Positions 1 to 64,000 of a stretch of DNA of 64,000 nucleotides are shown here, piece by piece. The translations under genes and the position numbers were made by a program. The first letter of the stretch is position 1. Every line of letters begins with the position of its first letter. The stretch is from Armatimonadota bacterium (GTDB lineage Bacteria > Armatimonadota > HRBIN16), in assembly GCA_963677485.1 (NCBI GenBank), contig OY781964.1, positions 3,456,001 through 3,520,000 of the forward strand, in the 5' to 3' direction. Under the pieces are notes generated by a model. The model was not told the DNA's origin. It saw only the letters and a list, made by a program, of their open reading frames with translations, and did not search any database.

Positions 1-2
1 GC

Positions 3-170
3 TCTGCGGCATCAAAGAAGCGCTTGGGAACCGCATCGCTGGATGAGCTGTATACGCAGATCGCTTTCAAGATGACCTCCATCGTGGTAGTTTGTATCTA
101 TAGGCCCAAAGATATTATGACATCTGCGGGAGGCGGTGACAGACCGCAGATAAGAGGTGAGCCGATATGA
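3..170 (+). CDS. possible 3' end of an unidentified upstream gene (partial)
   Basis: Frame 3 is open from the window start to TGA at 168-170, overlapping the next ATG (ATGA coupling). No recognisable motif. Confidence 0.3.
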   Translation, partial: SAASKKRLGTASLDELYTQIAFKMTSIVVVCIYRPKDIMTSAGGGDRPQIRGEPI

Positions 171-703
171 AGCTGGTGGATGAACTGATCTCGAGCGAGG
201 TGGTGTATACGGGGCGGGTGGTCACACTGCGCGTAGACACCGTGATGCTGCCGGATGGCCGTATCACCACGCGTGAGGTGATCGCGCACCGTGGTGCGGT
301 GGCGATTGTGCCGCTGCTGGATAATGGCCGTGTGGTGTTGATACGACAATACCGGCGGGCCGCGGATTCTGTGTTATTGGAGGTGCCTGCGGGCACGCTG
401 GAAGAGGGCGAGTACCCCGAGGATTGCGCCTATCGAGAACTGGCTGAAGAGACCGGCTACCGGACAGGCAAAATGACGAAACTGTTTCATCAATTTCTGG
501 CACCAGGATACAGCGCAGAGATTCTGCATGTCTATCTTGCGGAGAGTTTGGTGACCGGCAAGAAGAGCTTTGATGACGATGAGAATATTGAGGTTCTTCC
601 GGTCATGCTAAGCGATGTGCCGGGGATGATCAGCCGTGGTGAGATCGCCGATGCGAAGTCCATCGCTGCGCTGCTGATGACCATTCACCTGAAACAGCAG
701 TGA
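167..703 (+). CDS. NUDIX hydrolase, ADP-ribose pyrophosphatase (NudF)-like
   Basis: Nudix box GTLEEGEYPEDCAYRELAEETGY; REVIAHRGAVAIV, RQYR, APGYS and DDDENIEV are typical of ADPRases; GAGG RBS upstream. Confidence 0.9.
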   Translation: MKLVDELISSEVVYTGRVVTLRVDTVMLPDGRITTREVIAHRGAVAIVPLLDNGRVVLIRQYRRAADSVLLEVPAGTLEEGEYPEDCAYRELAEETGYRTGKMTKLFHQFLAPGYSAEILHVYLAESLVTGKKSFDDDENIEVLPVMLSDVPGMISRGEIADAKSIAALLMTIHLKQQ

Positions 704-777
704 TAACCACTTAGCCGTCAGATTGTCGTGCCAAGTTTGTGTTAAATATAGTCGCAACACCCTCATGCATCGCTACG

Positions 778-1007
778 GGCACCCACGAAGTGGGTAGCAG
801 TTCTTATAGCCAGGGGTGAGCGAAGCGATACCCCTCGAAAGCGGCGCGTCATTCATACCCCGAAGTGGGTCGCATCTATTCGCGGTAGCCGCTTTATCAA
901 GTCACCAAAGACGACCCACGTCGGGGTAGGCGGTTATCGGTTGCCTTCCACGGGTTGCGCTGGCGCTTACCCGTGGCTATAAGAATCTTACCCACTTCGT
1001 GGGTGCC
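778..1007. mobile_element. ~230-bp REP/MITE-like foldback element, copy 1
   Basis: Terminal inverted repeats GGCACCCACGAAGTGGGTAG..TTCTTATAGCC / GGCTATAAGAATCTTACCCACTTCGTGGGTGCC with nested internal hairpins. A related copy lies at 58861-59086. Confidence 0.75.
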
Positions 1008-1081
1008 GGAAGCTACAGCAGCATACTGATCGTAGACCGATGCACGATCATCGCCTGTGGCAGAGTAGTTACCAGCAGGAA

Positions 1082-1120
1082 TAAAAACAGAGGGACGCCT
1101 ATCCTCAGATTGGCGTCCCT
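1082..1120 (-). terminator. intrinsic terminator of the URO-D pair
   Basis: AGGGACGCC-N12-GGCGTCCCT stem followed on the minus strand by CTGTTTTTA. Confidence 0.7.
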
Positions 1121-1137
1121 GAGCGGTTAGTTACCGA

Positions 1138-2208
1138 CTACTCGTAGCTGCCTAGCTTTTTCGCCAGCTCCACGAATGCCCGAAAATCCTCCAGCGTGAC
1201 GCTGTCTGGTACGCTGTGGTCGCTGCTGCAGATGTATCCACCGTTTTGCTTGACCACCGGCAGAACCTTCTTCATCTCGGCTTCGAACCGGTCGCGATCA
1301 CCCCAGATGGCGGCGTTCAATCCGCCGTGCAGGGTGAGCACATCCCCATACTGCTGTTTAATGAGCACGGGATCCATGCCTGCTTTGACCTCGATGGGGT
1401 TCAAACCGTCCATGCCTATTTCGATCAGGTCTGGGATCAATGTGCGCACATCACCGCAGCTATGCAGCCGTGCGACGATACCGTGGTCATGGGCCCAGTC
1501 CACGGCTTTCTTATGGTAGGGCTTCAATAACCGGCGATACATAGCCGGTGAGAAGAAGGTGTGGCCCTTATAGCCCATATCGTCGCACCAGAACACCTCA
1601 TCAAAGTGGTAGCCCTCTTCCCAGACCCTATCCATCAACTTGAGGTTAACGGCCAGGAAGTGGTCAAACATATCTTCCAACCAGTCAGGATCATCGATCA
1701 GCGCCTCGAGAACTCGCTCTGTGCCGACCGTCCAGCTATGGGTGATGTCAAATCCGAACCACAGGTTGCCGCTGATCCATCGGCCTTCATCGCGCCATTT
1801 GGAGAAGTTTTGCTTCAGATAGTCCCATGGGATACGGGCCTCATCAGGGGTCATGCGCACTTTGGCCTCTTGCCATGAGGCGGGGTCTACGATGGTGAAG
1901 TCCAGGAACTCCGGCACGCTGCCTGCATGCTTCCAGTTTCGCATGGTCACACCGTAGGCACTGGTCACGATGGTGTATTGCTCCGTGTCCTCAATCACTT
2001 TGACAGGATATTGCGGGCTGATGTCGATGCCGATCATGGCGGTCTTGTCGATATCAAAGTAGTCGACGAAGTCCACATCCACAGGCATGCCTTGCTGCTG
2101 CCAGTGCTCAATGGTCGAGCCCCAGGGGCCGTCAATAATGGGGATGCGGTCGGCTTCTTTATGTGCAAACATGCGCTTGAAGCGTTCGTGGGAACTCAGT
2201 GGAGTCAT
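1138..2208 (-). CDS. uroporphyrinogen decarboxylase (URO-D/MtaA-CmuA) family protein
   Basis: Motifs DRIP, CDDMG, LHSCG, GLNPIE, LHGG, SSDHSVP. Confidence 0.85.
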   Translation of the reverse strand: MTPLSSHERFKRMFAHKEADRIPIIDGPWGSTIEHWQQQGMPVDVDFVDYFDIDKTAMIGIDISPQYPVKVIEDTEQYTIVTSAYGVTMRNWKHAGSVPEFLDFTIVDPASWQEAKVRMTPDEARIPWDYLKQNFSKWRDEGRWISGNLWFGFDITHSWTVGTERVLEALIDDPDWLEDMFDHFLAVNLKLMDRVWEEGYHFDEVFWCDDMGYKGHTFFSPAMYRRLLKPYHKKAVDWAHDHGIVARLHSCGDVRTLIPDLIEIGMDGLNPIEVKAGMDPVLIKQQYGDVLTLHGGLNAAIWGDRDRFEAEMKKVLPVVKQNGGYICSSDHSVPDSVTLEDFRAFVELAKKLGSYE

Positions 2209-2211
2209 ATG

Positions 2212-3372
2212 CTAATACCTTCCGTATTTTAATGAGGCCTCATACATCGCATTGATGTTAGCGATAGGGGTGTTGGGTGCCAGGTTGTTGCCTTCACGCA
2301 GAACGAACTTGCCACCCTCTTTGACGCCTGACTCCAGAATGCGCTTACATTCTGCGTCGATCTGTTCTGGTGAGGCGTTGATCAGCATGGGCACACTGGG
2401 GCCGCCCATGATCTCAACATCGGGGCCAAGCTGCTTTCGGGCGAGGGCATGATCAAATGGGAAACCAGTATCGATGGTGACCAGATTGAGCTCCTTCTTG
2501 AGGGTAGGCAGATGACGCTGTACGTTGCCGCACAGGTGGATGCCCATCTTGGCATCAGCACTCCATAGCGCCTCTTTCAGACGCTTGTGGTAAGGCAGCA
2601 CCATCTCGGTGTACATCTCAGTAGAAATCAACTCAATACTGTCATCCGCAAAGCCGCCCATATTCGGATCGACAGGCAGCTCGTACTGCTTGCGATACTC
2701 CAAGATTCGGGCGATCGTGGCTTCGGTGACAAAACTGAGCAGTTGATGGGCATAATCTGGGTCCTCAAGCATATCTATTGCGAAGGCACTGGCTCCGCGC
2801 AGATTGCAGCAGAGTGTCATGGGGCCGTCTGTGCCTGTCCCACAAGGAGTGACATTTATGATGGGGCGACCAGCATATTCGAAGCCCTCGTACTGCATAC
2901 GCAGCATGGAGACGTAATGATGCTGGTTCTTTTTAGACCAGGGTTGTTCTTTAGGGCTTGGCAGACCTTTATCAAACAGCATGTTTTTCGTGTCATCGGT
3001 CAGCAGGGTGTCCACGTCAGGCACCTGGCTTGGGTGGAAGTTCACATTGGCACCAAACCAGGCGGTCTCAAACACATTCTGAAAGTCTACCCGCACATCC
3101 CAGCCGTTTTTGGGTAAGCCCATTTCGTGGTCGTAGAGCAGGTTGAATCTCAGCCAGAGTTCATTTTCTATCTGGCGAATGACCATAATTTTAGGGTCAC
3201 TGCAGTATTGTTCGAAGGTGAAGCCGTTGACGTTCACCTCTGGCATATTCATAGTCAGCCGCGGGTTAATGCCCAAAATCACAGGAGTCTTAATCGGCTT
3301 TCCTTGTTGATAACTCTTCCAAACATCCGAAACATAGTTGTTGTGTTCTTCAAAATCACGGGTGTATATCAT
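2212..3372 (-). CDS. uroporphyrinogen decarboxylase (URO-D/MtaA-CmuA) family protein
   Basis: GPMT..NLRG, FADDS, IHLCG, IDTG, GNNLAPNTP. Start moved to MIYTRD (3372), which has an AGAGGT RBS. Confidence 0.8.
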   Translation of the reverse strand: MIYTRDFEEHNNYVSDVWKSYQQGKPIKTPVILGINPRLTMNMPEVNVNGFTFEQYCSDPKIMVIRQIENELWLRFNLLYDHEMGLPKNGWDVRVDFQNVFETAWFGANVNFHPSQVPDVDTLLTDDTKNMLFDKGLPSPKEQPWSKKNQHHYVSMLRMQYEGFEYAGRPIINVTPCGTGTDGPMTLCCNLRGASAFAIDMLEDPDYAHQLLSFVTEATIARILEYRKQYELPVDPNMGGFADDSIELISTEMYTEMVLPYHKRLKEALWSADAKMGIHLCGNVQRHLPTLKKELNLVTIDTGFPFDHALARKQLGPDVEIMGGPSVPMLINASPEQIDAECKRILESGVKEGGKFVLREGNNLAPNTPIANINAMYEASLKYGRY

Positions 3373-3577
3373 ATTGCACCTCTCTATTCGCGCTTGGTTC
3401 GTTGCATCGTCGGCCGATATTACGGCTTTCTGATGCATTATAGATGGAATAGGTCGGAGTACACAAGGCCGTATAACGTATTTGTGATAGTATTTCGGAC
3501 ATAGTTCATCACAGCACTCAATACTTCAATATATGGGGCAACCATCGTTATGAGATCACTGATGTTAAAATACTCAT

Positions 3578-4648
3578 ATGGAAGAAAAACAGCTTTATTC
3601 GCGCGGTGCAGACCGTATGGAAGCCATCATGGCTTCTGTCTTGTTAGTGGTTGTAGGGGCTGTATACATCGTTTATAGCATGATGTTCATCCCGAAGATC
3701 ATGAGGTACTCCGTTCATGTTTCCCTACTGAGTGCGTTAGCCACAACCCCCATCATTCTAGGCTATATGGGGTTGGCCCTTTCGCTTGGTGTTGGTATCA
3801 GCCAGAGATGGTGGCAGCAGTTAGTGACGAGAAAGCCAATCTGCGTATGGATTGCACCAGTTACTCTCTGGTGCTTATACGAGTTATTCGCCATCCCGAC
3901 GGGGCACTTTGAGCTGAAGGCCGCTTCGATACTGGCTGTTTATGTCTTTCTCCCGGTGTTCCTGGCCACCTTGAAGCGTAACTGGGCAGACTGGATGATT
4001 GTGGTGGTGATAGCCTTACCGCTGATCTACAAGGACTGGTTGTTCTTAGCTAGGCTCCCTGCGGAGAAGGGCGTGAACCCCAGGGAGATATGCTCTATCA
4101 CCATGTTCTTGTGGTCCATGCTGGTGGTCCGACGATTGCCTGGGCTGGACTTCCGGTTGTGGCTGCCTCGGTCAGAGATCAAATATGGCATCAAGATGCT
4201 GGGTGTGGCGATGTTGATTCTGCTGCCGCCGGGAGTGTTGTTTGGCTTCCTTAAATGGAACCCGTTTCAAATGCAGATATCACTCTATCACACCACCAAC
4301 TACCTGGTGACGGCTGGTGTGCATCTCTTGCTGCCTTTAGGCATGTATCTGGCCGTGGCGATTCCTGAAGAGCTGGTTTTCCGGGGCACCCTGCAGAACC
4401 TGTTGGCCCAGAGCACGAAACGGCCATGGCTGGCACTGGTGATCGTATCGATACTTTTCGGTCTGTCACACCTGCCATCGAATGTGGATGGACGGCCGAT
4501 ATCTTACAGCGTCTTCTACGGCTTAATGAGCTGCGCTGCGGGAGCTATCTACGGCTACACCTATATGAAGCGCGGAGGGATCGTAGCGGCATGTGTGGTG
4601 CATGCGCTGGTCGATTCCGTGTGGCTGACGTTCTTTAACCCGAAATGA
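3578..4648 (+). CDS. CPBP (Abi/CAAX) family intramembrane metalloprotease
   Basis: Multi-TM protein with EELVFRG, FGLSH and HALVD motifs. Confidence 0.85.
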   Translation: MEEKQLYSRGADRMEAIMASVLLVVVGAVYIVYSMMFIPKIMRYSVHVSLLSALATTPIILGYMGLALSLGVGISQRWWQQLVTRKPICVWIAPVTLWCLYELFAIPTGHFELKAASILAVYVFLPVFLATLKRNWADWMIVVVIALPLIYKDWLFLARLPAEKGVNPREICSITMFLWSMLVVRRLPGLDFRLWLPRSEIKYGIKMLGVAMLILLPPGVLFGFLKWNPFQMQISLYHTTNYLVTAGVHLLLPLGMYLAVAIPEELVFRGTLQNLLAQSTKRPWLALVIVSILFGLSHLPSNVDGRPISYSVFYGLMSCAAGAIYGYTYMKRGGIVAACVVHALVDSVWLTFFNPK

Positions 4649-4655
4649 GGCAGCA

Positions 4656-5195
4656 ATGAATAACCCCTGGCAAACCCTGAGCGTGAAGGCGATATACGAG
4701 AATCTCTGGATCAGTTTGAGCGAAGCTCAGGTGATCAACCCCAACGGTGGTGCTGGCATCTACGGGGTGGTGCACTTCAAGAACAAAGCCATCGGCGTGC
4801 TGCCCATCGATGACCAGGGGTATACCTGGCTGGTGGGTCAGTATAGGTATGCGACCGATGAGTATAGCTGGGAGCTGCCCGAGGGCGGTGGTCCCCTGAA
4901 TGAACCACCTCTGGCGTCTGCACAGCGTGAGCTACGTGAAGAAACAGGCATCATCGCCCAGCAGTGGCGTGAAATACTGCAGATGAAAATCAGCAACAGC
5001 GTGACCGATGAGCACTGCTATGTCTTCCTGGCCCAGGGATTGAGCCTGGGTCCGACCGATGAGGAAGAATGCGAACAGTTGCATCTGCGGCGGCTACCGT
5101 TGTCGGAGGCCATCGAGATGGTGCTGCGAGGTGAGATCATGGATAGCATCAGCGTAGCCACACTTCTCTGGGCCCGCGTGCAGGGGCTGGGGTAG
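4656..5195 (+). CDS. NUDIX hydrolase
   Basis: Nudix box ELPEGG...AQRELREETG; GQYRY. Confidence 0.9.
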   Translation: MNNPWQTLSVKAIYENLWISLSEAQVINPNGGAGIYGVVHFKNKAIGVLPIDDQGYTWLVGQYRYATDEYSWELPEGGGPLNEPPLASAQRELREETGIIAQQWREILQMKISNSVTDEHCYVFLAQGLSLGPTDEEECEQLHLRRLPLSEAIEMVLRGEIMDSISVATLLWARVQGLG

Positions 5196-5251
5196 AGAAA
5201 AGCCTCACTTCAACCAGGATTACTTTCAGGTGCCGGATCATGACTAAAGTA

Positions 5252-5288
5252 GAAGGCTCCCCTGCGTAGAATTGGCAGGGGAGCCTTC
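5252..5288. terminator. hairpin between convergent genes, probable terminator
   Basis: GAAGGCTCCCCTGC-N9-GCAGGGGAGCCTTC, a 14-bp stem. Confidence 0.65.
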
Positions 5289-5295
5289 ATGGTTC

Positions 5296-6552
5296 TTAGC
5301 CTCGGCGGGGACCGATGCCGTGCAGCGGCCGTGAGGTATGGGCGGGTGTGATGTCGCAAGGGTAGGCATACGATGCCCCTACCTGACGCACATCCACGAA
5401 CTGCCGCGTCTCGGCGGATTCTTTCGCCGCCAGGCAGGCATACACGCTCTGTAGACCGTCCCATATGGTGACCCGAGGCTCCGCATCACCGTTGATCACG
5501 TCAATGAAGCTGTAAGCCAGTTCGCGGTCGCCGCCGCCATGGCCCGTACCGGGTTCGAGGCGGCTCACCGAAGATTCGGGTGAGTGATGATGCACCAGCT
5601 TAAGATCGTTGGTGGCCCAGTCGAAGCTGATGGTACCGTTGTATCCGCTGACCACTGCGCCTCGGGAGCCCGCATCGCGCCGTGTGAAGAAGACCTGTGT
5701 GTAAACGCCCATTGTGCCGTTGGCAAATGTGAGCAGCGCACTGGAGCAGTCCTCATTCATCCCCGTTTCAGGTGAGCCGATATCTTCCGAGAAGAGGCAG
5801 GCATGCTCAGCCCATGTGTGTCCGGGCGAGCAGTTCCTCATGCGGTTCTGCAGACTCTCGGTACACTGCCGTGCTTCTGTGCAGTCCTCACAACGAAGCC
5901 CAGCGGGTTTCTTACCACCATACACGCGTCCCAGGGAGTGCGTTGCGGCGATCTTCACGATCGGCGAACCCATCAAGAAGCTGGAGTAGTCGAGGTCGTG
6001 CGTTGCCTTTTGGAGGAACAGCCCTTGGGTCACCGAGTAGTCACGGTAGAAGTCGCCGAAATAGACCGTTCCGTAGTTCACATAGTTGGTGGCCAGGATA
6101 TGTTGCGGGCGGCCTACAGCACCATCTAGAATGTGGTTGCGGGCGACGATGCAGTGCTGCGTCAGGCGGAGCGGGAAGCTCACTACCGCCTTGCATCGGG
6201 TGTTTGTGAAGGCCTCTTCCAGTTGCAAAGCCTGCTCAACCGATATGGAGACTGGCTTCTCTAGATAAAGCGGCAGGTCGTATTTGGCGGCCTGTATGGC
6301 ATAGGGGGTGTGCATACTGCATCTGGTGCCGATGAGCAATGCGTCGACCTTGCCCGACCTTACCATCTCGTCCAGAGTGTCGTAGAAGACCACTCCCTCC
6401 CTTTGATCTTCGGGAAGTCGAGACTTTGCAGCCTCTTGATTGATATCTACCATTGCTGTGACGCGGATGGTGGGATCCACAGCAAGCAGTTCGCTATTGA
6501 ATAATCCAGCGGCTCTAAAGCCGAAACCAACGATGCCAAGTCTGATCATCAT
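5296..6552 (-). CDS. Gfo/Idh/MocA family oxidoreductase
   Basis: N-terminal GIVGFG Rossmann motif, LEKP, KATHDLD, GHGGGD; Cys insert CEDC...C. Confidence 0.9.
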   Translation of the reverse strand: MMIRLGIVGFGFRAAGLFNSELLAVDPTIRVTAMVDINQEAAKSRLPEDQREGVVFYDTLDEMVRSGKVDALLIGTRCSMHTPYAIQAAKYDLPLYLEKPVSISVEQALQLEEAFTNTRCKAVVSFPLRLTQHCIVARNHILDGAVGRPQHILATNYVNYGTVYFGDFYRDYSVTQGLFLQKATHDLDYSSFLMGSPIVKIAATHSLGRVYGGKKPAGLRCEDCTEARQCTESLQNRMRNCSPGHTWAEHACLFSEDIGSPETGMNEDCSSALLTFANGTMGVYTQVFFTRRDAGSRGAVVSGYNGTISFDWATNDLKLVHHHSPESSVSRLEPGTGHGGGDRELAYSFIDVINGDAEPRVTIWDGLQSVYACLAAKESAETRQFVDVRQVGASYAYPCDITPAHTSRPLHGIGPRRG

Positions 6553-6723
6553 GACTCCTTACGGTTCTTTTAGTCGCCCATGTGATTTGGACGAGTTTGT
6601 TACATCATAATGCAGTCTGAAGCAGATGGCAAGTATAGGGCCGATGACTTAATGGTGAGGGGTGTCGCGGCGCGTGATCATGTGTCGCAGATATTGACAG
6701 GATCCGTGATCTTAATATACACA

Positions 6724-6752
6724 ACGCGCGCTGGAGATAGCCAGCGCGCGTT
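6724..6752. terminator. hairpin downstream of the repeat-protein gene
   Basis: AACGCGCGCTGG / CCAGCGCGCGTT inverted repeat with a short loop. Confidence 0.55.
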
Positions 6753-6803
6753 AGATATTGCGTATCCGAATGGCGGGATGCGACAGACGGGCAGTTCCCA
6801 TGG

Positions 6804-8291
6804 TTATTCTGTCATGTCAAGCAGATACGGCAGTTTGTAGTTTTCGGGAAGGGTATCTACTGTGTACTGGCGTTCCAGCTCCTGGTGGTCTTTGTAATTC
6901 TCAAGTGGCAAACTGAGTTTGTCGCCCACCTTGGTTTTCGATACGTCGGTCTTCTGACCCTGCAGAATGCCCCATCTGGCGATGCGAAGCTTGTCGCCCT
7001 TTTTGATATTCAACAGGCTGCCCTTGTTGACGCTGAGCACCTCTACCTCTTCGGTCACAATAGCGTGTTTGTACGGCAGTATCTTGTCAGGCTCCGGTGT
7101 GGCGGTCACAGCCAGCACCTTCACCGTGACCGTGATCTGCTTCACCGAGGAGGTATTCAAATCGGCTGGTGCAGATGGCGATGACGGCCCATAATTATTA
7201 GGCACAACAGGTGTTACAGGTTCTACTGGGGTGACAGGCTCCACCGGGGTGACCGTCTCATCTGGCTTGACGGGCTCCACCGGCGTGACAGTCTCGTCTG
7301 GCTTGACAGGCTCCACCGGCGTGACCGTCTCATCTGGCTTGACCGGCTCTACAGGTGTGACTGTCTCGTCTGGCTTAACTGGCTCCACCGGCGTGACCGT
7401 CTCGTCTGGCTTGACTGGCTCCACCGGCGTGACAGTCTCCACCGGCGTGACAGTCTCGTCTGGCTTAACTGGCTCCACCGGCGTGACCGTCTCGTCTGGC
7501 TCCACCGGCGTGACAGTCTCGTCTGGCTTGACAGGCTCTACAGGAGTGACCGTCTCGTCTGGCTTGACGGGCTCCACTGGCGTGACAGTCCCATCGGGCT
7601 GATTAGGCTGCGGTTCGCTTGGGTTGACGTCCGTAGGCTGAGTAGGGTCAACCACTGGTTCGGGTTCAACCGGTTTTGTCGGTTTCACAGAACCATTCTT
7701 TACTGTTGGCGCTATGTTGTTTCCTGTGTCAGAGGGTAATGTACTATCGGCTTCGGTTGTGGTTTCAGATGGTGATGATGTGCCTGTATGGTCGCTTTTG
7801 GGCTCTGATGCCAGTTCAATCTGCTTCAGGTTGAGTACCTTGGCATATGCGATCGCGCTGTTATACTCTCCCAGCCAACTGTTCAGCTTAATGGGCACAA
7901 CACCGTTGAACTGCATGGGCGAGACCGCCAGCGACGCTGCCAGCGAGTTATTGTAATAACTGCGCAGAGTCTGGCCATCGTAGCTGAGGGCCACCTTGGT
8001 GGTGACACCGATTGAAGCGGAGCCAGAGGCCAGTTTTACCCACTTGCCTGGTGTTTTCGCGATGAACCAGGTGAACTCTTCTTTTCCATGACCCAACAGC
8101 ATTTTGTTACCTGCCGCCAGAAGGCTATCGACCTTGGCGGGGGTGCCAGTAGGGGTGATCTGGAGTATCAGCGTGAAGGGTTTGCCTACCTGCATACGCT
8201 TCTGCGATGTGGTGCTTGCTGGAGCGCATATGGCACTGCTCGTATAGGATGCAAGTAGTGCTGCACTGACTAGATATGTTAAATGCCTCAC
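6804..8291 (-). CDS. secreted protein: LamG-like N-terminal domain, Pro/Val/Thr/Glu tandem-repeat stalk, conserved C-terminal beta domain
   Basis: Signal peptide; [15 protein letters not shown] resembles LamG/ConA; ([12 protein letters not shown])n repeats; GTG start. Confidence 0.7.
7200..7590 (-). repeat. coding 36-nt tandem repeat ([12 protein letters not shown])
   Basis: Eight full 12-aa units, two internally deleted units and degenerate ends. Units differ at synonymous positions. Confidence 0.95.
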
Positions 8292-8295
8292 GTTG

Positions 8296-10050
8296 TTACC
8301 TCCAACTTACCGAATCGATGATGAGATCACGCTTTCCGACATCGAAAAAGAGTGCATCCACTAGCTTTAGGTTTCTAACCATATTCAGAGGGATGGCATA
8401 TTCGTGCCAGCCTGTAGACATGGTAGCCGAATCGGACAGGATTGGTATTTTTGTGTAATACCTGCGTTCATGGTCCAGCCAGTATGATGATTCACACGTC
8501 ATGTAGAGCGTGAGTGGGCCGGGTTTACCGTCGCCATAGAGCCAAAACCGCAGCTCCTTTGGGTTGTTCCACAGGAAGGGCTCTATGTTCATGAGCTTGA
8601 TGGTGCCGTCCTGGAAGGGTTTAATTTTGGCGGCCGCCTGTCCGTCGTGGCCGGTCACGAAACTAATGCTGCCGACCGATACATACAGGTCAGATCGGTC
8701 TTCAAAGTCGAACAGCATGTTGGGATACACCGCATTGGCCTGTGTGACGCCCAGTTTCGCGGGATCAATAAGCTGCGGGGTGTTCGCGATGCTGCCAAAT
8801 TGTTTGGTCTCTATCTGTGCAACAGCGTAAACCGGTATGGCGGGATCATAAACTGGGATGCTGTATTCGTAACGGCTGCTTGATTTTGTGGCCTCAGCGC
8901 GATGCCATGTGCGGCCTGTCCAGTCACCTGGCTTGCCGTAACTATACAGCACCTCCGCATGCATGATTGTGTCGGTGCTGTTATGGGCAAATGCATAGAC
9001 AAGTTTGCCGTCTTTCGCGGTGACGAGCCCAGATGAGATACCGGGCGGTTTCACACGGCCATTTTGGTAATAGTCTGTGAATGGGCCGATGGCCCGAAAC
9101 TCGTTACGCGAGGTGTTTGCGTGGTATCTATTGGGAGCCACACAGAGTTGCTTCGGGCTGCGGACACTATTCATGAATTCGATGAGCCCATCGAGTGTGG
9201 CGAAATAGTCTGTGAGAGCAATGCACACAATGATTGGCTTGCTGCCATAGGCCGCGTAAGCCGACGGTGCATACATGTCATAAAGTTTTCGGGTCTTGAT
9301 GCGGCTTGGAATTCCGCCTGAGTAGCCCTGTTCATCCGCATAGTAGCCGGTGCTGTGCCATGTGACATAGCAGGAAGGCCGGTCATCAATGGCGTGCAAG
9401 AGTGCTGTGATATATCCTGCCCAGCTATATCCAGACATGGCTAAGCGGTTCATGTTGACATCAGGGCGGGTGGCTAGATAGTCGATTCCCCTGGTGAGGG
9501 CCACGACGTGGTGATACACCCAGCTCTGCTTCGGATCGTCCATAAAGTCGTTTTGTATTGGCTGACCGCCAATGGACTCGGGCTTGGATTCATCCGTGTT
9601 GCCGTCAGGGGCACACACAGAGAAACCCATGAACCCAAAACTGGCATCTTCTTTACGTGGTTCTGCCCCGACGAAGCGGGCCAGCATGTTCACTGGCAGG
9701 TTTCGTCCACCTTTAGGGTAACTCAGGTATGCGAACACCTTGATGCCAGGTTCACTGGTGTATCTTATTTGTTCTGTTACGATGTTCCCGTCTACCGTTT
9801 TGCTTATGGTCTGTGGCTCTAAGGGCACCGCGTGGATGGCCTTCAAGTCAAAGATCCCCACCTTACCATCGACTGGCTTAAGCGGAGGCTCAGTGGTAGC
9901 ACAGAGGGCGGGCACAGCAAGGGCCGCCACGGCAATAGCACTCATGATGAGGCGGGTGATGAACCCATGCCGCGCGCGAGTTGAGAGTTCATGGCTCAAC
10001 TGCATTTCCTCCAGTATTTGATTTCGCATACTAAATATGACGCGAAACAC
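8296..10050 (-). CDS. secreted alpha/beta-hydrolase (acetylxylan esterase-like) with C-terminal CBM-like domain; true start probably downstream, near MSAIAV
   Basis: Nucleophile elbow GYSWAG; RGIDYLATRPDV; C-terminal FDFED...LRFWLYGDG...GWHEYAIPL resembles a CBM11-like sandwich. Confidence 0.7.
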   Translation of the reverse strand: MFRVIFSMRNQILEEMQLSHELSTRARHGFITRLIMSAIAVAALAVPALCATTEPPLKPVDGKVGIFDLKAIHAVPLEPQTISKTVDGNIVTEQIRYTSEPGIKVFAYLSYPKGGRNLPVNMLARFVGAEPRKEDASFGFMGFSVCAPDGNTDESKPESIGGQPIQNDFMDDPKQSWVYHHVVALTRGIDYLATRPDVNMNRLAMSGYSWAGYITALLHAIDDRPSCYVTWHSTGYYADEQGYSGGIPSRIKTRKLYDMYAPSAYAAYGSKPIIVCIALTDYFATLDGLIEFMNSVRSPKQLCVAPNRYHANTSRNEFRAIGPFTDYYQNGRVKPPGISSGLVTAKDGKLVYAFAHNSTDTIMHAEVLYSYGKPGDWTGRTWHRAEATKSSSRYEYSIPVYDPAIPVYAVAQIETKQFGSIANTPQLIDPAKLGVTQANAVYPNMLFDFEDRSDLYVSVGSISFVTGHDGQAAAKIKPFQDGTIKLMNIEPFLWNNPKELRFWLYGDGKPGPLTLYMTCESSYWLDHERRYYTKIPILSDSATMSTGWHEYAIPLNMVRNLKLVDALFFDVGKRDLIIDSVSWR

Positions 10051-10312
10051 CTCTCAGTTAGTATCATGCCAAAGAGGCGATTTTTGGTATCTCACCGTGC
10101 ATATTATACCTGTCACGAACAGACTCTATATGTATAAGGGCAGCATATTAGTGTTGGCTGCGATCGTCAGCCAATAAATAAGGATATAGATCGACGAAGG
10201 CCTGCCGATGAATGGTAAAATGGCAACGTGTCCGAATTCTACAGGCGTGGCCTCAGTGAGTCATTTCATCATGGCATCTAGTCAACAATGAGCAGCAATG
10301 TGGTGAATAGGC

Positions 10313-11524
10313 GTGAACGGTGAACATCGACAGACGGACAGGGCAGGCACAAGCCGGAATATCGTGCTGTTGGGTTTTGTCAGCTTGTTTACTGTCATCG
10401 GGTCGGAGATGGTGTATCCCATCCTGCCCCTGTATCTGAGCTCCATACTAGGCGCAACCCCTGTAGTGATCGGGCTGATAGAGGGGATCGCTGAGAGCCT
10501 GGCCAGCATAGTCAAACTGCTCTCTGGTATTGTTTCGGACAAGTTTGGACACTACAAAAAGCAGTTGGCGTTCGTCGGTTATCTGGCCTCCTTTTTCAAC
10601 AAGCTGCTTATCTTGATGTCCACCGCCTGGGGTGGCGTTCTTTTCGCCCGCATGGTGGATCGATTCGGTAAGGGGATACGCGTTGCACCAAGGGATGCGC
10701 TTGTGGCTGAGTCGTCGTCCAAAAGCAAACTAGGGCAGTCGTATGGGCTGCACAAGGCGATGGATATGCTGGGGTCTGCTGTCGGAGTTTTGATCGCCTA
10801 TTTTTTGATGCATACCGCTACACTTGGCAGCTACCGGACGATCATTATGTGGTCGATGATCCCTGCTTTTGTGGGGCCGTTGTTTATGATTTGGGTAAAG
10901 GACGACAAATCCATCCGAACGACTGCCGCCAAACTGGATTTAAGGTGGGGCCGCTTGGACGGGCGTCTCAAGCTGTTCCTCATCTTCATCACAATATTTA
11001 CCCTGGGTAACTCGTCGGACGCGTTCTTGATTCTCCGGGCACACTCGGCTGGGTTCTCTGCCCAGCAGACGATTTTGTTGTATTTTGTGTTCAATCTGTC
11101 AGCCTCAGTGCTGGCTTATCCGATTGGGCAGTGGTCTGACCGGATAGGCAGGCGCAAGACATTGAGTTTCGGCTATCTTCTTTTCGGCATCGTATATCTG
11201 GGGATTGGTTTATCGAATGTGAAGTCGGTGTTCTGGCTGCTCTTTATTCTGTATGGAGCTTTCATTGCCTTGACCAAAGGCGGTGAGCGCGCATTGATCG
11301 CTGAGATGGCCCCTCCGGAAGCCAGAGGTACCGCGCTTGGATTGCATTCGGCGCTGACGGGAGTGGCGTTGCTGCCGGCTTCGATTATTGCCGGTCTCCT
11401 GTGGGATACCGTGGGTAAATCGGCTCCGTTTATCCTTGGCGGATCTTTAGGGATTTACATTGCGGTGGCGGTTTACTATCTCGTCAACCTGGCAGCACCG
11501 CCAGCTACCGAACGCAGCTCGTAG
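10313..11524 (+). CDS. MFS transporter
   Basis: About 12 TM segments; GIVSDKFG and GQWSDRIGRR motif-A copies; DRFGKGIR.PRDAL. Confidence 0.9.
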   Translation: MNGEHRQTDRAGTSRNIVLLGFVSLFTVIGSEMVYPILPLYLSSILGATPVVIGLIEGIAESLASIVKLLSGIVSDKFGHYKKQLAFVGYLASFFNKLLILMSTAWGGVLFARMVDRFGKGIRVAPRDALVAESSSKSKLGQSYGLHKAMDMLGSAVGVLIAYFLMHTATLGSYRTIIMWSMIPAFVGPLFMIWVKDDKSIRTTAAKLDLRWGRLDGRLKLFLIFITIFTLGNSSDAFLILRAHSAGFSAQQTILLYFVFNLSASVLAYPIGQWSDRIGRRKTLSFGYLLFGIVYLGIGLSNVKSVFWLLFILYGAFIALTKGGERALIAEMAPPEARGTALGLHSALTGVALLPASIIAGLLWDTVGKSAPFILGGSLGIYIAVAVYYLVNLAAPPATERSS

Positions 11525-11561
11525 AGAACCTGACCAACCTTACCACCTGAAGGGAACTGGA

Positions 11562-14231
11562 ATGAATAACCGCAAAACGAACCACCTGCTGATTGCTATC
11601 ACCATGGTGGTCCTCACGATATCTCAAGCATCGCTTTGTGCCGCTCCACGAGTGGCAACCACGAATTCTGCTAAAAGTGCAGCGAAGCTCGAAGCGGAGA
11701 TCACACAGATCATCAAGAAGATGACCCTGGAAGAAAAACAGGCGATGTGCCATGGGAATGGCAGCATGGATGGCGGCGGCTGCAAGCGGCTGGGCATCGC
11801 GGCATTGAGAATGAGCGACGGCCCTTTGGGCGTATCGCGCACCAGCCAGCCCACTGGATTTGGGTCCGGCATGCTTTTGGCGCAAACTTGGAACCCCGAT
11901 CTTCTGTATTCCGCGGGCGTGGTTTTAGGTAGGGAGGCCGATGCCGGTGGTGTGGATGTGATCCTTGGCCCGGGCATCAATATCGCCCGTGACCTGGTGT
12001 GCGGACGAACCTTTGAATACTACACTGAAGACCCGTATCTAAATGGCATGTTAGCTGCCAGGATGGTGCAGGGGATACAAAGTCAGGGTGTCGCGGCCAC
12101 CATGAAACATTTCATCGCCAACAACCAGGAGAATAACAGGGAAGGTGCAAACGCCATCATCGATGAGCGCACACTTCGCGAGATCTATCTGCCCGGTTAC
12201 GAGATGGGTGTCAAACAGGGCGGCGCGTGGGCGGTAATGGCCCAATGTGGTTTGGTGAATGGGGTGGAGTGCTATGGCACCCCGCTGATACGCAAAGTAT
12301 TGAAAGACGAATACGGGTTCAAGGGCCTGGCGATGACGGACTGGGGCTCAGTCGCGGAGGGGGGAACCATCACTGGTCCAACCGAGCTGACAGCCAAGAA
12401 CGGCATGGACCTTTCCATGCCAAATCCGGGTTCATACAGCACTTTAGCCGCGCTGGTGACCAAGGGTAAGCTCAGCCAGTCGACCCTTGATGACATGGTA
12501 CGCCGGATACTGCGTGTCTCCTACTATGCAGGCGTGGCCGGATGGGGTCCACCTTCACCCGCAGGGCAGATCAACACCGAGGCTAACCACGCTGTCACAC
12601 GAAAAGTAGCTGAAGAGGGCATCGTATTACTGAAAAACACCCAGAGTTTACTGCCGTTGGTGAAGGGGCAGGTTCAGAAAATCTGCCTGACGGGCTGCAA
12701 TGCTATAGTAAAACAGTGCTATGGCGGCGGCAGCAGCGCCGTGCATGTGCCATACGAGATCACGCCGATGGCTGGTCTGGAAAAGTATGGCGGATTAGCC
12801 GTTAACTACCAGCCGACCCAAAGCGGGGCAGTTGAGGCGGCGGAAACCAGCGACGTCACCATCATTGTGACCGGCTATCAGCACGCCATCCCGTATCAAG
12901 GCGGTGATACCGAAGGCAGCGACAGAGACGATATGAGCTTTCCCAAAAGCGAGATCAGCTTGATCAACGCCGTTTCGAAGGTCAGCCGGAAGGTGGTTGT
13001 GGTCGTCGTTGGCGGCCCCGGTGAGCTTCGCGACTGGATTGACAACGTGTCCGCGGTGTTGTATGAGGCGTATCCGGGGATGGAGCATGGCAACGCACTG
13101 GCCCGTGTGCTGTTCGGTGATGTGAACCCATCCGGTAAGCTGACGATCACCTGGCCAAAGCGGGATTCGGATCAGCCGTCCTATAAGACCCGTAATGAGT
13201 CGCTAGTGAAATATTCCGAGGGTATCTTCGTGGGCTATCGAGGGTATGAGAAGAAGCATATCAAACCGGAATTCGCTTTTGGACACGGCTTATCGTATAC
13301 CCGCTTTGCTTATTTCAATCTGTCGGTTAAATCTCAGCAGAACTATAACACAAACCCCAGGGTATCGGTCAGTATCGATGTGAAGAACACCGGTGCCCGA
13401 GCCGGTATGGAGACCGTGCAGTTGTATGTGCAGCCTGTCAGCCCTGGTGTTGCCAGACCGGTCAAGGAGTTGAAGGGATTCGCGAAAGTCATGCTGCAGC
13501 CCGGGCAGACCAAGAGCGTGACACTGACTCTCAATCAGCGATCATTCGCCTATTGGTCAGAGCTTAACAACTGGTATGCGGAACCTGGCAAATACAAGCT
13601 GCTGGTGGGTAGCGCCTCTGACGATATCCGGCTGACCGGAAGTGTCACATTGAAGGCGGTACCCGGTGCCAAAGCGCGGCCGAAACCAAAACCTGCACCG
13701 AAAATAGCGGAACAGAAAGCCACAGCCCCTAAGCGGTACGAGGGCAAGCCTTACGGCGGCCACATGTGGGTGATTCCTGGAATGATCGAGGCCGAGAACT
13801 TCGACATGGGCGGCGAAGGTGTAGCGTATCACGACACTACGGTGGGGAATGCCGGTGGTATGCATCGAAGTGAGGACGTGGACATCCAACCGACGACCGA
13901 TGCGGGCGGAGGCTTCAACGTATGTACCATCGCTGCGGGTGAGTGGTTGAACTACAGCCTGAGTATTCCTCAGCCTGGCAGTTACACGATGGAGATGAGG
14001 GTATCGCGTGAGATGCCAGGGCATTCGAGCTTTCATATCGAGGTCGACGGCACCGATGTGACCGGCAGAGTGTTGATACCCAGCACTGGTGGATGGCAGA
14101 CCTGGACGACGATCATCAAAAAGGGGGTGTACCTAAACACCATCAACCAGGTCATGAAGATCGTCTGCGACGGCGGCAACTTTAACATCAACTGGATCAA
14201 GTTCATCTCAGAAGGCAGCACGGCGAAATAG
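11562..14231 (+). CDS. secreted GH3 beta-glucosidase with Fn3-like and C-terminal CBM6 domains
   Basis: SDGP, GPGINI.R, KHF, MTDW nucleophile, NPSGKL, ELKGF; IEAENFD...STGGWQTW marks CBM6. Start moved to MNNRK (11562), which begins a signal peptide. Confidence 0.92.
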   Translation: MNNRKTNHLLIAITMVVLTISQASLCAAPRVATTNSAKSAAKLEAEITQIIKKMTLEEKQAMCHGNGSMDGGGCKRLGIAALRMSDGPLGVSRTSQPTGFGSGMLLAQTWNPDLLYSAGVVLGREADAGGVDVILGPGINIARDLVCGRTFEYYTEDPYLNGMLAARMVQGIQSQGVAATMKHFIANNQENNREGANAIIDERTLREIYLPGYEMGVKQGGAWAVMAQCGLVNGVECYGTPLIRKVLKDEYGFKGLAMTDWGSVAEGGTITGPTELTAKNGMDLSMPNPGSYSTLAALVTKGKLSQSTLDDMVRRILRVSYYAGVAGWGPPSPAGQINTEANHAVTRKVAEEGIVLLKNTQSLLPLVKGQVQKICLTGCNAIVKQCYGGGSSAVHVPYEITPMAGLEKYGGLAVNYQPTQSGAVEAAETSDVTIIVTGYQHAIPYQGGDTEGSDRDDMSFPKSEISLINAVSKVSRKVVVVVVGGPGELRDWIDNVSAVLYEAYPGMEHGNALARVLFGDVNPSGKLTITWPKRDSDQPSYKTRNESLVKYSEGIFVGYRGYEKKHIKPEFAFGHGLSYTRFAYFNLSVKSQQNYNTNPRVSVSIDVKNTGARAGMETVQLYVQPVSPGVARPVKELKGFAKVMLQPGQTKSVTLTLNQRSFAYWSELNNWYAEPGKYKLLVGSASDDIRLTGSVTLKAVPGAKARPKPKPAPKIAEQKATAPKRYEGKPYGGHMWVIPGMIEAENFDMGGEGVAYHDTTVGNAGGMHRSEDVDIQPTTDAGGGFNVCTIAAGEWLNYSLSIPQPGSYTMEMRVSREMPGHSSFHIEVDGTDVTGRVLIPSTGGWQTWTTIIKKGVYLNTINQVMKIVCDGGNFNINWIKFISEGSTAK

Positions 14232-14327
14232 AATGATTCATGCCAGCGGTGTGGTGGGTTCGGTTGTCTCATCACGAACCCCATGTTACAATGCTAGCAT
14301 TAACGAACCATCTGAGGAGTATGCAGA

Positions 14328-15281
14328 ATGCTGAGGCGCGATGTAGTCAAGGCGGCGATTCGCCATGAGGATGTGGGCGAAATCCCGTATTTTGTGGTGT
14401 TCACCGGCGACGCGGAACCGGCCGTAAAATCCGTGTATGGCGGGGAACAAGTGGATATCGCCATCGGAAATTACGCGACGCGAAGTGTTCAGGCACCCTG
14501 GTGGGGCTGGGATATCACCGACCCGGCCTACCAGCAGTCGAATTGCCCAGGGTATATGCCCGCCACCCGCGGATACGGCAGCTATGAGGGGTTCGCTGAG
14601 CAGCTGAAGTGGATGCGTGACAACAGTGACATGTACATACTGGTTTGCCTGTACGGAATTCACTTCGAGAAGGCGTATTTCGCTAGAGGCTTTGAGAACT
14701 TCCTGGCCGATATGGCGGGAGAGCCCGAGTTCGCGCAGGAGCTGTGCGATACGATCATCCGCAAGAATCTGGTGATGCTGGAAAACATGCTCAGCTTTGC
14801 CGATGTCGACGGAGTGCTGCTTGGCAGCGACTGGGGCAGCCAGCGCGCACCGCTGATGTCACTAGCATCCTGGCAGCGCATGATCATGCCCGGCGAACAG
14901 GCGATGTATGATCTAGTGAGGCAGTCGGGTAAGGATCTGTGGGTGCATTCCTGCGGGCACATCGTGCCGTTGATTCCCGATCTGGTGCGGATGGGGCTGC
15001 AAGTGCTGAACCCTATCCAGCCTGAGGCGATGGATATCGCCATGCTCAAGCATGATTTCGGGGATAAGCTTGCATTCTGGGGCGGGATCAGCACCCAGCA
15101 GACGCTTCCGTTTGGAACACCTGAGGAGGTGCGCCGAGAAACACTTCAGGTGGCGAAGATGATGGGGCATCAGGGCGGGTACATCACCGCACCCGCTCAG
15201 GATGTTCAGGGTGATGTACCGATTTACAACATAAAGGCCTTGATTGAGTCATGCCGAGAAGCTTCTGGGAGGCGCGGATGA
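14328..15281 (+). CDS. uroporphyrinogen decarboxylase (URO-D/MtaA-CmuA) family protein
   Basis: ARGFENFLAD, GSDWG, HSCG, LNPIQP, FWGGISTQ, GTPEEV. Confidence 0.85.
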   Translation: MLRRDVVKAAIRHEDVGEIPYFVVFTGDAEPAVKSVYGGEQVDIAIGNYATRSVQAPWWGWDITDPAYQQSNCPGYMPATRGYGSYEGFAEQLKWMRDNSDMYILVCLYGIHFEKAYFARGFENFLADMAGEPEFAQELCDTIIRKNLVMLENMLSFADVDGVLLGSDWGSQRAPLMSLASWQRMIMPGEQAMYDLVRQSGKDLWVHSCGHIVPLIPDLVRMGLQVLNPIQPEAMDIAMLKHDFGDKLAFWGGISTQQTLPFGTPEEVRRETLQVAKMMGHQGGYITAPAQDVQGDVPIYNIKALIESCREASGRRG

Positions 15282-16291
15282 GCGCACTGAGACGCTCGGT
15301 GAGCAGACAAGATGTGGCCGAGTTGGCCGGAGTGTCCCATATCACGGTGACCCGTGTGCTGCAAAACCATCAGTATGTGGCTGAAGAAACAAAGCGGCGA
15401 GTGCTGGAGGCGTGTGAGCAACTGGGTTACCGGTATAACCGCCTGGCCAGCAGCCTGCGCAGCCGACGCAGCCATGTGCTGGCACTGATCAGCGCGCAAC
15501 TGGACATGGAGTATTACGCCCGGCTGTTGCACAGCGTGCAGGAAAGCTGCGCGGAGCTGCAGTACCACGCCATCGTGGCGCAGCTTCCCTGCTTTTCGCC
15601 CGTGGAACAGCAGATGCAGGAGGTGGACTTCCTCATCCAGCGGCAGATCGATGGCTTGATCATCAGCACCGCGTTGGATGACTCTGTGAAGCAGTTCATC
15701 GCCCATGAGCAGTTACCTGCGGTGTTTGTGGAAGACCTGGTGGAGGGGTTCACATGCATCAGCAGTGATGATATCAACGGCAGTATTCACGCCGTGAACT
15801 ACCTGTTGGAGTTAGGTCATCGGCGGATTCTGCATCTCAGCGGGGCGGAGCGTCATCTGACCGCCATACGGCGCAGACAGGGCTACTATACCGCTTATGA
15901 ACAGAGAGGCCTTGAATGCGACCCCTCCCTCACCATCATCACCGATCAGGATGCGCCCAGTGGATACGCATCCACCAAGCGGGCGATAGAGCAGCGGGTG
16001 GATTTCACTGCGATACTGGCGCACAACGACTATGTGGCCGCTGGCAGCCATCTGGCGGTTTACGAATCCGGATTATCAGTGCCAGACGATATCTCTATCG
16101 TGGGTTATGCCGGTGAACGCATCGGCCGGTTCAGCACTCCTCCATTGACCACCGTGTCGCAGCCTATCGAGGAGATCGGGCATCGGGCGGTGCTTAACCT
16201 TGTGGGGCAGTTGGATCACGGTGAGAAGCCCGGTGGGGAGATACTTCTGAGCCAGCGCCTGCTGGTGAGGGGAAGCACGAAGCAAGTATAG
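15278..16291 (+). CDS. LacI family transcriptional regulator
   Basis: HTH QDVAELAGVSHITVTRVL; LGHRRI, VPDDISIVG, PPLTTV; ATGA overlap with the upstream gene. Confidence 0.93.
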   Translation: MSALRRSVSRQDVAELAGVSHITVTRVLQNHQYVAEETKRRVLEACEQLGYRYNRLASSLRSRRSHVLALISAQLDMEYYARLLHSVQESCAELQYHAIVAQLPCFSPVEQQMQEVDFLIQRQIDGLIISTALDDSVKQFIAHEQLPAVFVEDLVEGFTCISSDDINGSIHAVNYLLELGHRRILHLSGAERHLTAIRRRQGYYTAYEQRGLECDPSLTIITDQDAPSGYASTKRAIEQRVDFTAILAHNDYVAAGSHLAVYESGLSVPDDISIVGYAGERIGRFSTPPLTTVSQPIEEIGHRAVLNLVGQLDHGEKPGGEILLSQRLLVRGSTKQV

Positions 16292-16322
16292 AGGAGCAGA
16301 GGAGAACAGGAGGGTAGAAGAC

Positions 16323-18475
16323 ATGTCACCAAAGAATTCAAATACTTCGGGCAGTCATGATGCAATGCGCTCCGAGTTTGAAATACCCCTGTATGAATAC
16401 CAGTCCCGTCCCTTGTGGTTCTGGAACGGGAAACTCAACACCGCTCAAACCCGCCGGATGGTCTTAGCATGCAAACAAGCCGGTTACTACGGCATGGGAA
16501 TCCTGCCCTGCAACGGTATGGGCTATGATTTCATGAGCCCGGCGTTTCTACGACAGTATAAAGCGGCGGTTGATGAAGCTGCCAAACTGGGCATGAAGAT
16601 GTGTCTCTACGACGAGTATTGGTTTCCCAGCGGCTCTGCGGGCGGGCTGATGGCGAAGAAACATCCCGAGGCACTGGGCAAGCGGCTAGATATGGATGCG
16701 ACCGATATATCAGGCCCTGCCCTGTTCTCCAAAACCATACCTTCCGGAGCTCTGATGGGCGTGGTGGCCATGGAGATGGCGACAAAAAACGTCTCGATAT
16801 CACCGCGTCGGTGAGGAATGGCTCGCTGGAATGGTCGGTGCCAGCGGGTGAATGGAAACTGATGATCTTCAGTTGCGTGCCCGATGGCGGCGGTGGTCTG
16901 GTGGACTACCTCGATCCTAAGGCGGTGAGTGCGTTTATCTCTCTCACCTATCAAGCTTACTATGACGCCATGCCCGAACACTTCGGCACGACCATCGACA
17001 CGGCTTTCTATGACGAACCGGCTTTCTACCACGTTCAAGGCGGACGGGCATGGACCGAAAACTTCAATGAACGCTATGAAGCACGCTTCAAGACCAGTCC
17101 CGTTACCCTGTATCCGGCGCTGTGGTTTGACATCGGACCCGATACAGCTGCTGCGCGCAATGCACTGTTTGGAATGCGGACCGAGCTTTATGCCACTGGC
17201 TTCATCAAGACGATCAGCGACTGGTGCAGCGCGCACCACATAGGCCTCACCGGACATGCTGACCAGGAGGAGCTGGCGAATCCTGTGATAGGTTCGGTCG
17301 GTGATCTGATCAAGTCTTTCAAATATCAAAGTATGCCAGGCATCGACCAGGTCTTTGCCTACGGAAGGGCCTCCTGCGCTTATAAAGTGGTGAGTTCCGC
17401 AGCCAATAACTATGATCGCCCGCAGGTGATGGTGGAGTGCTACGGCGGGATGGCTCTGCCCTTGCCCAATCTGTATAAAGAGGCCATGGATCAGTTCGCC
17501 AAGGGCATCAATACGATGGTTCCCCATGCGGTTTGGTATGACCAGCAGCAAATTGTGTTCCAGCCGGATCTGACCCCGGGTTCGGCACTGTATGGCGCGG
17601 AGCTGCCGGTGTACAACCAGTATATCGGGCGCCTGCAACGCATGCTGCAGGGGGGACGCCATGTGGCGGATATCGGGGTTCTGTATCCCATCGCCACGCT
17701 GCAAGCTGGTTCCTGGTTTGGGCCGGGTGACCCCTACCATGGCTGTGTGGAGGTGCCTGAAGCGGACTACATGACGGTGGGTGAGGCATTGTCGCTGGGG
17801 GTTCGGCGCGACTTTACTTATATCCATCCTGAGGTGCTGGATGAGAAATGCACCGTGGACGGCAACCAGATTGTGTTGAAAAACAAGACCAACTGGGAGC
17901 GTTACCGTGTATTTATGATCCCAGGCTCCAAGGCCATCAGCGTCAAAACGCTGCGTAAAGTGAAGAAATTCTACGATCAGGGCGGTCAGGTGATCGCTAC
18001 AACGATGCTTCCCGACACCGCAGCTGAGTTCGGAGCTGATGCCGAGGTGCGCCGGTTAGTTACCGCGATTTTTGGCGATCATAAGGAAGGCCGCAGTAAT
18101 GCAAGAGGCGGTCGATCCTGGTTCGTATCATCGCCGCAGGTGTCAGCACTTAAGTCGATCCTTGAGATGGTATTGCCGGATGGCGATGTGGTATTCGAGC
18201 AGGATGTATCCCCGTCTGGTGGGAATCTGTCGTATATCCACAAAGTAAAAGAGGGTCTGCACATCATCTTTATAGGGAATTCTTCAGACCAAAAGGTAGA
18301 CAGCTGGCTGCGGCTGCGTGGCAAGCTTGCCCCGGAGGTATGGGACCCGCATGACGGTAGGACCGGGCCGTGCGAAGTTCAGCACCTCAAGACTAAAGAC
18401 GGTATCGCCACCCGAGTGCACGTGAGCCTCGACCCGGTTCGATCGGTATTTCTCGTCGGTCCTGCTTTCACGTAA
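16323..18475 (+). pseudogene. GH106-like glycoside hydrolase (alpha-L-rhamnosidase-like), split by a -1 frameshift at ~16784-16790
   Basis: RPLWFWNG and LYDEYWFPSGSAGG lie in the first frame; FYDEP, MPGID, VECYG and VLYP lie in the -1 frame. The join is at ACAAAAAAC and would restore MATKKRLDIT. Confidence 0.75.
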
Positions 18476-18484
18476 CTTAATTGG

Positions 18485-18644
18485 CTATGTCCGGGGCGGT
18501 CTGTCAGTACGCCTGTAATGTCCGCAGTGTATAGACCGCGCCGGTCTTGTTCCCGACACAGATCTTTCATGGCTATCCGCCAGACCGGCGCGGTCTTGAG
18601 CCTTGTGCATCCGCTAGCCTACGCACAGACCGCCCCGGACATAG
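18485..18644. repeat. 160-bp nested inverted repeat between convergent genes
   Basis: Perfect 20-bp IR (18485-18504 / 18625-18644) enclosing a perfect 15-bp IR (18533-18547 / 18582-18596). Confidence 0.85.
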
Positions 18645-18692
18645 GCAACGCTTATAGGCATAGAGGCGAACCGCCCTTCGCCCATCTATGGG

Positions 18693-21156
18693 TTACTTCA
18701 CCCTTTGGTAATAGATCAGGTCTGATTTTCGTTTCTCAGCGATACCAAAATCGAGTTGTTTCATCAGCTCTGAGCCCTTCTTTTTCACCTTTTTGCCTGT
18801 GCTGTCGAAACGCAGTTCATACTCCGCATTCTTATCCAGCCCATGCAGTGCGACCTGCACAGTCGAATACGGGCTCTCGTTGTGGCGGGTGATGATGATC
18901 AATCCCTCATCCAAGTCCGCCCGGTGATATTGAGAGGCCATCCAGTCTTTGGAGTTTCTGGAATAAGGCAGCAGCGGATACCAGGCACCGATCAGCAGAT
19001 GACGGACCTCCAGATAGCGTTTCAAGATCGCTTTACCACGCTTCGCATCGAAGTCAGGTGCGTCTGCGATCCATCCCAGACAGAGCGAGGAAGCCATCGT
19101 GGAGTGGAACGAGTAGTCATCCAGCACGTGCAGGTGCTGCACGATCAGGTTGTTGGGCAGATATTGACTCACTCCCCAGTTCTGCGCCTGATCGACGTCA
19201 TAGTCGAACCAGTAGTCGCTGTCCTGGTGCGCGTTCATCCGCGTGATGGTCTCCAGGTCGATGCGGCGTCCTCCGCTGGCACATTCCTCCATGAAAGCAT
19301 CCGGCCAGGTGGTGCGGATTTTATCCCAATATGCATAGAGGCCCTCTATGTATTTCATCTCGGTCATGCCCTGACGGTTTGGTGCGTCATTGAACCGCCA
19401 GTATGGCAGCGGGTCCATGTTGAAGTCCTGACGATAGACCCGGAAGCCGGGCATGTCCATGTAGCCCTTTACGATGTTGAAGAAGTAGTCCTGCACGTCT
19501 TTCAACCCGAAGTTCAGAAGGTATGTGCCGTTCGCGCCTGCCACAGCACCCAGCATCCACTCGGGATGTTCTTTGTTGACGGTCGTGCCGGCCACCACAC
19601 GTTCCGGCTCAAACCACAGGCCGTAGATCATCTTGTTGTCCTTCGCAGCCTGAGCCACCGGAGCCATCCCCTGCGGATACGCGTCCTTGCGCGCATCCCA
19701 GTTGCCTGCGCCTTCAGGCCAGCCGCCCGTGAACCAACCTGCATCGGTCAGCAATGCTTCCAGACCGAGCTTGGAGTATGCCTTGATGAGCGAAATCTGG
19801 TTCTCGGTATTGCACTCGTTGAGCCATCCGCCACCTCGTGTGAAGCAGGTGTTGCAGAAGGGCGTCGGCGGGCTCGGTTTCCCATTTCTGGGGGCAGAGT
19901 AGTGCTTGTAGATGAGCTGCCTGAACTGGGCATTGCTCTCCAGGGTGTCGCCCTGCCAGTGGAAGATGAGGATCCGCGGCGTGCGGACTTTCTCACCTGG
20001 ATGCAGGATGAAGTTAGTCTTCTCAAGCCCTGCTGTCATGTGGAGGGTCTGGTTGTCGACCGTTTCAATGCGCGAGGCCCACTGCCCTGACCATCCCACG
20101 GCGACGATGACTGAGCCATTGCCTGTTTCCACTTTGTAGAACGGGAAGTCTTTGTTTGATGATCGCCCGCCGCCGCCGCTGAGGCTTCGAGCTCCGCTGT
20201 TGTCCAGGGGCTTGATGCTCACCTCATAGTCCGTGGGGGTCGATTGCGCTCCATTGGTGTGGTGGAAGATGTGGATTGATCGGCGACTTCATGCCGATGT
20301 CCATTGCCTGCAAGTTGCTGATGATCGGTGTATCGGAAGTGCCTTTGTTCTCCACATACAGAAGCCACTCCGCTGCAGGGTAATCGCTGAACTTCAGCGC
20401 TTCCCAGGTCAGTTTCAAGCCGGTTGATTCGTCGGTCCAAGTGGTGACAAGCTTCGTTCGGTCTGCATCCAGCGTCTCTGAATGGGACGCCTTGCTCCAA
20501 GTCGAGAGTAACTCGTCACTGGACTTGCCGCCATATGTGAAGGAGAAGGGGTAATCTGAGAGAATTGCGGGGATGGCTCCTTGTGTCATGTCGTCAAGAT
20601 ACACTTTGGCACCCTCTTGTGTGGTGATGTAGGCGTCAGCCCAGTCAGCGTGATCCCATGCGGGACCATCGCCACCGTCGCCCACCAGTAAGTCAAGTAT
20701 TCTAGCACCGCCGGGATTGAGCTCGATGCGTTCTGGTTCCTCACCTACGTTCAGCACCCTGGTCTTGTGCAGAACCTTGCCGTCGACAGACACTGCGAAA
20801 TCCACAGAGCCGAGGCCGCTTTGGCCGGGTGATGACACGTTGACACCAACCCATGCGCTGAAGCCGGTGATGGGAACTGGCGAGTAGACGCGTATCTGGC
20901 TGAAAGAGTGCGTGCCCAGTCCATGTGTGAAATGCCGTGAGCCGATGATCAGGGGCGTTTTGACCACCGACTTGCCGATTTCGAGCGCTTCGTAATCTTG
21001 TTTGATGAGCTGCAGAGTCGGCTGGTTATCCGCTTTTGGGATGTTGTAGGGGACCTTGAACAGAGTTTCTGTGATCAGCTTTGCCGCCGATGCTCCGGTG
21101 ACAGCGGAACACATGAAAATCGTGATGAGGATGCCTGAGAGTATGTAGTGCTTCAT
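18693..21156 (-). pseudogene. secreted GH36 alpha-galactosidase with N-terminal NPCBM domain, split by a frameshift near 20270
   Basis: Signal peptide and NPCBM (HGLGTH, DGGDG...DHADWADA) in 20224-21156; GWSGQW, DAGWF, GLWFEPE, RQDFN and ECASGGRRID in 18693-20222. The downstream frame stays open upstream as IFHHTNGAQSTPTDYEV. Confidence 0.8.
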
Positions 21157-21402
21157 TTGTGCTTCATGACCCCGTTTTGCGAAATGAACTCATTCTGGCC
21201 GATTTCTCAGCTTGTTTAGTTGAGTATACTAGAGGAACTCGTGAGTGTCCATCGGACGAAAGTGGCCTAATCATTGAGCGACAGCCATATATAGAGTGTG
21301 GCAGGATCATCATTTGCAGACTACAATATCACTACCATCACACGAAAGCTGTGACTCAAACTACGTGTCGCTGAAGCGGAGACGGCCGAAAGGAATTGCA
21401 TA

Positions 21403-24237
21403 GTGTCTATTGACCGACGGAAGTTCTTAAAATCGCTGGGCATACTTGCCGGGGGAGCCGTTGTGAGCCTGAGAGCTGAACCCAGCAGTAGTCATCCGCC
21501 TTTACCGCTTCAGCCATTCACCGTGGAAATGCTGGACATCAACCGCGGCAGTTGGAAGTTTGTGGAGTGGCATGGTCAGCACCTGAAGCTTCCTCATGCG
21601 ATGACCGCTTACGCTTACCCTCCGCGCGACGCGAAGTCTGTGAAGATCAGTTATCTCTGCTGCGACCCGGAGTTTCCGCGTGAGTTCTCGCACGGAGAGA
21701 TGCGCGATGCGGTTTCGGCTGTGGGCAAACTGGGAACAAATCTGCACCACATCAATGAGCCTTACTTTTCGTGCAGCATATCGACCAGCCGAAGCGCGGC
21801 AGGTGTGCTGGAGTGTCAGTTCAATGACATCATGCTGGGGCCAGCGACCACCGGTGACCGCTATGTGGAAGCGCTCTATGTGCTAGCCGACGGGCAGTAC
21901 TATCCCGTATGGCTGGCTCCTGTTGGCGGCGAATCTGTGCCGCCGGTGCGCTTGCTGACTAACCGTGTGGGACACATTTTTACCGGTAAAGAAGATGTGC
22001 GGGTCACATTGGCTGGGCTGGGGAACGACGTTGGACGCGAATTGGCGCTGTCACTGGAGCTCACTGACTACACCACCAAAAAGAACGTCTGGAGTAAAAC
22101 GCTTAGTTTCCGGGTGAAGGCTGGTCAAGTCTCCTTACAGGGGCTTTCCATTCCGATGAAGCAAATGGGCATCTTTGAGCTGAAGGCGGTCTGTGAGGCC
22201 AAAACCATCGGCACACTGCGAATCTGCCGCATTCCCACGGCTCGCAAGATCAGTCCAGATGCGTCGAGTATTGGTATCAACCTGTTCCAGCAGCAGATTT
22301 GGTGGTATGCCTTTCAGGCTCCAATGATGGCGGCGGCGGGTGTGCGTTGGATACGGCCATGGCTGGCGTGGGAGAACACCTGGAATACCCAGCAACCCCA
22401 ACCTGATCAGTGGGATCCGCGTGCTCTGGATGCATCCGTGCGTCGGATGGAGCGGTTTGGGATGAGATACCAGGATATTCTCTATCAAGCCCCGAAGTGG
22501 GTGGCGGGTGATGATTCCTGGGGAGTTCCTCCCTCTGACCGCATGAAGGAGTGGGGTGAGTATGTGTACCGGCTTGTGAGCCGGTACAAAGGGAAAATCA
22601 GGGATTATGAGGTCTGGAATGAGCCAGACGGCATGTGGACATCCGAACCAAACTCAGCCGAACACTACATGGAGCTGCTGAAAACCACCTGGGCAGCCGC
22701 TAAGAAGGCGGATCCTAAGTGCACCATATACGGGTTTTCGCTGGCAGCCAATATCGACTGGCTCAAAAAGGTGTGTGATCTTGGGGCGGCGGAGTATATG
22801 GACGTCGCCACATTCCATACCTATGCCTCGCCTCAAGAGATGCCCGCAGATGCCCTCAAACGCGTCAATGTGCTGAAGAAATACGGGATCAATCGCTATT
22901 GGATCAACGAACTAGGGGCGCCTGCATATGACTTTGATGCCAGGTATACGGCGCAGTTTGACTGCTCTGAGCTGAAGCAGGCGACCACGATTGTGAAGAA
23001 CTATGCTCAGGCCATGGCTTTAAACCCCGATATGAAGGTCTTTTGTTTTTGCACATATGACCCGCGTAACCCGACCTACGAACCGGAATGGACCGGCGAC
23101 GCCGGGATCGGGATTGTCTACCTTGGGTTCCTGCCCAAACTGGCCTATGCGGCCCTGGCTGCTTATGCCAGGATGACAGATGGCAAGCGCTGTCAGGGAA
23201 GGGTGGCGTATCCAAATACCGGTTTGTATCAAGTCTTATTTGATGCTCCGGTGGCTTTTGTCTGGCGTGAGGGCGGGCAATCAACTGATCTAGTGCCTAC
23301 CGGGCAACTGGGTTGCCAAGCCGAGGAACAAATCACCGTTCGAGATATGTATACCAACATCATCAGCACTGGCAAGGCCGGTCAGATCATGCTTGATTTT
23401 GCACATGGGCCCCTGTATATCGAGGGGAGCCATCAGATGGCAGGGCTTGCGGCTGCGAATAACGCCTTCCATGTACAGCCAGATGAGTTGTCTATGGACA
23501 TATCTCGCACGGTAGAGCTGGAGGTCAACCTGCCTTCCAAGTATCCGTTGAATATTGTTTCTCATCCCTACGGGGCTTTCACTCTGCGCGAACTCTCGAA
23601 ATCCGCCCAGAGCCGCAGCTATGCGGTGGAAGCGAAAGCGGCCACTGACCGAGTGAATGGCGTGATCGAGATATCCACTGAGATTCCTGTGGCGGAATAC
23701 GGATTGTCCCAGGCGATCACGATGACGCGGCGAGTGCCTGTCACCGCCAATGGAAGCCCGAACCTGATTTGCGACGGTAGTTTTGGTCGCAGCGATCTGT
23801 CCGCATGGTCGATGGACGGCAAGTCGGACTATCATTTGGACACATCTCAGTATCATTTATTGCCCGGAAGCCTGAAACTGACAGGTCCATTCCTGCAAAG
23901 GCTGGTTCAATGGGATATCATACCGGATCGAAACAGACCGCTGCATCTGAAGTTCTGGGTCAAGTCGCAGAAGCTGGCGGAGTGCAACGTCAACCTCAGC
24001 ATGGCCTGGTTTGGACCTAAAGACTGGATACGGACGACTTGTCTGGCTCAGAACGGTGATATTCAGACTGAAGGGGTCAGCCGGATTCCGCAGAATACCG
24101 AGGGTTGGGAGGCTGTTGAGGCTGTTCTAAAGCCGCCATACATGCCGGAAGAGGCGACTCGCGCAGCCTTTTTGATCGACACTGCCGGCGGTGGTTCTGG
24201 TGCGATCTGGATTGATGACGTCGATATGTGGCAGTGA
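21403..24237 (+). CDS. Tat-exported clan GH-A glycoside hydrolase (GH39/GH5-like) with C-terminal CBM4/9-like domain
   Basis: Twin-arginine signal DRRKFL; YEVWNEPD (acid/base) and WINELG (nucleophile); NLICDGSF...WIDDV. Confidence 0.75.
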   Translation: MSIDRRKFLKSLGILAGGAVVSLRAEPSSSHPPLPLQPFTVEMLDINRGSWKFVEWHGQHLKLPHAMTAYAYPPRDAKSVKISYLCCDPEFPREFSHGEMRDAVSAVGKLGTNLHHINEPYFSCSISTSRSAAGVLECQFNDIMLGPATTGDRYVEALYVLADGQYYPVWLAPVGGESVPPVRLLTNRVGHIFTGKEDVRVTLAGLGNDVGRELALSLELTDYTTKKNVWSKTLSFRVKAGQVSLQGLSIPMKQMGIFELKAVCEAKTIGTLRICRIPTARKISPDASSIGINLFQQQIWWYAFQAPMMAAAGVRWIRPWLAWENTWNTQQPQPDQWDPRALDASVRRMERFGMRYQDILYQAPKWVAGDDSWGVPPSDRMKEWGEYVYRLVSRYKGKIRDYEVWNEPDGMWTSEPNSAEHYMELLKTTWAAAKKADPKCTIYGFSLAANIDWLKKVCDLGAAEYMDVATFHTYASPQEMPADALKRVNVLKKYGINRYWINELGAPAYDFDARYTAQFDCSELKQATTIVKNYAQAMALNPDMKVFCFCTYDPRNPTYEPEWTGDAGIGIVYLGFLPKLAYAALAAYARMTDGKRCQGRVAYPNTGLYQVLFDAPVAFVWREGGQSTDLVPTGQLGCQAEEQITVRDMYTNIISTGKAGQIMLDFAHGPLYIEGSHQMAGLAAANNAFHVQPDELSMDISRTVELEVNLPSKYPLNIVSHPYGAFTLRELSKSAQSRSYAVEAKAATDRVNGVIEISTEIPVAEYGLSQAITMTRRVPVTANGSPNLICDGSFGRSDLSAWSMDGKSDYHLDTSQYHLLPGSLKLTGPFLQRLVQWDIIPDRNRPLHLKFWVKSQKLAECNVNLSMAWFGPKDWIRTTCLAQNGDIQTEGVSRIPQNTEGWEAVEAVLKPPYMPEEATRAAFLIDTAGGGSGAIWIDDVDMWQ

Positions 24238-24353
24238 CGAGGAGATGGGTGTTTTTTCCTGCAGCATGTAAGAGTGGAGGCACAACCTAAACTTCCGTCG
24301 CCTTCTGGTACAATGCGATAAGTGAGCATATACGACCGATTGGAGAAATTGCC

Positions 24354-24686
24354 ATGAACTTGACCGTAACAATGATCGGGGACATCACAGTAGTTGCGAT
24401 CCCGGTGGACCACCTCGATGCTCGCAACGTGAAGGATTTTAAGGTGGCTATCGCCAAGCTGCTCAATGATCACAAGAAGCTGATTATAGATTGTGGCCAT
24501 CTACGTTTCGTAGATAGTTCCGGACTTGGGGGCATCATGTATTGCATGCAAACCCAAACCGCATCAGGGTGCGACCTGAAGTTAGCATCGTTGAACAAAG
24601 GCGTCAGGGCCTTATTTGAGCTGGTGCGGATGCATAAAATGATTGGGATATACAACACAGTTGACGAAGCTGCCAAGGCTTACTAA
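24354..24686 (+). CDS. STAS-domain anti-sigma factor antagonist
   Basis: 110 aa; HLDA, FVDSSGLG phosphoacceptor motif, LFELVRM. Confidence 0.9.
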   Translation: MNLTVTMIGDITVVAIPVDHLDARNVKDFKVAIAKLLNDHKKLIIDCGHLRFVDSSGLGGIMYCMQTQTASGCDLKLASLNKGVRALFELVRMHKMIGIYNTVDEAAKAY

Positions 24687-24698
24687 AGTGATCATGTG

Positions 24699-24740
24699 AA
24701 ACCTGTCATCACTATGGTAGTGATTAAGGTTTATTTTCTT
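24699..24740 (+). terminator. probable intrinsic terminator
   Basis: AAACCT..ATCACTA-TGG-TAGTGAT..AGGTTT imperfect stem followed by ATTTTCTT. Confidence 0.5.
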
Positions 24741-24989
24741 CAGGCACGCAACGGTATATCTGAGCATCAAACAGCACCCTTTACTTCATACCGCATTTTC
24801 GCACTCAAAACCGCCTCTGTATATCCGCCAGTTTGAATCTCAATGATCTTCATAGTAGTAATCAACCAGTTTCCCTTGGTTAAAGTCTGCTGTCATGGCG
24901 GCAGGATGCTGCGCGGGCGTGATCTTGCTGGATGACGCGAATATGAGGCAATGAGCGAAGGGCGGCCGGATGGCCGCCCTGAATGGTGG

Positions 24990-26417
24990 CTACTTTGAGT
25001 TCGCGGCGGTGACGAGGGTCCAGTCGTCGGTACGGAACGGGGAGGCTGGAAGGCCATCAGCATTCCACAGGTTGACAATTGGGCAGTAGGCCCAGCCGTA
25101 GCGCACCGCTACGGGAGCGGGTACATCAGCACTGCTGACCTTTACCGACTTACCCACGATGACGGCTTCTGCGTTGTGCCACTTCTTGTCAGCACCGGCG
25201 ATGGTCCAGCCCGTGAGCGGACCGCCCTTGGCGACCAGCCCCTTGCCTGCGAAGTTGAAGCTGACGATCGCCGCTCCGTCTTTGATCTTGATCTCCTTAT
25301 ATTCAGGACCGCGATAAGCCACCTTGCGCTTGTAGGCGATGGCTCGGGCGGCCAATGCCAGGCGTTCACCTACGGGTTGTTTCCATACAGGGTGGATGTT
25401 ATCGGGATCACCGATGTCGGTGATGACCGCCATGGCCGTTTTGGGGCAGTGGAGAGCGGTGAGACGCTGAGCTTCGCGGAGCTCCGCCCATTCGCTTTCC
25501 TGAGGCTGCTTCACAATGGTGCTGAACGGCGCGATCTGAACGAACAGGAAGGGGAAGTCGCCTTGAGCCCAGTCTTTACGCCAGTTATTGATCATTGTGA
25601 TGAAGCGCTGCTCGTAGATGGCTGCGTATCCGGCGTTGGATTCCCCTTGATACCAGATGGCGCCCTTGATGCCGTAGGGGATAAGCGGGGTTATCATGCC
25701 GTTGTAGAGAACAGAAGGGTCATTGGGCTTTTGCGCCCACTCAGGCCAGATCGGTCGATCCTTGGTCCACTGTGCTTTATCTTTAGGATCAAGCACCAAG
25801 GGGCTGGTCCAGGCCTCCACACGGGTACCGCCCAAGCTTGAGTGAATCAGGCCAATAGGCACCTTCTCGTCCCGCTGCATGGCTCGACCAAAGAAATAGC
25901 CTACTCCAGTGAAGTATTGCACTGTATCCGGGTTGCACAGCTGCCAGCTCTGTTTGACGTCGTCTATTGGGGTAGCTGAGATGGTGGATGGCACCGTATA
26001 CAGCCGGATCATGGGGTTCGTGGAAGTCGCGATGGCCTCTTTACCACCATCTGACTGTGATAGCCATAACTGCATGTTGCTTTGGCCGCTGCAGACCCAC
26101 ACATCACCCACCAGAAGGTTCTTGATGGTGATCTTGTTGTTACCTGTGACCACCATGTCGAAAGGTCCGCCCGCTTTCACGGATTTCAGACGCACCATCC
26201 ACTTGCCCTGAGCGGCCACGGTGCTGGCGGTTTGCCCACAGAACTGCACGGTGACCTTCTCACCCTCAGCGGCGGTGCCATACACGGGCAGGCTGATGCC
26301 GCGCTGCAGCACCGCGTTCTCAGTGAAGAGGGAGTGCATGGCTACATCGGCCCAGAGGGGCGTGGAGGCCACACAGACGGCTGCCGCCAGAGCGACGGCG
26401 AAACCAGATGACTTCAT
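24990..26417 (-). CDS. secreted sialate O-acetylesterase (SASA/DUF303) family
   Basis: Signal peptide; GDVWVCSGQSNM, WYQGESN, NIHP, PVAVRYGW, LPASPFRTD. Confidence 0.92.
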   Translation of the reverse strand: MKSSGFAVALAAAVCVASTPLWADVAMHSLFTENAVLQRGISLPVYGTAAEGEKVTVQFCGQTASTVAAQGKWMVRLKSVKAGGPFDMVVTGNNKITIKNLLVGDVWVCSGQSNMQLWLSQSDGGKEAIATSTNPMIRLYTVPSTISATPIDDVKQSWQLCNPDTVQYFTGVGYFFGRAMQRDEKVPIGLIHSSLGGTRVEAWTSPLVLDPKDKAQWTKDRPIWPEWAQKPNDPSVLYNGMITPLIPYGIKGAIWYQGESNAGYAAIYEQRFITMINNWRKDWAQGDFPFLFVQIAPFSTIVKQPQESEWAELREAQRLTALHCPKTAMAVITDIGDPDNIHPVWKQPVGERLALAARAIAYKRKVAYRGPEYKEIKIKDGAAIVSFNFAGKGLVAKGGPLTGWTIAGADKKWHNAEAVIVGKSVKVSSADVPAPVAVRYGWAYCPIVNLWNADGLPASPFRTDDWTLVTAANSK

Positions 26418-26453
26418 GTTATTTGATACCTCAATGAATTTGATGAGTGATGC

Positions 26454-27083
26454 TTAAGCTAAGCCAGTGGCCTTGAGCCATGACTGTGCGATCAAACTGT
26501 GGCCTGCACTGGTGGGGTGTACCCCGTCGGATGCCCAGTAGGACAAACCGGTGTGGCAGGCTGCCGCTGCGAAAATGCCATCCATGGGGATGTAGATGGC
26601 GTCATACTTCTGTGCCAGGGCCCGCGCGACGTGGATTTTGGGGTCGAGGTCTTCACGCCAGTCATTTTGAGCAGGGGACACCGGCATTAGAAATGGCTCG
26701 ATGATGACTATCTTGGCGTCAAGCTCTGTTTTGACACGCTCCAGGATGGTGCCGAAGTTCTGGGCATACTCTTCGGTGGATGTGGGGACGTTGCTGTCAT
26801 ACCGACGCCAGGTGTCGTTGACGCCGATGAGGATGGAGACGACATCGGGTTTTAGGTCGATGCAGTCCTCCGTCCACCTGTTGACCAGGTCGATGCTCCT
26901 GTCACCGCTGATACCACGGTTCAGGATGGTGATGTTGTGGGCAGGGTGTGCGGCGGAGAGCTGGCCCTGGATAAACATCGGGTATCCGCCGCCCAGCTCC
27001 GCATCGTTGGTGCGGCTGCGACCGGCGTCGGTGACGCTGTCACCCTGGAACAGTATGGTTAGGTTGGTATATGGATCTATCAT
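26454..27083 (-). CDS. SGNH/GDSL hydrolase family esterase
   Basis: FQGDSVTD, NRGISG, LIGVND, DGVHP. Start moved to MIDP (27083), which has a GGAGG RBS; the longer ORF runs through the tRNA. Confidence 0.92.
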   Translation of the reverse strand: MIDPYTNLTILFQGDSVTDAGRSRTNDAELGGGYPMFIQGQLSAAHPAHNITILNRGISGDRSIDLVNRWTEDCIDLKPDVVSILIGVNDTWRRYDSNVPTSTEEYAQNFGTILERVKTELDAKIVIIEPFLMPVSPAQNDWREDLDPKIHVARALAQKYDAIYIPMDGIFAAAACHTGLSYWASDGVHPTSAGHSLIAQSWLKATGLA

Positions 27084-27219
27084 GTGTGGATGAACCTCCG
27101 TAAAGTTGGCAATCGAGGATATTATAACGCTAATGGGAGGCAGGAGACAGGAGAAGAGGAGGGGAATTGGTTCACGCGAAGGCGCGAAGACGCGAAACGA
27201 AGGGGGAGAAAACGAAAAA

Positions 27220-27296
27220 TGGTCGGGGTGGCGGGACTTGAACCCACGACCTCTTGACCCCCAGTCAAGCGCGCTACCAAACTGCGCCACACCCCG
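27220..27296 (-). tRNA. tRNA-Pro(GGG)
   Basis: Minus strand reads CGGGGTGTGGCGCAGTTTGGTAGCGCG-CTTGA CT GGG GG TCAAG-..GGTTCAAGTCC..CACCCCGACCA. Confidence 0.97.
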
Positions 27297-27336
27297 TAAC
27301 CAACAGAATTATAACAGTTAGGCGCCCATCAGTCAA

Positions 27337-27364
27337 GTAGGGGCAGGCCCACTGTGCCTGCCCT
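27337..27364 (+). repeat. GTAG-type REP hairpin
   Basis: GTAG-GGGCAGGC-CCACTGT-GCCTGCCC directly after the last array gene. Similar GTAG REPs occur near 38808, 38850, 43235 and 43403. Confidence 0.6.
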
Positions 27365-27374
27365 CATTCGGTTC

Positions 27375-28616
27375 CTACGGGCCCGGCAGCGGCAGGATGC
27401 GGCGCTTGCCCGCGGCGTCGATGGTGCCCACGCTCGTCTCTGTCTGCCACCAGCAGTTGCGCACCTTGATCGGCTCCGTCAGCCATTTCGCGTGGCGGAC
27501 GTCCAGGATGCGGATGGGGTGGACATCCCTGTAAAGACCTGAGCTATATATGGCATAGTCTTTCGACCTTGAAATCATATAGATATCTTTGATTTTGCTA
27601 TCGGGAACAAGCTGAGACACAGGTTGGTGCTTTTCCGAGAGTGTGATGATTTCGATCACATCCTTGCCGTTTATCTTCTTGTCGCCGATCAAGGTGTTTT
27701 CATCAAACCACGACACTGGGTATTGAAACCCATGTTTCGCATGGATCTCTTGATCTAGCGAAGGGTGCCTGTTAGGGTTGGATCTCACCAGATGCCAACT
27801 GTATTCCGGAGCTGTTTGTCCCGGACGGCAATTATTTACCATGTAGATAACCTTTGCGCCATCAGGGCTAATGTCCGCTATCTCTGCACGGTCAAGCATG
27901 TCATCACGCCTGAAGTTTGGTAAATGACCTATTGAAAAAATGAAAACTACCCAGATTACGGATATTAGGGCAAAACCTGTTATCAACAGCCTGCTTCTGG
28001 AGTCCCACCGGCAGTACCTATGTAACAACAGCATCAGTATGGGTGTTGCCAACAAGGCTCCCCATATTGGATAGAAAGTTATTGGAGTTTTGCCAGCCGA
28101 GTTTGGTAATAGCACAACCAGCAAGGCGGTAGGAAAGGCCCAGAGCAGCATGTGAAGATTCGTCTCGAAACGGCCAAACACAGAAAGCCCAAACCCAAAA
28201 CACCATGCAAGAAATGTGAGCCCCACCGCTTTGATCAACCCATATTCCATTCCGTGAAGACTGAGGAACGGCCGGTATTCCGGCTGACATGCGATTAGGA
28301 ACACGACCAGGCCTAACAGTGCGGCCGCTATACTATAGACCAGTGCAAGCAATGCCTTTACATACATTAGCTTATCCAGGTTGACAGCCATCGACGCTCC
28401 ATATTCAAACGCCCTGGTCTCTTTTTCTCGGGAGATGGAATAGGCTCCAAACACCATGGAGATTATCGCTGGCAGAAATGCCCAACCTGTCGTACAGTCT
28501 ATGCTTCCTTGAAATGTGTAGGAAGTGCCGATTGCGACAATCAACATGGAGCTTAAACATAATACGAGCCCGTATATCCAGCATTCGCGGTGCTCTTTCC
28601 ACAGCAACCGTTTCAT
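27375..28616 (-). CDS. ABC-2-like permease type A, cassette 4 (A4), with variable C-terminal soluble domain
   Basis: MKRLLWKE start, ISREKE loop, about 7 hydrophobic segments, ISPDG, conserved tail LDVRHAKW..VRNCWWQ..GKRRILPL. Confidence 0.75.
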   Translation of the reverse strand: MKRLLWKEHRECWIYGLVLCLSSMLIVAIGTSYTFQGSIDCTTGWAFLPAIISMVFGAYSISREKETRAFEYGASMAVNLDKLMYVKALLALVYSIAAALLGLVVFLIACQPEYRPFLSLHGMEYGLIKAVGLTFLAWCFGFGLSVFGRFETNLHMLLWAFPTALLVVLLPNSAGKTPITFYPIWGALLATPILMLLLHRYCRWDSRSRLLITGFALISVIWVVFIFSIGHLPNFRRDDMLDRAEIADISPDGAKVIYMVNNCRPGQTAPEYSWHLVRSNPNRHPSLDQEIHAKHGFQYPVSWFDENTLIGDKKINGKDVIEIITLSEKHQPVSQLVPDSKIKDIYMISRSKDYAIYSSGLYRDVHPIRILDVRHAKWLTEPIKVRNCWWQTETSVGTIDAAGKRRILPLPGP

Positions 28617-29869
28617 CTCTTTTCATCTCCTGTCCACTTTATGACTGGTCCCAGCGTCATGGTGTCTAGCTTTAGAATACGGGCTTCACCAGGTAGGTCA
28701 TCAACAAATGTCGCGATTTTTGGGCTACGGAACATCATTTCGTATATGTTACTGTCGTTGGCCATGATCAACTTCGTGGTGCGAGTAGGTATATCGATAA
28801 CCATGTAGTCATAACCTCGACCGAGTTTTGATTGGAGCCTGAGAAGAAGGTATCTGTTATCATCACTTGATATACTCAACACGTATGCGGAAGATTCTGG
28901 TTCATAGGTATATCGGTCGCGATTGATGGTGGTGATGATCGATATTTCGTTTGATTCATAGTTCCAGCGGATGATACTCGTGGCATCTTTCTTGCTATTT
29001 AATGCGATCGCTGATACAAACTGCCTGCCGTGAATACCTAACGGGACCACACGGTCCCAGTCTCCCCACCGTTTGATCTTTAACTGATAGGAACGCCCTG
29101 TCCTGTAGTCACTGAGTGTGGCGACCCCCTCAGGTTTCCGCGTCACTTCCAGCGATCGATCCGCCGTAATATGGTACCCATACTGACCCAAACGTTCACG
29201 GTCGTCACTGAGCATCTGCCGGATGCCAGCTATAAATACCCATACCAGGCAGATGGTCAGCACGAGTTGTAGAATGGTCGGTATGCGTTTGTGCAGGCGT
29301 GTCGAGAACACTAGAGATAAGGTTGCGATGATCACGCTCACGACTATGATGTTGGTAATCCCCAGCCCTAGGTTTGTCGGTTGATAGTGGAGACTGTTTC
29401 TATTGCCGGCATAATCAAGGAAGGCCGCTATGAATGGTATTGTCGTGAACATGGCTGGAAACCACGGATGCGACCATATACCCAAAGAGTAACCCAACAT
29501 ACCAGCACACACGAACCACGCCAACATGAAAGCTGTAGTGTATGAAAGAGAGCCTTTATGCAGCTCGGACACACAAGCGGTAAAGATAAGAGCACAACAA
29601 CATGCCCATATGGTGATGAGAATAATTGATGGGAGCTTGCTGTGTATCGTTGTGGTGTCGCCACTGGAATGATCTTTTTTACCTCGTGCGGCGGCTAAGG
29701 CCGTGATAATGTACACGATGGGTATGAGAATTAAAACGACAGCAGTATTTTTGTCTCTCCATTGAGCGATGCAAATCACCGCCACCCCCACCGCCAGCAC
29801 CGACGCCCAGCGCTTCCAGTCCTCGCGCCAGACCTTCCAAAACAGCCGCCCGAAAATACTCCAGCTCAT
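28613..29869 (-). CDS. ABC permease-like membrane protein type B, cassette 4 (B4)
   Basis: Invariant N-terminus MSWSIFGRLFWKVWREDWKRWASVLAVGV; about 7 TM plus a soluble C-terminal domain; ATGA overlaps on both sides. Confidence 0.72.
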   Translation of the reverse strand: MSWSIFGRLFWKVWREDWKRWASVLAVGVAVICIAQWRDKNTAVVLILIPIVYIITALAAARGKKDHSSGDTTTIHSKLPSIILITIWACCCALIFTACVSELHKGSLSYTTAFMLAWFVCAGMLGYSLGIWSHPWFPAMFTTIPFIAAFLDYAGNRNSLHYQPTNLGLGITNIIVVSVIIATLSLVFSTRLHKRIPTILQLVLTICLVWVFIAGIRQMLSDDRERLGQYGYHITADRSLEVTRKPEGVATLSDYRTGRSYQLKIKRWGDWDRVVPLGIHGRQFVSAIALNSKKDATSIIRWNYESNEISIITTINRDRYTYEPESSAYVLSISSDDNRYLLLRLQSKLGRGYDYMVIDIPTRTTKLIMANDSNIYEMMFRSPKIATFVDDLPGEARILKLDTMTLGPVIKWTGDEKR

Positions 29870-30009
29870 TGCCCGTTACCTCCCGGCAGCGGCAGGATGC
29901 GACGCTTGCCCGCGGCGTCGATGTAGCCCACGGAGCGGTCGCTCTGCCACCAGCAGTTGCGCACCTTGGTCGGCTCCGTCATCCACTTGGCGTGGCGGAC
30001 ATCGAGGAT
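29778..30009. repeat. ~230-bp GC-rich cassette anchor repeat (A3 tail plus B4 head)
   Basis: Near-identical to 32278-32516 and 34769-35006. Half copies lie at ~27383-27515 (A tail only) and 37311-37408 (B head only). Confidence 0.92.
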
Positions 30010-31119
30010 AAGCATATTGGCAGGACGGCTGTATTCAAAATCCGCATACATGACATAATCGCCGTTTGCCGATGGAGTAAACGCAAGTTGTTCACCGGAC
30101 TCCAGGGTGGGTACCTGAGGTATCGAATGTTGGTTATCTGCCAGGTTGACGACATTAGCATAGGGTTTGGAGTTCTTCTCTGAATAGACTATGGCGGTTT
30201 TGCTGTCTACCCACGCCTGTATACGCTTATAATAGGCTGCTCCCTTATAAACATCATCAATGCGATGAAGCAGTTTACCGTCACGGAGGTCGACGAACTG
30301 CCAGTGGTGTTTAATTTCTCGGCCGGGCTGTTCTGTCGACACGATGTACAGTGCTGTTGCGCCGTCTGGGCTGACTGTACGTAGCTGTCTGCTCATAGCC
30401 GGATATCGATAGGTGAAGGACTGATATTTACCGGCATACAGGGTGATGATTGCTGACAACACCATAATCGTGATGAATCCCGATTGCAATGGTGTCTTGT
30501 CCGAGTGCCAGCCACAGTGTCTATGCATAACTATCACAAGCAGCGGCGTGACCATCAACACCCAAGTTGACCATGATTCCCAGCGTGTGATTGGAGTGTT
30601 GTGGCTAGCGAATAGAGGAATCATCCAGGCCACCAATGATACCCACAATAGTATGTGCAGGTTGGTTTCAACGCGGGGATAGATGGACAAGCCGAAACCA
30701 TAGTACCAGCCCAGTGATGTCAACCCAACAGCAACTGCAACGCCACATCCCAGATCATGAAGGTTGATCAATTGCCTGTATTCTGGTCGGCACGCGAGGA
30801 GAAACACCACCATGCTGGCAATCGCTGCCACGATACTGTAGCTCAAAGCCATTAGCGCCTTAGCCAACACGAGTTTATCCAGGCTGATAGATCGTGAAAC
30901 CAAGCCTTCAAGACTGTGGTTCTCTTTTTCACGTGAGAGCGTTGATGCTCCCATGACCGCCGATATGATGACCGGTAGAACAGACCAGCCGGTGACCTCG
31001 TTGAGACGACCTTGAAATGTATACGAGGTTCCGATCGCTACAATCAGCATGGAGCTAATGACCAATGCGAGACCGTACAGCCAACACTCACGGTGCTCTT
31101 TCCAAAGTAGACGTCTCAT
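29866..31119 (-). CDS. ABC-2-like permease type A, cassette 3 (A3)
   Basis: MRRLLWKE, LSREKE, VSPDG, same conserved tail. Confidence 0.75.
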   Translation of the reverse strand: MRRLLWKEHRECWLYGLALVISSMLIVAIGTSYTFQGRLNEVTGWSVLPVIISAVMGASTLSREKENHSLEGLVSRSISLDKLVLAKALMALSYSIVAAIASMVVFLLACRPEYRQLINLHDLGCGVAVAVGLTSLGWYYGFGLSIYPRVETNLHILLWVSLVAWMIPLFASHNTPITRWESWSTWVLMVTPLLVIVMHRHCGWHSDKTPLQSGFITIMVLSAIITLYAGKYQSFTYRYPAMSRQLRTVSPDGATALYIVSTEQPGREIKHHWQFVDLRDGKLLHRIDDVYKGAAYYKRIQAWVDSKTAIVYSEKNSKPYANVVNLADNQHSIPQVPTLESGEQLAFTPSANGDYVMYADFEYSRPANMLILDVRHAKWMTEPTKVRNCWWQSDRSVGYIDAAGKRRILPLPGGNGQ

Positions 31120-32369
31120 CGTGTGCTATCCTTCTTCCATCCAAGAATGGGTCCAAGGACCAGTGTGCTAGTATTGAGTAACCGGGCCCTGTTGTGCTCA
31201 CGATCGGTGAATATCGCGGTAGTGGGTGTTGGTATCTCCATGTCGTACTTCGGGTATGCGTTTGACATAATGATCTTCATTTCGTGAGTCCGGATGTCCA
31301 ATAACCAGTAGTCACATCCTTGCCCAAGTTTCGAGCGTAGTTTCAACAGCATCAGGCGTCCATCTTCGCTGACTGTGCCGATATGTACACCTTCTGATCC
31401 CTCGTAATACTGACTGTTATCGATATTTAAGATGGTCTTGACTTGATTTGATCTGTAGTTCCACTGAATGATTTGGCTGACTTGCTTCTGGCGATCAAAT
31501 GCTGTGGCCAACAGTGATTTGTTTGAACATACAGCCAAAGGCACTAAGGTATCCCATGATCCATGCTTCTTGATATCGAGAGTGTAGCTGTGTTTTGTTT
31601 TCAAGTCGTTCAGCACCAAATATCCATTTTCTGCACATGATGCTTGGAGGGAGCGATCCGATGATGTGATACTTTTGGGCATGTCCTGCGTTCTAATCCC
31701 ATCGTTGGACAAGTGTGCAACAACAGTCGTAAATGCCCAGATTATGCAAGCTGCTGTGGCGAACTGGAAGATTACAGGCCATCGAGTCTTGCGTTTTACT
31801 GCTTGTGTTAACGAGATATATAGTATTACACTGCTGGTAATGGCTATGTTTAATGACGATAATGCGGGAAATGCCACCGTATGTGATGCATCTCCATAGT
31901 AGTAAATATTGTCAGTTCCTAACATTATTACCAGCGTCGTTATTATGGCAGGCAACCAGGGATGCGCCCATATGCCAAGTGCGTACCCTGTTACCCCGGC
32001 CGAGATGATCCATACGAGCAGGAAACTCACTAATACGCTGATTGGACATTCGAAGGGGATGTATAAACACCGCGATAATGCCAGGGCAGAGATGGCCGTC
32101 CAGATGATCACGAATACGATAGATGGGATTTTGTATGATATGGTGGAATCTCCAACGATGAAGCTATCTCGTTTCCCTCGTCCGGCCGCCATGGTGGTGA
32201 ACACATAGACGAGTATCCATAATATCACCATGTTTATCCAGCTTACCATGGCTTCCGTAGACTGAAAGAGTAGTAGTGCCGCCACCCCAACCGCCAGCAC
32301 CGAGGCCCAGCGCTTCCAGTCCTCGCGCCAGACCTTCCAAAACAGCCGTCCGAAAATGCTCCAGCTCAT
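31116..32369 (-). CDS. ABC permease-like membrane protein type B, cassette 3 (B3)
   Basis: Invariant 29-aa N-terminus; HPW, SKLG.G.DY and LGP..W motifs shared with the other B genes. Confidence 0.72.
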   Translation of the reverse strand: MSWSIFGRLFWKVWREDWKRWASVLAVGVAALLLFQSTEAMVSWINMVILWILVYVFTTMAAGRGKRDSFIVGDSTISYKIPSIVFVIIWTAISALALSRCLYIPFECPISVLVSFLLVWIISAGVTGYALGIWAHPWLPAIITTLVIMLGTDNIYYYGDASHTVAFPALSSLNIAITSSVILYISLTQAVKRKTRWPVIFQFATAACIIWAFTTVVAHLSNDGIRTQDMPKSITSSDRSLQASCAENGYLVLNDLKTKHSYTLDIKKHGSWDTLVPLAVCSNKSLLATAFDRQKQVSQIIQWNYRSNQVKTILNIDNSQYYEGSEGVHIGTVSEDGRLMLLKLRSKLGQGCDYWLLDIRTHEMKIIMSNAYPKYDMEIPTPTTAIFTDREHNRARLLNTSTLVLGPILGWKKDSTR

Positions 32370-32516
32370 TGCCCCTTACCTCCCGCCAGCGGTAGGATGC
32401 GGCGCTTGCCCGCGGGGTCGATGTAACCCACGCTCGTCTCTGACTGCCACCAGCAGTTGCGCACCCTGATCGGCTCCGTCAGCCACTTGGCGTGGCGGAC
32501 ATCGAGGACGCGGATA
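32278..32516. repeat. ~230-bp GC-rich cassette anchor repeat (A2 tail plus B3 head)
   Basis: Direct repeat spaced about 2.5 kb from its neighbours. Confidence 0.92.
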
Positions 32517-33616
32517 GGGTCGATATCACTGTATACACCTGAGCTGTATATGGCGTATTCTTTCGACTTTGAATGCATATAGCTCTCTTTGATTTTGCTA
32601 TCGGGAACAAGCTGAGACACAGGTTGGTGCTTTTCCGAGAGTGTGATGATTTCGATCACATCCTTGCCGTTTTGAGTCCTGTCGCAGATCAAGGTGTTTT
32701 CATCAAACCACGACACTGGGTATTGAAACACATGTTTCGCATGGATCTCTTGATCTGGCGAAGGGTGCCTGTTAGGGTTGGAGCTCACCAGATGCCAATT
32801 GTATTCCGGAGCTGTTTGTCCAGGTCGACTAATGGGTACCATGTAGACAACCTTTGCGCCGTCAGGGCTAATGTCCGCTATCTCTGCACGGTCAAGCATG
32901 TCATCACGCCTGAAGTTTGGTAAATGACCTATTGAAAAAATGAAAACTACCCAGATTACGGATATTAGGGCAAAACCTGTTCTCAACAGCCTGCTTCTGG
33001 AGTCCCACCGGCAGTACCTGTGTAACAACAGCATCAGTATGGGTGTTGCCAACAAGGCTCCCCATATTGGATAGAAAGTTATTGGAGTTTTGCCAGCCGA
33101 GTTTGGTAATAGCACAACCAGCAAGGCGGTAGGAAAGGCCCAGAGCAGCATGTGAAGATTCGTCTCGAAACGGCCAAACACAGAAAGCCCAAACCCAAAA
33201 CACCATGCAAGAAATGTGAGCCCCACCGCTTTGATCAGCCCATATTCCATACCATGAAGGCTGAGAAACGGCCGATATTCCGGCTGACATGCGATTAAGA
33301 ACACGACCAAGCTTAACAGTGCGGCCGCTATACTATAGACCAGTGCAAGCAATGCCTTTACATACATTAGCTTATCCAGATTGACAGCCATCGACGCTCC
33401 ATAATCAAACGCCCTGGTCTCTTTTTCTCGGGAGATGGAATAGGCTCCAAACACCATAGAGACGATCGCCGGCAGCAATGCCCAACCTGTCGTGCAGTCT
33501 ATGCTTCCAAGAAATGTGTAGGATGTGCCTATTGCGACAATCAACATGGAGCTCAAACATAATACGAGCCCGTATATCCAGCTCTCGTGGTGCTCTTTCC
33601 ACAGCAGACGTTTCAT
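32366..33616 (-). CDS. ABC-2-like permease type A, cassette 2 (A2), close paralog of A4
   Basis: Colinear with A4 at an offset of exactly 5000 nt, with long identical nucleotide stretches. Confidence 0.75.
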   Translation of the reverse strand: MKRLLWKEHHESWIYGLVLCLSSMLIVAIGTSYTFLGSIDCTTGWALLPAIVSMVFGAYSISREKETRAFDYGASMAVNLDKLMYVKALLALVYSIAAALLSLVVFLIACQPEYRPFLSLHGMEYGLIKAVGLTFLAWCFGFGLSVFGRFETNLHMLLWAFPTALLVVLLPNSAGKTPITFYPIWGALLATPILMLLLHRYCRWDSRSRLLRTGFALISVIWVVFIFSIGHLPNFRRDDMLDRAEIADISPDGAKVVYMVPISRPGQTAPEYNWHLVSSNPNRHPSPDQEIHAKHVFQYPVSWFDENTLICDRTQNGKDVIEIITLSEKHQPVSQLVPDSKIKESYMHSKSKEYAIYSSGVYSDIDPIRVLDVRHAKWLTEPIRVRNCWWQSETSVGYIDPAGKRRILPLAGGKGQ

Positions 33617-34860
33617 CTCTTGTCATCTCCTGTCCACTTTATAACAGGTCCTAGACTCATGGCATCTAGTCGAAGAATTCTGGTTGTTTTACGATGGTCA
33701 TCCAAAAACGTGGCGATCTTCGGGCTGCGGAACCCCATTTCGTAAATGTTGCTGTCATTAGCCATGATCATCTTCGTGGTGCGTGTTGGTATATCGATAA
33801 CCATGTAGTCAAAACCATTACCGAGTTTTGATTTGAGCCTGAGTAGAAGATATCTTCCATCATCACTTGAAGTGTGGAATATGGCACGGCCAGACTCCAT
33901 GGAATAGTCGTACCGATGACTATTGATAGCGATGATGATAGATACATCGTTCTTGATGTAGTTCCAACGGACTATACTCGACTCGGCCTTCTTGCTGTTC
34001 AATGCGATCGCCGAAACAAACTGATCGCGTTGAATGCCTACAGGAATCACTCGGTCCCAACCACCCCACTTTTTGATGTTTAATTTGTAGGAACGCCCTG
34101 TCCGGTAGTCACTGAGTGTGGCGACCCCCTCTGGTTCCTGCGTCACTTCTAACGTTTGATCCGCCGTGATTTGATGCCCATACTGCCCCAAATGCTCACG
34201 GTCGTCATCAATCACATAAGCCATCCCTGCCACAAATCCCCAGACCAGGCAAATAGTAAGTATGAGCTGAAGTATGGTCGGCATGCGCTTGTGCAGGCGT
34301 GTTGATAAAACAAGAGATAAGGTGGCGATTACCACGCTCACAGCTGCGATGTTGGCTATTCCTAGCTCTGGGAGTGAGGGTTCATAAGGCAGACTGTTGT
34401 GATAACTTATATAGTCAATGAATGCCGCGATGAATGGCAGTGTTGTGATCATGGCTGGAAACCACGGATGTGACCATATACCCAAAGAGTAACCCAACAT
34501 ACCAGCAGATACGAACCAAGTCACCATGAATGCTGTGGTATATGCAAGAGAGCCTGTATGCAACTCGGGGAGACAAGCGAAAAAGACAAGAGCATATACA
34601 CTTGCCCATATGGTGATGAGAACAATGGACGGCAGTTTTTCATATATCGTTGTGGTCTCGATATTATTACAATCTCGTTTCCCCCGTATGGCGGCCATGA
34701 AACTAGACATGTATATAAACAGAATTGGTATCCCTGACACATTGATGTATCTCCGAGCGATGCATATAACCGCCACTCCCACCGCTAGCACCGACGCCCA
34801 GCGCTTCCAGTCCTCGCGCCAGACCTTCCAAAACAGCCGCCCGAAAATGCTCCAGCTCAT
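33613..34860 (-). CDS. ABC permease-like membrane protein type B, cassette 2 (B2), closest to B4
   Basis: Invariant N-terminus; shares PEGVATLSDYRTGRSY and IMANDSNIYEM with B4. Confidence 0.72.
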   Translation of the reverse strand: MSWSIFGRLFWKVWREDWKRWASVLAVGVAVICIARRYINVSGIPILFIYMSSFMAAIRGKRDCNNIETTTIYEKLPSIVLITIWASVYALVFFACLPELHTGSLAYTTAFMVTWFVSAGMLGYSLGIWSHPWFPAMITTLPFIAAFIDYISYHNSLPYEPSLPELGIANIAAVSVVIATLSLVLSTRLHKRMPTILQLILTICLVWGFVAGMAYVIDDDREHLGQYGHQITADQTLEVTQEPEGVATLSDYRTGRSYKLNIKKWGGWDRVIPVGIQRDQFVSAIALNSKKAESSIVRWNYIKNDVSIIIAINSHRYDYSMESGRAIFHTSSDDGRYLLLRLKSKLGNGFDYMVIDIPTRTTKMIMANDSNIYEMGFRSPKIATFLDDHRKTTRILRLDAMSLGPVIKWTGDDKR

Positions 34861-35006
34861 TGCCCCTTACCTCCCGCCAGCGGCAGGATGCGGCGCTTGC
34901 CCGCGGCGTCGATGTAGCCCACGGAGCGGTCGCTCTGCCACCAGCAGTTACGCACCTTGATCGGCTCCGTCAGCCACTTGGCGTGGCGGACATCGAGGAC
35001 GCGGAT
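34769..35006. repeat. ~230-bp GC-rich cassette anchor repeat (A1 tail plus B2 head)
   Basis: Direct repeat; a hand count gives 118/180 G+C over 34801-34980. Confidence 0.92.
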
Positions 35007-36122
35007 GAAGGGAGAACTATCCCATCCAATCGATTTCATTATGATGTAGTCACCTTTGACCGATGGTCGGATATCGCTGCTTCCTGAACCAAGGATTATA
35101 CTTGGAAGAGTATGCGCTATCGGATGGTATCTGTCTTGGAAAGTGATGACTCTCACGCACGGTTTGTATGCTGTCTCGAAATACTCAATAACCGCAGTGT
35201 TTGCCCCAATCCATGTTTTGCTATTATAACTACCATTTATGATGTTGGCGTTGTCGCATCGATATAACTTGTTGCCGTTGCTCGCGTCAGTAAATTGCCA
35301 GTAAGTGTTGGATGCTGAACGTTTGGACTGCTTCACGGTCACCAAAAAGAGGGCGACATGGCCGTCTGGGCTGACACATATGAGCTTAGGTTTACTGGAT
35401 GGATGGTTGATCATATAAGCCTGATGTCTTCCGAACAACATCGCTATGACAACTGACGCGATGACTATCAATACAAATCCCGGTTTGAGCAGTTTATGGT
35501 CTGAACGCCATCTGCACTGCCTGTGCAACAGGATGACAGCTGCAGGTGTGATCATTAAAATCCATGTTGGCCACAATATCCACCATGATCGAACAACTTC
35601 ATATGTGGCTATCGTTGGTACCAAGAATGCGACTAACATACCCCACATGAGCGTGTGTAGATTTGTTTCGAAGCGTGCAAAGATAGATAATCCGAAGCCG
35701 AAATACCAAGCCATCGAGTTGATTGCTATGGCCTGAAACAATCTAGTAACGAGCTCATGGGGATTGAGCAAATCTCTGTATTCAGGACGACATACAATTA
35801 GGAACACTATCAGGCTGGAAATAGCGGCTAATGCGTTATAGATAAGGGCAAGCACCGCTTTTGCCAGAACAAGGGTGTCTGGGTTAACCGTGTTGTATGC
35901 TGCAAAATCATGGGTTCTGCCTTCTTTTTCGTGTGAGATTGAGAATGCCCCAAACATCATGGATATGATGACGGGTAGCATGAACCAGCCAGTGATGAAA
36001 TCTATATGCCTTATGTATGTATATGCTGTCCCTATTACTACGATCAGCACGGAACTCGCACTTAAAGCAAGACCATATGGCCAGCTCATACGGTTCTCTT
36101 TCCACAATATGCGCTTCATCAT
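34857..36122 (-). CDS. ABC-2-like permease type A, cassette 1 (A1)
   Basis: MKRILWKE, ISHEKE, VSPDG, same conserved tail. Confidence 0.75.
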   Translation of the reverse strand: MMKRILWKENRMSWPYGLALSASSVLIVVIGTAYTYIRHIDFITGWFMLPVIISMMFGAFSISHEKEGRTHDFAAYNTVNPDTLVLAKAVLALIYNALAAISSLIVFLIVCRPEYRDLLNPHELVTRLFQAIAINSMAWYFGFGLSIFARFETNLHTLMWGMLVAFLVPTIATYEVVRSWWILWPTWILMITPAAVILLHRQCRWRSDHKLLKPGFVLIVIASVVIAMLFGRHQAYMINHPSSKPKLICVSPDGHVALFLVTVKQSKRSASNTYWQFTDASNGNKLYRCDNANIINGSYNSKTWIGANTAVIEYFETAYKPCVRVITFQDRYHPIAHTLPSIILGSGSSDIRPSVKGDYIIMKSIGWDSSPFIRVLDVRHAKWLTEPIKVRNCWWQSDRSVGYIDAAGKRRILPLAGGKGQ

Positions 36123-37402
36123 TTATGATCTCCTGTCCACTCAACAACGGGACCCAAGTTTGCGGTCTTTAGCTCTAGAATTCGAGTGGAATTCCGCTCT
36201 CGGTCGGTGAGTGTGGCGATTCCATGGTTGTTTACTTCAATATCGTATTTGGGACTGACATTAGCCAGGATAACCTTCAATATATTGGCTCGTATGTCAA
36301 TCAAGCAATAGTCACATCCTCTGCCCAGTTTTGTTTTCAACCTCATGACCACGTATCTGCCGTCATCGCTGGTGGTTCGAGGAGATTCTAGACCGTCGAA
36401 GTTGGACCGATACTCGTTCCCGTTGATAAAATACTGTCTATTGCCCAGGTCCATTAGTGTTGTTACTCGATTAGCCAGATAATCCCAGCGTATGAGGCTG
36501 TTCGTGTGAAGCTGCTTGTTGAATGCAATGGCCAGAACATACCGGTTACGACATATCCCTACAGGTATCGCCGCGCTCCAATCACCAAATCTCCTGGTAT
36601 TTATAGTGAAGGAACGTCCAGTCTTGCGGTCTTGAAGATATAGTAAACCTGCTGTTTTTTGGCGTGCTTCGAGTGTGTTATCATCTGAGGTAATGCGGCT
36701 CTTCGTGATATCCTGTGCACGATTCTCGCTGACTAGGCCGTATGCCGCAATAGCCCACAATATGCATAGGGCACCGATGAACTGGTAGCTGATCGGTATG
36801 CGCTTATTACATCTTGATGATAATGCAGATGCCGCGGCAACAATGATCACTGTGGCTACCGCCAAATTGAGTGCCGTAAATGCTGGGTATGGGATGTGGG
36901 TATGAAGTGTCAAGCTGCGTGCATAGTAGTTCTCGATTTCACATCCTACTACAGGTATTAACAAAATGGCTGAGAACCACGGATGTACCCATTGTCCGAG
37001 GACATACCCAATCAGTCCGGTTGAGACCATCAACAACATGATGAATGGGAACAATCCGCCATATGAACTCTTGGTCTCTAGATACAAGCTTAAAGATGGT
37101 AATATCGCGGATATGCTTGACCATATTACTATTAGCACCATAGACGGTGTTCTGTAGAAGGTCGCTATTGTATTCGCATCAAGACGATCTTTGTTACCTC
37201 GTACGGACGCAACAGCTATGCCGACAACCATGAAGATAAAAGCCGACATTACCACATAGGTATTTCGATCGCTATCGTCCAGAAGTGGGGTACTACTAAA
37301 AAATAGGTATGCCACCACCCCAACCGCCAGTACCGAGGCCCAGCGCTTCCAGTCCTCGCGCCAGACCTTCCAAAACAACCGCCCAAAGATGCTCCAGCTC
37401 AT
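36119..37402 (-). CDS. ABC permease-like membrane protein type B, cassette 1 (B1)
   Basis: Invariant N-terminus; ATGA overlap with the ATPase stop codon. Confidence 0.72.
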   Translation of the reverse strand: MSWSIFGRLFWKVWREDWKRWASVLAVGVVAYLFFSSTPLLDDSDRNTYVVMSAFIFMVVGIAVASVRGNKDRLDANTIATFYRTPSMVLIVIWSSISAILPSLSLYLETKSSYGGLFPFIMLLMVSTGLIGYVLGQWVHPWFSAILLIPVVGCEIENYYARSLTLHTHIPYPAFTALNLAVATVIIVAAASALSSRCNKRIPISYQFIGALCILWAIAAYGLVSENRAQDITKSRITSDDNTLEARQKTAGLLYLQDRKTGRSFTINTRRFGDWSAAIPVGICRNRYVLAIAFNKQLHTNSLIRWDYLANRVTTLMDLGNRQYFINGNEYRSNFDGLESPRTTSDDGRYVVMRLKTKLGRGCDYCLIDIRANILKVILANVSPKYDIEVNNHGIATLTDRERNSTRILELKTANLGPVVEWTGDHK

Positions 37403-38298
37403 TGCCCCTCCTCCGGTCCGCCGACCAGTGCCACAAAGATATCTTCCAGACTCATCTGTTGCACATCCATCTCCATCGGTTGGAGCGCACGCAGACGCTC
37501 CAGCAGCTCGGGGGAGCTCTTGACGGTCAGCACCGCCTGCCGACCGGTCTGATCACACTCCAGCACACCGGGCAGGGAGGCCAGATCTGCGGGCTGCTCG
37601 GAAAAGCTCAGCACCACCCGCTGCACGCCGTTCTTCAGCTCCTCAAGAGGGGAGCACCACACCATATGGCCGTGGTCGAGTATCCCCACCCAGTCGGCCA
37701 CGCGCTCCACCTCATGCACAATGTGCGTGCTGAAGAACACGGTGCGGCCCTGCTGCTGGATCATCTCAATCACTTCGCCCAGGAAGTCGCGCCGCACCAC
37801 AACGTCCAGACCGGCGGTGGGTTCGTCCAGTATCAGCAGCTCGGGGTGATGCGCCAGCGCCAGCAGCAGACCCAGCTTCGCCTTCATGCCGCGGCTCAGC
37901 TCGCGCACCTTCTTCTTGCCATCTAACCCAAGGCGCGTTTTGTGCTCCTCGGCCAGCGCGTCGTCCCAGTCGGGGTAAAATCCCTTGCAGAACCAGATGA
38001 TCTCATCCACCTTCATCCAGTCATACATCTGCTGGCCGTCGGCCACATACCCGATGCGGCTCTTGATCTGCCTGGATTTCTTCACGCTGTCCAGTCCCAG
38101 CAGCTTCGCGGAGCCGGATGTGCGGGGCAGCAGGTCCATCAGCATCTGAATGGTGGTGGTCTTACCCGCTCCGTTGCGGCCCAGGAAGGCAAACACGCTG
38201 CCCGCCGGCACCTTCAGGTTCAGGTGGTCCACAGCGGTCTGGTGGCCGTAACGCTTGGTTAAATCGCACGTCTCAATGGCGTAGCTCAATTCGCTCAT
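37399..38298 (-). CDS. ABC transporter ATP-binding protein (YtrB-like)
   Basis: Walker A GRNGAGKTT, signature LSRGM, Walker B LILDEPT, H-loop STH. Confidence 0.95.
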   Translation of the reverse strand: MSELSYAIETCDLTKRYGHQTAVDHLNLKVPAGSVFAFLGRNGAGKTTTIQMLMDLLPRTSGSAKLLGLDSVKKSRQIKSRIGYVADGQQMYDWMKVDEIIWFCKGFYPDWDDALAEEHKTRLGLDGKKKVRELSRGMKAKLGLLLALAHHPELLILDEPTAGLDVVVRRDFLGEVIEMIQQQGRTVFFSTHIVHEVERVADWVGILDHGHMVWCSPLEELKNGVQRVVLSFSEQPADLASLPGVLECDQTGRQAVLTVKSSPELLERLRALQPMEMDVQQMSLEDIFVALVGGPEEGQ

Positions 38299-38315
38299 GG
38301 TTCACTCCCTCTAAT

Positions 38316-38720
38316 CTACTTCGGCTCATCATGGCCGGATGATGTGTTGGTTGAAGATAGTCGCTGTTGGATGAGATCGATGAGTTCCTCACCGCTGACG
38401 TCCAGTTGGCTGGCATCACGCAGCAGGCGGTCGATGGCCTGGCTGAGGGTTTGGCGCGCGTAATCCGCGGCGACTCCCTTCACGCTTTCGGCGATGAAGC
38501 TTCCGGTGCCGTGGAGAGTGACCAGGATTCCCTCACCCTCCAACTGCTTGTAGGCCTTGCTGACGGTCAACGGGTTGATTTTCAACTTCAGCGAGGTCTC
38601 GCGCAGCGAAGGCAGACTGTCGCCAGGCTGCAGCACGCCGGTGGCGATGGCGTGCTTCACCTGCTCGACGATCTGCGCATAGACCGGTATAGAACTGCTG
38701 GTATCAACTACGAAAATCAT
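38316..38720 (-). CDS. GntR family transcriptional regulator, YtrA subfamily
   Basis: 134 aa; IPVYAQIVEQ, LPSLRE, INPLTVSKAY..LE.EG, GTGSF; short C-terminal domain; lies directly upstream of an ABC ATPase. Confidence 0.93.
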   Translation of the reverse strand: MIFVVDTSSSIPVYAQIVEQVKHAIATGVLQPGDSLPSLRETSLKLKINPLTVSKAYKQLEGEGILVTLHGTGSFIAESVKGVAADYARQTLSQAIDRLLRDASQLDVSGEELIDLIQQRLSSTNTSSGHDEPK

Positions 38721-38730
38721 GGCCCGCCAA

Positions 38731-38780
38731 CTGTGTTAGTGATGTATAACAGTATATATGGTGTTTTACCTCAATGTCAA
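38731..38780 (-). promoter_or_regulatory. sigma70-type promoter with an overlapping putative YtrA-type operator
   Basis: Minus strand TTGACA (38775-38780), N18, TATACT (38751-38756), then the imperfect IR CTGTTATA-CATCAC-TAACACAG (38731-38752). Confidence 0.7.
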
Positions 38781-38886
38781 GGGGTATGGTAGGAATTGTA
38801 AAATTCGGTGGGGCATCGCGTGCGGTGCCCATGTGCGCGCCTGCCATTCGTAGGGGCATCGCGTGCGGTGCTTTGGCTGGATTCGG

Positions 38887-39630
38887 AACCGCGGATGGAC
38901 GCAGATGGACGCGGATGGGACGGTGGACTGTCACGCGAAGACGCGAAGACGCGAAGGCGCGGAGGGATAGGGTGGTAGCTGCCTGGGAACGCCAATCTCC
39001 CGATTGGCCTCCGGTGAAGTGACGGGGTCACGCGGGGTATTTGTTTGAACCGCGGATGGACGCGGATGGGGATGGTGTACTGTCACGCGAAGACGCGAAG
39101 GCGCGAAGGGGATAGGGTGGTGGCTGCCTGGGAACGCCAATCTCCCGATTGGCCTCCGGTGTAGTTACGGGGTCATGCGGGGTATTTGTCTGAACCGCAG
39201 ATGGACGCGGATGGGACGGTGGACTGTCACGCGAAGACGCGAAGGCGCGAAGGGGATAGGGTGGTTGCTGCCTGGGAACGCCAACCGACCGATTGGCCTC
39301 CGGTGTAGTCACGCTGTCACGAGGGTATGTGTCCGAACCGCGCATCGACGCAGATGGACGCGGATGCGACGGTGGACTGTCACGCGAAGACGCGAAGACG
39401 CGAAGGGGATAGGATGGTGGCTGCCTGGGAACGCCAATCTCCCGATTGGCCTCCGGTGAAGTCACGCTGTCATGCGGGGTATTTGTCTAAACCGCAGATG
39501 GACGCGAATGGACGCAGATGGGGACGGTGGACTGTCACGCGAAGGCGCGAAGGCGCGAAGGAGATAGGGTGGTAGCTGCCTGGGAACGCCAATCTCCCGA
39601 TTGGCCTCCGGTGAAGTTACGCTGTCACGC
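38887..39630. repeat. five tandem copies of a ~145-155-bp composite REP-like unit
   Basis: GCCTGGGAACGCCAA..CCGATTGGCCTCCGGTG starts at 38981, 39126, 39270, 39423 and 39578; each unit also carries (ACGCGAAG)n and (GGACGCRGAT)n submotifs. Confidence 0.92.
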
Positions 39631-41403
39631 GGGGGTGCCCAAGGGCGCGGGAACCGCGCCCCTTGTATGCTGCTGGTAGATATACCGCGCGCGGCCGCTG
39701 GGGGCGGTGTCGCCGTGTGTCCAGGCGGTCAGGATATCGCCGTCCTTCAGGCAGTTATCCGCCCACTTGAACTGCAGACTCACTAACTTACCAGCCAATC
39801 CCAGAAGCTTGCGCGGGATGGTGATCATCGACTGGTTTCCCTCCAGCCTGTAGTCCACATCGGCCAGTTTCTTCCACTTCCAGCCACCCTGACAGACCTC
39901 CAGAACCGCCTTGCTGCCTGGTGACACGCGGTTTACGGCATACTGGAACCCCTCCCAGGCCGGACCTTTACCGGTGCTGATGAAGAGCTGCATCCACTGC
40001 GGACCCGTGCGTGGTGTGATATCTTTGGTGGTCAGCACGTAGAAAACCAGGTTCTTGGCGTCACGGGCCACTTTGGCCACACGCAGGTCGTTGCGACCGC
40101 TGTTGTCTGTGTAGTGCAGTTCCTTGCCGATGCCATCATGGTCACGGGGCAGTGTCTCGTTGATGGTGTCCAGATAGCTGGGCTGCACCTTCTGCCATGC
40201 CGACCAGGGCGTGTTCTTGCCGATACTCACTTCGCGGCCTGCTTTTGGCACCGCACGGGCGCCTTTGAACTGGCGGATGTAGTTCACCATCTGGTAGTAG
40301 TAGTTGTCAGAATGTCCGCCCACCATCGGCTCGATATCGCGTGAATACTCCTGGTTGAATGTATCCACAAAGATCACTGGCTTCTTCACGCCTAGGAACT
40401 CCGGTAATCGCAACGCCATCCACTCATTCCATCCCGTGACGAAGATGAAGTCGGGGTCTTCTTTAATGGCGTGCTCGAACTGCTCAGCAAGATTGAACCC
40501 CATATTCACCGCTCCGGGCCGGGTGTCGCGTGCGCCGTTGTGCCATGTGCGTCCATATACGCGGTCGCCATCGCTCATAGAGCCCACTTTCCCATCGACT
40601 CCATTCTGCGAGGCCCCCACTGACATCATCTCTCGTTCGCCCTGGCTGTTTTTGAACATGTGCTGGGGGTATATCTCCAGCCAGCTCCACTGGTCTGGGC
40701 CGGAGGGGCCATCGAAATACGATGGCATCGGCTTGCGGAAGGTGAAGAACTCCTTCTGACTGCCAGTGGCAAACGCGGGGTCTGCCATGACCAACGGCTT
40801 CCCTTTCCATAGATACCATAACTCCTTGTAAAGGCCGGGCCGATACAACTGATCCCATAGCTGGTTCAACGAGGGGGTAGGGTCGCCGAAGGGGCACAGG
40901 AAGGCGATTTGCGGGGTCTCGAGCCCTTCGCGGCGCATCTGAGTCCATGTCTCCGCAAGGGCTTTCCAACTCTCAGGGTAGGTCACATTGTTGGTGACAT
41001 CAAAGATGACCACATCCACACCTGCATCGCTGAGCATCGTCGCGTGACGGCGTAACACCCATGTGTCGGTGTTCAGATAATAGCCATATATCGACTCCCC
41101 CCACTGATGGAAGCTGTACTGCGGGCCCCAGACCGGACTGTCGGCGTTCCTCACCGCGCTGGGATCTTTCGCCAGCGCCTTGGGAATATCGTATGGGCCA
41201 TACTTCAGGTCCAACCACAAAAAGTAGAATATACCCACCGCTTTACCTGGGCGTGGCGCCGGCACCTTCGGGGCAATGAGCAGGGGACGTCCCAGTGCAT
41301 CGGTGGCAGCCCAGGTATCGGGCATCGTGTCGATAGGTTTTGCCATCAGCGATCCTCCGATCAGTGCAAGAGCGATCAGCGGAATCACGGAAACGGGTGT
41401 CAT
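39625..41403 (-). CDS. secreted putative glycoside hydrolase (GH71/99-like), paralog 1
   Basis: Signal peptide; TWAATDALGR, VGIFYFLW, WGE..YGYY, FDVTN, TGWNEW, EYSRDIEP. Confidence 0.65.
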   Translation of the reverse strand: MTPVSVIPLIALALIGGSLMAKPIDTMPDTWAATDALGRPLLIAPKVPAPRPGKAVGIFYFLWLDLKYGPYDIPKALAKDPSAVRNADSPVWGPQYSFHQWGESIYGYYLNTDTWVLRRHATMLSDAGVDVVIFDVTNNVTYPESWKALAETWTQMRREGLETPQIAFLCPFGDPTPSLNQLWDQLYRPGLYKELWYLWKGKPLVMADPAFATGSQKEFFTFRKPMPSYFDGPSGPDQWSWLEIYPQHMFKNSQGEREMMSVGASQNGVDGKVGSMSDGDRVYGRTWHNGARDTRPGAVNMGFNLAEQFEHAIKEDPDFIFVTGWNEWMALRLPEFLGVKKPVIFVDTFNQEYSRDIEPMVGGHSDNYYYQMVNYIRQFKGARAVPKAGREVSIGKNTPWSAWQKVQPSYLDTINETLPRDHDGIGKELHYTDNSGRNDLRVAKVARDAKNLVFYVLTTKDITPRTGPQWMQLFISTGKGPAWEGFQYAVNRVSPGSKAVLEVCQGGWKWKKLADVDYRLEGNQSMITIPRKLLGLAGKLVSLQFKWADNCLKDGDILTAWTHGDTAPSGRARYIYQQHTRGAVPAPLGTPA

Positions 41404-41989
41404 GATTTGCCTCCGCAGCCGGCCTTAGCCGCGATCTTTTGATCAAGTTTACCCTATTGTATAGGAAGTATGATGTGGTGGGTTGTGACCGCGGGATATC
41501 TTCAAATGTCTGGGGCCGCGGGCATGAAGGATACCATACCAAATACGAAAAGGTGGTTCGACGATGTCTACCAGAATTCGGCTGTCGAGTGTGCGTGATG
41601 TTATAACCACCAAGAGCGAGGCTAACCGGGTTGTTATGCACAATCACGGGGAAATGAGTGAAAATGGGGCACAATGTGTATAGCAGATGGCATTCTGTAG
41701 CAGGTATGCGGATGACACGTATCTAGCCAGTTGGGCAAAAGGCTACTGGAAATCTCGGTGTAGAGGTTCCTCGAGCATCAATCTGAAAACACTCGACCAA
41801 CTACGCATCCAGATCACTAGATACGGACTCATAGCAGTGCATGTTCAAGGGTTCTCTTGATGTATCCTGCAGGTTACAGGGTCGTTTCCACTCAGATCCA
41901 TCGCACAGCACATCGCATCTTACGGCTCCTCGGCTACGTATCACTGTTAGCCTGGATGACCGTATTTCGAAGTCGAAAGGAATTCTGAG

Positions 41990-43222
41990 TTGAAAAACAT
42001 CTCAAGGTTGATGATCGTGTGTCTCTGTCTGATTCTAGTAGGAACGTTACCAGGATGGTCTGCCGAGGGCGTCGGCGGCTCTATGGCCAACGGCCTGCGG
42101 CAGGTAGAGCAGTACAACTTCTCCATCCACATTCTCGCCATGCTTCTGATCGGTTTCGGGTTCCTGATGGTATTTGTCAAAAACTACGGATACAGCGCCA
42201 CCACAGGCACCTATCTGGTGGTGGCCGTCGGTCTGCCCGTGTATATGCTGTTGCGCTCTATGGGCGTCATCAGCAAAGAGGCTGTCTCACCTGACACTAT
42301 GAACTCCTTGCTCTTCGCTGAATTTGCGGTTGCGGCCGCCCTGATCTCCATGGGTGCCGTGCTGGGACGGCTGAAACTCTACCAGTACGCCTTGCTCGCT
42401 CTGCTGATCATGCCTGTATATATGCTGAATGAGTGGATGGTGCTTGACGGGGGACTGGGCGTGACCAAAGGCTTCGTCGATATGGCGGGCTCCATCGTCA
42501 TCCATGCCTTCGGAGCATATTTCGGACTGGGACTGACAATCGCCTTAACCAATCGCGCCGTTCGGGCGACCATCATTAAGAGTGATGCGACCTCCGACCG
42601 ATTTGCGATGCTTGGTTCTATGGTGTTATGGATGTTCTGGCCGAGTTTTTGCTGCGCGATGGTGCCGCCGGAGCAGATGCCTCATGCGGCGATCAATACG
42701 ATCCTGGCCTTATGCGGTGCCACGGTGATGACCTTCGTGCTGAGCAGCCTGCTGCGTAAAGGCCAGCCTTCTATCGCCGATATGGCCAATGCCGCTCTTG
42801 CCGGCGGCGTGGCGATCGGTGCCACCTGCAACCTGGTATCGGCAGGCGGAGCTTTTGGTATCGGACTGCTGGCGGGTGGTGTCTGCGTCATCGGCTATGT
42901 GTTGATCCAGCCTCGGCTGATGTCGTTGCTGAAGGGCGTGGATACCTGCGGAGTACACAACCTGCATGGTATGCCAGGACTGATCGGCGGACTGGCGGCC
43001 ATCTTCGTGGTTCCTGGGATATTGAAACCGCAGTTGATCGGCATCGGCTTCACGGTCGCTCTGGCCTTCACTGCTGGGTTAGTCGGTGGCTATATCATTA
43101 AAGCGACTGGCCAAAAACAGCTCGCTTACGAAGACCGGGACGAGTTCGGAGAAGAATTACCTGGCCAAGACGAGATCGATAAGGTCGGTTCCGCGTTGAT
43201 CGATGAACGCGTTTCCGTGTAG
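41990..43222 (+). CDS. Rh-type (Rh50-like) ammonium/CO2 channel of the Amt/Mep/Rh family
   Basis: ILAMLLIGFGFLMVF, LISMGAVLGR, GSIVIHAFGAYFG, LWMFWPSF, NAALAGGVAIG and DTCGVHNLHGMPG are Rh-branch signatures, including the twin His; TTG start. Confidence 0.88.
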   Translation: MKNISRLMIVCLCLILVGTLPGWSAEGVGGSMANGLRQVEQYNFSIHILAMLLIGFGFLMVFVKNYGYSATTGTYLVVAVGLPVYMLLRSMGVISKEAVSPDTMNSLLFAEFAVAAALISMGAVLGRLKLYQYALLALLIMPVYMLNEWMVLDGGLGVTKGFVDMAGSIVIHAFGAYFGLGLTIALTNRAVRATIIKSDATSDRFAMLGSMVLWMFWPSFCCAMVPPEQMPHAAINTILALCGATVMTFVLSSLLRKGQPSIADMANAALAGGVAIGATCNLVSAGGAFGIGLLAGGVCVIGYVLIQPRLMSLLKGVDTCGVHNLHGMPGLIGGLAAIFVVPGILKPQLIGIGFTVALAFTAGLVGGYIIKATGQKQLAYEDRDEFGEELPGQDEIDKVGSALIDERVSV

Positions 43223-43234
43223 TAAGCAGTTATC

Positions 43235-43452
43235 GTAGGGGCATCGCGTGCGGTGCCCTCCCTTCGTGCGCCGGTGTCGGGAATTACCATCCACAGATTA
43301 CACAGAAGACGCAGATTAGATATATCCGGCTACCGGTCGATCCGAGTCATCCGTGTCATCCGCGTAATCCGTGGTTCAGACACGTATTGGACGCGGTCGG
43401 GTCGTAGGGGTCGGGTTTCCCGACCCCAGGGGCGGGGAGACCCCGCCCCTAC
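43235..43452. repeat. cluster of REP-like motifs between convergent genes
   Basis: GTAGGGGCATCGCGTGCGGTGCCC; (ATCCGTGTC)n; GTAGGGGTCGGG-TTT-CCCGACCCC paired with GGGCGGGG-AGA-CCCCGCCCCTAC. Confidence 0.7.
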
Positions 43453-43470
43453 ACGTCGAACCCGTAGCCT

Positions 43471-45204
43471 CTATTGCTGGTAGATATACCGCGCGCGGCC
43501 GCTGGGGGCGGTGTCGCCTTTAGTCCAGGCGGTGACGATATCGCCGTCCTTCAGGCAGTTATCGGCCCACTTGAACTGCAGGCTGACCTGCTTACCATCT
43601 AGTCCCAGAAGCTTGCGCGGGATGGTGATCATCAACTGGTTGCCCTGCAGCTTGTAATCCACATCGCCCAGTTTCTTCCACCTGTAACCACCCTGGCATA
43701 CCTCCAGAACCGCCTTGCTGCCGGGTTGCACGCGGTTCACAGCATACTGGAACCCCTCCCAGGCCGGCCCGTTGCCGGTGCTGATGAAGAGCTGCATCCA
43801 CTGCTGGCCGGTGCGTGGTGTGATGTCGTTGGTGGTCTGCACGTAGAACACCAGGTTCTTCGCATCACGCGCCACTTTGGTCACACGCAGGTCGTTGCGT
43901 CCGCTGTTGTCGGTGTAGTGAAGCTCCTGACCGATGCCATCATGGTCACGGGGCAGTGTCTCGTTGATGGCATCAAGATAGGTGGGCTGCACCTTCTGCC
44001 AGGCCGACCATGGCGTGTTCTTGCCGATGCTGACCTCTCGGCCCGCTTTCGGTACCGTTCGGGCACCTTTAAACTGGCGAATATAGTTCACCATCTGGTA
44101 ATAATAGTTGTCGGTGTGCCCGCCCTTCATCGGCTCGATGTCGCGCGAGTACTCCTGGTCAAACTGATCCACAAACATCACGGGCTTCTTGATGCCGTTG
44201 AACTCGCTGAAGCGCATCGCGATCCACTCGTTCCATCCGGTGATGAAGATGAAGTCGGGGTCCTCTTTGATGGCGTGCTCGAACTGCTCTGCGAAGTTGG
44301 GACCCTTGTCTACGGCCCCTGGGCTGGTGTCACGCGCGCCGTTGTGCCAGGTTCGGCCATATACTTGGTCACCCTCACTCATAGAGCCCAGGCGGCCATT
44401 CACGCCGTTCATGGCGGTGCCCACCACCATCATCTCTCGTTCGCCTTGACTATTCTTGTACATGCGCTGCGGGTAGATCTCAAGCCAGCTCCACTGGTCA
44501 GGACCGGTGGGGCCGTCGAAGTAGCTGGGCATCGGCTTGCGGTAGGTAAAGAACTCCTTCATCTCAGCCGGCACCGGAGCCGGGTCGGCCATGATCAGCG
44601 GTTTGCCCTTCCACTTGTACCACAGGTCCTTGTAAAGACCAGGCTTGTATAGCTGTTCCCACAACTGGTTCAGTGAGCCCATCGGGTTCCAGAAGGGGCA
44701 CAGGAAGGCCATCTGTGGGGTTTTGAGACCCTCTTTGCGCATCTGCGTCCAGGTTTCGGCGAGTGCCTTCCAGCTATCTGGGTAGGTCGCCTGGTTGGTG
44801 ACGTCAAAAATCACCACATCGATGCCGGCATCGCTGAGCATGGTGGCGTGACGGCGCAGCACCCAGGGATCCGTGTTGAGGTAATAGCCATACATGGGTT
44901 CGCCCCAGTGATGGTAAGCCATTTTTGGTCCCCATACGGGACTGTCGGCGTTCGTCATGGCATTGGGGTCATTTGCCAGAGCCTTCGTCACATCGTAGGG
45001 GCCGTATTTCAAATCTAGCCACAAAAAGTAGAATATGCCGACGGCTTTACCGGGGCGTGGTGCCGGCACATTCGGGGCAGTGAGCAGGGGACGTCCCAGT
45101 GCATCGGTGGCGGCCCAGGTATCGGGCATCGTGTCAACGGCTTTTGCCATCAGCGAACCTCCAATAAGTGAAAGCGCAAGAAGCGAGGTGATTGCGGGCT
45201 TCAT
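43471..45204 (-). CDS. secreted putative glycoside hydrolase (GH71/99-like), paralog 2
   Basis: Colinear, highly similar paralog of 39625-41403. Confidence 0.65.
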   Translation of the reverse strand: MKPAITSLLALSLIGGSLMAKAVDTMPDTWAATDALGRPLLTAPNVPAPRPGKAVGIFYFLWLDLKYGPYDVTKALANDPNAMTNADSPVWGPKMAYHHWGEPMYGYYLNTDPWVLRRHATMLSDAGIDVVIFDVTNQATYPDSWKALAETWTQMRKEGLKTPQMAFLCPFWNPMGSLNQLWEQLYKPGLYKDLWYKWKGKPLIMADPAPVPAEMKEFFTYRKPMPSYFDGPTGPDQWSWLEIYPQRMYKNSQGEREMMVVGTAMNGVNGRLGSMSEGDQVYGRTWHNGARDTSPGAVDKGPNFAEQFEHAIKEDPDFIFITGWNEWIAMRFSEFNGIKKPVMFVDQFDQEYSRDIEPMKGGHTDNYYYQMVNYIRQFKGARTVPKAGREVSIGKNTPWSAWQKVQPTYLDAINETLPRDHDGIGQELHYTDNSGRNDLRVTKVARDAKNLVFYVQTTNDITPRTGQQWMQLFISTGNGPAWEGFQYAVNRVQPGSKAVLEVCQGGYRWKKLGDVDYKLQGNQLMITIPRKLLGLDGKQVSLQFKWADNCLKDGDIVTAWTKGDTAPSGRARYIYQQ

Positions 45205-45383
45205 GGTTCTCCTCCGTTTGGTGCATTACTGCAACTGCCTGTAGAGTTCGCCATATGGGGTCGGTGTTCCTGCATGGGTGGGGACGAGGCTCACGCGAAG
45301 ACGCGAAGGCGCGAAGAGGAGGGGAGTGTTTGAGGAACTGGTGCCGTATGTTGGCATCAAAAACGGGTATGAGTGCTCGTCCA

Positions 45384-45760
45384 CCGCGACATAAATGTCA
45401 ATCTATTACCCACAAATCCAGTTGGGATCGTATCGACCATGTGCCGCGACATAAATGTCTCGGCTACTGATCAACAAGCCCGCTAAACCGGGCTGCGGAG
45501 CTCCTTTCCGACAAAGATAACGTTAATGAAGACTGCTTCAGCAGTCTTGGTGTTCAATAGCCGAGACATTTATGTCGCGGAATCGATGACCTACTGGCCA
45601 TGCAATATTTGTGGGTAATAAACTGACATTTATGTCGCGGAATCGGTGATCTACTGGCCATGCAATATTTGTGGGTAATAAACTGACATTTATGTCGCGG
45701 AATCGGTGATCTACTGGCCATGCAATACTTATGGGTAATAGACTGACATTCATGTCGCGG
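45384..45760. repeat. palindromic array of 60-bp-period repeats
   Basis: Core GACATTTATGTCGCGG at 45565, 45625, 45685 and 45745 (last copy has one mismatch); inverted copies start at 45384 and 45444. Confidence 0.9.
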
Positions 45761-45869
45761 CGTATGGGGTGTACATATCCTCCCTCCACCACTCGTATTC
45801 AGCGAGCCAATTTGTGCTCAGATATTGCCCAAACCATGCGCTTCTTGATATACTTTTCATGGTCTGCAA

Positions 45870-45954
45870 GCCCGGGTGGTGGAATCGGTAGACACACGGG
45901 ACTTAAAATCCCGAGCCGCAAGGCGTGGGGGTTCGAGTCCCCCCCCGGGCACCA
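45870..45954 (+). tRNA. tRNA-Leu(TAA)
   Basis: GCCCGGGTGGTGGAATCGGTAGACAC..CGGGA CT TAA AA TCCCG, long variable arm GCC-GCAA-GGC, GGTTCGAGTCC, CCA end. Confidence 0.97.
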
Positions 45955-46052
45955 TTTACAGATCTTTTCTGATGATATCGACCTTATGTGATCACCCCCC
46001 TATCGGGGTTCCCTCGGTGGAGAGTGACCACCAACCGGAGGCAGAACCTGAT

Positions 46053-47447
46053 ATGAGTTTTCAATACGACGTGGCAGTAATTGGTGCCGGCCCTGGCGGT
46101 TATGTAGCGGCTATTCGCGCCGCTCAGCTGGGTGGCAAAGTCGCCTGCATAGAGCGTGAGTACATCGGCGGTACCTGCCTGAACTGGGGATGCATTCCCA
46201 CGAAGGCGATGGTTGCTGGCGTCGAGCGTTACCACCAAATCAAAAACAGTAAGAATTTCGGCATCACAGTAGGTGATGTTACTATAGACTTCAACGGGCT
46301 GATGGCCCACAAAGAGAAGGTCGTCAAGACCCTGCGCGGAGGCATCGCTGGCCTGTTCAAAAAGAACAGCATCGACAGCATCGCGGGCAACGCCACCCTC
46401 GTCACCCCTAATACCATCAAAGTCACACGCGCAGATGGTTCCTCCGAGACGGTCACAGCCAAGAACATCATCCTGGCGACCGGTTCTGAGCCAGTCCGCC
46501 TGCCGGTTCCCGGTTTAGACGGTGAGGGCATCTGGACCAGTAACGAAGCGGTGAACGCACCTTTCGTACCCAAGCGTCTGCTGGTGATGGGCGCGGGAGC
46601 GATCGGCTGCGAGTTCGCCTACGTCTTCAACAACCTTGGCAGTAAGGTGACCGTTGTAGAGCTGATGCCGCAGATCCTGCCGTTGGAAGACGTTGAGATC
46701 GCCGCAGAGCTGAACAAGAGCCTGAAGCGCCAGGGTATCACCTTGATGAACGACGCCAAGGTGAAAGAAGTAAAGCACCAACCCGACGGCTCCAAGCAGG
46801 TGGTCATCGAGACAGCGAAGGGCGATCAGATCGTGGAGTGCGACATCGTGCTGGTCGGCGTTGGCCGCCGAGCCGTGCTTGCGGGTCTGGGTATCGAAGG
46901 TCTTGGTATCCGCACGCACAAGAAGGGCATTGAAGTCAACGAGAAGATGGAGACCAACGTGCCGGGTATTTATGCCATCGGCGACGTGATCGGCAAAATC
47001 CAGCTTGCACATGTGGCTTCTGCTGAGGGTATCGTCGCGGCCAGCAACGCGCTGGGCCACAATGAGACCATGAAATACAAAGTGGTGCCTAGTTGTGTCT
47101 ACACCGTGCCGGAAGTAGCCAGTGTGGGTCTGACTGAAGCTCAAGCTATCGCTGAAGGCCATGAAGTCAAGGTTGGAAGGTTCAACCTGCGCGGATTGGG
47201 CAAGATGATGGCCATGGGCGAGACCGAAGGTCTTGTGAAGGTCGTTGCTGACGCTCAGTATGGCGAGGTCCTTGGTGTTCACATCATGGGACCGCACGCC
47301 ACGGACATGATCGGTGAACCCACCACCGCGATGAGTCTTGAGGCTACCCTGGAGGATATGGTGCGAGTGATCCATGCTCACCCCACCGTCACCGAGGGGC
47401 TGCTTGAAGGCTTTGAAGACGCACTGGGACACGCCATCCATAAGTAA
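46053..47447 (+). CDS. lpdA: dihydrolipoyl dehydrogenase
   Basis: GAGPGGYVAAIRAAQLG, GGTCLNWGCIPTK, GAGAIG, IGDV, HAHPTVTE. Start moved to MSFQYDV (46053), which has a GGAGG RBS. Confidence 0.95.
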   Translation: MSFQYDVAVIGAGPGGYVAAIRAAQLGGKVACIEREYIGGTCLNWGCIPTKAMVAGVERYHQIKNSKNFGITVGDVTIDFNGLMAHKEKVVKTLRGGIAGLFKKNSIDSIAGNATLVTPNTIKVTRADGSSETVTAKNIILATGSEPVRLPVPGLDGEGIWTSNEAVNAPFVPKRLLVMGAGAIGCEFAYVFNNLGSKVTVVELMPQILPLEDVEIAAELNKSLKRQGITLMNDAKVKEVKHQPDGSKQVVIETAKGDQIVECDIVLVGVGRRAVLAGLGIEGLGIRTHKKGIEVNEKMETNVPGIYAIGDVIGKIQLAHVASAEGIVAASNALGHNETMKYKVVPSCVYTVPEVASVGLTEAQAIAEGHEVKVGRFNLRGLGKMMAMGETEGLVKVVADAQYGEVLGVHIMGPHATDMIGEPTTAMSLEATLEDMVRVIHAHPTVTEGLLEGFEDALGHAIHK

Positions 47448-47467
47448 TATGCCGCGATGGGGCATTG

Positions 47468-47503
47468 AAATACGGTCTGCGCACGTCGCAGACCGTATTT
47501 TGT
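47468..47503 (+). terminator. intrinsic terminator after lpdA
   Basis: AAATACGGTCTGCG-N5-CGCAGACCGTATTT, followed by TGT. Confidence 0.8.
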
Positions 47504-47566
47504 CATAATAAGGGTGTGCCATAATCTCTCATGTGCCTTGACCACACTCTTTGAGGAGAACTCACG

Positions 47567-48610
47567 ATGAACCAAATGCACTCTAAACTCGGACTTTTAG
47601 CTGCCATGTGTTTGCTGATTGCTGGCTGCAACAAGCCTGCGCCTAACACATCTGCCACCCCCACAGGCCCAAAACCGTTCCGTGCGGCGATGGTCACCGA
47701 TACAGCCGGGTTGACAGATCGCAGCTTCAACGAGACCTCCTGGAAGGGGCTGCAAAAGGCCCAAAAGGATCTTGGTATAGAGATCAAGGCGGTGGAGAGC
47801 CGAGCCGTGGCAGACTACGAAACGAACCTGTCTTTACTGGCGCGCCAGGGTTACGACGTGATCTTTGCAATTGGTTTCGCGCAGTTCGATCCGCTGTCTA
47901 AGGTCGCCAAGCAGTTCCCAAAGACAAAGTTTGCGATCGTCGATACAGACGCTCCGAAGCTGCCGAACTGCAAGGGGTTGGTTTTCCGTGAGCAGGAGGG
48001 CTGTTTCTTAGCCGGAGCTCTCGCCGCGATGGTCAGTAAATCAGGCAAACTAGGATTTGTGGGTGGACTGGACATCCCGTTGATCAAAAGGTTCGAGGTA
48101 GGATACCATGCTGGAGCGCTGGCGGTGAATCCTAAAATTGAGCTTTTTGCAGGTTACGCCGGAAGCTGGGAAGACCCCACCAAAGGCAAGGAACTCGCGC
48201 TGAGCCAGATCGAACGCGGAGCCGACATCGTGTTCACCGCGTCAGGCAAGACCGGCCTGGGTGTCATCGAGGCAGCCCGAACCAAGGGCCCTGGTTACTA
48301 TGCCATCGGCACCGATGCTGACCAAGACTATATTGCACCAGGCCGCGTTCTGACCAGCATGATGAAGGGGCTTGACAGCGTGGTATACAATGTCACCGCC
48401 GATGTAAAGAACGGCAAGTATAAGGCCGATAACCAAAGCTTTGGTCTGAAGGAAGATGGGGTCAGGCTTAGCCCTATGAAATACACTCGTGATAAAATCC
48501 CGGCGGGTGCGCTCAAGCGTATCGAGGTGTTGAAGCAGGCCATCATCAGCGGTGCGATCAAGGTACCTGTAGACGATGCAGGCCTCAAAGCGTTTGCTGC
48601 CGCCAAATAG
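47567..48610 (+). CDS. BMP family ABC substrate-binding lipoprotein (nucleoside-binding-like)
   Basis: Lipobox IAGC; DRSFN, GFVGG, F..G, GTDADQ, LTSMMK. Confidence 0.9.
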   Translation: MNQMHSKLGLLAAMCLLIAGCNKPAPNTSATPTGPKPFRAAMVTDTAGLTDRSFNETSWKGLQKAQKDLGIEIKAVESRAVADYETNLSLLARQGYDVIFAIGFAQFDPLSKVAKQFPKTKFAIVDTDAPKLPNCKGLVFREQEGCFLAGALAAMVSKSGKLGFVGGLDIPLIKRFEVGYHAGALAVNPKIELFAGYAGSWEDPTKGKELALSQIERGADIVFTASGKTGLGVIEAARTKGPGYYAIGTDADQDYIAPGRVLTSMMKGLDSVVYNVTADVKNGKYKADNQSFGLKEDGVRLSPMKYTRDKIPAGALKRIEVLKQAIISGAIKVPVDDAGLKAFAAAK

Positions 48611-48639
48611 ATAATCAGCTGGAAAAGGACCATATATAA

Positions 48640-49422
48640 ATGATAGTCGATGCGAGAGCTAACCGCGTGACGCTGTATGGCGATCTAAACAGCAACCAGT
48701 GGTTGACCATCAAGGCCGCCGCCACGCTGCTGCTGAAGCGCAATCCGTCTGGTATTATTATCAGTTGCGCCGGTCTGGAAGGCTTAACGCCCGAAGGTGC
48801 GACTACATTTTTGAACGCTCAGAACTACATTCAAAACAATGGCGCACGGATTGTGTTCTGTGAAGTGCCCACGGAGCTATTGCCCGTGCTGCGCTCCACA
48901 CCCGGACTGCGCAGCCAGTTGAATGTCACGAAGACGCTTGAGGACGCCCTCGCGTCATTAGGTGAGGGTAGTGATGACCTTGAAGAGATTGATGCACACA
49001 AGCATGAGGCCTGCAGCTATAGGGTGCTGCTGCCTTTATGGGATGAGTTGGACATCAAGTCACTAACCGACCATAGTCAGCACTTGGCCAAGGACTACCA
49101 TGGCATGGTTAAAGTGGTGTACATGCTGGTGGTACCACAGAAATTGAGCATCGATGCCCCTCTGCCCGAAGAGGAAGAGAACGCAAACGTGGTTCTTGAT
49201 CGGCTTAAGATTGAGGCTAAGGCTGCTAGAGTGAGATGCGAAACGCATGTTCACCGTTGCCGAAACCTCACTACAGGAATATTGAAGCTGGCTGTATCGG
49301 AGAGCCCCGAAATCATGGTGCTCGGTATTCCCAAAAATAACGAAGGCGGGTTTGAACTGAACGAAATCCTGTCTAAAGCGCCATGTGAAGTCATGGTCAG
49401 CAAGTCTAAGATCAGTTCATAA
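48640..49422 (+). CDS. STAS-like plus universal stress protein (USP) domain fusion
   Basis: N-terminal VTLYGDL...LEGLTPEG is STAS-like; C-terminal RVLLP...VVYM..VP...IMVLG...ILSKAPCEVMV is USP-like. Confidence 0.6.
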   Translation: MIVDARANRVTLYGDLNSNQWLTIKAAATLLLKRNPSGIIISCAGLEGLTPEGATTFLNAQNYIQNNGARIVFCEVPTELLPVLRSTPGLRSQLNVTKTLEDALASLGEGSDDLEEIDAHKHEACSYRVLLPLWDELDIKSLTDHSQHLAKDYHGMVKVVYMLVVPQKLSIDAPLPEEEENANVVLDRLKIEAKAARVRCETHVHRCRNLTTGILKLAVSESPEIMVLGIPKNNEGGFELNEILSKAPCEVMVSKSKISS

Positions 49423-49444
49423 CCAGCCCAGAACGGTAGGATAA

Positions 49445-50503
49445 ATGCGACAAGGAATCATTGAACGATACCGGAGTTACATGCCGGTCACAGATAAGAC
49501 GCCCGTCGTCTCTCTATTAGAGGGTTCGACCCCATTGATCCCCGCTCCACGTATCAGCAAGTGGATATCACCCCACGTGGAGGTCTACCTGAAGTTCGAC
49601 GGTATGAATCCCACAGGCTCCTTCAAAGACCGCGGCATGACGATGGCTATCAGCAAGGCGGCTGAAGCTGGAGCTAAAGCGGTGATCTGTGCCAGCACCG
49701 GTAACACCAGTGCCAGCGCCGCCGCTTACGCCGCCCGCGCGGGGATGAAGTGTTTTGTGCTGCTGCCCAAAGGCAAAGTAGCACTGGGGAAACTCAGCCA
49801 GGCGTTGATGCACGGCGCGAAAGCGCTGGCAGTGGAAGGTAACTTCGACGAAGCCTTGGATATCGTGCGGGAGATCGGCGAGAAGTTCCCTGTCACCATT
49901 GTGAACAGCACGAACCCTTACCGCGGTATTGGCCAGCGCAGCGCGGCATTCGAGATTTGCGATGATCTGGGCGACGCCCCGCATTACCACGCGCTGCCAG
50001 TTGGTAACGCGCGGAACATCACCGCTTACTGGGAGGGCTTCCAGGTTTACCACGAGGTCGGCCAAAGCACCCACCTGCCCAAGATGCTGGGCTTTCAGGC
50101 TGCCGGCAGTGCGCCGATTGTGGACGGCCACATCATCGAGCACCCCGAGACAATCGCAACCGCCATCCGCATCGGCAATCCTGCCAGTTGGAAGGAAGCC
50201 GAAGCAGCCCGGGATAACTCCGGTGGTCTGATCGATAAAATCACCGATGAGCAGATACTGGAAGCCTACCAGATGGTCGCCGCTCTTGAAGGTGTGTTCT
50301 GCGAGCCAGCAAGTGCGGCTCCGCTCGCGGGATTGAAAATGCTGGCAGACCGAGGCTACTTCACGGAACACGCCGTGATCACAGCCACGCTAACCGGCCA
50401 TGGTCTGAAGGACCCCGATACTGCAATGAGCTGCTGTGATGGTGCTTTTGAGAAGGTACCCGCTACGTTCGAGGCGGTTCGCAGCGCGCTTGGTTTGGGG
50501 TAG
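49445..50503 (+). CDS. thrC: threonine synthase
   Basis: EGSTPL, NPTGSFKDRG (PLP lysine), CASTGNTSAS, EPASAA, TGHGLKD. Confidence 0.96.
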   Translation: MRQGIIERYRSYMPVTDKTPVVSLLEGSTPLIPAPRISKWISPHVEVYLKFDGMNPTGSFKDRGMTMAISKAAEAGAKAVICASTGNTSASAAAYAARAGMKCFVLLPKGKVALGKLSQALMHGAKALAVEGNFDEALDIVREIGEKFPVTIVNSTNPYRGIGQRSAAFEICDDLGDAPHYHALPVGNARNITAYWEGFQVYHEVGQSTHLPKMLGFQAAGSAPIVDGHIIEHPETIATAIRIGNPASWKEAEAARDNSGGLIDKITDEQILEAYQMVAALEGVFCEPASAAPLAGLKMLADRGYFTEHAVITATLTGHGLKDPDTAMSCCDGAFEKVPATFEAVRSALGLG

Positions 50504-50526
50504 TTGATTCAGTAGGACGGATTGGG

Positions 50527-50583
50527 GCGGATCGGACGGATATATTTGATCGGTCTGATCCGTCCAATCCGTCCGATTTTTTT
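50527..50583. terminator. hairpin/terminator between convergent thrC and hspR
   Basis: ATCGGACGGAT...ATCCGTCCGAT inverted repeat followed by a T-run. Confidence 0.6.
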
Positions 50584-50585
50584 GC

Positions 50586-50957
50586 CTAGTTTTCCATGAT
50601 ACTGCTGGGCAAGCTGCGGCGTGGACCCGGGTCTAGCGTCTGGCGCAGCCGTTCACGCATGGCGTCGTCCATTTGTTCTACCATCACGTCCATCTGGGCC
50701 TGCATCTGCGAGATGCGGTCAAGTAGTTCTAGAATAACCTCTACCCCCGCTAAGTTCACACCTAAATCCTGCGTCAGACGTTGAATCTGCCGTAGTCGCA
50801 CCAGATCCGCATCGCTGTATAAGCGGTTCTTGGCGTTCACCCTTTGAGGGGTTACCAATCCCAGCCGTTCGTACAGACGCAGCGTCTGCGGATGTACTCC
50901 ACATAACTTCGCAGCGACTGATATCAAGTAGACAGGTTCATATTGATTGTGGTCCAT
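50586..50957 (-). CDS. hspR: HspR-like MerR family heat-shock repressor
   Basis: PVYLISVAAKLCGVHPQTLRLYERLGL, LTQDLGVNLAGV; last gene of the dnaK operon. Confidence 0.88.
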   Translation of the reverse strand: MDHNQYEPVYLISVAAKLCGVHPQTLRLYERLGLVTPQRVNAKNRLYSDADLVRLRQIQRLTQDLGVNLAGVEVILELLDRISQMQAQMDVMVEQMDDAMRERLRQTLDPGPRRSLPSSIMEN

Positions 50958-50963
50958 ATTCGC

Positions 50964-52004
50964 CTATCCTTTCCCTCTGGCATGAAGGCTTTGTTGTAGT
51001 TGCTTCATGATTTCTTGTTCACCTTCGGTTAGCTCAACAGGCACGGTCACTCGAACTCGGGCATACAGATCACCCGGCTTACCATTACGGCGGGGTATAC
51101 CGTAGCCTGGCAGGCGGTATCGCTTACCGCTGCTGGTACCCGGCTTGATTGTCAGCTTCAACTGGCTATCCACCGTGTTGACCACAGCTTCACCGCCCAG
51201 GCACGCCACGGTGAAAGGCACGTCCACATCCGTGGTGAGGTCATGCCCATCCATTTCAAATCGGGCATCTGGACTGACATTGACCGTCAGTATGAGGTCG
51301 CCGACTGCACCTCTTCGGCCTGCACGGCCTTGACCTGCCACACGCAGCTTCTTGCCGCTCTCAAACCCTTTAGGTATGGTGACATCAATGGAGCGGTGCG
51401 CCCGTGTCTGGCCACGCCCGTTGCACTGCTGGCAAACCTGGCCCACATTATAGCCTCCGCGCGAGGTGCGCTGGGTGCCAGCCCCTCCGCAAGCGCTGCA
51501 AGCCTCATCGATATCGAATTCGATATGCCTGTTGTTGCCATGGAAAACATCCAGCAGTGAGACATCAATCTCAGCCGTGATGTCGCGTTCTGGCTCTGGT
51601 CCGCTCCCGCCGAAGGGGCTCCCGCCTCCTCCGCCAAAACCGCCGAAAATACTGCCCAGCAGGTCTTCAAGGCCTCCGAAACCGCCAAAACCCCCGAAGC
51701 CGCCAGCACCGCCACCACCACCCGGCCCGCCGCGTTGTCCAGGCTGCCCCGCTCCAGCACCACCTTCGGTGGCGTGCTTCCACTGCTCACCATACTGGTC
51801 ATACTTGGCTCTTTTATCGGCATCGGACAGCACTTCGTGCGCCTGGCTGATCTGCTTGAACCGCTCTTCGGCCTGCTTGTTGTTGGGGTTGACATCCGGG
51901 TGGTATTTCCGCGCCAGCTTACGATAGGCTGTTTTAATTTCCTTATCGGTGGCGTCGCGTGAAACCCCTAATATCTTGTAGTAGTCTTGATATTGATAAT
52001 CCAT
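50964..52004 (-). CDS. DnaJ/CbpA-class co-chaperone
   Basis: J domain with HPD, G/F-rich region, only two CxxCxGxG motifs, C-terminal domain. Start moved to MDYQY (52004). Confidence 0.92.
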
Positions 52005-52122
52005 ATGTGCACCCCAACGGCTGGTAGGCAGAGTGGGGATGAAGCCATCAATGGCCGCACCCCCACTCAATAGTTACTTACACGGAAGTCCGGTCATAAA
52101 GCCGAACAGTTTTCTGTTTCTG

Positions 52123-52569
52123 TTATCCTGCGGTGACTTGGACCTTTCGGGGTTTGGCCGCTTCTGCCTTGGGCAGAGTGATCGTCAGAACACCGTCTTT
52201 GAACTCCGCTTTGATGGCTTCCGCCTGAACCGCAGTAGCTATGGTCCAGCTACGCTGGAAGGTGCCAAACTGTCGTTCTACCCGAACGTAGTCCTTGCGC
52301 CTCTCGATGTCATCGAACTTGCGCTCACCCTTTACAACCAGGGTGTCGCGAGTGAGCTCAATGTCCACGTCCTCGGGTTTCACCGCAGGCAGGTCCATTT
52401 TGATCACTATTTCGTTGTCGTCCTCACGCAGGTCCGTGCTGGGCGTCCACATAACCGGCGTGTTAGTGCCGTTTGAACGTCCCCCGAATACCTGTCGGAG
52501 GGTGTGGTCTAGTTCGCTCTGTAATCGTCCCATCATTTCAGATGGATCGTCCCAACGTGATACTGGCAT
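52123..52569 (-). CDS. Hsp20/alpha-crystallin small heat-shock protein
   Basis: PSTDLRE, DLP, VKGERK, ERQFGTFQR, FKDGVLTITLPK. Confidence 0.95.
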   Translation of the reverse strand: MPVSRWDDPSEMMGRLQSELDHTLRQVFGGRSNGTNTPVMWTPSTDLREDDNEIVIKMDLPAVKPEDVDIELTRDTLVVKGERKFDDIERRKDYVRVERQFGTFQRSWTIATAVQAEAIKAEFKDGVLTITLPKAEAAKPRKVQVTAG

Positions 52570-52677
52570 GGAGAACCTCCTTCAGATTGGTGCCTATGCA
52601 CCTGATGCATTGATTCGTTATGTCAATTTCTGTGTACCTTCTGATCGCTTTTACCCGAAGGCACACAGCGTGTCGGT

Positions 52678-54528
52678 TTAGGCCTGCTTGAACTCAGCAT
52701 CCTCTACGTCGTCATCGGCCTTCTTCGGCTCTTCAGCCGCTGGCTGACCTTCGGCTTCGCCGGGCTGAGCCTGCTCTGCCTGCTGCTTGTAAAGAATTTC
52801 GCTGAGACTGTAGCTGGCCTGCTGCAGTTCGTCGATCTTCTTGCGGATGTCCTCGGTGTCACTGCCCTCTTTGACCGACTTCAGGTCTGCGATGGCGGTG
52901 TCGAGGCGGTCTTTCTCCGCGGCGGGAACCTTGTCGCCCAGATCCTTGATCAGCTTCTCGGTCTGGTAGACCAGAGAATCTGCCTGGTTCTTGGCTTCGG
53001 CCAGATCGCGGCGCTTCCTATCTTCATCGGCTGTGGACTGTGCGTCCTTCACCATGTTGTCGATGTCGCTGCGGTCCAGGTTGCTGGAACCCGTGATGGT
53101 GATGTTTTGCTCACGGTTTGTGCCCTTGTCTTTCGCGGTGACCTTCAGGATGCCGTTCGCGTCGATATCGAAGGTGACCTCAACTTGAGGCACGCCGCGC
53201 TGTGCCGGCGGAATACCGGTCAGGTGGAAGCGGCCAAGGCTCTTGTTATCGGTGGCCATACTTCGCTCACCCTGAAGCACGTTGATTTCTACTTCAGTCT
53301 GCCCATCGGCAGCGGTGCTGAAGGTCTCGCTCTTCTTGGTGGGGATGGTGGTGTTCCGGTCAATCAACCGGGTCATCACACCGCCCAGCGTCTCGATACC
53401 CAGCGAAAGCGGGGTCACGTCGAGAAGCAGGATTCCGGTTCCGGTTCCGTCGCCCACGGTCTCACCGCTCAGAACAGCAGCCTGGATCGCGGCACCGACT
53501 GCCACCACTTCATCCGGGTTCACCGTCTTGTTCGGTTCCTTGCCAGTCAACTGGCGGACCAGCAACTGCACGCAGGGCATACGGGTGGAACCACCTACCA
53601 GGATCACTTCGTCCAGATCCTTGACGTCCATTTTGGCGTCCTGGATGGCCTGGAAGAAGGGCTTCTTCAGCCGGTCGATCAGGTCGCCGCAGAGCTCTTC
53701 GAACTTAGCGCGGCTGAGCTTGGTCAGCAAGTGCTTAGGTCCGCTGGCGTCCGCGGTGATGTATGGCAGGTTGATCTCTGTCTCGGTCATACCGGAGAGC
53801 TCAACTTTGGCCTTCTCAGCCGCTTCCAGCAGACGCTGGTTGGCCTGCGGGTCCTTGCGAAGGTCGATGCCGTTCTCTTTTTGGAACTCACCAGCCAGCC
53901 AGGCCGCCACTTTGGTGTCAAAGTCGTCGCCACCCAGGCGGGTATCGCCGGAGGTGGACTTCACTTCAAACACGCCGTCGGCAATCTCCAGTACGGAGAC
54001 GTCAAAGGTGCCACCACCAAGGTCGAATACCAGGATGGTCTCTTCTTTGCCGCGGTCCAGACCGTAAGCCAGGGAAGCCGCTGTCGGCTCGTTGATGATA
54101 CGAAGAACCTTCATACCGGCGATTTCGCCGGCATCTTTGGTCGCTTGGCGCTGCGCGTCGTTGAAATAAGCCGGTACCGTGATGACCGCTTCGGTGATTT
54201 TGTCACCAAGGAAGGCCTCGGCGTCAGCTTTCAGCTTGCCCAGGACCATCGCCGAAATCTGCTCGGGAGTGTAGTCAGTCCCATCAACGGAGACGCGGTC
54301 TCGCGTGCCCATCTTGCGCTTGATGCTGATGACCGTGCGCTCTGGGTTGACGATAGCTTGACGCCGCGCGGCGGCACCAACCACTCGGTCACCATTCTTC
54401 TGGAACGAGACGACGGAGGGGGTTGTTCGCGCCCCTTCGGAGTTCGGTATCACTTGCGGCTCGCCACCTTCGACGACGGCGATGACCGAGTTGGTGGTAC
54501 CGAGGTCGATACCTACTGTTTTAGCCAT
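52678..54528 (-). CDS. dnaK: molecular chaperone DnaK
   Basis: [46 protein letters not shown]. Confidence 0.98.
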
Positions 54529-54605
54529 TTTCGGATGTATCCTCCATTATGGGTATTGGGCCTTGACCCTCTCCCGATTGATTGCTCTGTATATAATATA
54601 CACCA

Positions 54606-54626
54606 CTTGAGTATATTGTTGTCAAG
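54606..54626 (-). promoter_or_regulatory. HAIR (HspR-associated inverted repeat) overlapping a TTGACA -35
   Basis: CTTGAGT-N7-TGTCAAG versus consensus CTTGAGT-N7-ACTCAAG, about 80 nt upstream of dnaK. Confidence 0.8.
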
Positions 54627-54741
54627 TGTTTTGTGTGGTGTAATTAATATCTGTTATTATTACCTGGTTTTTGCGGGGAGATGTATGACGAAACCTTCGG
54701 TATCGGGACGAATATCCTGCGATGTGGGCCACCAGCCCCGT

Positions 54742-54828
54742 GTCGACGGGTTCCATCGCCCCAAGGGGCTCCATCACCCGTCGCTGATCAGATGGCTGCC
54801 CGCGTCGCTTCGCTCCTGCGGGCGCTGG
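54742..54828 (+). repeat. 87-bp structured direct repeat, copy 1
   Basis: Differs at one position from 56107-56193; contains the hairpins CGACGGG..CCCGTCG and GCCCGC..GCGGGC. Confidence 0.92.
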
Positions 54829-54857
54829 GGTAAACTGGCATTAAAGGAGAAATCTAC

Positions 54858-55382
54858 ATGGAAAAGCAAAAACAAAACAGTAAGCGAATCCATATCGTGA
54901 TCGAAGCAGTAGTCTGTATCGCTATACTGGCTGGCTTAACAAAAATACTTGCCCCGATCTATCTGGGGGCACAGGATTTAGCCCGGTCATCGAACACACA
55001 GGAACATGCTAAGCTCATCGGTGATGCATTGAAAATTTACTGTGCCAAGAACAACGGGCGTCTTCCACTTGCCGAACGCTGGTGTGATGCCCTGCAACCA
55101 CACGTCGCACCTGATGCTTACTTCAATCTTCATAAATGGCAGCGTAATGGTATTAACACGGAGCCATATGCGATGGTCCGTGCAATGGGGGGTGTTAACC
55201 TCAATAACCTCAAAAACCCAGAGAAGACTGTGGTGTTCTTCGAAATTGCGGAGCGCAAACCTAATGTGTCAGGTGACATTCGAATGCAGGTTCCACCACA
55301 TGGTGAGCGTAAATGGAATGTGGTGGTGATGGCAGATGGCAACAGGAAACTTGTCAAGATGCCCGCGACAGTCACGCGTTAA
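54858..55382 (+). CDS. single-TM pilin/DUF1559-like protein with C-terminal H-Xn-DG motif
   Basis: N-terminal TM IVIEAVVCIAILAG, IGDALKIY...GRLP, WCDAL, YAM, PHGERKWNVVVMADG; AAGGAG RBS. Confidence 0.6.
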   Translation: MEKQKQNSKRIHIVIEAVVCIAILAGLTKILAPIYLGAQDLARSSNTQEHAKLIGDALKIYCAKNNGRLPLAERWCDALQPHVAPDAYFNLHKWQRNGINTEPYAMVRAMGGVNLNNLKNPEKTVVFFEIAERKPNVSGDIRMQVPPHGERKWNVVVMADGNRKLVKMPATVTR

Positions 55383-55414
55383 CCCGCCTGTGCCAATGTG
55401 AAGGAGATGTCGAG

Positions 55415-56062
55415 ATGCCAAACGAATCAAAACACAAACCCAAGATACCTAAATGGGTCATTGGGTTCATCACCGTGGTTTTGGTTCTTTCCTATCTGTG
55501 GATGTTGTTACAGGGTGTAAAGAACACAAGCACGAACACTCATCGGTGGTCTGCCAACCAAGATACGGCCAAGATAATCGGTAGAGCCCTGTCGCTCTAT
55601 TATGAACAGAATGACTACTACCTGCCTCCTGCCGACCGATGGGCGACCGCCTTACAGCCATGTGTGAATGAGGTGGTAGACAGAGCCCATAAAAAATACC
55701 TCAATCGTCTCAAGAGAGAAGGTGTGAAGGCACCAGCAAGCCCGAAACAACCGGTTAGTGTGGTCACATGGGAATCTGGCGGATATCGATACGAGCCATT
55801 TGCCATGAACCGAGCATTGAGTGGCGTCTATGTGAAGAGGATCAAGCACCCAAGGCAGGTGGTCGCTTTCTACGAGACCACCGACCGAGAGCCAAACCTG
55901 TCGGGTGACCAGAGCATTCAAGTGGCACCTTATGGCGAACGCCAGTGGAACACGATGGTGATGGCTGATGGAAGCCGCTTGACTACCGAACAGGCTGAAG
56001 ACGGCACCGGTCAGCGCGTCGACCATTGGGATATGGCTGTGACCATCCGCTCGATGCCGTAG
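55415..56062 (+). CDS. single-TM pilin/DUF1559-like protein, paralog of the upstream gene
   Basis: AKIIGRAL..Y, LP.A.RW..ALQP.V, EPFAMNR, FYE, PNLSGD, PYGERQWNTMVMADG. Start moved to MPNES (55415). Confidence 0.6.
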   Translation: MPNESKHKPKIPKWVIGFITVVLVLSYLWMLLQGVKNTSTNTHRWSANQDTAKIIGRALSLYYEQNDYYLPPADRWATALQPCVNEVVDRAHKKYLNRLKREGVKAPASPKQPVSVVTWESGGYRYEPFAMNRALSGVYVKRIKHPRQVVAFYETTDREPNLSGDQSIQVAPYGERQWNTMVMADGSRLTTEQAEDGTGQRVDHWDMAVTIRSMP

Positions 56063-56106
56063 GTGGCAGCGGGGCTGGTGGATTGCGGTATGGGCAATCG
56101 GCCCGC

Positions 56107-56193
56107 GTCGACGGGTTCCATCGCCCCAGGGGGCTCCATCACCCGTCGCTGATCAGATGGCTGCCCGCGTCGCTTCGCTCCTGCGGGCGCTGG
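56107..56193 (+). repeat. 87-bp structured direct repeat, copy 2
   Basis: Matches copy 1 at 54742-54828. Confidence 0.92.
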
Positions 56194-56411
56194 CGGAGGG
56201 CACCCTGCGCCCGCTTGCGGGCTGCAAATAGCTAGACGCGCGGTGGGTGACTAAACCCGCGGCATGTCGCGTCTGATATCATTCAGGTCCGTTCGCCAAT
56301 CACCGGAAATCATAAACAACCTCTGAAATCCGCAACCCTGGGCACCGGATTATACCCAGACGCGCTTGTATACTGAGTACAGTGGAATCATCACCAGGAG
56401 ATACAATAGTT

Positions 56412-58762
56412 ATGACTAGGTTCGCAGCAGTTATACCCCTCGCACTCTCTGCGGTGCTTGTGGGTGCGCCCCTCACGGCATCATCGGCGACGGCGGTGCT
56501 TACGGGCACATCGGAGCACCCAGCAAGGATCATTTGTGGCACATCGCCCGAAGCACTTCAGATGGGCCGCTACATCGCCAGCTTTTTAGGTGCTCGCCGA
56601 TGCCCTGCGAAGCTTGTGACAGGCGGTACTCTAAACACAAACACCACCGTGACACAGATTGTTCTGGCCACCCCTGAATATCTGAAGTCACTGGCACCGT
56701 CGGTGAAAATGCCCGGCTTCACGGCCAAATCACGTGATGAAGCTTATGTGCTGGATGTGAAAACAGGCAAGCAGGGATCGACAATATTACTAATAGGTAA
56801 GTCTATCACCGGGGTAAGGGCTGCGACTGCGCGGTTCGTGTGCAAGATTGCCAACGATGGCCGTCAGCTGACAATGCCCGTCGGCAGGGAACAGGCTGAC
56901 CCCTTCATCAAGCTTCGTGTGACGAACCCGGGCAACCCGTCTCGGCGTCAAACCCCCTTCACATCGCCATTCAAATCCACCGACATAGAAACATGGCCTT
57001 TAAGTAAGATCCGTGCCTACCCTGAAATGTTCTGGCAGTTCGGGTTCAATGGATTGCAGTTGGGTGAGTGCCGCGGCTATAGCAGCGTGCCTGACAGCGA
57101 CATCGTGCGCATCAGAACCGCGCAACAGACGATGTACAAAGGGGCCCGCGACTACCATATGTACACCTCAATGTTCATGTGGGGTGACGCGCTGTTTGAT
57201 GAGTTCGAGACCTTTTCCTGGAATAACCCCACCGAACGCAAGGTGATGCGCCTCTTCCAAAAAGACCTGGCGATGGACTATGGTCCGCTGGTCGACCATA
57301 TCATCGTGCATGTGGGCGATCCGGGTGGCTGCAGCCGCGATGGCTGTGACCTCTATAAAACGCCGCAGGAGATCACCGCATCTGCACTGGCTGAGTTCAG
57401 GAAGGTGAACCCTAAGATCGTGGCCACGCTGAGCACCTGGGCGAACAGCTATTTCTGGCGCAAGAGTCCGAAGCGAATCGACATGTCCAACTATGCGCCG
57501 ATGTTCCCCGGGATGGCCTCGCAGACCGAATACAACGAGCCCGTGCCTGGAGGCGCGAAGTTCATGGATGCAAGCTACATGCCCAAGGATGTGGGCATCG
57601 CCATGAACCGCGACTATAATGAGCAGCAGGCGGATATGATCTGCGCGAATGGCCGCCCTGCGGACATCTGGAGCTGGTATATCGGCGACAACGAGATGAT
57701 CAACACCTACTGGTTCGCCATGAAGCATACCGATGCGATGATCAGTAAGATGCCTGACAAGGCGCGCGACCAGATCAACATGGAGACACATGACCTATGC
57801 TGGCATGGCTGGCCGCAGGTGATTACCGCGTATGTGGGTGCTCAGAAGCTGTGGAACCCCCGGAAGCCCTTACTGAAGATCGAGCGTGAGTTCTGTGTGG
57901 CAGGTTTTGGTCCACAGAACGCTGACGCAGTGCTGCAGCTCTACCTCACGGTGGAGAATGGTTGGAACCAGGCACTGCCGACCCCGCCCAACTGGGGAAC
58001 CGCCGAATATAGTGCGCAACTGACCAAAGTGCTGCAGCAAGCTGCCAGTATCAAATTCCCGACGGGCTGGAAGCCCAACTTCGCCTTCCTGTGCCGGTGA
58101 AGAACTATATCGAAATGCTCACCGCGCGGGTCAAGCTGATGCGGGCGGTCTCTGACGCCAAGATGCAGATCGATGCCGCACGGAAGCGTCTGAAGGTCGG
58201 CAGTGTCAATAAGGCGAAGAGCCTGGCGTTGGCCGTGACCGACAGCTCCGGTTCACAGCTCATCGGCGTGAACGGCATGGACATCCCCATCCGGCTGGAG
58301 CCGGGCATGGCCGTGGGTGTGAGCTTCCGCGCCATCAAGGACTTCTCAAAGCTGGGTCTGATCAGTTGCACCTGGAGCAGCAGCAACTCGGGCTATACTT
58401 TATCGCTATATGACTCCGTGGGCGGCAAGCTGTTGGCGCAGAAGGTGATCACCAACCAGCCAGATAACGAGATGGCCTGGCTAGAGACCAAGCAGCTTTC
58501 TGGCACCTTCTACCTGGAGGCATCGAATCCTACAGGCAGTGACATTGGGGTCTACGGATCAGTCAATGGCAGCGAAGGAATCAGTGTGCTCATCAACCGT
58601 CAGGCGATACCTGAGGAACCGGCGGAGATCATGCAGTTGAAGCAACAGCTTGTGAAGTCGCTGCCAAACCTGCCCATCGACCCGATGTACAAGATGGACG
58701 CCAGCATCGTGAATCCCGGCTATACGACGCTTACATTTGCCCAGATCATCGAGCGGATGTAG
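56412..58762 (+). pseudogene. secreted putative glycoside hydrolase of unassigned family, 1-nt frameshift at ~58088; paralog of 59156-61501
   Basis: The two ORFs together align end to end with the intact paralog. This copy reads TTCGCCTTCCTGTGCC where the paralog reads TTCGCCTTCCCTGTGCC. Confidence 0.75.
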
Positions 58763-58860
58763 CATTGAGCAGAGGGGCGGATGAGGTTGCCGATATTCGC
58801 AACCCGATCCATGTTTAGGTGCATCCGTATCAACAGACTGTTTATGTTTGCTGGCAGTCC

Positions 58861-59086
58861 GGCACCCCGAAGGGGTAGCGGTTCTTATAGCCACGGGTAA
58901 GCGCAGCGCAACCCGTGGTAGGCACACAAAAACAATTTACCCCGAAGGGGTCTGTTGTAATGACCAGGTTGCCTGGCATCTGAAGAGATACGACCCACTT
59001 CGGGGTAGGGACCGGTGTACCGCTTTCCAGGGGTTGCGCTTCGCTTACCCCTGGCTATAAGAATCTTACCCACTTCGTGGGTGTCC
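58861..59086. mobile_element. ~230-bp REP/MITE-like foldback element, copy 2
   Basis: Same termini and internal hairpin layout as 778-1007. Confidence 0.75.
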
Positions 59087-59155
59087 GGAGGCCCGCCGCC
59101 GTAGATGCGGGTAGTGAATTGCCCTGCATCCGTATAAAAGGAGTTATCTATCTGT

Positions 59156-61501
59156 ATGACCAAGAATAACATAGCACTCCCTCTCGCCATCGCTGTGATG
59201 TCGTCGCTGCCAGCAGCGGCTGGAACGAGTCCGCAGGCGGTGATCACCGGCAGCGTGAAGCAGCCGGTGCGCATCCTCTGCGAGCAGTCGCCGGAAGCGG
59301 CCAAGATGGGAAGATACCTTCGCGACTTCTTGAAAGCGCGGCACTGCCCTGCCACCGTTGTGCTGAAAGGCACTCTAATTCCTGACAGCCAGGCCACACA
59401 GATGGTATTAGCTACACCAGGCAGCCTGCCCTCATTGGCCTCAGAGGTATCAGTGCCGAAGTTCGCCAAAGCTGCCCGCGATGAGGCTTTTGTGCTGGAT
59501 GTGCGCGCTGGGAAGACGAGCTCTACGCTTTTACTAATAGGTAAGTCGCCTGCAGGCCTGCGTGCCGCCGCCTCCCGGTTCGTGTGCAAGCTGGCCAATA
59601 ACGGCAAGCAGCTCAGCATCGACAGCGGCAGGGAGCAGGTCGACCCCTTCATCAAGCGAAGACTGATCTTTGTGGGTGACCCGGCACGGCGCCAGGTACC
59701 CTTCGGCTCGCCATTCAAAGACGCAGACTACGAGACATGGTCGGAAGCCCGAATCCGGGCCTACCCGGAGCTGTTCTGGCAGTTCGGCTTCAACGGCTTA
59801 CAGGCGGGCGAATACCGCGGATATGGCAGCGTGCCCGACAGCGACATGCCTCGCATCCGCAAGGCGCTTCAGACGCTGTATAAAGGCGCCGGTGATTATG
59901 ATCTGTTCCGCTCGATGTTCATATGGGGTGACTGCCTGTTTGACGAGGGCGTGACCTACTCCTGGAACAATGGCACGGAACGCAAAATCATGCGTCTATA
60001 CCAAAAAGACATCGCCCGCGACTTCGGTCCGTTGATCGACCACTTCATCATCCATGTGGGCGACCCGGGCGGCTGCAGCCGTGACGGCTGTGATCTGTAC
60101 AAAACGCCGCAGGACCTCACCACATCGATGCTGGAGCAGTTCCGCAGGTATAATCCCAAGATGATCGGCACCCTGAGCACCTGGGCGAACAGCTATTTCT
60201 GGCGGAAAAGCCCGGTCAAACTCGACATGTCTAATTATGGGCCGATGTTCCCCGACATGGTGGCGCAAAAGGAGTTCAACGAGCCGATTCCGAGCGGTGC
60301 GAAGTTCATGGACGACCACTTCCTTCCGATGGACGTCGGCATCGCGATGAACCGCAGCTACAATGAGCAGCAGGCGGACATGATCCGCTCGCACAACCGG
60401 CCTGCCAGCATCTGGAGCTGGTATATCGGCGACAACGAGATGTTGAACACCTACTGGTTTACCATGCAGCACACCAACAATATGCTGAGCGCCATGCCGG
60501 ACAAGGCGCGGGAGCAGATCGACTGGGAGACGCACGACCTCTGCTGGCATGGATGGCCCAACATCATCAGTGCCTATGTCGGCTCACAGAAGCTGTGGAA
60601 CCCTCGTCGACCACTCATCGACATCGAGAGGGAGTTCTGTGTGGCCAGCTTTGGTCCGCAGAACGCCGAGGCAGTGCTGGGACTCTATCACGCGGTGGAG
60701 AGCGGCTGGACACAGCCGATACCCACACCGGAGAAGTGGGGCACACCGGAACACAACGCCTACCTCACCCAGGTGCTTCAAAAGGCCAGCAGCATCAAGT
60801 TTCCACCCAACTGGAAGTCCAATTTCGCCTTCCCTGTGCCCGCTCAGAAGTATGTGGAGCTGCTTACAGCCCGCGTCAAGCTGATCAGGGCGGTCTCGCA
60901 GGCGCAACTGGCTTTGGATTCCCTGCGCAAACGCCATGGCATCACGAAAAGCAACCGCGCGCAGACGCTGTATTTCAAGGCGGAAGACAGCCGCGGTGGG
61001 GAAGTCGCCGCGGCCCGAAATTACGAGATATCCATGCCGTTACAGCCAGGGCACACGCTTGGCGTGAGCTTCAATGCGATCCGTGACTTCCAGAAGGCGG
61101 GCATTGTCAGCTTCGGCAACCCAGGTTGTGGCATGACCCTTAGTCTGTATGATAAGCAGGGTGGGAAGCTGCTAGCCCAGAAGGTGTTTACGTCTTTGCC
61201 TGCGGAGCAGTGGATCACCCTGGACACAGACCAGCCTGCTGGTGGCTACTATCTGGAGGTCAGCGACCCGACGGGCGTGCCGACCGGCGTTTACGGATCC
61301 GCCGTGGCGAAGGAGGGCGTCACTGTGTATACCAACGGCCAGGCTGTGCCGTCTGAACCGGCGGAGTTGATGCAGCTCAAGCGGAAGCTGATTGAGGAGC
61401 TGCCCAACCTGCCCATCGACCCGATGTGGAAGATGGACCGCTCCATCGCCAACCCGGGATTCACCGTACCCACCTTCGCGGAGATGATCGAGCGGATGTA
61501 G
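59156..61501 (+). CDS. secreted putative glycoside hydrolase: GH20/GH67-like N-terminal domain, probable TIM barrel, C-terminal beta domain
   Basis: Signal peptide; DEAFVLDV...LLLIGKSPAGLRAA resembles hexosaminidase domain 2; HVGDPGGC...C and WSWY..DNE motifs. Confidence 0.55.
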   Translation: MTKNNIALPLAIAVMSSLPAAAGTSPQAVITGSVKQPVRILCEQSPEAAKMGRYLRDFLKARHCPATVVLKGTLIPDSQATQMVLATPGSLPSLASEVSVPKFAKAARDEAFVLDVRAGKTSSTLLLIGKSPAGLRAAASRFVCKLANNGKQLSIDSGREQVDPFIKRRLIFVGDPARRQVPFGSPFKDADYETWSEARIRAYPELFWQFGFNGLQAGEYRGYGSVPDSDMPRIRKALQTLYKGAGDYDLFRSMFIWGDCLFDEGVTYSWNNGTERKIMRLYQKDIARDFGPLIDHFIIHVGDPGGCSRDGCDLYKTPQDLTTSMLEQFRRYNPKMIGTLSTWANSYFWRKSPVKLDMSNYGPMFPDMVAQKEFNEPIPSGAKFMDDHFLPMDVGIAMNRSYNEQQADMIRSHNRPASIWSWYIGDNEMLNTYWFTMQHTNNMLSAMPDKAREQIDWETHDLCWHGWPNIISAYVGSQKLWNPRRPLIDIEREFCVASFGPQNAEAVLGLYHAVESGWTQPIPTPEKWGTPEHNAYLTQVLQKASSIKFPPNWKSNFAFPVPAQKYVELLTARVKLIRAVSQAQLALDSLRKRHGITKSNRAQTLYFKAEDSRGGEVAAARNYEISMPLQPGHTLGVSFNAIRDFQKAGIVSFGNPGCGMTLSLYDKQGGKLLAQKVFTSLPAEQWITLDTDQPAGGYYLEVSDPTGVPTGVYGSAVAKEGVTVYTNGQAVPSEPAELMQLKRKLIEELPNLPIDPMWKMDRSIANPGFTVPTFAEMIERM

Positions 61502-61927
61502 GGGATGACGTCGAGTACACAGGGTATCAGCACGCTGAACTACCCTGTGTACCGCTACAGAGCCATGGGACACCAGAAAATACCTCGACTTCATCCCCAT
61601 CCGTGCTGCGAGGGGATGTAGCCACACCATCATTGTGACCATTCAATCAGCACGCGTTTCGTCATTGTTTCCACTCCTCTAGATAACCACGGATTAATGT
61701 TTGTGATATTCACTAAGATTTTCATGAAATTCGCTCAAGATGCCCCTTGATCGCGATTTTTTTGCGGTATAACGTAATTGATGAAAAAAGGATAGAGGAT
61801 ATAATCCACTATTCTACCATTAAGTGGTGCTGCACGTAGTTGTGGGCAGACCATAAATGCTTGATATATAGCCAGCCTAGATGTCTTCCAGATATCTAGC
61901 GAATGGAAGAGTCCTGGAGGTTTCCTG

Positions 61928-64000
61928 TTGAAAAACACCGCGTCTTGTGTAGCTGTATGCCTAGCAATACTCATAACGCTAATTCAAATTCCCGTTTCCG
62001 CATACGCCCAGGGAGGCACCGTCGAAGCCTGGTCAGGATTACGAATCCTTCCGGGTGAACAGAACGGCTTTGTCTCCATATCTGCTGGCGGCGTTTACGC
62101 TGGATTGAAGCGTGATGGATCGATTGTATGTTGGGGTTCACAGATAGATAACATGATGAAGGTGCCCGAACCCAACAGTGGTTTCATAGCTGTTTCAGCG
62201 GGTCGTGAGCAGGTAATCGCCCTCCGAAAAAACGGATCTGTGGTGATATGGGGCCGAAATGACTACGGCCAATGTACCGTTCCTGAGCCAAACAGTGGGT
62301 TCGTTGCGGTAAAAGCCGATGCTTATCATAGCAACAATCCACTTTGTATGGGTATCAAGAGTGATGGATCTGTTGTATATTTTAGCGCGGACACCATTTA
62401 CAATATTGTGTTTACCAATCTCGCTTCGGTCTCATCGAGTTCAAACGACTATGGCTCCAACTATTCAATCGGTGTGAAGACTGACGGATCCTTGATATAC
62501 GATGGCTATGGCGGAACCAGTATGGAACCCCTACCACAACCCAATACCAACTTTACCGCAGTATCATGCGGAGCAAGCCATGCTGCTGCCCTAAGAAAAG
62601 ATGGTTCGATCGTCTGCTGGGGAGAGAACGCATACGGCAAATGCTCTGTTCCTGAGCCAAATACCGGCTTTGTGGAAGTAGCAGCCGGCGTTCAGCATAC
62701 CGTAGGACTGAAAAGCGATGGGTCGGTGGTGTGCTGGGGTTCCAACATCTATGGTCAGTGTACACCGCCTGTACCTAACGAAGGGTTTGTCAAAATCTTT
62801 GCGGTTGGCTACGGCACGATTGGCCTTAAGCGAGATGGATCATATGTCTATTGGGGTATCCGTAACCAATATCTGATGCCAGGACGTAATGAGGGTTTCA
62901 CCAAACTGACCTGTGGTGGTGGTTATATTGCCGGAATGAAGCAAGGTGGCAGCCTCACCGTTTGGGGCGGGCACGGGTATGACGTGTATCCCCTGGATGT
63001 CGTTCCATATCCGAACCAAGACTTTATCGATGTGGCGTTAGGTGACCAGCACGCGATTGCCGTGAAGAGTGACGGGTCGGTGGTCACCTGGGGACGCCAT
63101 GACGACGGCGGATGCACTCTACCTTATCCCAATACGGAATTCAAGGCTGTAGCGGCAACCAAGGCTACTAATCAAGCCTATAACTTAGGGCTAAAAAAAG
63201 ATGGTTCTGTGCTGAGCTGGAACACCGGTAACCTGGCAGCTTATAAGATACCTCAGCCTAATTCAGACTTCACAGCGATAGACGCAGGTGACTACCATTT
63301 CCTGGGGTTGAAGAGTGACGGGTCGATAGTCTGTTGGGGGAGTTCAAGCCCCAGCCTTACCACCGTTCCAGAACCAAATACCGATTATGTTGCCATCGCC
63401 GCCGGCAGCTCGCATAATGTGGCATTAAGACGTGATGGCTCTATAGTATGCTGGAGCCAGTATACTTCTGCTGATATATGCACGGTTCCGGAACCAAACC
63501 AGGATTTTGTGGGCATCGCCGCGGGCTATGATTATTCCTATGGCCTCAAGCGTGACGGGTCTGTGGTGGGTTGGGGATCCAACTATGGGACCACATTTGA
63601 AATGCCAGCTAAGGGGCCCGGTGTGATGTCCATCGCTGCGTTTTATCGTAGTTTACTCATGATTCGCAGCCAGCAGAACGTGCCAGGGCAGATCAGTTTG
63701 AGAGGTTTTACTGGCAGCGTGCCATCTCAACGGTTTACGGCCACCATCACCAGTATGGCTAATCCAGCCCTTAGTCAATGCCTTAATCTGCAACCGCAAA
63801 TTGATGGCCGCTATAACCTGTCAACTTACCTGCAACCGCCATACAATATACGTCTAGCCAGCCCTCACTTCCTCACTGCCAAAGCCACAAATGTGGCACC
63901 AGGGCAGAACACCGGTTTTGAGCTGATCAATGGCGATGCCAATGGTGATGGTCTGATCAATCTGTTCGACTACGTGGTTTTGGACTCTCACTTCAACAGC
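61928..64000 (+). CDS. secreted RCC1/BLIP-II repeat protein with C-terminal dockerin-like EF-hand motif (3' partial)
   Basis: GGAGG RBS then TTG; signal peptide; about 40-aa repeats VPEPNxGF.A..AG..H...LK.DGS..CWG; ends GDANGDGLINLFDYVVLDSHFNS at the window edge, in the same frame as the start. Confidence 0.82.
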   Translation, partial: MKNTASCVAVCLAILITLIQIPVSAYAQGGTVEAWSGLRILPGEQNGFVSISAGGVYAGLKRDGSIVCWGSQIDNMMKVPEPNSGFIAVSAGREQVIALRKNGSVVIWGRNDYGQCTVPEPNSGFVAVKADAYHSNNPLCMGIKSDGSVVYFSADTIYNIVFTNLASVSSSSNDYGSNYSIGVKTDGSLIYDGYGGTSMEPLPQPNTNFTAVSCGASHAAALRKDGSIVCWGENAYGKCSVPEPNTGFVEVAAGVQHTVGLKSDGSVVCWGSNIYGQCTPPVPNEGFVKIFAVGYGTIGLKRDGSYVYWGIRNQYLMPGRNEGFTKLTCGGGYIAGMKQGGSLTVWGGHGYDVYPLDVVPYPNQDFIDVALGDQHAIAVKSDGSVVTWGRHDDGGCTLPYPNTEFKAVAATKATNQAYNLGLKKDGSVLSWNTGNLAAYKIPQPNSDFTAIDAGDYHFLGLKSDGSIVCWGSSSPSLTTVPEPNTDYVAIAAGSSHNVALRRDGSIVCWSQYTSADICTVPEPNQDFVGIAAGYDYSYGLKRDGSVVGWGSNYGTTFEMPAKGPGVMSIAAFYRSLLMIRSQQNVPGQISLRGFTGSVPSQRFTATITSMANPALSQCLNLQPQIDGRYNLSTYLQPPYNIRLASPHFLTAKATNVAPGQNTGFELINGDANGDGLINLFDYVVLDSHFNS

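Follow-up and report, generated by a model that had tools for sequence, protein, structure and literature searches.

A GntR-controlled ABC transporter operon with one ATPase and four putatively exchangeable permease pairs in an Armatimonadota genome

Related ABC transporter systems

The Pmt transporter comprises two ATPases and two plain permeases. It is encoded in S. aureus by pmtR-pmtABCD, in which a GntR-type repressor is combined with an ABC exporter of phenol-soluble modulins (PMC5080381, PMC5354552). In the ytrGABCDEF operon of B. subtilis, which is induced by ramoplanin, bacitracin and vancomycin, the ABC genes encode, according to the same account, two ATPases, one pair of transmembrane proteins and YtrF (PMC7828314). 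Several membrane modules per ATPase are described for the multitask ATPases MsmK, MsiK and MsmX and for shared ECF modules (PMC7658222, PMC4519317).

The operon described here is a GntR-controlled ABC-2-like exporter; its nearest counterparts are Pmt, Ytr and Rv1217c/1218c. As in Pmt, the genes for an ABC-2-type ATPase and permeases come immediately after that of a short GntR regulator, and in NCBIfam the regulator scores best with PmtR and the ATPase with PmtA, though far below the equivalog cut-offs; unlike the array, Pmt is not known to have an extra TM7, a propeller, repeated pairs or conserved joints. Ytr likewise places a GntR-family repressor over an ABC operon with two transmembrane proteins, but is not known to have a cassette array or a split propeller, and the resemblance to ytrABCDEF put forward in the original prediction holds for the operon type and nothing beyond it. 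The mycobacterial Rv1217c-Rv1218c system, a solved ABC-2/type V exporter, resembles the array in its ATPase and may do so in its transmembrane fold, where the likeness could also come from a common helical arrangement, but within the aligned range Rv1217c lacks a C-terminal propeller. MsmK, MsiK and MsmX serve type I importers whose permease genes are scattered over the genome, whereas the modules of the array are exporter-like, tandem, translationally coupled and flanked by apparently recombination-prone joints. Finally, each C-terminal domain, with about 3-4 blades, recalls TolB/WD40-type propellers and fragment assemblies (Ika4; 6r5z, 6r60), yet Ika4, 6r5z, 6r60 and TolB are soluble or designed proteins, unlike the membrane permeases of the array; a literature search found no paper on a natural case of one propeller shared between two ABC permeases.

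Organization of the locus

The window, the whole stretch of DNA analysed, comprises 64,000 nucleotides of an Armatimonadota bacterium (contig OY781964.1, assembly GCA_963677485.1; the genome is termed G000 below). The operon reads gntR, ATPase, then B1 A1 B2 A2 B3 A3 B4 A4, and is laid out as follows:

38316-38720, minus strand: gntR, encoding a short YtrA/PmtR-like regulator of the GntR family, 134 aa
37399-38298, minus strand: the only ABC ATPase of the array, 299 aa, carrying a C-terminal domain of the DrrA type
34857..37402, minus strand: cassette 1, B1 36119-37402 (427 aa) and A1 34857-36122 (421 aa)
32366..34860, minus strand: cassette 2, B2 33613-34860 (415 aa) and A2 32366-33616 (416 aa)
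29866..32369, minus strand: cassette 3, B3 31116-32369 (417 aa) and A3 29866-31119 (417 aa)
27375..29869, minus strand: cassette 4, B4 28613-29869 (418 aa) and A4 27375-28616 (413 aa)
27220-27296, minus strand: tRNA-Pro(ggg), where the locus ends in each of the three same-genus genomes

The gene coordinates bear out the arrangement described in the original prediction, a single translationally coupled operon made up of one regulator, one ATPase and four A/B pairs. Neighbouring genes overlap by exactly 4 nt at all eight junctions from the ATPase through A4, and cassettes 1-4 measure 2546, 2495, 2504 and 2495 nt, in agreement with the 4-nt coupling and period of about 2.5 kb noted there. The eight permeases span 413-427 aa (about 415 aa), and the window's own genome holds no A or B genes beyond these four of each. 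The operon contains no kinase or other signalling partner, and none of the neighbouring genes (glycosidases, esterases, ammonium transporter) hints at a substrate.

Two promoter-like sites were located at the locus:

38751..38780, minus strand: promoter-like site TTGACA-18-TATACT upstream of gntR, 11/12 consensus matches
27336-27308, minus strand: the tRNA-Pro's own promoter-like site

The former is conserved in an alignment of G000 with two same-genus genomes, G001 and G002, and is followed by 34 nt (about 38725-38758) that are invariant in all three and hold a short inverted repeat, ACTGT...ACAGT, a possible candidate for the GntR operator. Within the array, no promoter-like site on the coding strand exceeds 9/12; the region holds 15 such sites in total, no excess over shuffles (mean 15.4).

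Families of the regulator, ATPase and permeases

The gntR product passes the Pfam model PF00392 over residues 14-76 (54.2 bits against a cut-off of 27), and its best NCBIfam match is PmtR (NF047563; 68.8 bits, 4.3e-19), for which it falls short of the 200-bit equivalog cut-off. In regulators of the YtrA subfamily, the helix-turn-helix is followed by no more than some 50-60 aa of C-terminal effector/dimerisation sequence, a form with which the regulator's length of 134 aa and its helix-turn-helix at residues 14-76 would be compatible. The ATPase passes PF00005 (88.4 bits against 25) and PF13732 (35.0 against 27.4). Its NCBIfam scores are 184.1 bits (3.2e-54) for PmtA (NF047565) and 179 bits for DrrA (TIGR01188), below the respective equivalog cut-offs of 350 and 312, and it further matches ABCA1 (4.6e-51) and, over its whole length, Rv1218c (4.9e-35). 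Judged by sequence, it is nearest to PmtA, DrrA and Rv1218c/ABCA. Among the PADLOC defence models, none matched any of the five non-ATPase proteins searched, and the ATPase matched generic ABC/AAA-type models only.

The permeases are harder to place. None of the eight reaches the gathering score of the Pfam ABC-2 permease models (ABC2_membrane_2, _4, _5) or the threshold of any curated family; the best sub-threshold matches are those of A3 with PF12730 (24.2 bits against 27) and PF13346 (23.1 against 25), and the B proteins have no relevant Pfam match. Precomputed Pfam labels PF12679, PF12730 and PF13346 are carried by four of eight A-type matches. The LanFEG model MutE/EpiE (TIGR03732) is not reached either (best A3, 24.3 bits against 145.2). 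A and B are akin at the N-terminus (hhalign probability 83%, 93 columns). Residues 1-209 of the A3 model align with Rv1217c (8k1m_B) at Z 9.4 and an rmsd of 4.9 over 193 residues, a score in the range (below about 13 for helical proteins) that may reflect a common helical arrangement; at sequence level no permease matched Rv1217c, and none of the six weak matches obtained is a transporter.

A hydropathy scan finds 6-7 hydrophobic segments in each of the eight proteins. In AlphaFold models of the cassette 3 proteins A3 and B3, whose confidence is middling (mean pLDDT 67 and 74, pTM 0.50), seven helices precede a beta-rich C-terminal domain some 170-190 aa long, in agreement with the anticipated seven or so segments and soluble C-terminus. 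The distribution of lysine and arginine fits an inside N-terminus and an outside C-terminus in all eight permeases, and the C-terminal domains are predicted to lie outside the cell, as had been proposed.

A predicted split beta-propeller

Alignments place an SPDG motif in the A proteins and an SDDG/SEDG motif in the B proteins. The C-terminal domain of B3 finds TolB by Foldseek (E 4.5e-6), and that of A3 gives VIA Z-scores of 10-12, among them the designed half-propeller Ika4 (Z 10.4). These likenesses uphold the propeller-like fold suggested earlier, with the correction that each domain is a partial propeller and not a whole one: the A3 and B3 models hold about 3-4 blades per chain, no complete closed propeller occurs in one chain, and the likeness to TolB/PD40 is at fold level only, PD40 staying below threshold in one relative, P0020 (16.7 bits against 20.9). 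DSSP assigns 13 strands to A3 and 15 to B3, and from these 28 strands we infer seven four-stranded blades.

A model of the two C-terminal domains in complex (A3 236-417 with B3 226-417) scores a median ipSAE of 0.74, against 0.38 for the best of three controls; 58 of 80 solved complexes attain this mark, as do 2 of 110 mismatched pairs. The runs share at least 61% of contacts, with partner pLDDT of at least 78, and contain two seams, between the last blade of A and the first of B and between the first of A and the last of B. In A, conservation of the predicted interface residues exceeds that of the remaining domain (0.51 against 0.35, permutation p 0.003); in B it does not (0.32 against 0.34, p 0.58). 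The model supports the predicted A/B heterodimer, in which the two halves probably close into one shared ring of seven blades; the score, obtained for one cognate pair, may also mirror how readily propeller fragments assemble in general.

Cassette divergence and joint repeats

Apart from cassettes 2 and 4, the A proteins are pairwise 43-46% identical and the B proteins 36-40%. A2 and A4 are 91% identical and B2 and B4 71%, and these two cassettes are recent relatives. The strong divergence between cassettes that had been noted holds for the C-terminal domains and also for most of the transmembrane region, but not for this pair. Neither the kinship of cassettes 2 and 4 nor the nearly identical joint shared by all cassettes featured in the original prediction. 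The cassette interiors are about 50% identical at the nucleotide level (roughly 25-65% in most windows). At the A/B boundaries, in contrast, the cassettes share a joint of about 235 nt with 93-98% identity (flanking 60-nt windows), whose constant B 5' segment encodes the same 29 N-terminal residues in B1, B2, B3 and B4:

37309..37414, minus strand: left half-joint, ATPase gene end and first ~90 nt of B1 (constant B 5' segment)
34770..35007, minus strand: joint repeat R1, last ~145 nt of A1 and first ~90 nt of B2
32277..32518, minus strand: joint repeat R2, A2/B3
29779..30015, minus strand: joint repeat R3, A3/B4
27382..27518, minus strand: right half-joint, the constant 3' stretch of A4, the last A gene, with the same ending in G000 and G001

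The likeness extends to synonymous sites, compared in cassettes 1-3 with cassette 4 left out as a recent copy. At degenerate codons whose amino acid is invariant, codons are identical in 51/69 (B) and 93/105 (A) cases within the joints and in 82/210 and 96/258 in the interiors, that is, 74-89% against 37-39%. Part of this identity could come from selection on the mRNA, for example for translational coupling, and not from recombination. Between cassettes 2 and 4, the genes are mosaic and under purifying selection (dN/dS 0.29-0.30); one 50-codon window in the A propeller (A2 against A4) holds 10.5 non-synonymous and 0.5 synonymous differences, both small numbers.

Cassette polymorphism among relatives

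The original prediction had pointed to the orthologous locus between gntR-ATPase and tRNA-Pro, and in the two same-genus genomes this locus holds two and three pairs, with cassettes other than the four of the window. The comparison thereby came out in favour of that prediction, which a fixed set of four cassettes with ordinary divergence would have contradicted. In G001, gntR-ATPase is 94.7% identical in nucleotides to that of the window and the flanks 84-86%, yet its two cassettes encode A proteins only 37-43% identical to the window's, and no cassette is orthologous between the two genomes. G002 carries three pairs, one of them without propellers. Across the phylum, a single pair (gntR-ATPase-B-A) is the usual form, as in G085, G141, G197 and G024, and is the ancestral state. 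A distant genome of another family (G245), with three pairs and a B start conserved at 79-96% nucleotide identity, has expanded independently.

Cassette types also recur elsewhere: A2/A4 are 91-94% identical to P0006, A3 is 80% identical to P0002, and the second A protein of G001 (G001_A2) is 78% identical to P0008. P0002 and P0008 share one 6847-bp contig, a combination absent from both G000 and G001. Moreover, contigs of two metagenome runs match cassette 3 together with parts of cassette 1 or 4, differing at 106/1573 letters on cassette 3 and 34/586 on cassette 1 (run X6), and at 51/~1190 on cassette 3 and 59/523 on cassette 4 (run X7). Recombinant or variant-number forms do not appear in the matched metagenome contigs, which break at the repeats.

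Alternative explanations

An ordinary multi-substrate exporter, arisen by tandem duplication and subfunctionalisation, with pairs that act together, functionally constrained joints, species differences due to gain and loss in single lineages and no library role, would account for eight intact genes under purifying selection (dN/dS about 0.3), for the co-expression that translational coupling suggests, for constant parts that map to the predicted subunit seam and the N-terminal helix, and for a strain sequence unchanged across runs of two studies. We nonetheless regard it as unlikely, if still credible, since it would have to accommodate synonymous sites far more alike in the joints than at other conserved codons, two genomes with closely similar gntR-ATPase and flanks and zero orthologous cassettes, and the same cassette types in other combinations on other contigs. 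That the array is instead an assembly artefact, with cassettes of co-occurring strains stitched at shared joints, is highly improbable: short-read assemblers could be misled by joints of this length, and Logan contigs of array-containing runs break at every joint, none covering the whole array, but the genome is one 5.22-Mb contig, 92-95% of the array's sampled words are present in five runs of two studies, runs X1 and X4 show 0 differing letters in pieces on all four cassettes, and the in-frame multi-pair layout occurs in two further same-genus genomes and in one of a distant family.

The split propeller might alternatively belong to a variable surface receptor or sensor, binding an outside ligand or serving as a phage or bacteriocin target (compare TolB and the colicins), and would then diversify for escape or signal by ATP-driven mechanotransmission in the manner of MacB or Bce-type systems. 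The propeller is the most variable soluble part, is predicted outside the cell, has TolB as its nearest fold and includes the 50-codon segment in which non-synonymous A2/A4 differences outnumber synonymous ones, though in small numbers. However, the transmembrane regions are as variable as the propellers, which fits substrate paths equally well, a signalling partner is missing from the operon, and a need to evade predators would select for losing or altering cassettes, not for keeping four copies; we judge this reading quite unlikely.

Proposed mechanism

We consider it probable that this GntR-controlled operon combines one ATPase with four alternative heterodimeric modules, exchanged via the joints and perhaps engaged in envelope-protective export. 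A single ABC-2-type (type V-like) ATPase would serve all four membrane modules of the operon, each made of one B and one A permease, distantly related 7-TM proteins whose extracytoplasmic partial propellers would share one ring. By analogy with Pmt, Ytr, Cln and LanFEG-type operons, the machine would most likely expel, or shield against, membrane- or envelope-active molecules, the variable transmembrane and propeller parts setting its specificity; this role and specificity form the weakest step of the explanation. Mixing of the pairs into up to 16 combinations and an immunity or receptor role against peptides, both put forward in the original prediction, would be hypothetical extensions, and neither the neighbouring genes nor the family matches bear on such a role. 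The modules would be bounded by the direct repeat of about 235 nt, made of the constant A 3' end (last blade) and the constant B 5' end (N-terminal helix), whose copies recombination or gene conversion would keep alike. In-frame recombination between repeats, or with DNA of relatives, may add, delete or replace whole modules, and strains would consequently differ in the number and combination of deeply diverged module types, a difference that the genome comparison displays. Near-identical joints, together with relatives that carry other pairs in other numbers, thus suggest a transporter kit with exchangeable parts.

Operon layout and surroundings

The locus is real and unusual: a single operon combines one ATPase with four intact, diverged permease pairs. 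The original prediction of a gntR gene, an ATPase gene and four B/A pairs is borne out by the gene coordinates on the minus strand:

38316-38720, minus: GntR regulator gene
37399-38298, minus: single ABC ATPase gene
37402 down to 27375, minus: eight permease genes, each 413-427 codons long, arranged as B1 A1 B2 A2 B3 A3 B4 A4
27220-27296: tRNA-Pro(ggg), after A4

Every gene junction from the ATPase on is a 4-nt overlap. The genome assembly consists of one contig of 5.22 Mb, and its four A genes and four B genes all lie in this array. Promoter and terminator totals in the region were not above those of shuffled sequence, the tRNA was the sole match in an Rfam scan, a PADLOC scan gave no specific match, and the neighbourhood genes scanned held no clue to a substrate.

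Directly upstream of the gntR promoter lies a 153-nt unit in 4.9 copies (window 38900-39634). Parts of it recur at 82 genomic places, including just past the tRNA-Pro (27163-27200). The unit resembles a dispersed intergenic repeat, and it also gives rise to a spurious 145-aa ORF (39028-39465) and to very high contig depth. Adjoining this repeat array is a 592-aa ORF without a Pfam match (39625-41403, minus), which has two further copies in the same-genus genome G001 (86% and 81% nucleotide identity) and one in G002, also of the genus (73%). Downstream of the tRNA runs a set of carbohydrate-active genes (18693-27290), comprising a GDSL lipase/esterase, a SASA-type acetylesterase, an NPCBM-domain protein and a melibiase-like protein, which shows partial synteny with G001, where it sits ~78 kb from the array, and with G002, at a distance of ~7.7 kb. 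We rejected an island integrated at the tRNA as an account of the locus: the tRNA-Pro adjacency is found in three genomes of the genus and is absent from five loci outside it, and no integrase occurs among the neighbour genes scanned.

Components of the exporter-like operon

The operon type is already known, namely a GntR-controlled ABC-2-like exporter. The regulator carries a GntR domain (54.2 bits against a cut-off of 27), and its top NCBIfam model is PmtR, with a score far under the PmtR cut-off. The ATPase combines ABC_tran with a DrrA-type C-terminal domain and lies nearest to PmtA and DrrA, both below cut-off; among solved structures its closest relatives are ABCA-type nucleotide-binding domains and Rv1218c.

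None of the eight permeases reaches a curated family threshold. ABC-2 matches of the A proteins stay sub-threshold (best 24.2 bits against 27), and the B proteins give no ABC-2 match even below threshold. Profile comparison relates A to B only across the N-terminal 93 columns (probability 83%), and a PDB profile search with the A alignment returned six weak matches (best E 0.069), no transporter among them. The family is small: a search of 1.84 billion proteins gave 178 cluster representatives at E <= 0.001, of which 108 were at E <= 1e-10; ten representatives scanned against Pfam gave none at threshold. Fused or longer forms were absent at E <= 0.001 among proteins of 785-2240 aa, which is weak evidence. 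Look-alikes of B3 in the ESM Atlas, which serve as leads only, are 554-706-aa proteins from other phyla, in some of which a minority of members bear the labels ABC2_membrane, PD40 or LVIVD; proteins of this length are absent among the best 150 of the 178 HMM-search matches listed. Scans of JGI metagenome contigs with the A and B alignments yielded 83 and 200 pattern stretches and no relatives by tblastn, and a scan of GTDB genome contigs found nothing beyond the two same-genus loci already known.

Constant joints and mosaic cassettes

The cassettes, each a B/A pair, are bounded by constant joints that undergo concerted evolution. DNA identity between cassettes is ~50% over most of their length and rises to 93-98%, in every cassette, across the closing ~145 nt of A and the opening ~90 nt of B. 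This joint codes for 29 N-terminal residues identical in all B proteins, and for the last blade of A, including an NCWWQ stretch in the predicted seam between the two proteins. The identity of the joints exceeds what protein constraint would require, because, at degenerate codons with an invariant amino acid in cassettes 1-3, codon identity within them is 74% (51/69) and 89% (93/105), compared with 39% (82/210) and 37% (96/258) elsewhere. The relatedness of cassettes 2 and 4 is uneven: dS is 0.15 between A2 and A4, with stretches near zero, and 0.68 between B2 and B4, which makes them a recombinant mosaic. Their dN/dS of ~0.3 shows that the genes have been kept functional.

In the joint bins, third-position GC reaches 0.83-0.95, with 0.81 in the ATPase and 0.50-0.59 in the cassettes, set in a genome with a median of 0.66 (5-95% range 0.51-0.77; 1539 long ORFs). 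The gntR and ATPase genes (37399-38720) are at 0.74-0.81, in the top 0.4% of long ORFs, and the cassettes (27375-37300) fall in the lowest 3-22%. No comparable fall occurs in the single-pair operons of two more distant Armatimonadota genomes, G085 and G141. The low values of the cassettes are genuine, and may reflect foreign origin, relaxed codon use or GC-biased conversion of the constant parts.

Cassette variation among relatives

The original prediction had taken the array to be polymorphic, and across related gntR-ATPase...tRNA-Pro loci cassette number and identity do differ between close relatives. G001 keeps the locus, and over gntR, the ATPase and the opening 90 nt of B its DNA is 94.7% identical to that of the window, with flanking genes elsewhere at 84-86%; it has only two cassettes, whose A proteins are 37-43% identical to those of the window. 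In G002 there are three pairs, of which the central one lacks propellers. This short pair (10152-11659 of the G002 locus L015), encoding proteins of 216 and 290 aa between two full cassettes, retains the constant B N-terminus and transmembrane segments; its A-like protein ends in a proline-rich tail, and neither protein has a Pfam match.

In a tree, the A proteins of the group formed by the window's genome and G001 fall into six or more deeply divergent types, with members of the same type close to one another. Relatives from other assemblies extend the picture: P0006 is 94% identical to A2, and P0002 (80% identical to A3) shares a 6847-bp contig with P0008 (78% identical to the A2 of G001), a combination found in neither genome. 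Metagenome contigs from two runs align to cassette 3 and parts of cassette 1 or 4 with ~4-11% differences.

Across the phylum, an A-type gene occurs in 18 of 301 sampled genomes. Outside the genus, all five loci examined have the order gntR-ATPase-B-A, four of them with a single pair. The exception is G245, a member of another family, in which three pairs share a conserved B start. Its A proteins form a weakly supported group (80/72) outside the genus clade (100/100), so that the expansions were probably independent. Some 2 kb past this three-pair array lies a classical half-transporter gene (ABC_membrane plus ABC_tran; 4318-6144 of the G245 locus L048).

Four read runs were aligned to the array, all as Logan contigs; the runs listed as carrying the array included none of RNA. 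In none of them does a contig span the array, nor did a variant array or a join inside it appear in these contigs, which end at the repeats. Run X6 gives zero cover on cassettes 2 and 4, and X7 little on 1 and 2, neither of which is evidence of absence; contig depth differs among cassettes, and such depths cannot rank the parts. A listed join from 27163 to 39083, seen in X1 and X4, was rejected as an excision of the array, since its shorter side is 26 letters and it falls in the dispersed repeat present at 82 genomic places.

A predicted propeller split between two permeases

AlphaFold models of A3 and B3, of middling confidence (mean pLDDT 67 and 74), show seven transmembrane helices followed by an all-beta domain. 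The distribution of lysine and arginine over the loops fits an inside N-terminus and an outside C-terminal domain in all eight proteins, and the predicted topology is one of seven helices with the latter exposed. The transmembrane part of A3 aligns to the permease chain Rv1217c with Z 9.4, which is suggestive, not decisive.

In fold, each beta domain resembles 3-4 blades of a TolB/WD40-type propeller, and also the designed half-propeller Ika4; the 13 strands of A3 and the 15 of B3 would together make seven four-stranded blades. Modelled as a complex, the two domains reach a median ipSAE of 0.74 against 0.38 for the best control. Of 80 solved complexes 58 attain the mark used, and of 110 mismatched pairs 2 do so; at least 61% of contacts recur between the runs, with partner pLDDT of at least 78. 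The model has two seams, the last blade of A against the first of B and the first of A against the last of B, and thus a closed ring. Propeller fragments are generally prone to assemble, a caveat on this score. Predicted contact residues of A are more conserved than the rest of its domain (0.51 versus 0.35, p 0.003; 0.40 versus 0.23 without the constant end), and those of B are not (0.32 versus 0.34, p 0.58). The model supports binding without proving it, and we infer that A and B may pair through a common propeller.

Proposed working and significance

The related YtrA (PMC7828314), PmtR (PMC5080381) and clnRAB (bioRxiv 10.1101/347286) operon types respond to membrane- or envelope-active agents, and by analogy the locus may export, or protect against, such molecules. 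For one ATPase common to several membrane modules, importers offer precedent (PMC7658222, PMC4519317). The pattern of joints and cassettes suggests that modules could be added, removed or replaced when joints recombine in frame with one another or with incoming DNA.

A further reading, possible if rather doubtful, is that recombination drives the array as a strain-specific repertoire of swappable transporter heads, which would provide polymorphic immunity to, or recognition of, antagonists such as peptides, bacteriocins or phages. A constant engine, made up of the regulator, the ATPase, the N-terminal helix of B and the final blade of A, would then accept variable modules of transmembrane part plus split propeller. 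These modules, forming discrete allelic types, would circulate through the population and be exchanged in frame at the 235-nt joints.

In the literature searched, we found no description of the permease family, of a two-permease propeller or of a joint-bounded polymorphic cassette array. If the repertoire reading is true, the locus would be an exporter counterpart of polymorphic toxin-immunity or capsule-switch loci, and would hold the first natural beta-propeller built from two ABC permeases, divided between the halves of a heterodimeric exporter. It would also clearly exemplify the in-frame exchange of modular cassettes within a transporter, and give an exporter example of several membrane modules served by one ATPase. 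With constant handles in concerted evolution and deeply diverged interiors, the locus would make population diversification of transporter specificity testable, and since the family is small and unannotated, a functional result would name the whole of it.

Follow-up and report, generated by a model that had tools for sequence, protein, structure and literature searches.

The window analysed here, a 64,000-nucleotide stretch of an Armatimonadota genome (G000), carries a tandem array of permease genes whose junctions are homogenised at the DNA level beyond what protein constraint accounts for. Read 5′ to 3′ on the minus strand, the array begins with a GntR regulator and a single ABC ATPase, continues with four B-then-A permease pairs and closes with a tRNA-Pro, with 4-nt ATGA stop/start overlaps linking genes along its whole length, the ATPase gene included. 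A genes end in ...GG(K/N)GQ-stop and B genes start with MSWSIFGRLFWKVWREDWKRWASVLAVGV; the DNA around each A-stop/B-start junction forms a repeat, here termed an anchor. We consider it probable that the B–A units are ancient paralogues and that RecA-type gene conversion, together with unequal crossover, has homogenised their junctions. The locus contains the following features:

38751..38780, minus: promoter-like site upstream of the operon (TTGACA-18-TATACT, 11 of 12 matches; its placement is only suggestive, as the total of sites found is not above shuffles)
38316..38720, minus: GntR-family regulator, first gene of the operon (Pfam PF00392, 54.2 bits; cut-off 27)
37399..38298, minus: single ABC ATPase, nucleotide-binding subunit (PF00005, 88.4 bits, cut-off 25; DrrA1-3_C, 35 bits, cut-off 27.4)
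37312..37414, minus: upstream half-anchor, covering the ATPase tail and its GGAGG, the ATGA overlap and the initial ~30 codons of B1 (90% identity with the full anchor across 105 nt)
36119..37402, minus: B1, permease-like paralogue of unit 1 (ORF, 427 aa)
34857..36122, minus: A1, permease-like paralogue of unit 1 (ORF, 421 aa; ABC2_membrane_2 sub-threshold at 20.9 bits)
34755..35006, minus: anchor 1, A1 end and B2 start (repeat search and alignment)
33613..34860, minus: B2, unit 2 (ORF, 415 aa; body 69% aa identity to B4)
32366..33616, minus: A2, unit 2 (ORF, 416 aa; body 92% aa identity to A4, body dS 0.13)
32264..32516, minus: anchor 2, A2 end and B3 start (repeat search and alignment)
31116..32369, minus: B3, unit 3 (ORF, 417 aa)
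29866..31119, minus: A3, unit 3 (ORF, 417 aa; ABC-2 matches sub-threshold)
29764..30010, minus: anchor 3, A3 end and B4 start (repeat search and alignment)
28613..29869, minus: B4, unit 4 (ORF, 418 aa)
27375..28616, minus: A4, terminal gene of unit 4, ending ...PGP-stop (ORF, 413 aa)
27382..27515, minus: downstream half-anchor, A-half only (87% identity over 134 nt)
27220..27296, minus: tRNA-Pro(GGG), closing the conserved block (ARAGORN; Rfam tRNA, 65.6 bits)

A second promoter-like site lies at 27336–27308, near the tRNA-Pro gene. The GntR gene likewise precedes the ATPase in two further genomes, G001 and G302, and the downstream half-anchor, spacer and tRNA together match the end of the G001 array at 84.5% identity across 297 nt.

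Structure models and profile comparison indicate that A and B are distantly homologous ABC-2-like permeases, each with an N-terminal helical membrane domain and a C-terminal partial β-propeller. The two families align with 99.3% probability as profiles. The A3 model (pLDDT 79.2) places helices at residues 2–238 and strands at 242–410, the B3 model (pLDDT 80.8) helices at 3–228 and strands at 233–410, and the β domain resembles TolB and prolyl-peptidase propellers. The best Pfam scores of A3 fall below the cut-offs (PF12730, 24.2 bits against 27; PF13346, 23.1 against 25), and the B proteins give no ABC2_membrane Pfam match. Precomputed Pfam labels PF12679, PF12730 and PF13346 are attached to four of the eight close A proteins, and ABC2_membrane families to 12–38% of the members of B's nearest feature clusters. 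Complex prediction lends weak support to a B3–A3 pair (score 0.53; best of three controls, 0.00), with contact agreement of at least 66% between runs and partner pLDDT of at least 72. Of 157 solved complexes, 116 reached the mark, as did 2 of 215 mismatches; passes with a score of 0.60 or below, however, came from just 18 of the 157 and from both passing mismatches. Solved structures exist for ABC-2 dimers, so the pass may stem from likeness alone. The B–A pairs probably form alternative heterodimers served by the one ATPase, and our guess at their role is that they confer alternative specificities on an exporter or immunity-type ABC-2 transporter.

The initial annotation had described near-identical anchors at the A-stop/B-start junctions, and three copies of ~245 nt, 87–96% identical, indeed straddle them: 29764–30008 (reference), 32264–32508 (87%) and 34755–34999 (96%). 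A 112-nt sub-family adds a fourth repeat copy at 37298–37409 (90%). Queried against the whole genome, the 252-nt anchor returns five matches, every one within the array, comprising full copies at 100, 96 and 92% and half copies at 87% (134 nt) and 90% (105 nt); the half copies, at 27382–27515 and 37312–37414, close the array at both ends, as had been noted. The annotated abruptness of the anchor edges is borne out in 15-codon bins, in which nucleotide identity among B genes drops sharply from 0.86 to 0.35 past codon 30 and among A genes rises as sharply from 0.34 to 0.82 about 45 codons ahead of the stop. Uninterrupted identical runs of 44–62 nt persist between junction copies. The ATPase tail, also singled out at the outset, has the junction sequence too, GGGCAATGA being common to the ATPase/B1 junction and all three A/B junctions.

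Base composition follows the same boundaries. The contrast between GC-rich anchors and AT-richer bodies recurs in sliding 200-nt windows (65.5–66.5% GC against 41–55%), in a genome with 54.4% GC whose 1-kb windows have their 99th percentile at 62.1%. At third codon positions, the anchors of G000 and G001 reach a GC content (GC3) of 0.83–0.96, the bodies 0.43–0.55 and the ATPase gene 0.81, with a genome median of ~0.64. Body GC and GC3 are low for the genome, at about the 5th percentile; gene conversion alone leaves a body GC3 below the genome median unexplained. Expression-related codon bias was rejected as the source of the anchor value, since the highly expressed genes tuf and rpoB have a GC3 of only 0.66–0.67 and 0.64.

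Synonymous sites separate DNA-level homogenisation from constraint on the encoded protein. Their divergence had been set beforehand as one of two refutation tests of the initial annotation, and in the anchors it is far below that of the bodies (anchor dS 0.06–0.62; body pS 0.71–0.82, saturated). Codons for the same residue are identical at a frequency of 0.74–0.84 in anchor bins and 0.14–0.62 in body bins, and Fisher's test of anchor against body gave p values from 4e-10 up to 4e-2 across all 13 tested pairs, on small anchor samples of ~47 synonymous sites. An account without recombination, in which purifying selection acts on two essential motifs, the ribosome-binding site and locally preferred GC-ending codons, has several observations in its favour: among distant relatives (13–27% identity), conservation peaks in the columns of the A C-terminal and B N-terminal motifs, GGAGG stands 7–9 nt ahead of every B start, also behind the ATPase and in the third array genome, G002, and extreme GC3 alone lifts expected codon identity to 0.54–0.62. 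The identity observed in pooled anchors, 0.79–0.81, nevertheless exceeds every expectation tested (0.39–0.62 over three codon-usage references). Two controls under the same protein constraint behave differently. The A N-terminus, with an amino acid identity of 0.74 and GC3 of 0.58, has a codon identity of just 0.54 (pooled, 0.45, where the anchors reach 0.79). In G302, which belongs to another family of the phylum, GntR–ATPase–B–A–B–A has a 77-nt junction gap and no anchor, and the B 5′ ends share just 73% identity over 89 nt. Protein constraint alone is thus insufficient, and the GC3 of highly expressed genes and the grouping of anchor copies by genome, with shared synonymous changes in the three available genomes, speak against it as well; we regard this account as very improbable, although strong site-specific codon selection is still conceivable.

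One segment of the anchor follows a pattern of its own. B codons 8–18 (33 nt) differ by at most one base across nine B copies of G000, G001 and G002: five are identical, B1 of G000 and three G002 copies are one base off, and a 19-nt core is the same in all nine. Because the ATPases of G000 and G002 are only ~72% identical, nucleotide-level constraint or between-lineage exchange is likelier for this stretch than purely intragenomic conversion. Its near-invariance between lineages would suit an RNA-level element, such as a translational-coupling structure or an inter-unit processing site, as would a small hairpin that may pair GGGAGG with an upstream CCUGCCG and shows one compensatory change in G002. 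At ~18 nt, however, this hairpin is too small to explain homogeneity over 245 nt, and the folding energy of the 252-nt anchor is no lower than that of its shuffles (−112 against −112.6 kcal/mol, z 0.11). The covariation term of a five-sequence alignment is unfavourable (+2.2), with many pairs broken in G002, and Rfam reports only the tRNA above threshold, plus one chance-level match (E 0.87). An RNA element is therefore hardly credible as the explanation of the anchor.

Comparison between genomes shows how the anchors evolve. Junction dS is 0.11–0.24 within G000 and 0.32–0.45 between G000 and G001. The B-halves of G002 share 80–92% identity with one another and 64–74% with those of G000 and G001, and the bodies of the same B proteins have a mutual amino acid identity of only 13–24%. 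Synonymous states are specific to a lineage and common to all anchor copies of a genome. Paralogous anchors are closer within a genome than between genomes, the pattern of concerted evolution, in a comparison of three genomes and few sites.

Whole units turn over and are reassorted between genomes. As the second refutation test of the initial annotation demanded, other cassettes stand beside the same anchors in related genomes, with other bodies, pair numbers and orders and the ATPase kept. G000 has four pairs and G001 two; between them the ATPase is 94.7–94.9% identical in nucleotides (dS 0.21), the anchors are 87–93% identical and the bodies have no nucleotide similarity. Body types recur across sources at 78–95% amino acid identity and differ between types by 31–47%, and the terminal PGP tail occurs on three different body types (A4, the terminal A of G001 and the MAG protein P0006). 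Unit combinations absent from G000 and G001 appear as consecutive accessions in one MAG, and further new ones in three proteins, each listed with a single 6847-bp contig. Contigs from four metagenomes in four studies match unit 1, unit 2/4 or unit 3 at 93–99% identity. Recombination is visible as footprints in the sequences: between units 2 and 4, identity switches from 64–90% to 92–100% at the internal B/A junction (~33615), and one B allele, P0013, is a mosaic. Since one breakpoint lies inside a unit and another allele is mosaic, the anchors are not the sole exchange points; nor is the anchor one indivisible unit, because G002 keeps a B-half at a junction without any A-half. Judged by a dN/dS of ~0.3 for both the A2–A4 and the B2–B4 pair, the unit bodies are functional and under purifying selection.

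The initial annotation went further and likened the array to an integrase-free integron. That likeness is supported in part: recombination at the anchors fits it, while incoming capture, or selection for capture, is hypothetical. Its inference of insertion with no dedicated recombinase agrees with our searches: none of the six PF00589 tyrosine recombinase matches in the genome falls in the window (3456001–3520000), the nearest being more than 1 Mb off, and inverted repeats of at least 14 nt in 27000–38500 number just one, within the ATPase gene, with none attC-like. Any exchange would thus need general homologous recombination. That the anchors are selected portable homology arms, through which incoming anchor-flanked B–A cassettes are captured in frame by horizontal transfer, is possible but unlikely. 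All the recombination evidence, and the lack of tyrosine recombinases in the window and attC-like repeats in the array, count for such capture as well, and the atypically low GC and GC3 of the bodies resemble those of many acquired genes. Sources also differ in unit combinations; the divergence of the anchors between lineages nevertheless keeps roughly to that of the ATPase (79–98% identity to G001, 64–74% to G002), so that cross-lineage capture would be inefficient, and their clustering by genome points to intragenomic conversion of old paralogues rather than foreign capture. The near-identity of B codons 8–18 over lineages and the protein P0014, in which a G002-type B N-terminus precedes a body 49–51% identical to the B2/B4 type of G000, agree with capture, but protein and ribosome-binding-site constraint already predicts where the anchor lies: its exact overlap with the two most conserved motifs and the ribosome-binding site suggests that its position may be a by-product of constraint and not a device. 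The B-half without an A-half in G002 is a further point against portable arms.

Searches for mobile forms and for relatives bear on the same question. No excised circle, free cassette, orphan cassette or insertion event was seen, the metagenome runs consisting of contigs, which are blind to rare forms, and the genome has the anchor in the array only. The sole backward joint in the array, from run X6 (32226 → 29777, going back 2450), was rejected as a circle or duplication because one 68-nt side falls in an anchor copy, so that the joint is one anchor fitting another. Runs X6–X9 leave parts of the array without contig cover, which was not taken as unit absence. The family is rare, a set of 5.8 billion proteins yielding 8 and 9 close ones, which also counts against capture. 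The B profile matched 15 of 401 genomes of the phylum (G000 and 400 further genomes), the A profile matched only G001 among contigs of species-representative genomes, and 209 pattern matches of the B profile in JGI metagenome contigs included no relative. Anchored arrays are restricted, among the 401 phylum genomes searched, to the window's genus, where three of three genomes (G000 counted) have them. None of the PADLOC defence families matched A, B or the GntR regulator, and the ATPase drew generic ATPase matches only. We regard as doubtful the full proposal that the anchors are a selected device, in which coding homology arms across a coupled stop/start would let a pool of permease-pair 'specificity cassettes' be mounted on one ATPase without a recombinase, with the GC3 spikes as the footprint of GC-biased conversion. 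If true, the locus would be a combinatorial ABC transporter with a recombinase-free cassette system, and its spikes would record bacterial GC-biased gene conversion at a resolution of 200 bp.

We favour homogenised junctions of old paralogues, with the following mechanism. The locus is a single operon in which four tandem B–A pairs follow a GntR regulator and the one ABC ATPase, and its unit bodies are old, discrete paralogue types. Each junction combines the last β-blade of A, bearing the family-wide WWQS..VGY.D..GKR motif, with the GGAGG ribosome-binding site and ATGA overlap and with the RLFWK.WRE.W helix at the B N-terminus. Because such constrained stretches diverge slowly, junctions may retain enough DNA identity for RecA-type homologous recombination, the pathway that we infer to lie behind their homogenisation. 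Gene conversion would then even out the junctions inside each genome, and GC-biased repair is the likely source of their very high GC3; conversion would be infrequent, since anchor copies still differ by 4–14%. Unequal crossover or allelic exchange in the junctions would add, remove and reshuffle whole B–A units in frame, which would explain the differing unit numbers and orders among related strains.

At 15-codon resolution, the locus illustrates how constraint and gene conversion can make a junction a hotspot of recombination by which complete two-gene units shift in frame, with no dedicated recombinase nearby. A GC3 of ~0.9 in 245-nt anchors against ~0.5 in their flanks makes the anchors a candidate footprint, open to testing, of bacterial GC-biased conversion, and this unusually sharp contrast offers a simple signature for spotting similar loci. 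The arrangement of a single ATPase ahead of four highly divergent permease pairs with partial β-propellers suggests alternative specificities of the transporter; no description of it appeared in the literature collection searched.

Several known systems share parts of this design. LanFEG-type and other ABC-2 immunity or export transporters comprise a YtrA-like GntR regulator, an ATPase and then two different permease genes, and the present operon likewise has a small GntR gene and an ATPase followed by two different ABC-2-type permeases. Here, however, both permeases carry an extra C-terminal partial β-propeller and four pairs accompany one ATPase, and NCBIfam scores lie far below the LanFEG cut-offs (TIGR03740, 146.6 against 309.75; TIGR03732, 24.3 against 145.2). 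In group II ECF transporters, several S components encoded by scattered single genes use one energising module; one ATPase module would similarly serve several alternative membrane specificity components here, although the folds are unrelated and the genes form a recombining tandem array. Like an integron, the locus gathers many exchangeable cassettes at one site, probably behind a single upstream promoter; unlike an integron, it has no intI-type recombinase or attC site, and its boundaries are coding direct repeats.

The excerpted text of PMC3150448 describes arrays of orphan cdiA-CT/cdiI and Rhs-CT/rhsI modules, two genes each, demarcated by VENN-encoding sequence, which recur in other strains at other positions and for which its authors propose recombination through conserved sequence. 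The present array resembles these in its tandem variable two-gene modules, short conserved coding boundary and abrupt loss of identity (PMC3150448). CDI and Rhs modules are toxin tips with immunity genes, most orphans, in the same excerpt, lacking initiation signals (PMC3150448), whereas the present units are complete, translationally coupled ABC-2-like permease pairs, and their anchor spans the stop/start overlap of two cistrons with a GC3 spike. Pfam identified no toxin or immunity family among the units, and the likeness concerns genetic logic only. Segmental concerted evolution with cassette exchange also occurs in bacterial genes for surface or secreted proteins; in meningococcal tpsA, as excerpted from PMC3848433, gene conversion between conserved stretches shifts variable segments of 3′ cassettes. 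Such systems pair silent donor cassettes with one expressed gene, whereas the present units appear to be all co-expressed.

The array region on the minus strand reads as a single operon in which two permease-like gene types, A and B, alternate behind a regulator and an ATPase, with a 4-nt ATGA overlap at every gene junction of the array:

38780-38751 (-): promoter-like site, first element in transcription order
38720-38316 (-): GntR-family regulator (PF00392, 54 bits)
38298-37399 (-): single ABC ATPase (PF00005, 88 bits)
37402 down to 27375 (-): B1-A1-B2-A2-B3-A3-B4-A4, eight alternating genes of 413-427 codons
27296-27220 (-): tRNA-Pro(GGG), immediately following the array; a separate promoter-like site for it lies at 27336-27308

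As listed, a GDSL-lipase ORF (26454-27290, minus strand) starts far enough upstream to overlap this tRNA, so its N-terminal extension is probably spurious. The block from the regulator's promoter-like site to the tRNA (27219-38831) sits in a chromosomal context in its own genome, G000, that differs from those in G001 and G002, two further genomes of the genus: it lies at 3.48-3.49 Mb in G000, and its neighbours at the G001 and G002 loci match G000 at 0.62-0.79 Mb. This implies either relocation of the entire operon or rearrangement of the chromosome surrounding it. A ~150-nt repeat occurs as five tandem copies (74-93% identical) at 38919-39634, immediately upstream of the operon. Its ~30-nt core is matched at some 95 further genomic sites, among them 632909-633160 (genome coordinates), which adjoins point 632704, where the G001 flank ceases to match G000.

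Three 245-nt repeats, or anchors, span the A-stop/B-start junctions (29764-30008, with 32264-32508 and 34755-34999 matching at 87% and 96%), and half copies close both array ends (37312-37414, 90%; 27382-27515, 87%). All five matches to the anchor in the 5.22-Mb genome fall within the array, and none was found outside it. In 15-codon bins the edges are sharp, and GC content is 65.5-66.5% in anchors, 41-55% in the bodies (the remainder of each B-A unit) and 54.4% genome-wide. Third-position GC (GC3) is 0.83-0.96 in the G000 and G001 anchors and 0.43-0.55 in bodies, against a crude genome-wide median of 0.64 and 99th percentile of 0.79. The initial annotation had described such GC-rich junction repeats with terminal half copies, abruptly ending similarity and a GC contrast with the bodies, all of which the analysis confirms. 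Its further observation that the ATPase tail shares the junction sequence also holds: the GG(K/N/E)GQ tail is a GGAGG ribosome-binding site in protein reading, which is why the ATPase tail and G002 junctions with other tails have this stretch in common.

Anchor similarity exceeds protein constraint. Synonymous divergence (dS) is 0.06-0.62 in anchors and saturated in bodies (pS 0.71-0.82), the difference that had been anticipated. Where residues are the same, anchors use the identical codon in 0.79-0.81 of positions, compared with 0.39-0.62 expected from the codon usage of tuf plus rpoB, of the ATPase and GntR genes or of the anchors themselves, and in Fisher tests of anchor versus body all 13 pairs come out significant (p 4e-10 to 4e-2). 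The A N-terminus provides an internal control: its protein conservation (0.74) equals that of anchors, yet its codon identity is 0.54 and its GC3 0.58; pooled, codon identity is 0.45 there versus 0.79 in anchors. In G302, from another family of the phylum, the same operon carries two pairs (GntR-ATPase-B-A-B-A, L047 4201-11131; A proteins of 471 aa), and no homogenised junction occurs in that array: a gap of 77 nt lies at the junction, and identity between the B 5′ ends is only 73% over 89 nt. Expression codon bias was rejected as the cause of the high anchor GC3 because GC3 is 0.66-0.67 in tuf and 0.64 in rpoB. Selection alone as the keeper of the junctions thus seems improbable. B codons 8-18 (33 nt, RLFWKVWREDW; 32316-32348, minus strand, in one copy) vary by no more than one base across the nine B copies found in G000, G001 and G002, with an identical 19-nt core, a near-invariance that contrasts with the about 72% identity of the G000 and G002 ATPase genes and is hard to account for. 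A small hairpin at ~34870-34887 (minus strand; anchor columns 114-131) may mask the GGGAGG ribosome-binding site, for which a single compensatory change in G002 is weak evidence; that the anchor as a whole is an RNA element strikes us as very improbable.

The account that we favour, with moderate confidence, is a tandem set of old paralogous units whose junctions evolve in concert through gene conversion and at which crossover leads to gain, loss and reassortment of units. Junction dS, over about 47 synonymous sites per junction, is 0.11-0.24 within G000 and 0.32-0.45 between G000 and G001, with ATPase orthologues at 0.21. The three B 5′ ends of G002 are 80-92% identical to one another and 64-74% to those of G000 and G001; they have lineage-specific states in common, and their bodies are 13-24% identical in protein. 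Identical runs between anchors measure 44-62 nt, and runs of this length should suffice for RecA-type exchange. Conversion between junctions would homogenise the anchors, crossover within them would reassort units, and GC-biased repair could produce the GC3 spike; the model leaves unexplained why body GC3 falls below the genome median.

Exchange seems to occur inside units too. Across B, units 2 and 4 share 64-90% identity, which rises to 92-100% exactly at the internal B-stop/A-start junction (~33615), the footprint of a conversion or crossover whose breakpoint is not in an anchor, and the database relative P0013 combines B2 and B4 sequence as a mosaic. In the G002 array (L018 8152-9659) one B is truncated to its membrane part (216 aa), and where an A would be expected there is a 290-aa membrane ORF that matches no Pfam family; the B 5′ half-anchor after them is normal. 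The arrangement resembles a unit in decay and shows that a B-half can persist without an A-half.

Units turn over between genomes. G001 retains the same regulator, the ATPase (94.7% nucleotide identity) and the tRNA end (84.5% over 297 nt) around two pairs, whose bodies showed no nucleotide similarity to the four G000 pairs. Bodies from all sources form discrete types (amino acid identity 78-95% within and 31-47% between types), and a terminal PGP-stop tail occurs on three of them (G000 A4, G001 A2 and the database relative P0006). Consecutive accessions of one MAG, MHB1460853-856, list a type-IV A, an unseen gene, a type-I A and a B2/B4-like B; three proteins, a G000-unit-3-like A and a G001-unit-2-like B and A, are each listed with a single 6847-bp contig and likely share it. 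Sequencing runs X1-X5 contain 92-95% of the words sampled from the window. In four metagenomes, each from a separate study (of an anaerobic digester, a cave, lake water and drinking water), contigs match unit 1, 2/4 or 3 at 93-99%, and the ATPase at 94%, indicating stable alleles rather than hypermutation; dN/dS between close alleles is about 0.3. The annotation had gone further, proposing, on the same mechanics but more boldly, an integron-like array that captures incoming cassettes. That proposal survived both refuting outcomes set beforehand (anchor synonymous divergence as high as in bodies; no novel cassettes beside the anchor in related genomes), but there is no sign of incoming cassettes and it fits poorly with anchors clustering by genome, so we hold it to be doubtful.

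By profile comparison A and B are distant homologues (probability 99.3%, 356 columns). Models of A3 (pLDDT 79; helices at residues 2-238, strands at 242-410) and B3 (pLDDT 81; 3-228 and 233-410) place a helical membrane domain before an all-beta domain resembling parts of TolB and prolyl-peptidase propellers, at low TM-scores since only part of each model matches. ABC-2 membrane matches are sub-threshold for A and absent for B, in whose nearest feature clusters 12-38% of members bear ABC2_membrane or PD40 families. Complex prediction tentatively suggests that B3 and A3 pair: the score is 0.53 against 0.00 for the best of three controls, with contact agreement of at least 66% and partner pLDDT of at least 72. 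The score mark is reached by 116 of 157 solved complexes and 2 of 215 mismatches, and passing scores of 0.60 or less comprise only 18 of those solved complexes plus both mismatches. The score may reflect mere likeness, since ABC-2 dimers have solved structures.

Conservation among 43 A-type and 21 B-type sequences, with identities reaching down to 13-27%, is highest at the A C-terminal WWQS..VGY.D..GKR and, in both types, at the N-terminal RL(L/F)WK..RE.W. The anchor encodes the four final strands of the A3 model, where confidence within the beta domain peaks. The junction is thus the sole spot where three constrained elements abut: conserved A end, ribosome-binding site and conserved B start. 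The locus belongs neither to the integrons nor to the CDI/Rhs family; in genetic logic, and in that alone, its closest counterparts are the VENN-bounded orphan CDI/Rhs modules (PMC3150448).
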